Assembly (NCBI GenBank): GCA_031425655.1
Contig: JANPJS010000237.1
Location: 1-17,611, forward strand
Origin: Abditibacteriaceae bacterium
GTDB taxonomy: Bacteria; Armatimonadota; Abditibacteriia; Abditibacteriales; Abditibacteriaceae
Direction: 5' to 3'
Length of the DNA stretch: 17,611 bases
In this document: piece by piece, positions 1-17,611 of the stretch
How the letters are laid out: each line of letters opens with the position of its first letter
Position numbering within the stretch: position 1 is the stretch's first letter
Notes under the pieces: generated by a model
What the model saw: only the letters and a program-made list of their open reading frames with translations
Told to the model about the DNA's origin: nothing
Databases searched by the model: none
Translations under genes and position numbers: made by a program

Positions 1-17
1 CTCATTAATAGTTTCAT
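1..17 (-). CDS. 5' end of a gene running off the window edge (MKLLM...)
   Basis: Minus strand reads TAAGGAaaaaaactATGAAACTATTAATGAG: an AAGGA Shine-Dalgarno overlapping the upstream stop, then ATG at 17. Only 5 codons visible. Confidence 0.45.
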
Positions 18-27
18 AGTTTTTTCC

Positions 28-369
28 TTACCATCTTCCTTCTGATTGCAGTCTTCGAACGATATTGAGTAAATCCTTGCAGTCTCGGGAGCTGTTTTGT
101 GCGTAGTTGCCCTTGAAATCTTTTTTAACGTAGAGTTGAAAGTAGTCGCCATTGCGAACTATTTGCGACATTTTTCCAGGTTGAATTTGCTCTAAAACGA
201 GTCTGGACACATTATAGGATCCATTGCTGGCAACGAGGCTTGCCATGATGAAATGAAGCAACTTGCCTTCCATCTGTGAGCGGGCGTAAAAATTAAGGGC
301 ACCCGTTTTTGGATTAATCTGCGAAAATCCGTGTATGAAATCCGTGTAGGCGCAGCCTCCGTGTTCCAT
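28..369 (-). CDS. Hypothetical protein (113 aa; alternative start at 273), low-GC
   Basis: Same strand as the cluster, stop coupled to the next RBS. No family recognised. GC of 1-360 hand-counted at ~43%. The 5' part contains an out-of-frame direct repeat, so the start is uncertain. Confidence 0.4.
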   Translation of the reverse strand: MEHGGCAYTDFIHGFSQINPKTGALNFYARSQMEGKLLHFIMASLVASNGSYNVSRLVLEQIQPGKMSQIVRNGDYFQLYVKKDFKGNYAQNSSRDCKDLLNIVRRLQSEGRW

Positions 370-402
370 TAAAAATTCAGGCCCTTCAAGTAACTATGAA
401 CC

Positions 403-2184
403 TCACTGAGCCGGGGTCGCAGTCTGCATTCGATAAACCTGAAAACCGGCCCGCGCCAGTGAAGCCGGAATCTCGCGCATCATGGCGCGGTTGAAATCGC
501 GCGTGCCGTCGCCTAATTGCTCCCACGGCACCAGATTCGGATTGGTTTTGCGATTGGCATCGCGCGGCCCGCAACGCCAGCCCAACGCCTGACGCTCGGC
601 CATCCAGCGTTCGTGTTCCATGCGCGCCATCAGTTCGACTTCGTCGGGCGTAAAGCGAAACCCATGAGCGTCCCAATCGGTTAAAGGCGCGATGTCGCAA
701 CCGATGGCCTGCAATTTTTCGCTGATATCAAGCGCCTGCGCCCGATTGGATTCGCGCGTTTCTTCGGGCACGGCGTCCCACGGGGCTAACAGCGGGTTTT
801 GCTCGCGCGTCACGCCGGCGGCTTGCTGATCTTCAATATATTTGTCGTGCAGCGCCCGCGCCAGCATTTCCGGGATGCCGCCCAGCACCAAATCGGGCTG
901 ACAGGCGCGCTCCAACAATCCCACCGCGTGCAGCGATTGAAAGCGCGGCTGCGCTTCGCCCACGCGCCGCAGCAAGGCCGATAATCCGGCTTCCTGCGTC
1001 ATAGCGACGACAATCGGCACCGTGGTGTGGCGCAAATGCCGGTGCAGAATCAGCGCAGCCGAAAGCGCGAGGGAGTCGTCGGGCAGACAAACGTAAACGT
1101 GCGACACGTCGCAGTGTCCGTTTTCATCGAACAAAAACGCGGCGCGCTGAAAATCCGGCTCGTCGCATTTCATTTCCAGTGAGCGCAAGTCGCAGATTTT
1201 TTCGAGTTCAGGATGGCGCAAGTGCAGCATCTCGCGCACGCAATGCGTGTCGCTGTCTACCAAAGTCAAGCGTAATTTCGGCAGGCTGCTGATGTCGGCA
1301 TTCGGCGCCGCAGCGAACAAAATTTCGCGCCACGCGCGGGCCATATGCACGAGTAGGCTTTGCGCCAATCGCCCGCCGCCGACAATCAGCAAATGCGGCG
1401 TGCGTTCGGTCATGCCCTCGAACGGCGGATGCTCGTCCAACAACGCCCGCGCCGAGCTATCCACGACGTTGAAAAATTGCAAACGAAACGAGCCATGCTG
1501 CGCCATTTCCCATTCGCGCATCAGATACCACAAATCCGGGTTGACGATGTGCGCGCTGCACACTAACACGCCGTTGGTGCGATGTTCGGACAATTCGCGG
1601 GCGTGGGCGGCGATTTCAGCATTAACGCCGTCGTCGCCGCACAGCACGATGAGATGGCGCGCATCGCCGAGGCGCGCTTGTCGCATCAAGGCCGGTTCGC
1701 GCGCGTCGCCCCACAGCACAACAGCGCCCAACTCGCGCGCGGTGCCGGCGAAATCGTTGGATTCGCTTTCTTCAATAATCGCCACATCGCGGCCCTGTGT
1801 GCGAAAGGCTTTGAGCAGCAAAAGCCCTTTTTCGCCCAATCCGCAAATAATAACGTGGTCTTTGAAGCCGCGCAAACGCATCCGCTGCCAGCCATCGCCG
1901 CGAATAAAATAAGCCGCAATCGCCGCCGTGAAAACGCCCAACGTGCCGATGCCGGCGAACATCAGGAACATCGCAATCAAGCGCCCGCCGATGGTTTTCG
2001 GAAAAATATCGCCGTAGCCGATGGTCGTAACCGTCACCATCGCCCACCAAAAACTATCCCAGAGCGAAAGTTCAGGATTGCCCGGCTTTTCAAAGTAAAA
2101 GAAGCCCACCGCGCCCGCCAGCGCGACAGCCAGCAAGATGCCGCAGATGCCAAAAAGAATGGAGTTTTTGCCGGAGTCGCCCAT
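403..2184 (-). CDS. 2TM potassium channel with two RCK/TrkA-N domains and C-terminal tandem RyR repeats (593 aa)
   Basis: TM1, pore helix DSFWWAMVT, filter TVTTIGYGD (2008-2034), TM2. Rossmann motifs HVIICGLGEKG and HLLIVGGGRLA. Tail LARALHDKY..NPLLAPWDAVPEETRESNR and LMARMEHERWMAERQALGWRCGPRDANRKTNPNLVPWEQL, typical of RyR domain (PF02026). Confidence 0.92.
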   Translation of the reverse strand: MGDSGKNSILFGICGILLAVALAGAVGFFYFEKPGNPELSLWDSFWWAMVTVTTIGYGDIFPKTIGGRLIAMFLMFAGIGTLGVFTAAIAAYFIRGDGWQRMRLRGFKDHVIICGLGEKGLLLLKAFRTQGRDVAIIEESESNDFAGTARELGAVVLWGDAREPALMRQARLGDARHLIVLCGDDGVNAEIAAHARELSEHRTNGVLVCSAHIVNPDLWYLMREWEMAQHGSFRLQFFNVVDSSARALLDEHPPFEGMTERTPHLLIVGGGRLAQSLLVHMARAWREILFAAAPNADISSLPKLRLTLVDSDTHCVREMLHLRHPELEKICDLRSLEMKCDEPDFQRAAFLFDENGHCDVSHVYVCLPDDSLALSAALILHRHLRHTTVPIVVAMTQEAGLSALLRRVGEAQPRFQSLHAVGLLERACQPDLVLGGIPEMLARALHDKYIEDQQAAGVTREQNPLLAPWDAVPEETRESNRAQALDISEKLQAIGCDIAPLTDWDAHGFRFTPDEVELMARMEHERWMAERQALGWRCGPRDANRKTNPNLVPWEQLGDGTRDFNRAMMREIPASLARAGFQVYRMQTATPAQ

Positions 2185-2188
2185 GGGT

Positions 2189-2267
2189 GAAGAAGCCAGA
2201 AGTCAGAAAACAGAAGTTTGAAGAATTCAACTATTCTGATTTCTAACTTCTGACTTCTGACTTCTTC
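2189..2267. repeat. Inverted array of heptamer repeats (AGAAGTC-like / GACTTCT-like), imperfect hairpin
   Basis: Left arm GAAGAAGCCAGAAGTCAGAAAACAGAAGTTTGAA; right arm TTCAACTATTCTGATTTCTAACTTCTGACTTCTGACTTCTTC is an approximate reverse complement with one extra unit. Fills the 86-bp spacer. Confidence 0.85.
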
Positions 2268-2270
2268 GTC

Positions 2271-3155
2271 TTATTCGTCCAACATCTTAATTGCCTGGCG
2301 CAAGCTGCGGTGCATTCGGTTGAACGAGCCGGAAAGCGTGGCAATTTCATCGTTGCCGCGCACTGGCAAGTCTTCGACTTCTAAGTTGCCTTTGCTGATT
2401 TCGTCCGCGATATGCGAAAGTCTGGTGACAGGCTGCACCACAATCACGCGCAGCATGACGTTGAGAATCACGAGCGTGAGGATGAGCACAGCGGCTAAAG
2501 CGCCTAACATCAGGCCCGAAATGCGGCGGGCCATGCGTTGCGGGAGCGTCATCGGAACGGACACGACCTGCGCCGCGACAACTTCATTTAACTTCCAGCC
2601 GAAGCCGCCTTTGCCATATTCCCGAATCTGCGAGGCGGGCGCCATCGCGGGTGTGGTGTGGCATTGCAGGCACGATTTGTCCTTAATGCGAATGGGGCGC
2701 GCTAAATACAAATACGGCCCGCGCGGTGTGGCGCGTGTGCCGACGATTTCTTTGAGTGTTGAGTCTTTGCGAAAGCGGTTGAGCAGCGGCTCTTCCCATT
2801 TCGTGGCGATGTGTTTACGGTTGGTCGGGTTGAGCGAGGCTTCCTTGTAAAAGTAATCGGGATAGCCTTCGCGCAAATACTCAAACGTCCGCGTTGCGGA
2901 AAACGCCGGCACTGTTTCGGCCACGAATTTCCCATTGCGCTCAAAGGGCAGTTGGGGGCGAATACGCGTGTTGGTGTATTTCCGCACCGCGAGGGCGCTC
3001 TGCATCATCAGGCGTGCATCGCTTAAAACGTGTTCCCTGGCCTGTCGCTGTAAGAGCGCATTGAATACCCATCCCGCGAGCAGCAGCCCCGCGAGCGAAA
3101 CAACGATAAAAATAAGATTAAATTTCGGCACCAGCCGAAGCGAGAGGAAGTTCAT
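2271..3155 (-). CDS. Membrane-anchored c-type heme sensor (DUF3365/Tll0287-like) + HAMP, no output domain (294 aa; alt TTG start 3161)
   Basis: N-terminal TM; ETVPAFSA, YKEASLNPTN, LYLARPI, CLQCH (CxxCH, 2658-2672), GFGWKLNEVVAAQVVSVP; second TM; HAMP (PVTRLSHIADEISKGNL..DEIATLSGSFNRM) then stop. Confidence 0.9.
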   Translation of the reverse strand: MNFLSLRLVPKFNLIFIVVSLAGLLLAGWVFNALLQRQAREHVLSDARLMMQSALAVRKYTNTRIRPQLPFERNGKFVAETVPAFSATRTFEYLREGYPDYFYKEASLNPTNRKHIATKWEEPLLNRFRKDSTLKEIVGTRATPRGPYLYLARPIRIKDKSCLQCHTTPAMAPASQIREYGKGGFGWKLNEVVAAQVVSVPMTLPQRMARRISGLMLGALAAVLILTLVILNVMLRVIVVQPVTRLSHIADEISKGNLEVEDLPVRGNDEIATLSGSFNRMHRSLRQAIKMLDE

Positions 3156-3165
3156 AAGCAAGGTG

Positions 3166-4098
3166 TTACTTCAATAATTGGCGGCCTTTCAAAAAAGCCT
3201 GCTTTTCTTTTGGTGAAGTGAGATTCTCGGACAGCGATTGGTAAAGCTCGTCTAAATTCGCGGCCTGTTTGCTGGCGCGCTTGACCAGCACGCGCGCCAG
3301 TGGCCCCATATGTTCGGCCAGTTGGCGCTCGATTGTGTGCAAAACATTGTCGTCCCACACGGGCTGCGCGATCTCAATCGGCGCGGCGATTTCCGGTGCT
3401 GTCACGGGCGTTCCCTGCGGCGCGATATGCTGTGTCGCTTCTAAAAAGCGTTGGCGCTCGGCGTCTTGCAGCACAAATTGGCTGACTTCACGGCACAACT
3501 CGCTCAAGTTCTTAACTTTGAGCGCGGTTTGATGCACCAACACGCGCGCCATTGGCCCGATGACAACCGCCAACTCGCGCTCGACTTGGCGCAGGTCGTC
3601 GGGATTCCACTGCGTTGCCGCTTGCGTCACCTCCAACTCGGCGTCCTCGGTTTCTTCGGACACCTCGATCATTTCGAGGGCTTCATGGCGACCAGTCGCC
3701 TGCAAAAGCGCCTGAATGGTGTGCGCCAGCCTTTCCAAATGCGCTTCCATCGGCGGTGTGAGCGCGTCCAGCCAGTGCGGCGTGCCGATGAAATAGCGCA
3801 TATGCTTCGAGAGAGACACGTCTTCGAGGCGAAACGGCACAATCGGCAAGCCTTCGCTGACGGCATTCTGCACTTCGCGCTTCACTTGCTGCGAATCGTT
3901 GGAAGCGGCAGATAAAAGCAGCACGAGGACACGCGCGCTGGTGAGCGCATCCATGATTTCGTCCGTCCAGTCGTTGCCGGGCGTCACGTCGCGCGGCGCG
4001 ATCCAGCAGCGAATGCCGCGCGCCTCAAGTGTTGCGCAAACCGCATCCGATGTTAATTTATCTTTTGAAGAATAGCTGATGAAAACGTCGTGCGGCAT
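3166..4098 (-). CDS. TIR-domain protein (TIR_2 type) with two C-terminal 56-aa helical repeats (310 aa)
   Basis: HDVFISYSSKD, CWIAPRDVTPG, VLVLLLSAASNDSQQVKRE (putative catalytic Glu75), PIVPFRLE; acidic linker; repeats at aa 164-219 and 248-303. Confidence 0.92.
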   Translation of the reverse strand: MPHDVFISYSSKDKLTSDAVCATLEARGIRCWIAPRDVTPGNDWTDEIMDALTSARVLVLLLSAASNDSQQVKREVQNAVSEGLPIVPFRLEDVSLSKHMRYFIGTPHWLDALTPPMEAHLERLAHTIQALLQATGRHEALEMIEVSEETEDAELEVTQAATQWNPDDLRQVERELAVVIGPMARVLVHQTALKVKNLSELCREVSQFVLQDAERQRFLEATQHIAPQGTPVTAPEIAAPIEIAQPVWDDNVLHTIERQLAEHMGPLARVLVKRASKQAANLDELYQSLSENLTSPKEKQAFLKGRQLLK

Positions 4099-4114
4099 GG
4101 TAGCGTGATTCCAA

Positions 4115-4414
4115 TCAACCGGAGCCGGTTTCGCTCTTCTCGATACGATAACCCAAAGCCAAAATCACTTTGATGACTTGTCGCGCGATGATGCGGTCGT
4201 AGTCTTTTTCGATTTCGGACAACTCCTCATAAACGACCAAACACGGATGTTTTTTGCAGTCGTCGTCACGCTGCGGCCCATAAGTCCAGCCTTCGGACAA
4301 ACGCTGCTGCGCCCACACATCGTGCGTGTTACGCGATAGAAATTCCAACAAGGCCGCTAACTCTGGGTCGAGTTCAATATGAGAAGTATCAATCGGCGCC
4401 GGTGTGTAGTCCAA
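4115..4414 (-). CDS. Stand-alone RyR-domain (ryanodine receptor repeat) protein (99 aa)
   Basis: YTPAPIDTSHIEL..LLEFLSRNTHDVWAQQRLSEGWTYGPQRDDDCKKHPCLVVYEELSEIEKDYDR..IKVILALGYRI matches the RyR repeat consensus. TTG start with GAGGA RBS and in-frame stop upstream. Confidence 0.93.
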   Translation of the reverse strand: MDYTPAPIDTSHIELDPELAALLEFLSRNTHDVWAQQRLSEGWTYGPQRDDDCKKHPCLVVYEELSEIEKDYDRIIARQVIKVILALGYRIEKSETGSG

Positions 4415-4433
4415 GTGAATTTCCTCAACGCGA

Positions 4434-4458
4434 ATAGTTCATTAAAAGGATAGTTCAT
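4434..4458. promoter_or_regulatory. 9-bp direct repeat ATAGTTCAT x2 upstream of RyR gene (possible operator)
   Basis: Exact copies at 4434-4442 and 4450-4458 in an AT-rich spacer; function inferred only. Confidence 0.3.
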
Positions 4459-4491
4459 CACACCGGCCAGCAAAAGCGCCGGCACAGCGTT

Positions 4492-5274
4492 TCAACCGCC
4501 CCGCTCGTGCGTTGCCATATTATCGAATCGTTCCAGAGCCGATTGCATCGCTTCGGGCCGAACACTTAAATCGCCGGAAAACGGAAAATTCATCGCGCTG
4601 ATGATGAACAAAACCAGAGCAATCGTCGCGGCTAAAATAGCCGTCATCGCCGCTTGATTCTTGAATTTTTCCAACCCGAAGAAATAAGTGAAAAGCATCG
4701 TTGCAATGCCGCCCGCGATAAGCACCAACCACATCGGGCCGGGCACACCGCTGCGCCCGGCCAGCAGTCGCAAGCGCCGATTATCGCTGACCTCGGTCAG
4801 GCGCGAGAGACATTGGTCGTAAAGCACGCTTTCGCGGGCGCCCTTCGGCTGTAAATGCGTAAAGCCCGACCACAGGCGATCAAGATGCAGCGACGACTGG
4901 TCATCCAACTTGCCGCGCGCCATCGCCGGCCATTCTTTTTCGATGACGCCCTCTGCGTAAACGCGAATGTCTTTACGCAGACGCGCCGCTGTGGGCGCAG
5001 CAAATCCGGGCGCCATGCGATAAACGTCTAACAGCGCATTCGATTCGCGCTCAGCGACGACTTTGGCTTCTTCAAACTGTTCCCAGACTATCAAAACCGC
5101 GAAGGCCAACAGCACCGCGTAAATCACGCCGACGATAGCCAAAATAAACCCCGCCACGTCATGATGCTCGCGCAACGTGGCGGGCGACACCACGCGGCGC
5201 GCGATCCATAAACCGCCGACGGATAGCCCAACCGCGCCGCCAACCATTAGCGTGCCCAATAGCCACAGTCCCAT
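4492..5274 (-). CDS. DUF4239 / bestrophin-like membrane protein (260 aa)
   Basis: Two N-terminal TMs (incl. VGVIYAVLLAFAVLIVW), soluble helical middle (YAEGVIEKEWPAM, RRLRLL), two C-terminal TMs followed by NFPFSGDLSVRPE. ATG 5274 chosen because the ORF-track extension is translated palindrome. Confidence 0.8.
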   Translation of the reverse strand: MGLWLLGTLMVGGAVGLSVGGLWIARRVVSPATLREHHDVAGFILAIVGVIYAVLLAFAVLIVWEQFEEAKVVAERESNALLDVYRMAPGFAAPTAARLRKDIRVYAEGVIEKEWPAMARGKLDDQSSLHLDRLWSGFTHLQPKGARESVLYDQCLSRLTEVSDNRRLRLLAGRSGVPGPMWLVLIAGGIATMLFTYFFGLEKFKNQAAMTAILAATIALVLFIISAMNFPFSGDLSVRPEAMQSALERFDNMATHERGG

Positions 5275-5287
5275 AATTTCTCTTGAA

Positions 5288-5326
5288 ACACAAAGGCACA
5301 AAGAATCTCTCTTTGTGCCTTTGTGT
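5288..5326. repeat. Perfect 17-bp inverted repeat built from CACAAAG units (REP-like hairpin / possible terminator)
   Basis: ACACAAAGGCACAAAGA (5288-5304), loop ATCTC, TCTTTGTGCCTTTGTGT (5310-5326). Confidence 0.88.
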
Positions 5327-5357
5327 CGGGTGCCCTCTGGGCGGATGGTTAATTGCT

Positions 5358-7241
5358 TTACACCGGCGCGATACGAACTTTCACTTTCATGTCGGTGTTA
5401 ACGTGGTGCATCCGCACGCCACCGGCGCGTTTGCGCTCCAACATCTGCTGATGGCCGAGCGCCGCGGCATCCGGCAGTTTCACCGTGAGGCCTTCGGCGT
5501 CGAAATCGGTGTGCGGCTGGCCGTTAATGGTAACCGATTCGATTTTGATGCTGCCCGGCGGCAAAATATCGGGCGATACGCGCAAAATGTTGTCCTTGAA
5601 ACCGCCCGCTTTCGGCTTGAAATAAAAGTCCATCGGCTGCTTGGTGATGAGCAGATTGGTGTAAACCGCCGCTAAATAGCACAACTCAATCGAGTGATAA
5701 GCGCCCATCGAGTGGCTGCCCTTATCGCGCTCCGAACCGAGCAAATACGGCAGGCCGTTCGCCAAGACGTTGAAATAAACCGCGCCTGAATCAGTGTCCA
5801 AGAACCACGCATTGTAAAACGCCGACGATTCGCGCGCCAGTTTCAGGTATTCGTCTTTCTTCGTGCAGCCATTGAGAATGAGATAGGCCAAAATGCCCTG
5901 CTCTTGCTGCCACCACGCTTTGCGGTCGTGGAACGCCAAGCGATGAAATTCTTCGCCCTCGGCTTTTTGGCGTTCCATCACGTCATACCAGCCGCCGCGC
6001 TGCTGATCCATGCTGATCGCAGGCATTGAGTCAGCGAGTTTGCTCGCCAAAGCGGTGTATTTTTCCTTCGGACGCAGCGAGTTCATGCGCATCAAATTCC
6101 AGGCGATTTTCAAATCGTGCCCGGCGACGGCGCGGTCTTGCTGCCAGCCCCACTTTTGGTCGGCGCTCCAATCGTCGAAGAATTTTTCCTGCACAAATGG
6201 GCTGCCGTCTTTAGCTGGAAAATGCTCTTCGATGGTATCGAAAGTGTATTCCAGGAAGTCGGCGAAATCGTCGCGACCCGTGGCCAGCCACAGGTTGATG
6301 AGATAAGCCGGCGCGTGGTCGCCCACCGAGTTCCAGTTTTTGCGCGCTTGATTATGGGCCAACGAATCGGCCTTCGGGTCGAAGGTGTCGGTCGTGACGT
6401 GCGAGTAGTAGCCGCCCTTTTCCGAGGTGTCGAGATAATGCTTGTTGAAAAGCGCGATGGTCTTTTCGGCGTCTTCGAGAATGCCGGGGTCGCCGGTAAT
6501 GCGATAAGTCTGAATCGGGCCGGCGAGAGCGTAAATCTGCTCGTAGCAGGGAACAGCGGCCCAGTCGTCGCCGAAAAGCGAGCCGAGATGCTCTTTGGTG
6601 CCGCCGGCAGTGACTTCGAGCGCATGAAGCCAATAAACGATGTCATTGCCCCGGTCGCGCTTGCAGCACTTTTCGCGCAGATATTGCGTGCCTTTTTCCG
6701 CCGCTTCGAGGAAACGCTCTTCGCCTGTCAGCAAATACGCCGACGCGAAGCCGTAAGTCGTGCGCGAAATGGTGTCAATTTCCTGAATGCCGCTGCCCAA
6801 TTTGCTGCCGTCGAGAAACAGGTTGGTGCGATAATTGTTGAAATCTATCGGGCCGCCCTCGAACTGCGCCGCGATGTAAAAATCAGCGACTTGGCGCGCC
6901 TGCTCAATCCACCAATCCTGCTTTTCAAAGCAGAAATCCTCCGGCTTGGTGCCGGGAAAAACAAGGTGCTTGGCCTCGAAGTTGTAATCGCCGCCTTCGG
7001 GGTAGAAAACGCCGTAGGCGAACACGTAGTTGCCGGGCACCAGCACGTCTTTGAGAGTGCCCATCGCGTCTTTGTAACTCTCGCCTAAGTTGCGCACGAA
7101 CTCGCCGAAGGTGGCCGAGGTCAGCTTGCCGGAAAATTCGGCGCCGCCCGGCGTTTTGAGGCTAAAAGTGCCTTTGTCCACATCGGCGGCTGTCAGCGTG
7201 CCGGCGATGGTGTCCGAAAACATCCAATTGATCTGGTTCAT
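5358..7241 (-). CDS. AGE-family (N-acylglucosamine 2-epimerase/cellobiose epimerase superfamily) protein with extra N- and C-terminal domains (627 aa)
   Basis: Barrel motifs ISRTTYGFASAYLLTGEERFLEAAEKG, EQIYALAG, KNWNSVGDH, GHDLKIAW, WWQQEQG, YHSIELC. ATG 7241 preceded by AAAGGA. Confidence 0.85.
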   Translation of the reverse strand: MNQINWMFSDTIAGTLTAADVDKGTFSLKTPGGAEFSGKLTSATFGEFVRNLGESYKDAMGTLKDVLVPGNYVFAYGVFYPEGGDYNFEAKHLVFPGTKPEDFCFEKQDWWIEQARQVADFYIAAQFEGGPIDFNNYRTNLFLDGSKLGSGIQEIDTISRTTYGFASAYLLTGEERFLEAAEKGTQYLREKCCKRDRGNDIVYWLHALEVTAGGTKEHLGSLFGDDWAAVPCYEQIYALAGPIQTYRITGDPGILEDAEKTIALFNKHYLDTSEKGGYYSHVTTDTFDPKADSLAHNQARKNWNSVGDHAPAYLINLWLATGRDDFADFLEYTFDTIEEHFPAKDGSPFVQEKFFDDWSADQKWGWQQDRAVAGHDLKIAWNLMRMNSLRPKEKYTALASKLADSMPAISMDQQRGGWYDVMERQKAEGEEFHRLAFHDRKAWWQQEQGILAYLILNGCTKKDEYLKLARESSAFYNAWFLDTDSGAVYFNVLANGLPYLLGSERDKGSHSMGAYHSIELCYLAAVYTNLLITKQPMDFYFKPKAGGFKDNILRVSPDILPPGSIKIESVTINGQPHTDFDAEGLTVKLPDAAALGHQQMLERKRAGGVRMHHVNTDMKVKVRIAPV

Positions 7242-7286
7242 AGGTTCCTTTTTGAATTGGACTGCGCGCGTCAGCGCGTCAGCCAA

Positions 7287-9512
7287 TTAAACATCGGCTC
7301 GTTCGACATTGTCCGGCGTTTTTCCGACAGCGGCGGTCATCTCGCGCGCGGCGCCTTCAGGGTCGGCGATGGTCGCGGCGTCGGCTTCCTTGCCTGTTCT
7401 CATGTCTTTGGAAATCAACACTACAACGCTGTGCCCATTGACGATATAAACATTGCCGTCCACAGGCGTTTCGCGGCCTTGCTCGGCGAAATCGTCGGGC
7501 GAATGCAGCGAAGTATCCAATGAGCGGTGCCAGGTGCGCGCCGCGACGTGCGGAATCTCGAACGGCAGCGATTCCCAGCTCATGTTCATCATGACGTGCA
7601 TATCGGGATCGTCGCCGAAACCGGCCATCGTGAAGGCCAGGACATTAGAACCGGGATCGTCCCAACCCGGCCCGTTTAACTGGCAGCCGTGCCAACCGAC
7701 ATCAGGCAATCCGCGCTCGTTGAGTTGGCCGTTGAAAAAGCGCGTGCGGCGCAGAATCGGGTGCGATTTGCGGAACGCGATCATCTGCGTGAAGAAGCGC
7801 AGCGTGTCGCTGTGTTTGTCAACAAGGCTCCAGTCGAACCACGAAATTTCGTTGTCCTGACAATACGCGTTGTTGTTGCCGCCCTGTGTTTTGCGCACTT
7901 CGTCGCCGGCGCAGATCATCGGAACGCCCTGCGAAAGCAGCAAAATCGCCGCGAAATTCTTAATTTGCTGATTGCGAAGCTGTTCGATGCCGGCGTCGTC
8001 GGTTGGGCCTTCGACGCCGCAGTTCCAACTCAGGTTATCGTCCATTCCGTCGCGGTTGCCTTCGCCGTTGGCCGCGTTGTGCTTGTTGTTATACGACACC
8101 ATGTCGTTCAGAGTGAAGCCATCGTGGCAGGTGATGAAATTCACGCTGTTGACCGGCAATTCGCCGCCGTATTGAAACACTTCGGCGCTGCCGCCAATCG
8201 AGCTGGCAACAAGGCCAACCAATCCGGTGTCGCCCTTGACAAAGCGACGAATCGAGTCGCGGTAGCGCCCATTCCACTCGCCCCAGCGATAGCCGGGAAA
8301 ATGCCCGCTTTCGTTCAAGCCTTCGGCGTCCCAACACTCAGCGATGACTTTGGAATCTGCAAGCGTTTCCGACAACTCGATTTGCCAGATCACCGGCGGA
8401 TTCGGCATCGGCGCGCCGTTTTCATCGCGCGTGAGAACCACGGCTTCATCGAAGCGAAAGCCGTCAACGTGCATCTCGCGCACCCAGAATTCCAGCGAGT
8501 CAATGATGAACTTTTCAACAATCGGATGGTTGGCGTTAACGCTGTTGCCGCAGCCGGTGTAGTTCATATAGAACTCGCGGTCGGCGTGCGACAGCATATA
8601 ATAGGTGCTGTTGGCCAGCCCCTTGAAGCTCATGACCGGCCCCTGCTCGTTGCCTTCGCTGGTGTGGTTGTAAACCACGTCCAAAATGACTTCGAGGCCG
8701 GCCTTGTGAAACGCCTTCACCATATCGCGGAATTCGTTGATGTGCTGGCCAAACTCCGGCGTGGTGCAATAGCTGCTGTGCGGCGCAAAGAAACCAACGG
8801 TGCTGTAACCCCAGTAATTGCACAGCCGCGAGCCATCGGGCATCTCGCGCACGCCTTCTTTGGTGTCGAAGTCGAAGACCGGCAATAGCTCGATAGCCGT
8901 GACGCCTAAGCTTTGGAAATAAGGAATCTTCTCGATCAGACCGGTAAAGGTGCCGCGCGTTTTATCGTTCACGCCCGAAGTCGGCGATTTGGTCAGGCCG
9001 GCAACGTGCGCTTCGTAAATGATGGACTCTTCCATCGGGCGATTAAGTGGCTTGTCGCCTTCCCAATCGTAGCCGGAAAGGTCAATGACCACCGAGCGCA
9101 TCGAAGTTTTGAGGTTGTCGTCCGTCCCGCAGGCGGCACCGCGATCCCAAAGCGTATCGGTGTTGCCACGCGCATAGGGGTCAATCAGCACTTTGTTGGG
9201 GTTGTAACGGTCGCCGCGCCCGTGCAAGTCTTTCGGGCCATCCACGCGATAAGCGTAATGCGCGCCCGACTTCAAGCCGCGCACGTAAACGTGCCAAAAA
9301 TAGAACGTCTTGTTCTTGACCGCATCGAGATTGATGGTCTGAACCGGCTCCACATCGTCGTGGGCATCGAAAATCAGCAGTTCGACACGGGTCGCCGAAT
9401 CCGAATAAATCGAAAAATTGACGCCGTTGTCATCGGGAATCGCGCCCAGAGGATGGCTTTGGCCCGCTTCGGTTTCGTAATAAGTTGTGGTGGGTGGCTT
9501 GGCTTTTTTCAT
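7287..9512 (-). CDS. glgX: Glycogen debranching enzyme / isoamylase (GH13 with CBM48) (741 aa)
   Basis: [52 protein letters not shown] (nucleophile), IAECWD (acid/base), [32 protein letters not shown]. Start 9512 avoids overlap with the VOC gene. Confidence 0.95.
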
Positions 9513-9516
9513 GAAA

Positions 9517-9942
9517 TTAATCCAGAGGCGGCGGTGAATCCTGATCTGTGTAGCCCTGACTGACTTCCACAATGTTTCCATCGGGATCGCTCAGCCAAAC
9601 GGTGCGCCAGCCGGGAATAAAGGCATCGAAATCGAGCGGCCCCAGCGTGATTGTGGCGTCTTCGCCCATCGCGCTGAGCGTGGCGTCCACATCGTCCACT
9701 TGAAACGCGATATGGCGCAAACCCGGAAAATGCGGCCCGTCGCCGCCGGCGGGCGCCGACGGCGCTTCGCCTTCGGACGAAAACAATTCCAAATACACTT
9801 CGCCGGCCTTCAAGAACACGATTTGCTGCTCGCCGAGAGGAATCACGCGCGCCCGCTGGAAGCCAAAATGCTGCGCGTAAAAACGCTCGGTGGCAAGCGG
9901 GTCTTTGCAGGAAAGCGCGATATGAGAAAATTTAAGAGCCAT
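9517..9942 (-). CDS. VOC (glyoxalase/bleomycin resistance/dioxygenase) family protein (141 aa)
   Basis: SHIALSCKD, FYAQHFGF, YLELF, LRHIAFQVDDVD, DPDGNIVEV; full His/Glu/His/Glu metal-ligand set. Confidence 0.93.
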   Translation of the reverse strand: MALKFSHIALSCKDPLATERFYAQHFGFQRARVIPLGEQQIVFLKAGEVYLELFSSEGEAPSAPAGGDGPHFPGLRHIAFQVDDVDATLSAMGEDATITLGPLDFDAFIPGWRTVWLSDPDGNIVEVSQGYTDQDSPPPLD

Positions 9943-9953
9943 GAGGGTGCCTT

Positions 9954-10634
9954 TTATTTTTTGGGTTTAACCGCACTCGATTTCGCGGCGCTGCCCTGCG
10001 CGGCGATGACTTTTTTGGCCGCCGCGACATTAGCTTTCGCGGCGCTCTTTTCCGCAACAACCGCCTTCTCTGTCAGAATCTCGATGATCTTGCGGGCGAA
10101 GAAATGGCAATGGCCGCCGGTGCGTGCCGTCACTAAGTCGCCGTCCACGACCACGTCTTCGTTGACGTAAATCGCACCCATGTTTTTGGCATCGCCGTGC
10201 AAGTTATTATGCACCACAACCTTGCGGCCCTGAACCAATTCCGGCATCGGCGCCATCAGCCACATTCCATGACAAATTATGCCTTTGAGAATGTCTTTAT
10301 TGGCAAAGGCGCGCTGCATAAAGAGCGTTGCGGGCGGCAGATTATTAACGTCTTCCGTGTAACGCAAGCGGTCAGCCACCATGCCGGCGGGGACGATAAT
10401 CGCGGCATAGGCCGCCAAATCTTCGTCGCTCATGCCTTCGAGACTTTGCTCCGAAAAAACCCCCGAAATGTGATATTCGTGGCCTTTGAAATCAATGTGG
10501 CTCTGGCCCCACAAGCGTGTCAGGAAAACGACTTCGGCGCCTTCTTCGGCGAAACGGTGCTGGTAATACCAGATTTCCGGCTCGTAAAAGTCGCTTTCGA
10601 TGAGAATACCGATTTTTTTGCCTTGCAAATTCAT
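9954..10634 (-). CDS. DJ-1/PfpI family protein with Ala/Lys-rich tail (226 aa; alt GTG start 10652)
   Basis: GKKIGILIESDFYEPE, AIIVPAG, nucleophile elbow GIICHG, VVVDGDLVTAR. ATG 10634 preceded by AAAGGA. Confidence 0.92.
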   Translation of the reverse strand: MNLQGKKIGILIESDFYEPEIWYYQHRFAEEGAEVVFLTRLWGQSHIDFKGHEYHISGVFSEQSLEGMSDEDLAAYAAIIVPAGMVADRLRYTEDVNNLPPATLFMQRAFANKDILKGIICHGMWLMAPMPELVQGRKVVVHNNLHGDAKNMGAIYVNEDVVVDGDLVTARTGGHCHFFARKIIEILTEKAVVAEKSAAKANVAAAKKVIAAQGSAAKSSAVKPKK

Positions 10635-10648
10635 AAGTTGTCCTTTGT

Positions 10649-12199
10649 TCACGACTTCAGGGCTAAATCGGCGACTTTTTCACCAATCATCACGCAAGCC
10701 GCGTTAGTGTTGCCGCGCACAATGTTGGGCATGATCGAAGCATCGGCCACGCGCAAGCCCGCGACGCCGCGCACTCTAAGCTCGGAGTCCACGACCGCCA
10801 TGTCGTCGTTGCCCATTTTGCAGGTGCCCGCGACGTGCCAGACCGTGCGGCAGTAATTGCGAATGTATTCGCGCATTTCATCGGGCGTAGCAGTCGGCCC
10901 CGGCGACACTTCGCCATCGGTGAATTCCTGCATCGGCCCGGTCTTGGTAATCTCGCGCGAAAGCTCAATGCCCTGGCGCAGCACCTCGACATCTGAGGCT
11001 TCCTGTAGATAATTGGCGCGCACGACGGCCAAATCCTGCGGGTTCGCGGAACGCAGGCTCACCGTGCCCCGGCTTTGTGGCCCGACTAAAATCGGCACGA
11101 AGGCAAAGGCCGGCATCGCCACAGGATAAGTCGGCAACACAAATTCCGGCTTTCCGGCGCCAAAGTGATATTGCAAATCCGGCGCTCCGTCGGCTTTGTC
11201 CAGTCCGTTGCTTTGGCCGCGCTGCGTGTTGACGAACAAGCCTGCTTCCGCGATGAAGTAAGGCAACGGCAGGTCGCGCTTCGACTTGTGCCAGACCGGG
11301 AGCAGCAAATGATCCTGCAAATTCTGCCCGACGCCGGGCAAATCCGCCTGCACGTCGAGGCCATGCTGCTGCAACTGGCCCGCAGGGCCGATGCCCGACA
11401 GCATCAGCAATTTCGGCGAGTCGAAGGCGCCCACGCACAAAATCACTTCGCGCGCCGCGTGCGACTGCTGTATCTGGCCTTCGTGCAGATATTCGACGCC
11501 CACGGCGCGCCCGTTTTCCAACAGCACGCGCGTGGTGTGCGCGCCGGTTCGCACCTCAAGGTTGGCCCGGCCCAATATCGGGTTCAGATAGGCGACGGCG
11601 GTGCTGGCGCGCTGGCCGTCGGGCGTGACGGTGAATTGATAAAGCCCCGTCCCGTTTTCCTGCTGCGCGCCGTTGAAGTCGTGATCCCCGGCAAAGCCTA
11701 ACTCAGGCCCGGCCTGCGCGAAGGCTTCCGCGACGGGCGTCGGATAAGGATTGCGCCGCACGCTGAGAGGCCCATCACCGCCGTGAAACGCAGAGTCGCC
11801 GCCTTCGCAGGTTTCCATGCGCTTGAAAAAGGGCAGCACTTCGTCAAAGCTCCAGCCGGGGTTGCCCAACGCGCTCCAGCTATCGAAATCGCGCCGGTTG
11901 CCTCGGACGTGAATCATCGCGTTGAGCGCGCTCGAACCGCCCAGCACTTTACCGCGCGCAATGGGAATCACACGATTGTTGAGGCCCGGCTCCGGTTCGG
12001 TGGCGTAATTCCAGTCCACCTCGCTGCCCCACAGCTTGAGCAAATCCGGCGGATTATGAATCTCCGGTTTGGTGTCGGGGCCGCCGGCTTCGAGCAGCAG
12101 CACCCGATTGCCGGCGTCGGCGCTCAGGCGATGCGCCACGACGCAGCCCGCCGATCCCGCGCCGATGACGATGAAGTCGAAAGTGCTATCGGCACTCAT
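10649..12199 (-). CDS. GMC family FAD oxidoreductase (choline/glucose dehydrogenase-like) (516 aa)
   Basis: FDFIVIGAGSAG, RGKVLGGSSALNAM, GAFDSPKLLMLSGIG, GQNLQDH, WHVAGTCKMG, RVADASIMP, GNTNA. ATG 12199 preceded by GGGAG. Confidence 0.95.
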   Translation of the reverse strand: MSADSTFDFIVIGAGSAGCVVAHRLSADAGNRVLLLEAGGPDTKPEIHNPPDLLKLWGSEVDWNYATEPEPGLNNRVIPIARGKVLGGSSALNAMIHVRGNRRDFDSWSALGNPGWSFDEVLPFFKRMETCEGGDSAFHGGDGPLSVRRNPYPTPVAEAFAQAGPELGFAGDHDFNGAQQENGTGLYQFTVTPDGQRASTAVAYLNPILGRANLEVRTGAHTTRVLLENGRAVGVEYLHEGQIQQSHAAREVILCVGAFDSPKLLMLSGIGPAGQLQQHGLDVQADLPGVGQNLQDHLLLPVWHKSKRDLPLPYFIAEAGLFVNTQRGQSNGLDKADGAPDLQYHFGAGKPEFVLPTYPVAMPAFAFVPILVGPQSRGTVSLRSANPQDLAVVRANYLQEASDVEVLRQGIELSREITKTGPMQEFTDGEVSPGPTATPDEMREYIRNYCRTVWHVAGTCKMGNDDMAVVDSELRVRGVAGLRVADASIMPNIVRGNTNAACVMIGEKVADLALKS

Positions 12200-12216
12200 A
12201 ATTTCTCCCGTCGAAA

Positions 12217-12648
12217 CTAACCGTTGGCCCGAATTCCACCCAACTGAGTCAGCAGGCTCAGGGCGTCGGGAACATCCCAATATTCGGCGACTTTGCCGTT
12301 TTCCAGACGCAGCACGCTGGCGCCCTTATATTCGACTTTTTTGCCCGTCGCGGGAATGCCCAGATAGGTATCGGAATGGGTGCCGGTTGAGACCCAGTAA
12401 ACCCAGGCACGGTCGCCCTGCGCGGCGCTGTCGAGAATCTCCATACGACCGTCGGGAAAGGCTTGCTGCCACTCGGCCACCATGCCGGTAAACGCCGCTT
12501 TATCAAGCGGCTGCGGACGCGGCGCGATATACATCTGAAAATCGTCCGTCAAATTTTCGGCGATCACCTGCGCGGCATCGGGCGTGTGCCACACGCCGTC
12601 CCAGATGCGCTCGAAGGTTGCTTTGAGATCGTTTGCTTGAAGTTCCAT
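12217..12648 (-). CDS. SnoaL-like ester cyclase (NTF2 fold) (143 aa)
   Basis: AFPDG, GTHSDTYLGIPATGKKV, RLENGKVAEYW..D..LLTQLG signature. Confidence 0.92.
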   Translation of the reverse strand: MELQANDLKATFERIWDGVWHTPDAAQVIAENLTDDFQMYIAPRPQPLDKAAFTGMVAEWQQAFPDGRMEILDSAAQGDRAWVYWVSTGTHSDTYLGIPATGKKVEYKGASVLRLENGKVAEYWDVPDALSLLTQLGGIRANG

Positions 12649-12653
12649 GAGTT

Positions 12654-13808
12654 TCAGGGTTTAGGGCGCGGCTCGGTTCCACCGGGATAACTCACCGGGC
12701 GATGCGCGTCGTAATCAATGTTCTTTCCGACAAAGCCAAAGGTCATCTGCCGCACGTTGAAGCCGGGAATCGCCGGGCTGCCGTAATCGAGAAAATCGAA
12801 GGGATAGCCTTTGCGAACAATCGGTGTGGTCAGCGCAGCGTCGGTTGCCTCCACGACTTTCTGGAACTCGTCGGGCGTGAACTGCCAATCGAGACAAACG
12901 AGGTTTTCCTTCATCTGCTCAACGGTTCGCGCGCTGAAAATCGGGATAATGTTTTGATAGCGCAGAAAGTTGAGCGCGACCTGCACGGGAGGACGCCCGA
13001 TTTCCTGCGCGACGCGCATCACGCTATCCATGATTTGCTTATTGCGCTCCAACCCGGCGCGCCAGATGTGATCCTGGGCCGGATCGAGCGGTTCCTGCAA
13101 ACGATGAGTTTGGTTGGGATCAAGTTCGCCGCTGTTATATTTGCCCGTCACCATGCCGCCCGAAAGCGGCGACCACGCCGTCACGGCCATGTCCATGGTC
13201 TGTGCCATCGGCAGATAATCGCGCTCGGCGCTGCGCTCGACCACGTTGTATTCAACCTGTAGCGCATTGAACGGCGTCCAGCCGCGAAAATCGGCGATGG
13301 TGTTGGCCTGCGAGCAAATCCACGCCGGCACGTTCGAGGCCCCGATGTAGAGAATCTTTCCGGCGCGCACCAAGTCGTCTAAGGCGCGCATCACTTCTTC
13401 AATCGGCGTGGTGAAGTCCCAGATGTGAACCCACAGCAAATCAATGTAATCGGTTTGCAGGCGCTTGAGGCTGGCTTCGACCGAGCGCACCAGATTCTTG
13501 CGATGGTTGCCCGAAGCGTTCGGGTCGTTCATCATCGCAAAGGTGTCATAAAGCGAATACTTCGAGCCAAGCACGAATTTATCGCGCTCACTGGCGATGA
13601 ACTCACCTAATAATTCCTCGGACATTCCTTCCTGATAGCGGTTGGATGTATCGAGAAAATTGCCACCGGCTTCGACGAACGCCTCGAAAATCTGGCGACT
13701 GGCGTCCTTGTCCGAGCCGAGCGGCCCCCACATCGTGCCGAAGGTGCCTGCACCCAGGCAAAGCTCGGAAACGCGCAGGCCACTACGGCCCAACAATTTA
13801 TATCGCAT
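12654..13808 (-). CDS. Aldo/keto reductase (384 aa)
   Basis: LGRSGLRVSELCLG, catalytic tetrad D/Y (LDTSNRY), K (GSKY), H (WVHIWD), SLKRLQTDYIDL, AWSPLSGG. Confidence 0.95.
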   Translation of the reverse strand: MRYKLLGRSGLRVSELCLGAGTFGTMWGPLGSDKDASRQIFEAFVEAGGNFLDTSNRYQEGMSEELLGEFIASERDKFVLGSKYSLYDTFAMMNDPNASGNHRKNLVRSVEASLKRLQTDYIDLLWVHIWDFTTPIEEVMRALDDLVRAGKILYIGASNVPAWICSQANTIADFRGWTPFNALQVEYNVVERSAERDYLPMAQTMDMAVTAWSPLSGGMVTGKYNSGELDPNQTHRLQEPLDPAQDHIWRAGLERNKQIMDSVMRVAQEIGRPPVQVALNFLRYQNIIPIFSARTVEQMKENLVCLDWQFTPDEFQKVVEATDAALTTPIVRKGYPFDFLDYGSPAIPGFNVRQMTFGFVGKNIDYDAHRPVSYPGGTEPRPKP

Positions 13809-13852
13809 GGCAAACCTCTACTGAATTACTCAGCCCCGGTTGATAAGCGGAG

Positions 13853-13885
13853 CAGCGCGCGGCGACAAATTGACGCCGCGCGCTG
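13853..13885. terminator. GC-rich intergenic stem-loop (terminator or mRNA-stabilising hairpin)
   Basis: CAGCGCGCGGCG (13853-13864) / CGCCGCGCGCTG (13874-13885), perfect 12-bp stem just downstream of the beta-barrel stop; no U-tract. Confidence 0.55.
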
Positions 13886-13897
13886 ACCTGATGGGTT

Positions 13898-14794
13898 TTA
13901 AAAGAAAACGCGCACGCCGGCTTCAACGGTGCCGGTATTGCCGCCGGTCACGTCGAGCGGCACGACCAAGCCCGGAACGGGCGGAACGTCGAAGCGGAAT
14001 TTGAGCTTAGTGCCTAAGAACTTGCGATAGCCCAGCGTGAACTCCGTGCGCCTGTTGACCGCGTAGGAGGTGCCGATGCGGTATTGCCAGGCGTTCGTTT
14101 CGGTGCTGCGCGTGTCGAGGACGATGTTGGCTCCCGACAAACTGGGCGCCGTAAAGCCGTTAATGCTCGACTGATAAACGCCATAGCCGGCGCCGATGTA
14201 AGGCTTGAAGCGCGACTTTTTCAAGGGCAGATCATAGTAGACATTGGCCATGAACGCGCGCAGTCCGACGTTGCCCACCGACGGCTCATTCGTGCCCGTC
14301 GCTGTGTTGGTGATAAAGGTCTTGTTCTTGTTGTTCTGATAGCTGCTTTCCGCTTCCAAGCGGATGCCGTTGCCAAAGCGATAGCCGGCCATTCCATTCA
14401 GGCCGAAGCCGTTGGAAAATACCGCCGCCGTTTGCGGAACCGCCGTGATATCGGTTGACTGCTTGCGATTGACACGACCAGCGCTCATACCTAAATACCA
14501 TCCGGTTGCCTTACCCGGCTCCGCCGTCTCCGTTCCGCCCGGCGTCACGCTGGTCTGGCCGCGCAACTCGGCCACTTCCTTTTCCAAACGCTCCTGACGC
14601 GCCTTGAACCCTTCCCATTCCGCGCGCGGGATTGTCACCGTGTCGCCGGGGCCAACCTGTGCCAGCAGCACAGGAGCCGGCGGCGCGGAGGACGGCGCTT
14701 CTTCAGTGCGCGCCTCTTCGGCCTGCACCGCCGCCATCAATCCGACTGCCAGTAGCTGCGTCATCACAACGCCACGTCTCATTGCCTTGTTCAT
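13898..14794 (-). CDS. Outer-membrane beta-barrel protein (OmpA-like/opacity-porin type) with signal peptide (298 aa)
   Basis: ATG 14794 preceded by AAGGAG; signal peptide ending VQA; strands GWYLGMSAG, AGYRFGNGIRLEAE, FMANVYYDL, FKPYIGAGYG, AWQYRIGTSY; C-terminal Phe (VEAGVRVFF). Confidence 0.88.
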   Translation of the reverse strand: MNKAMRRGVVMTQLLAVGLMAAVQAEEARTEEAPSSAPPAPVLLAQVGPGDTVTIPRAEWEGFKARQERLEKEVAELRGQTSVTPGGTETAEPGKATGWYLGMSAGRVNRKQSTDITAVPQTAAVFSNGFGLNGMAGYRFGNGIRLEAESSYQNNKNKTFITNTATGTNEPSVGNVGLRAFMANVYYDLPLKKSRFKPYIGAGYGVYQSSINGFTAPSLSGANIVLDTRSTETNAWQYRIGTSYAVNRRTEFTLGYRKFLGTKLKFRFDVPPVPGLVVPLDVTGGNTGTVEAGVRVFF

Positions 14795-14877
14795 CTCGTT
14801 GCTCCTTGGTTTAATTACGGCTTCGCATATTGGAAAGGCGCACAACAGGCGCGCCACAAGTTTGCGCATTCTACAGA

Positions 14878-15270
14878 TCAGGCCAGCGAGCCATCGGGAT
14901 GTTGCACCATGCCCGCGAAGTGAATGGCGATTTTTCCATCGCGCAACACCCAACTGTCGGCAAAACGCATATTGGCTTCACCTTGCGCGGTTTTCATCGC
15001 GATTTGCTCGGTGATCATCAGCGTTTGTGGGTCTTCGGTTTCAGCCCAGAACACGATCTCGGTTTCCAGGCCGTCTATGCCTAAAATCCCCTGCATATGC
15101 TCGCGCAGTTGATCGCGGCCCCGATAAATAATCGGTGTCTTCATGAAGCTGCTAATAAGCAAGGCGTCGTCGGTGTATTGGTCGAGCAGCGCCTCAATGT
15201 TCTTTTCCAAAATGAGGTTGATGTGCTCCCGATACATCCGGCCCATCGTGGTGTCCGGCACGTTTTTCAT
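14878..15270 (-). CDS. NTF2/SnoaL-like domain protein (130 aa)
   Basis: NIEALLDQYTDDALLIS..YRGRDQLREH..DSWVLRDGKIAIHF pattern; AAAGGA RBS. Confidence 0.87.
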   Translation of the reverse strand: MKNVPDTTMGRMYREHINLILEKNIEALLDQYTDDALLISSFMKTPIIYRGRDQLREHMQGILGIDGLETEIVFWAETEDPQTLMITEQIAMKTAQGEANMRFADSWVLRDGKIAIHFAGMVQHPDGSLA

Positions 15271-15294
15271 GATAATCCTTTCGAGGCGGCGCGC

Positions 15295-15771
15295 TCACAG
15301 GGCTGCAAAACCGGGCGCGTATTCAAACGGCTTCACGGCTGCGTTGTAGGAACTAATTTCCAATCCAAAGGTGTTGAGAGTGCCTTTCTTGTCCGTCGGG
15401 CGAATTGTCCAACTTTGAAAAGCGTTCATCGAAGTGCGATGCGATTTGGCGTCCTGCATCAAACCCGTCGCATTGAACCAACTCGCCTGCCACGCCACGA
15501 CAATACTCAGTTCGGCCTGCGAATCCGAAGAGTTAGCAATCTCCACGCTTACGACGTTGTGATTCTCATCGAAAAAGGTCTTGATGATGATGTCCACATA
15601 CCATTTGCGGAAGCCTTCGTAGCCGGTAAACGGCGGGTCGGGCGGAAAATTCATTTCCACATCCGAAGCCAGAAATTCGAGGCAATGCTCCACGGGAGCA
15701 TGAATATCGAGGGCGTTATACCAAGCCGCCGCAAAATTTTTGATGTTCTGTTCGCTTAAAACGTCAGTCAC
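15295..15771 (-). CDS. NTF2/SnoaL-like domain protein (158 aa)
   Basis: GTG start at 15771 with AAGGAG RBS; FLASDVEMNFP..FTGYEGFRKWY followed by beta-strand-like segments. Confidence 0.78.
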   Translation of the reverse strand: MTDVLSEQNIKNFAAAWYNALDIHAPVEHCLEFLASDVEMNFPPDPPFTGYEGFRKWYVDIIIKTFFDENHNVVSVEIANSSDSQAELSIVVAWQASWFNATGLMQDAKSHRTSMNAFQSWTIRPTDKKGTLNTFGLEISSYNAAVKPFEYAPGFAAL

Positions 15772-15796
15772 AATGTTCTCCTTATTGCTCCGCCGC

Positions 15797-17503
15797 TCAT
15801 TGCCCGCAAGTGTTGCCGATGCGTTCGGGATGGTTGTCGCCTTCAAGCACCAGATCAATCAAAAACGGGCCGGGATGCGCCAACATTTGCTCGATGGCGC
15901 CCTTGATTTCCCACGGCTTTTCGACGCGCAGCGCCATCACGCCCATTGAACGCGCCATGTCGGCGAAGTGAATCGGCGGATACGACAAATCGAAGCTGAG
16001 AGGAAAATCGTGCTTTTCCAAACCGCGCTCTTTCCAATAAGCGTCAATGTTGAGTTGCAGCAAGCGATACGAGCCGTTGTTGCACACCACCAATTTTGCG
16101 GGAGCGTTATGACGCGCCGCCGTCCACAATGCCTGAATCGTATACATCGAACCGCCGTCGCCGGTAAAACCAACAACGGTGCGGCCCGGATTGGCGATTT
16201 GCACCCCGACCGCGCCGGGAATGCCCACGCCCAACGAGCCGCCGCGCGTCAGAAAATAGTCGCCGGTTTTTTGCGGCGCAAAGTAGCGCGAAACCGGCGG
16301 AGAATTGGTCAGCGCCTCATCGAAAATAATGGCGTCGTCCGGCAGATGCGCCATCAGTTCTTCCATGAAACGCGCCATGTGCAGAGTCTGCGAGTCGCGG
16401 TTTTGCGCGTCATCGTCGGCCAATTTCGCGTTTTGTTCATCGTGCGCCGATTTCGCGCCCTCAAAGCGCGCCTGTGCTGCTGCGCGAAAATCGTCGGATA
16501 AAACTTCTTCGAGAATCTCCGCCAAACGCGCCAGCGACAGCTTCGGGTCGCCAAGCATTCCCAAATCAACAGGATGGTTTTTGGCGATTTCGTAAAGATT
16601 CAGGTCAATGTGAATCGTTTGGGCATCCGGCGCGAAAATGTCGCCGAGTTCGGGGAACACTTCGGGCAAAACGTAAGTGCCGCAGATCAGATTCACGTCG
16701 CCTTTTTGCATGATCGGCAGGCTGTGATAGCCAAACATATGGCCGGTCATGCCCTGATAAAGCGGGTGCCGATACGACATATTGACTTCGCCGGCATCGG
16801 CTTCCCACACTTCGGCGCCGAGCAATTCAGCGACGCGCGTGAGTTCGTCCTGCGCGCCGGAATATGCAACGCCGTCACCGATAAAAATCATCGGCTGTTT
16901 GGCGGAGGCCAGTATTTCGGCGGCTTCACGCAACAGCGAATCTTGCGGCAAAACGCGCGTGGACGGAATCGAAGTCGGGCGCACCGGCTCGACTGAAGGC
17001 GCATCGAGAATGTCTTGCGGAACGCAAACGTAAACCGGCCCCATCGGCGCCGTGCCCGCGATTTTGATGGCGCGGCGGATGATTCGCAAAAGCGACGACG
17101 GCTCCTGCACCATCGTGCTCCACTTGGTCACCGGCTCCATGATCGCCACTAAATCGGCGGCCATTTGCGCGTCCATCGCCTGATATTTGATGCCGGAGTC
17201 GCCGCCAATAACCACAAGCGGCGCGTGACCGCGTTTGGCCTGATACATCGCGCCCACGCCGTTGCCGATTCCGGGCGACGAATGCAACTGCACCAACGTC
17301 GGCTTTTTGGTGGCGCGAGCGTAGCCGTCGGCAGTCAAAACGGCCACGCTTTCCTGCAACGTCAAAATGTATTTGAGCTGCGGATAAAGTGCGAGCGCGT
17401 CTAAAAAGCCTTGCTCGACCGTGCCGGGATTACCAAACATATGGTCCATCCCGTCGGCGAGAAATTGTTCGAGAATGGCCTGATGGCCAGTTTTTGCGGC
17501 CAT
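15797..17503 (-). CDS. Thiamine diphosphate-dependent enzyme (benzoylformate decarboxylase/acetolactate synthase superfamily) (568 aa)
   Basis: MFGNPGTVE, LQESVAVLTADGYARA (catalytic Glu), GPVYVCVPQD, GGSLGVGIPGAVG, ThDP motif GDGG..CNN. Confidence 0.95.
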   Translation of the reverse strand: MAAKTGHQAILEQFLADGMDHMFGNPGTVEQGFLDALALYPQLKYILTLQESVAVLTADGYARATKKPTLVQLHSSPGIGNGVGAMYQAKRGHAPLVVIGGDSGIKYQAMDAQMAADLVAIMEPVTKWSTMVQEPSSLLRIIRRAIKIAGTAPMGPVYVCVPQDILDAPSVEPVRPTSIPSTRVLPQDSLLREAAEILASAKQPMIFIGDGVAYSGAQDELTRVAELLGAEVWEADAGEVNMSYRHPLYQGMTGHMFGYHSLPIMQKGDVNLICGTYVLPEVFPELGDIFAPDAQTIHIDLNLYEIAKNHPVDLGMLGDPKLSLARLAEILEEVLSDDFRAAAQARFEGAKSAHDEQNAKLADDDAQNRDSQTLHMARFMEELMAHLPDDAIIFDEALTNSPPVSRYFAPQKTGDYFLTRGGSLGVGIPGAVGVQIANPGRTVVGFTGDGGSMYTIQALWTAARHNAPAKLVVCNNGSYRLLQLNIDAYWKERGLEKHDFPLSFDLSYPPIHFADMARSMGVMALRVEKPWEIKGAIEQMLAHPGPFLIDLVLEGDNHPERIGNTCGQ

Positions 17504-17611
17504 AATGAATTAAGTTTGGAATGCGAAGTGGGGAATTCGGGATTTTTAAAAACGCCTATCCCACACCAAAATAAGCAATTTGTTTTAAAACCCTAAAGCC
17601 AGAGGCCTTTT

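Follow-up and report, generated by a model that had tools for sequence, protein, structure and literature searches.

Four co-oriented genes on the minus strand (403..4414) of a 17,611-nucleotide stretch of DNA from an Abditibacteriaceae bacterium, referred to here as the window, encode a free RyR protein, a TIR protein, a transmembrane sensor, and a K+ channel. We read them, with confidence a little better than even, as a receptor-coupled TIR second-messenger circuit that most likely serves a stress response. The features of the window are as follows.

4115..4414, minus strand: free RyR, 99 aa from a TTG start; Pfam PF02026 (E 9.5e-34) and a match to PDB 3NRT (E 6.2e-30)
3166..4098, minus strand: TIR-DUF8082 protein, 310 aa; TIR_2 (E 4.4e-22) and two copies of PF26309
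2271..3155, minus strand: CHH sensor, 294 aa from ATG; PF11845 and PF00672
403..2184, minus strand: K+ channel, 593 aa; Pfam Ion_trans_2, TrkA_N, and RyR (two stretches)
306..377, no strand: dispersed repeat of ~70 bp just past the channel (blastn against the genome)
4492..17503, minus strand: upstream enzyme cluster (Pfam), co-inherited with the module

ORF coordinates and Pfam confirm the earlier note's description of four co-oriented genes with spacers of 16, 10, and 86 bp and with the motifs that it named: a TIR protein with a putative catalytic Glu (E75 in QVKRE), a CxxCH sensor ending at HAMP (Pfam and the motif CLQCH), and a GYG channel of the order RCK-RCK-RyR-RyR, for which the second RCK came from the AlphaFold model and the rest from Pfam and motifs. 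Absent from that description were the pair of DUF8082 repeats on the TIR protein and a fifth gene, SLOG-SLATT, outside the window. Against the same-genus genome G019, dN/dS lies at 0.14–0.20 in each of the four; dS is close to saturation. Scans returned one promoter-like site (2.3 expected) and 15 terminator-like sites (9.1 expected), none of them convincing between the genes. The ORF at 28–369 was rejected as a fifth gene: its start lies inside the dispersed repeat, the region has 42% GC, and no homologue was found in the genome, the fetched loci, Pfam, NCBIfam, or PADLOC.

In relatives, the SLOG-SLATT gene follows the channel, and we infer the same adjacency for this genome, in which the gene lies on contig C177. 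The ~70-bp repeat has dozens of copies in the genome by blastn, and C177 begins with an exact copy of 38 bp, which precedes the SLOG-SLATT gene; the repeat bears on the contig break and stands outside the mechanism. No end overlap was found between the window's contig (C237) and C177, or between the two contigs of G019. Neither sequence nor profile searches matched the C177 protein to any PDB entry; only a fold search succeeded, which gave its N-terminal SLOG fold matches to YpsA (Z 16.1, with 162 residues aligned at rmsd 2.8) and DprA (Z 11.5). The top eight fold matches (YpsA, DprA-type, Moco-carrier, and related small proteins) are all what we take to be SLOG-fold proteins. Hydropathy shows four hydrophobic segments. 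C-terminal 2TM SLATT domains are tentatively assigned because DUF4231 appears in homologues, below the Pfam cut-off, and because Atlas look-alikes of the protein carry SLATT_1/3 or DUF4231 at 0.94–0.95.

Hydropathy and Pfam place a transmembrane helix (12–30), a periplasmic DUF3365 domain, a second transmembrane helix (222–240), and a terminal HAMP domain in the sensor, whose database entry is likewise 294 aa long. With a Tll0287-like (DUF3365) match at E 6e-39 plus the C-terminal HAMP, the protein is a receptor of the Cache_heme-TM-HAMP (CHH) type without an output domain. Its heme motif is formed by C162, C165, and H166; CxxCH is invariant in 104/104 aligned sensor rows, and cytochrome c assembly genes for heme c maturation are present in the same genome. 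By analogy with the CHH receptor of Pseudomonas azotoformans, for which NO binding as heme ligand has been reported (bioRxiv 10.64898/2026.05.25.727664), we predict a heme receptor of the NO-binding type whose ligand is probably NO. The idea that TIR-partnered sensors can be recognised by loss of the HAMP phospho-Thr was rejected. The 21 closest sensors have Lys at position 255, and 45/83 others have Thr, but among kinase-partnered proteobacterial sensors Lys, Met, Leu, Arg, or Gln occur there too, with Thr in 3/20 loci; T256 of the CHH-kinase paper could not be matched to a position here.

The TIR domain spans residues 1–135 and is followed by two C-terminal DUF8082 helical repeats (PF26309; about 163–225 and 247–305) that carry the HAMP-docking motif, as GPMARVLV and GPLARVLV. 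A Ser/Thr kinase of P. azotoformans reportedly docks on the CHH HAMP by two related repeats, with a Kd of about 90 nM and a cryo-EM structure (bioRxiv 10.64898/2026.05.25.727664). The two systems share a CxxCH CHH receptor without an output domain and an adjacent gene product with two C-terminal helical repeats bearing GP(L/I/M)AR. However, a TIR protein, not a kinase or class III cyclase, would be docked here, and genes for RyR, channel, and SLOG proteins come in addition; the available text of the kinase study mentions no TIR partner. The sole DUF8082 protein found in this genome is the TIR protein, not a PknB-like Ser/Thr kinase. A sensor–TIR complex prediction scored 0.40 against 0.00 for the best control (contact agreement at least 90%, partner pLDDT at least 68), a level reached by 18/157 solved complexes and also by both of the 2/215 mismatches that passed, and the predicted complex lends weak support to docking. 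Among five relatives, conservation along the protein is highest in the TIR domain (77–81% versus 50–58% for the DUF8082 repeats), and E75 is kept in 12/12 TIR-DUF8082 proteins. We regard the protein as a predicted sensor-bound NAD+-cleaving enzyme.

CHH sensors occur in 14 of 401 Armatimonadota genomes. TIR-DUF8082 lies in the same locus in 11 of the 14; in G019 it sits at a separate contig end, and in G143, whose locus is at a contig end, it was not seen. RyR genes are present in 13 of the 14 loci, the exception being G304, which has a cyclase-DUF8082. In the proteobacterial sample (20 of 34 matches), a DUF8082 protein is adjacent in 19/20 CHH loci (kinase 12, cyclase 10), and TIR, RyR, SLOG, or RCK-RyR were found in 0/20. 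Within the family, sensor, channel, and SLOG-SLATT occupy the same 9/27 genomes, and the DUF8082 pair is present in 8 of those 9. Failure to co-occur in other genomes had been set beforehand as the first of several results that would sink the proposal; the gene set instead recurs in relatives and so is not a chance assembly. The order is kept in G266, and in G259 an unrelated glucanotransferase interrupts the module. In a tree of the sensors, those of f1 and of f31 each lie to one side of a starred branch (100/99); the branch that joins the two families has 92/77 only, so the tree does not demonstrate that the TIR partnership arose once.

Co-occurrence within the family can be hitch-hiking, as shown by the enzyme cluster, which travels with the module. 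By Pfam, it comprises bestrophin-like, AGE-type epimerase, GlgX, VOC, PfpI, GMC oxidoreductase, three SnoaL, aldo-keto reductase, OMP barrel, and TPP enzyme genes, and the AGE-type gene has an almost identical presence pattern (8/9 module-bearing family genomes, 0/18 others). It is thus conceivable, albeit very unlikely in our estimate, that one island holds two independent, uncoupled modules inherited with the enzyme cluster, namely CHH/TIR-DUF8082, with the TIR possibly a scaffold, and RyR-channel/SLOG-SLATT. Each pair does occur without the other. G300 has channel, free RyR, and SLOG-SLATT with no CHH or TIR-DUF8082 nearby, and G249 has the same three with a TIR-WD40, so that this sensor is no fixed partner of the effector pair. 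Conversely, family f31 has the free RyR/sensor/TIR trio with a TPR-S/SLOG/cyclase effector (in G340 an N-terminal fragment at a contig end) and no RCK-RyR channel nearby. Yet in f31, where the trio sits away from the enzyme cluster, 4/4 loci still have both a SLOG protein and free RyR, and in G266 the module and the cluster lie on separate contigs. The interleaved order RyR-TIR-CHH-channel with spacers of 10–86 bp and the invariance of E75 also argue for a coupled system. The portable unit is free RyR + CHH + TIR-DUF8082, and the effectors are exchangeable. RyR genes without CHH lie near TIR or SLOG genes in 34/61 loci (26/43 loci of at least 8 kb), a count made with TIR and SLOG profiles built from those same loci; for comparison, the whole 5.98-Mb genome studied here has two TIR ORFs and one SLOG ORF.

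The channel consists of a 2TM pore, with the selectivity filter TTIGYGD between the two helices, followed by RCK1, RCK2, and tandem RyR repeats. Pfam missed RCK2, which is present in the AlphaFold model (pLDDT 93.3), and the best PDB fold match of the model is the dual-RCK channel GsuK (E 4.8e-14). RCK1 carries the nucleotide motif GLGEKG...E138, of which G115, G117, G120, and E138 are conserved at 90% or more. The channel shares the 2TM GYG pore, tandem RCK, and Rossmann nucleotide motif with GsuK, MthK, and Slo channels as described (PMC3510474), whereas it has a C-terminal tandem RyR pair in place of the usual RCK C-lobe region; unlike in GsuK, RCK1 rather than RCK2 carries the complete GxGxxG motif, and the channel is encoded in a TIR operon. 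The first RyR repeat is weak alone (E 9.9e-4). The repeats have the tetrads H446/Y449/N463/N480 and H524/W527/N548/N565, respectively, with Asn at the catalytic-Asp position of the phage RyR protein RyDEP, which suits a reader. Among filter-bearing channels, the last repeat has Asn or Thr at the acid position in 48/48 and HWNN, the tetrad of human RyR2 repeat 2, in 46. Filter-less RCK-RyR proteins keep Asp in 48/84, so the Asp/Asn split is a property of clades whose members are kin, not independent. Among 70 pattern matches on viral contigs, one distant RCK-RyR-SLOG was found. Repeat12 of the animal ryanodine receptor (PMC12627627) is similar in its pseudo-symmetric RyR repeats, which lie in tandem on the cytosolic face of an ion channel, its Asn at the RyDEP acid position, and its reported adenine-nucleotide cleft; however, the overall channel architecture is unrelated, and the first repeat here has Tyr for Trp. 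We treat this likeness as an analogy of parts and claim no common ancestry. Taken as a predicted nucleotide-gated effector, the channel may be gated through RCK1 rather than RyR.

Q71, which bears on the nature of the nucleotide, is a Gln at the aromatic position of WxxxE in 12/12 TIR-DUF8082 proteins. All cyclising TIRs tested by Manik et al. (10.1101/2022.05.07.491051) have an aromatic residue there, so that the enzyme may not form the known RyDEP ligands, 2'/3'cADPR, and the TIR product need not be a cyclic ADPR. The Gln predicts a non-cyclic product, as a plain NADase would make: linear ADPR and a fall in NAD+, read as NAD+, ADP, or ADPR by the Rossmann site of RCK1, with the RyR tails as accessory or general adenine-nucleotide binders. 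The conserved GxGxxG...E motif fits this view, GsuK is reportedly activated by ADP and NAD+ via that motif on RCK2 (PMC3510474), and RyR3 R12 binds ADP and AMP-PCP (PMC12627627). We consider it quite unlikely, as RyR genes track the TIR output and not the sensor (13/14 versus 0/20), both channel repeats retain the His/aromatic pocket residues, and the f31 loci keep free RyR but lack an RCK-RyR channel.

The free RyR, which is R12-type, has the tetrad H31/W34/H56/D73, equivalent to RyDEP H75/W78/H100/D117 (reference sequence from MN234187.1) with identical ungapped spacing. RyDEP reportedly binds or cleaves 2'/3'cADPR (PMC13232231), and the pocket Asp is kept in 26/26 free RyR proteins, with HWHD in 22/26. 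The protein is predicted to damp or terminate the signal, either as a sponge or as a glycosidase. The tetrad was rejected as a predictor of enzyme versus sponge because sponge-type RyDEP homologues also carry HWHD (PMC13232231). Relative to RyDEP and the phage RyR sponges, which share the PF02026 fold and H/W/H/D pocket, the gene here is host-encoded, lies inside the operon of the TIR that its product would regulate, and is accompanied by a second, Asn-substituted tandem RyR copy fused to an ion channel; the available text of PMC13232231 reports no host receptor role for RyR. Free RyR was not found in G107 and G161.

The same wiring might instead serve immunity or cell death in a Thoeris-like manner, with the receptor reporting infection-linked envelope or redox damage and the effectors depolarising the cell. 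According to the survey of these systems (bioRxiv 10.64898/2025.12.03.692087), what sets Thoeris types I, VII, and X apart is their SLOG, SLATT, and ion-channel effectors, and a TIR with E75 stands here beside channel-RyR and SLOG-SLATT, both predicted nucleotide readers. Phage RyR sponges are reported to act against TIR signals (PMC13232231), the neighbours include caspase-PEGA-TPR, WD40-caspase, and TIR-STAND-TPR genes, RyR loci elsewhere adjoin TIR-STAND, DUF4062-STAND, and SIR2 genes, and the distribution is patchy (9/27). As differences from Thoeris, the TIR is of the TIR_2 type (the ThsB_TIR match is weak and generic, E 6.8e-6, 26.9 bits versus 79.3 for TIR_2) and predicted to dock on a transmembrane heme receptor, and "RyR", "TrkA", and "HAMP" have no occurrences in the main text of the Thoeris survey. 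Among 17 pattern matches on viral contigs, there was no TIR-DUF8082 relative. We hold an immune role to be unlikely. No PADLOC model matches the channel, sensor, free RyR, or SLOG-SLATT, and the TIR has generic matches only, including a weak ThsB1 match (E 2e-4 or worse); the model libraries predate Thoeris types V–XI. Module GC equals that of the genome (0.571 versus 0.567), the module is inherited together with a metabolic enzyme cluster, sensing would start in the periplasm at a heme receptor of the NO-binding type, and an encoded signal-quenching RyR suits graded signalling at least equally well.

In the stress-response circuit that we prefer, a periplasmic heme ligand, probably NO as judged from the P. 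azotoformans homologue, would bind the CHH receptor dimer. The two DUF8082 repeats would hold the TIR on the cytoplasmic HAMP in place of the relatives' kinase or cyclase, as docking is shown for the kinase and is suggested here by the motif, gene order, and the weak complex prediction. A HAMP change could then turn on NAD+ cleavage, for example via TIR-domain assembly, to give an ADP-ribose-type molecule. The kinase authors consider direct modulation of the catalytic domain by the receptor unlikely and report no effect of NO on receptor–kinase complex formation (bioRxiv 10.64898/2026.05.25.727664), and we count both against an established switch for the TIR. The product would bind in two places, the channel's non-catalytic tandem RyR cleft and the SLOG domain of SLOG-SLATT, and alter ion flux and membrane potential, as ligand binding by RyDEP and RyR3, GsuK gating, and Thoeris SLOG/SLATT effectors suggest. 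Free RyR, dispensable in some genomes, might sequester or hydrolyse the product and thereby set a threshold or end the signal. The full non-immune pathway, from periplasmic NO through a receptor-docked TIR and an ADP-ribose-type messenger, possibly new because of the Gln substitution, to a K+ channel gated via a Repeat12-like RyR cleft, with the stand-alone RyR as off-switch, is put forward only tentatively. The earlier sensor-to-TIR-to-channel reading is partly supported: it gains from the docking and RyR-ligand precedents and, given Q71, need not involve a cyclic ADPR; sensor–TIR docking, the RyR ligand pocket, and the SLOG-SLATT neighbour are formerly guessed links that now have precedents.

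Bacterial TIR signalling is treated as phage-triggered immunity, and prokaryotic RyR domains as phage anti-defence proteins, in the available Thoeris and RyDEP literature; RyR binding of TIR-made cADPR isomers was shown for phage proteins, and the RyDEP authors raise the action of cADPR on animal ryanodine receptors as an open question (PMC13232231). The 593-aa channel bears on that question as a test case for an R12-type domain gating a pore upon an NAD-derived signal. The DUF8082 repeats appear as an adaptor through which one receptor type can take on at least three output enzymes (kinase, class III cyclase, and TIR). If the circuit is true, it would couple an "immune-type" messenger pathway to an environmental sensor, and the full non-immune pathway would be the first in which bacterial RyR domains serve as host receptors and in which a TIR messenger system is under environmental-sensor control.

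The earlier note had described four co-oriented genes with spacers of 16, 10, and 86 bp, and ORF and Pfam analysis bore this out. The window corresponds to contig C237 in a genome of 5.98 Mb, and a search of that genome found RyR genes only in this module.

4414-4115, minus strand: free RyR (Pfam RyR)
4098-3166, minus strand: TIR protein with a C-terminal DUF8082 pair (Pfam TIR_2)
3155-2271, minus strand: sensor (Pfam Tll0287/DUF3365 and HAMP)
2184-403, minus strand: channel (Pfam Ion_trans_2, TrkA_N, and two RyR)
G000:C177:264-2273 (locus L099), at a contig start outside the window: SLOG-SLATT protein

The predicted channel model (pLDDT 93.3) contains two Rossmann lobes, with GsuK as its best match (E 4.8e-14), which together with the two Pfam RyR repeats upheld the proposed channel with two RCK-type lobes and an RyR tail. 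The GC content of the module is 0.571 versus 0.567 for the genome, and its dN/dS against the same-genus genome G019 is 0.14-0.20. Positions 306-377 of the window hold a ~70-bp dispersed repeat that recurs dozens of times in the genome, frequently as inverted pairs and at the ends of contigs; a 113-aa ORF (28-369) that is rich in AT and lacks homologues begins within it.

A 670-aa gene lies directly 3' of the channel in 8/8 relatives. Downstream of its counterpart in the present genome, on C177, come the convergent caspase-PEGA-TPR gene that is also found there in genomes G084 and G161, and a Ser/Thr kinase; although the contigs are unjoined, this gene likely adjoins the left end of the window. 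In the protein model (pLDDT 89.0), the N-terminal part folds as a SLOG domain (YpsA, Z 16.1 in a fold search); the protein also has four hydrophobic segments and SLATT look-alikes. The family is large, with 1304 representatives at an E-value limit of 1e-30, and no Pfam model scored above cut-off.

Module genes also co-occur in other genomes, as had been anticipated. Within the family (f1), the sensor and the 670-740-aa membrane protein are present in the identical 9 of 27 genomes; the channel shares the sensor locus in all nine and the DUF8082 pair is found in eight. The order RyR-TIR-sensor-channel is complete in G134, G084, and G266, the free RyR was not found in G107 and G161, and a glucanotransferase is interposed in G259. 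In G266, the channel and the next gene are each split in two, which suggests sequencing error because enzyme-cluster genes are split too. Two genomes (G300 and G249) carry the free RyR, channel, and SLOG-SLATT genes without a nearby sensor. In family f31 of the same phylum, the free RyR, sensor, and TIR-DUF8082 trio is kept opposite a divergently oriented TPR-S/SLOG/class III cyclase gene (L109, L113, L136, and L137), and no RCK-RyR channel was seen in these four loci (Pfam on two of the four). A similar cyclase gene adjoins a free RyR in L045, L103, and L108 and is fused to RyR in L126.

An upstream AGE-type gene is present in 8/9 module-bearing f1 genomes versus 0/18 others, indicating that hitch-hiking on one island adds to the family pattern, which is nearly the same for this gene and the module; the identity of the AGE-type gene across relatives is 63-92%. 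It belongs to an enzyme cluster (window 4492-17503) encoding bestrophin-like, AGE-type epimerase, GlgX, VOC, PfpI, GMC, SnoaL, AKR, and TPP enzyme proteins. In G300, a ferritin-like/CDGSH protein separates this cluster from the RyR genes. In the two same-genus genomes, another TIR protein of 342-367 aa without DUF8082 (L140:8347-9375 and L141:12848-13951) follows the bestrophin-like gene, at the site that the module occupies in the present genome.

The final 150 residues of the TIR protein form two DUF8082 (PF26309) repeats. Among 53 database relatives of this part, the fusions are to Ser/Thr kinases, class III cyclases, and TIR, with six full-length TIR-DUF8082 cases including the present protein. 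The sensor is a CHH receptor (Cache_heme-TM-HAMP, without output domain). Deshpande et al. (bioRxiv 10.64898/2026.05.25.727664, accessible text) demonstrate NO binding by a receptor with this domain layout, and docking of its partner kinase on the HAMP dimer via two pseudo-symmetric helical repeats (Kd ~90 nM; 3.47 A map) with the motifs IGPLARFLV and IGPIARIVV, which resemble IGPMARVLV and MGPLARVLV in our TIR protein. From these motifs and the kinase fusions, we infer that the docking repeats would be DUF8082. A predicted complex of the HAMP dimer with the repeats scored 0.40 versus 0.00 for the best control. Of 157 solved complexes, 18 fall in that range, as do the only two mismatches out of 215 that passed; the runs share at least 90% of contacts, and partner pLDDT is at least 68. 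This lends slight support to docking, and resemblance to the kinase complex may contribute to the score. In the kinase system, complex formation is unchanged by NO, and the receptor is considered unlikely to control the catalytic domain directly (same preprint, accessible text). 'TIR' was not found in the accessible part of the companion preprint (10.64898/2026.02.01.703092).

As a control, 401 genomes of one proteobacterial class were sampled; the sensor gave 34 matches in 31 genomes, and 20 loci of 6-13 kb were examined. A DUF8082 protein adjoins the sensor in 19/20 (kinase in 12, cyclase in 10), whereas TIR, RyR, SLOG, and RCK-RyR occur in 0/20. In our phylum, the sensor is present in 14/401 genomes (9 f1, 4 f31, 1 f12), which amount to about two lineages of non-independent kin. 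TIR-DUF8082 lies within the sensor locus in 11 of these 14; in G019 it is at the end of a separate contig, and in G143, where the contig stops after the sensor, it was not seen. RyR genes lie within the locus in 13/14, and the sole exception has a cyclase-DUF8082 partner, implying that RyR genes track the TIR output rather than the sensor. The class III cyclase-DUF8082 proteins of the ten proteobacterial loci (among L175-L194; P0139, P0141, P0144, P0158, and others), three of which also have kinase-DUF8082, are candidate nucleotide cyclases regulated by periplasmic NO; the accessible text of the kinase preprint does not mention such a partner.

Phage RyR-domain proteins cleave or sequester 2'/3'cADPR, and the pocket of the cleaver RyDEP contains H75, W78, H100, and D117 (Lopez Rivera et al., PMC13232231, accessible text). 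The free RyR has H31, W34, H56, and D73 with identical spacing. Among 26 distinct free RyR proteins, a set biased to top Pfam scores and one phylum, the Asp is kept in all and HWHD in 22. Of 142 distinct RCK-RyR proteins, 132 (at least 520 aa) were counted: the last-repeat Asp is absent in 48/48 with a K+ filter (47 Asn, 1 Thr; HWNN in 46) and kept in 48/84 without one. Repeats 1 and 2 of human RyR2 read HWHN and HWNN, and the RyR3 R12 cleft binds ADP and AMP-PCP (PMC12627627, accessible text). The pattern fits a channel RyR acting as a non-catalytic reader beside a free RyR that would be a sponge or hydrolase; since sponge homologues of RyDEP are likewise HWHD (PMC13232231), the tetrad does not call catalysis.

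The filter-less proteins (P0024, P0032, members among P0044-P0123, L038, L042, L056) form a larger 2TM-RCK-RCK-RyR-RyR family with a degenerate pore loop, LQLFxLxxG. RyR pairs are also fused to RelA/SpoT-TPR-SLOG proteins and AAA+ ATPases (L056, L074, L075, L101, L054, L107, L122), with NUDIX or SIR2 genes nearby. L078:1821-3086 encodes a 6TM Ion_trans channel with a single full HWHD RyR, adjoining an RCK-RyR gene. In L044 (G237), downstream of a TIR gene, a free RyR ORF (7572-7859) overlaps the beginning of the long RCK-RyR frame (7430-9598) in a different reading frame; the true start of the long frame is probably downstream. Among 61 distinct sensor-less RyR loci, TIR occurs in 23, SLOG in 20, and either in 34, by profiles derived from these very loci (most TIRs Pfam-confirmed); the same profiles matched 2 TIR and 1 SLOG ORFs in our whole genome.

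The putative catalytic Glu, E75, is present and is invariant in 12/12 TIR-DUF8082 proteins, all with Gln four residues before. All cyclising TIRs tested have an aromatic residue at the equivalent position (Manik et al., 10.1101/2022.05.07.491051, accessible text), so the TIR product may be linear ADPR, something undescribed, or none. The RyDEP crystal pocket is occupied by linear ADPR (PMC13232231), making ADPR a possible RyR ligand. Gating may instead bypass RyR and act at RCK1, since a GxGxxG...E motif is conserved there and a site of this kind mediates the activation of GsuK by ADP and NAD+ (PMC3510474, accessible text).

In the mostly open-access literature searched, no paper was found joining a heme/HAMP receptor to TIR or an RyR domain to a bacterial K+ channel, and 'RyR' was not found in the accessible part of PMC9503650. 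A Thoeris survey includes an ion-channel type X whose signal is not assigned there (bioRxiv 10.64898/2025.12.03.692087, accessible text); it also predicts 29 types, among which there may be one with an RyR effector.

These architectures may already appear in Burroughs and Aravind's first SLOG/SLATT/TPR-S survey. Caspase and TIR-STAND neighbors, SLATT and SLOG effectors, and a patchy distribution speak for defence, but we prefer stress signalling because of the sensor type, the genome-like GC, the linkage to the enzyme cluster, and the lack of a PADLOC match for four of the five proteins (SLOG-SLATT counted). The proposed wiring, from periplasmic cue through TIR product to channel, is likely. 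Overall, the module is a real, conserved, and undescribed variant of TIR second-messenger signalling, in which the receptor input is taken over from the CHH-kinase system.

Follow-up and report, generated by a model that had tools for sequence, protein, structure and literature searches.

The analysed window, a stretch of 17,611 nucleotides on contig JANPJS010000237.1 of an Abditibacteriaceae genome, carries on one strand an operon with the gene order solo RyR-TIR-receptor-channel and gaps of 16, 10 and 86 nt. The genes upstream of this operon in the window are metabolic. The features discussed here are as follows.

403..2184, minus strand: 2TM K+ channel of 593 aa with tandem RCK domains and a tandem RyR tail (Pfam, model, structural matches)
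1903..2169, minus strand: channel pore domain, residues 6-94, comprising M1, pore helix, filter and M2 (Pfam Ion_trans_2)
2008..2028, minus strand: K+ selectivity filter TTIGYGD, residues 53-59 (translation)
1432..1860, minus strand: RCK1 Rossmann lobe, residues 109-251, with GLGEKG, E138 and GDA at 159-161, lacking a C-lobe (Pfam, model, census)
901..1401, minus strand: RCK2 Rossmann lobe, residues 262-428, with GGGRLA and D310, lacking a C-lobe (model, structural matches, motif census)
688..870, minus strand: RyR repeat A, degenerate, with H446 and Y449, lacking the GWxxG hairpin (21.9 bits, under the Pfam cut-off)
436..639, minus strand: RyR repeat B, retaining H524 and W527, with N548 and N565 in place of RyDEP H100 and D117 (44.3 bits)
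2271..3155, minus strand: Cache_heme (Tll0287/DUF3365)-HAMP receptor lacking an output domain (Pfam)
3166..4098, minus strand: TIR_2 domain (Glu75 in SQQVKRE) followed by two PF26309 helical bundles (Pfam, comparison)
4115..4414, minus strand: solo RyR-domain protein of 99 aa, with H31, W34, H56 and D73 (Pfam, pocket comparison)
295..377, no strand assigned: dispersed repeat just past the channel stop, of which 295-311 (minus strand) is identical to the opening 17 nt of contig C177

The earlier note had treated the channel as a lone gene and missed its TIR, heme-receptor, solo-RyR and SLOG-SLATT context, which points to the ligand. Contig C177 opens with a SLOG-SLATT-like gene (C177:264-2273) and is the probable true continuation of the operon beyond the channel; a search for a contig bridging the window and C177 found none. 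ORF 28..369 was rejected as a member of the system, having no Pfam match and overlapping a repeat and a low-depth piece. A promoter and terminator scan was uninformative, and the plasmid search gave no match over 80% of the query. The source genome contains only two TIR_2 matches, all three of its RyR matches fall in the operon, and genes for cytochrome c assembly are present (3 matches); the TIR is the sole bundle-bearing protein found in this genome, with no PknB-like Ser/Thr kinase as output.

Pore, RCK domains and RyR tail of the channel

Pfam assigns the channel Ion_trans_2 at residues 17-94 (E 5e-19), TrkA_N at 111-203 (4e-17) and RyR in two stretches (4e-16). The pore domain matches KcsA/MthK (E about 1e-14), and the intact K+ filter proposed earlier can be read in the translation as T53-T-I-G-Y-G-D59, giving the 2TM pore with a TxGYGD filter typical of RCK-gated channels of the MthK/GsuK type. 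A family profile retrieved 4,445 representatives at E <= 1e-30, not all of them checked for the full architecture, and literature searches found no functional study of the RCK-RyR channel family. Conservation was assessed in a census of 219 relatives, comprising 60 with a K+ filter and 159 others.

The AlphaFold model of the channel (pLDDT 93.7) contains two six-stranded Rossmann domains; RCK2 is undetected by Pfam and is assigned from this model and from structural matches spanning both domains. These matches cover residues 108-475, with two RCK Rossmann domains per subunit, the RCK pair being aligned to the DMI1 gating ring (Z 21.3, rmsd 3.9, 322 residues) and to GsuK (Z 20.3, rmsd 5.8, 353 residues), the latter also being the best Foldseek match of the channel (E 4.5e-14). 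Of the two Rossmann motifs described in the earlier note, GLGEKG (residues 115-120) is indeed intact and GGGRLA (residues 269-274) is altered, but the description of the latter as degenerate was too strong, as only the last Gly is changed, to Ala. Of the 60 K+-filter relatives, 56 keep an intact GxGxxG in RCK1 and 59 an acidic residue at the E138 position, and the RCK2 glycine motif is intact in 28 of these 60 and in 145 of the 159 others. In the model the RCK C-lobes known from GsuK and MthK are missing: the RCK1 helix 240-251 continues into the RCK2 strand at 264, and RCK2 passes into an RyR helix. Pfam gives no TrkA_C match in the protein.

A 2TM K+ pore with two RCKs per subunit is common to the channel, GsuK (PDB 4GX0/4GX1/4GX5; PMC3510474), MthK, Slo/BK and DMI1/CASTOR, and the likeness to GsuK, DMI1/CASTOR and Slo supports the proposal that the channel tetramer would build a ring of eight RCKs. 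GsuK, which is activated by ADP and NAD+ (PMC3510474), also resembles the channel in having an adenine-nucleotide motif in an RCK, the intact motif being in RCK2 in GsuK and in RCK1 here. The channel differs from GsuK in its missing C-lobes, in the RyR tandem that follows RCK2 and in the TIR, heme receptor and SLOG-SLATT-like genes of its operon. It is conceivable that the channel is a metabolic K+ channel like GsuK, gated at RCK1 by ATP, ADP or NAD+, with the RyR tandem as a structural or ATP-binding stand-in for the C-lobes and with operon neighbours that serve other targets. The Foldseek match to GsuK favours such gating, as does the full and conserved nucleotide motif of RCK1, which could gate alone.

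The two RyR-like units that had been placed at about 427-867 were recovered as profile matches at 436-639 and 688-870, with repeat B above and repeat A below the curated PF02026 (RyR) cut-off of 27.4 bits. The GW-x-x-G loop reported to be lacking in the first unit is absent not only here but family-wide (hairpin in 3/219). The tail modelled alone (pLDDT 88.6) adopts a tandem two-repeat fold and resembles RyR Repeat12 in Foldseek (E 5e-8, TMq 0.54-0.65 among the matches listed), thereby passing the fold test that the earlier note had named, and its sequence matches RyR2 with an E of about 1e-15. The animal Repeat12 (PDB 9LS7, 6UHA, 9L90) shares with the tail the tandem repeat fold and the HxxW pocket residues; in contrast, the first repeat of the channel lacks the GWxxG hairpin, and the module is attached to an RCK2 helix on a K+-pore RCK ring, whereas Repeat12 lies at the periphery of a Ca2+ release channel of ~5000 residues that has no RCK ring. 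The suggestion that the channel is a minimal model of RyR gating consequently holds for the ligand pocket and its chemistry, but is overstated for the allosteric path to the pore, since the RyR module immediately follows the final helix of RCK2 (H430-455). Oomycete PKDRR channels (PMC4820453) likewise are non-RyR channels ending in a C-terminal RyR tandem, but with a eukaryotic PKD/TRP-type pore and no RCK ring described.

Two phage proteins, RyDEP (PDB 35TM; PMC13232231) and RyR Tad (10.64898/2026.06.04.730250), bind or cleave 2'/3'cADPR via H75/W78/H100/D117, which map to H524/W527/N548/N565 in repeat B of the channel. The His and Trp are kept in all 60 K+-filter relatives and the Asp in none of them (0/60), so that the tail keeps the H75/W78 equivalents of the RyDEP-type glycosidase set (His75 + Asp117 dyad, Trp78, His100) without its catalytic Asp or phosphate-binding His; while the phage proteins are soluble anti-defence proteins, the tail is a candidate cellular receptor. 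RyR Tad, judged by eye, also shows a hairpin-less half-repeat before a full repeat, and BLAST of the tail aligned repeat B alone. Double mutants of RyR Tad at H154, K170 and D171 bind about 100-fold weaker (10.64898/2026.06.04.730250), and repeat B lacks equivalents of these residues, so its ligand may differ or bind weakly. The Asn residues of repeat B occupy both positions at which RyR2 repeat 2 carries Asn, and animal Repeat12 is an ATP binder; both points would suit the GsuK-like alternative. By analogy with the phage proteins (PMC13232231; 10.64898/2026.06.04.730250), binding of ADPR or cADPR by the channel tail appears a good bet. The solo RyR protein carries equivalents of all four RyDEP pocket residues, including the His-Asp dyad, and among solo RyRs the pocket reads H/W/H/D in 13 of 19 distinct copies; catalysis does not follow from these residues, since RyR Tad, a sponge, shares all four.

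Predicted receptor-TIR docking

The receptor combines a Cache_heme domain bearing CxxCH with a TM segment and a terminal HAMP and no output domain, as in Cache_heme-HAMP (CHH) systems, and its CLQCH at 162-166 contains its only two Cys. The CHH receptor that partners a Ser/Thr kinase in Pseudomonas azotoformans (10.64898/2026.05.25.727664; PMC12889525) has the same architecture and likewise no Cys beyond CxxCH. It binds NO, and it binds bundles at about 90 nM (10.64898/2026.05.25.727664). The receptor of the window resembles the NO-binding class in its lack of further Cys and would probably bind NO. The partner expected of a CHH receptor, a neighbour with two C-terminal docking bundles, is here the TIR protein, whose bundles carry GP[ML]ARVLV motifs at 180 and 264; paired docking motifs are common to this protein and the Pseudomonas kinase, and the motifs bound by the Pseudomonas receptor match those of the TIR protein. 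The docked output would be a TIR here and is a kinase there, and TIR, RyR and channel go unmentioned in 10.64898/2026.05.25.727664. TIR_2 is the best match of the TIR protein (79.3 bits); ThsB_TIR scores 26.9 bits (cut-off 21.2) on 50 residues, and PADLOC ThsB gives an E of 2e-4. The catalytic-type Glu75 is kept in 7/7 TIR-bundle proteins.

In other proteins PF26309, the tail of the TIR protein, is joined to Ser/Thr kinases or to class III cyclases. PF26309-like bundles occurred in 1/301 genomes of a sample of the Nitrosomonas phylum and in 0/5 single genomes; that sample was replaced by a metagenome scan, in which PF26309 lies near 59/80 receptor loci and near all 49 of those having at least 1.9 kb downstream. 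Prediction of the receptor-TIR complex lends weak support to docking, with a score of 0.32 against 0.00 for the best control, a partner pLDDT of 73 and runs that share at least 90% of their contacts. The mark used for such predictions was reached by 116/157 solved complexes and 2/215 mismatched pairs; 18 of the 157 solved complexes and both of these mismatches reached it with scores of 0.60 or under. In the Pseudomonas system complex formation is unchanged by NO, and it is considered doubtful there that the catalytic domain is directly controlled (10.64898/2026.05.25.727664), which counts against the pathway proposed below.

Conserved neighbourhood and proposed pathway

A SLOG-SLATT-like gene is next to the channel in 12/12 other K+-pore loci and in 0/20 control K+ channel loci, and a TIR gene lies within 8 kb in 8/12 as compared to 1/20, although these K+-pore loci are kin, mostly of two families and not independent, and some of them were used to seed the local profiles. 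In the same comparison Cache_heme-HAMP was present in 8/12, a TIR with bundles in 6/12 and a solo RyR in 6/12, each against 0/20 controls. Three of the four K+-pore loci without a TIR are cut short upstream (620-2939 nt), and L065 is TIR-less despite 8 kb of upstream sequence. All partner genes are missing from 4/11 non-K-pore loci of the same phylum, and locus L219 encodes a TIR-RyR-RyR fusion protein. The absence of partner genes from some loci can be counted in favour of a GsuK-like metabolic channel, but that explanation accounts neither for the SLOG-SLATT-like gene in 12/12 loci and the TIR in 8/12 against 1/20 controls, nor for the TIR-RyR-RyR fusion and the presence in the operon of a solo RyR carrying the complete set of RyDEP residues, and we consider it quite unlikely.

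It is likely that the channel is gated by a NAD-derived adenine nucleotide, which the TIR would make once the receptor has bound a gas, probably NO. Our best explanation, held tentatively and a little short of probable, is a chain from heme receptor to TIR to an ADPR-type messenger to K+ flux gated by RyR, with a sink provided by the solo RyR. Judging from its Pseudomonas counterpart, a periplasm-facing Cache_heme-HAMP dimer would bind NO or another heme ligand, and the TIR is predicted to dock on HAMP via its two C-terminal bundles. Docking on HAMP has been demonstrated for the Ser/Thr kinase that takes the place of the TIR in most other operons (10.64898/2026.05.25.727664). Glu75 and the biochemistry of TIR domains suggest that NAD+ would be converted to ADPR or a cADPR isomer, which would be held uncleaved at H524/W527 of repeat B and could move the RCK ring through helix 430-455 linking RCK2 to repeat A. 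In addition, ATP, ADP or NAD+ probably binds at RCK1, which would set the threshold. The resulting K+ flux would alter the membrane potential. The messenger may be read by the SLOG-SLATT-like protein as well and might be cleared by the solo RyR, acting as hydrolase or sponge. The fuller version, a bacterial NO-TIR-cyclic-ADPR-RyR-gated ion channel pathway with its own eraser that serves environmental sensing rather than killing, is somewhat unlikely.

The TIR-to-RyR step is common to our best explanation and to a reading with a different trigger and purpose, in which the channel is the effector of a Thoeris-like anti-phage or cell-death system, infection or damage triggers the TIR, the channel and a SLOG-SLATT pore are opened by the nucleotide so that the cell depolarises or dies, and the heme receptor is a local add-on. 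According to 10.64898/2025.12.03.692087, type X Thoeris pairs a TIR with an ion channel (ThsK), type VII a TIR with SLATT and cADPR, and type I is of the SIR2-SLOG kind; the operon likewise places a TIR with a catalytic-type Glu beside channel and SLATT membrane effectors, as in types VII and X, and phages carry RyR proteins against Thoeris. Caspase, nSTAND1, TIR-NB-ARC-TPR or TIR-WD40 genes flank five of the twelve K+-pore loci (L064, L068, L069, L070, L071), which favours immunity, as do the DUF4062-AAA-WD40, SIR2-TIR and RelA-RyR proteins that adjoin other channel family members. However, the operon has four to five genes rather than two, with TIR_2 plus docking bundles, a heme receptor and a solo RyR, and its TIR bears a receptor-docking module common to kinases and cyclases. 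The upstream genes in the window are metabolic and an AGE/GlgX/glyoxalase block recurs in 4/12 K+-pore loci. PADLOC matched 6/60 flanking ORFs (4 caspase, 1 HtrA-type protease, 1 TIR-WD40), none of these 60 to restriction, CRISPR or CBASS models, and it matched neither the channel nor the solo RyR, receptor or SLOG-SLATT genes. The K+-selective filter, intact in the channel, would moreover fit signalling better than lysis, and a defensive role is in our estimation unlikely. 'RyR', 'RCK' and 'TrkA' are absent from the main text of 10.64898/2025.12.03.692087, in which no domains are given for ThsK. Identity of the channel with ThsK was considered and set aside: in a sample of 401 Bacillota genomes the one K+-filter RCK-RyR channel (L217) has no TIR within 13 kb, and nothing links it to type X Thoeris.

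The TIR could instead act as a bulk NAD+ drain or scaffold, with RCK1 sensing the fall in NAD+ or the rise in linear ADPR and no cyclic messenger being involved. In favour of this, certain bacterial TIRs use up NAD+ instead of signalling, GsuK shows a response to NAD+ at an RCK, and not all of the residues that bind cADPR are present in the channel. Against this, SLOG (in type I Thoeris, going by published abstracts) and RyR domains both read ADPR-type signals, and the catalytic dyad of the solo RyR is most sensible if a stable messenger needs removal; we regard a drain or scaffold as improbable.

Literature searches found no description of the RCK-RyR channel, TIR and receptor system, although Burroughs et al. 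2015, which reportedly deals with SLOG/SLATT/TIR systems, may mention this architecture. Whether cADPR acts directly on animal ryanodine receptors, and at which site, is a long-standing question. A bacterial channel of 593 residues that shares their pocket is amenable to purification and recording, making ligand binding and gating testable, and if the proposed receptor-TIR-RyR pathway is true it would provide the first direct test of cADPR gating through the Repeat12 fold. Tests at Repeat12 have been called for (PMC13232231). The pathway, if true, would also give a cellular role to the RyR domain that phages deploy against Thoeris, carry TIR messengers beyond phage defence into signalling driven by receptors, and have a TIR stand in for a kinase or cyclase on a common docking module. 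In that case the RyR repeat would be a cADPR receptor module of ancient origin that swaps pores, K+-selective here and LESG-type in most relatives.

As to these pores, the motif QLF[TV]LESG of the relatives resembles the bacterial Nav TLES filter; a Nav/Cav-like reading was set aside, the pore profile having matched no solved structure (best E 0.4), and remains a lead. Among the 159 relatives without a K+ filter, LES is present in 72 and TLES in 25.

Channel architecture and family

In silico analysis of the 593-residue protein encoded at 403..2184 on the minus strand returned Pfam matches to Ion_trans_2, TrkA_N and RyR, with the pore matching KcsA and MthK (E about 1e-14) and the tail RyR2 (E 1.6e-15). 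The channel motifs named in the earlier note (TIGYGD, GLGEKG and GGGRLA) are all present in the translation, and the first RyR repeat (A, 688..870) was rightly described there as having no GWxxG hairpin, which is absent too in 216 of 219 relatives. An AlphaFold model built with 115 aligned relatives (pLDDT 93.7, pTM 0.87) contains M1, the pore helix and M2, two directly consecutive six-stranded Rossmann domains, and a helix (430-455) connecting RCK2 to repeat A. GsuK was the top Foldseek match of this model, while VIA-align matched it to the gating rings of DMI1 (Z 21.3) and CASTOR (Z 21.0), to GsuK (Z 20.3) and to KtrA chain 5BUT (Z 19.4, 263 of 268 residues). The RyR fold proposed for the tail is supported by a separately folded model, which matched RyR Repeat12 in the PDB (E 5e-8); in BFVD its matches were RyR proteins of phages (best E 2.8e-4).

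A word search found 367 relatives, 120 of which were listed, and a profile search with a threshold of E <= 1e-30 found 4,445 representatives, of which 150 were. Among the matches listed, the 243 distinct proteins of 450-700 aa comprise 60 with a T[IV]GYG[DE] filter, 159 with a QLFxLESG-type pore and 24 with another or none; the K+ and LESG-type pores are homologous (17% identity, hhalign probability 91.6). When trees were built from the cytoplasmic part alone, with subsampled rows and a midpoint root, 31 K+-pore rows and four others formed one branch (101-row FastTree, support 0.98), as did 20 K+-pore rows and six others (50-row quick tree, SH-aLRT 97). The likelihood rose by 26 (p-AU 0.81) when the K+-pore rows were constrained to form one group, and the data are therefore compatible with a single K+-pore origin. 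Abditibacteriota and Capsulimonadales are the named close relatives among the matches listed, and of the 401 genomes sampled from the phylum, 22 carry a full-length member, this genome (G000) included.

The QLF[TV]LESG-pore relatives (P0052-P0266; L006, L007, L073-L083) share the same RCK-RCK-RyR-RyR part. Their pore, which matched no solved structure, resembles the TLES filter of bacterial Nav channels, and they could conduct Na+/Ca2+ or be non-selective. A distant Bacillota locus (L217:5586-7199) encodes a TVGYGD pore joined to an RCK-like region, with a weak match to RyR; it is close in size to 516-aa Atlas clusters, and no TIR gene was seen in 13 kb at this locus.

Gene neighbourhood and proposed signalling route

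Three genes with Pfam assignments lie upstream of the channel, the successive intergenic gaps being 16, 10 and 86 nt:

4115..4414, minus strand: solo RyR protein
3166..4098, minus strand: TIR_2 protein
2271..3155, minus strand: Tll0287-HAMP protein (Cache_heme receptor)
403..2184, minus strand: K+ channel with RCK1, RCK2 and RyR repeats A and B

Neighbourhoods of up to 8 kb on each side were compared using local profiles partly seeded from the compared loci: the 12 other K+-pore loci carry a SLOG-SLATT-like gene (12/12), a TIR (8/12, bundle-bearing in 6/12), the receptor (8/12) and a solo RyR (6/12), while 11 non-K-pore loci of the phylum carry TIR or DUF4062 (5/11), SLOG (4/11) or none (4/11), and 20 ordinary K+ channel loci yielded one TIR and no other partner. 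The TIR enrichment (Fisher's p = 3.6e-4) is overstated because the loci are kin; TIRs were Pfam-confirmed in L001, L004/L068, L002, L069, L070 and L071. The SLOG-SLATT label was given because of a GITGHRD motif, which we take to be SLOG-like, weak sub-cut-off YpsA and DUF4231 matches, four hydrophobic segments, and Atlas neighbours carrying SLATT_1/SLATT_3. At L001 (8001-9759 and 9807-11958) the channel and SLOG-SLATT-like genes are each broken into two ORFs, by decay or sequencing error.

In G000 the SLOG-SLATT-like gene opens another contig, C177, the first 17 nt of which have a single other genomic copy, at window 295-311. In the likely source run, the contig bearing the channel has a depth of 11.5 and terminates in a repeat at 347. 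Window 69-314 forms a piece of its own (depth 2.9), the C177 gene has a depth of 11.3-11.7, and no contig bridges the three. The gene is probably adjacent to the channel. Window 1-314, of low GC (42%), lies on a separate low-depth piece (2.9 vs 11.5) past a dispersed repeat and may reflect a misjoin or a minor variant, and the reality of ORF 28..369 is doubtful. The repeat (306-377) is REP-like, with dozens of genomic copies, many close to contig ends, and shares a 38-nt identical stretch with C177:28-65.

The architecture, residues, gene order and co-occurrence were directly observed or computed, and the reading that we tentatively favour, at somewhat less than an even chance, is that a heme ligand would act on a docked TIR, which would make an ADPR-type messenger that, through the RyR pocket and RCK ring, would gate K+ flux; the SLOG-SLATT-like protein would be another reader of the messenger and the solo RyR its sink. 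Gating at RCK1 as in GsuK fits the intact RCK1 motif and the GsuK report (PMC3510474), but leaves the neighbourhood unexplained and is unlikely; that the channel senses an NAD+ drain is improbable. Slightly more plausible than RCK1 gating, though still doubtful, is an immune use of the same TIR-to-RyR chemistry, which type VII and X Thoeris support (10.64898/2025.12.03.692087). It is also supported by caspase, STAND or TIR-NLR-like neighbours in 5/12 K+-pore loci, with caspase (Peptidase_C14) genes adjoining the cassette in L064, L070 and L071, in the latter two next to TIR-NB-ARC/TPR proteins. However, PADLOC gave matches for 6 of the 60 flanking ORFs but, among the core genes, for the TIR alone, and the metabolic block upstream in the window and in 4/12 K+-pore loci (AGE/GlgX/glyoxalase) also argues against it.

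That block (window 4492-9942) comprises Bestrophin-like, AGE-epimerase-like, GlgX and glyoxalase genes, with DJ-1/PfpI and aldo-keto reductase genes beyond. Kef-type K+ efflux is linked to carbonyl stress, and by analogy these genes hint at a similar link.

Each part of the system is already known, and an Atlas cluster named RyR/TrkA-N protein places the domain combination in databases; the system would be TIR second-messenger signalling in a new form. RyR domains in bacteria and oomycete PKDRR channels have been noted (PMC4820453), and the literature searched, mostly at abstract level and with most subscription papers outside it, yielded no work on bacterial channels that combine RyR with RCK, and none on Cache_heme paired with TIR.

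RyR tails occur on several different outputs. At distant loci, family members are accompanied by SIR2-TIR, DUF4062-AAA-WD40 and RelA-RyR proteins; L006:6000-13781, L007:3942-12332 and L222:6378-17551 encode RelA/SpoT-like synthetases and large uncharacterised proteins ending in tandem RyR, near DUF4062-NTPase genes. In Bacillota, L219:6295-9158 holds a TIR fused to two RyR repeats (349-aa open frame) adjoining a SLOG-like gene, with no family channel in 14 kb.

Predicted nucleotide pocket of the RyR repeats

The phage protein RyDEP cleaves 2'/3'cADPR using H75 and D117, with W78 stacking the adenine and H100 holding the phosphates, and six of eight homologues bind without cleavage (PMC13232231). 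RyR Tad binds 3'cADPR with a Kd of 43 nM, and H129A/W132A, H154A/K147A and K170A/D171A each weaken binding about 100-fold (10.64898/2026.06.04.730250). Alignment to both phage proteins assigned the pocket to H524, W527, N548 and N565 in repeat B (436..639), H446, Y449, N463 and N480 in repeat A, and H31, W34, H56 and D73 in the solo RyR. H524 and W527 are invariant in 60/60 K+-filter relatives, where position 565 is Asn in 57 and Thr in three; it is Asp, as in RyDEP, in 102 of the 159 LESG-pore relatives. RyR2 repeat 2 has Asn at both positions changed in repeat B. The prediction from the H/W/N/N residues and their conservation is therefore that the channel tail binds an adenine nucleotide but does not cleave it, possibly with weaker affinity than the sponges. 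Among 19 distinct solo RyRs, 13 have H/W/H/D, four vary at the third position and two do not fit the pattern.

Heme receptor and predicted TIR docking

The C-terminal tail of the TIR consists of two PF26309 units. Elsewhere among 53 matches, such units mostly have a Ser/Thr kinase or a class III cyclase as their fusion partner. In the metagenome survey (best 80 of 383 receptor loci), PF26309 units lie within 5 kb in 59 and a kinase in 70, and the units were present in 49/49 loci with at least 1.9 kb downstream. CxxCH is found in 120/120 receptors among the matches listed. The domain was defined as Cache_heme in PMC12889525, where NO release was slow in a HAMP-linked member that has no axial Cys; the operon's receptor has no Cys besides CxxCH. 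A receptor has been reported to bind the two bundles of its kinase at about 90 nM via IGPLARFLVRKSLN and IGPIARIVVSRALR, with NO increasing HAMP phosphorylation while complex formation was unchanged (10.64898/2026.05.25.727664). The operon's TIR has IGPMARVLVHQTA and MGPLARVLVKRAS, and Glu75 is kept in it and six relatives. The predicted receptor-TIR complex scored 0.32 vs 0.00 for the best control, at a mark reached by 116/157 solved complexes and 2/215 mismatched pairs, a score at <=0.60 being found for only 18 of the 157 and both mismatches. Contacts agreed between runs to 90% or more, with a pLDDT of 73 for the partner, and the model lends weak support to docking of the TIR on the receptor.

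PF26309 bundles are also fused to class III cyclases (P0283-P0319), and cyclase genes lie near Cache_heme-HAMP receptors (L161, L166, L174, L179, L194, L198). This pairing, of which the Cache_heme-HAMP preprint (10.64898/2026.05.25.727664) makes no mention, is a possible NO-to-cyclic-nucleotide branch.
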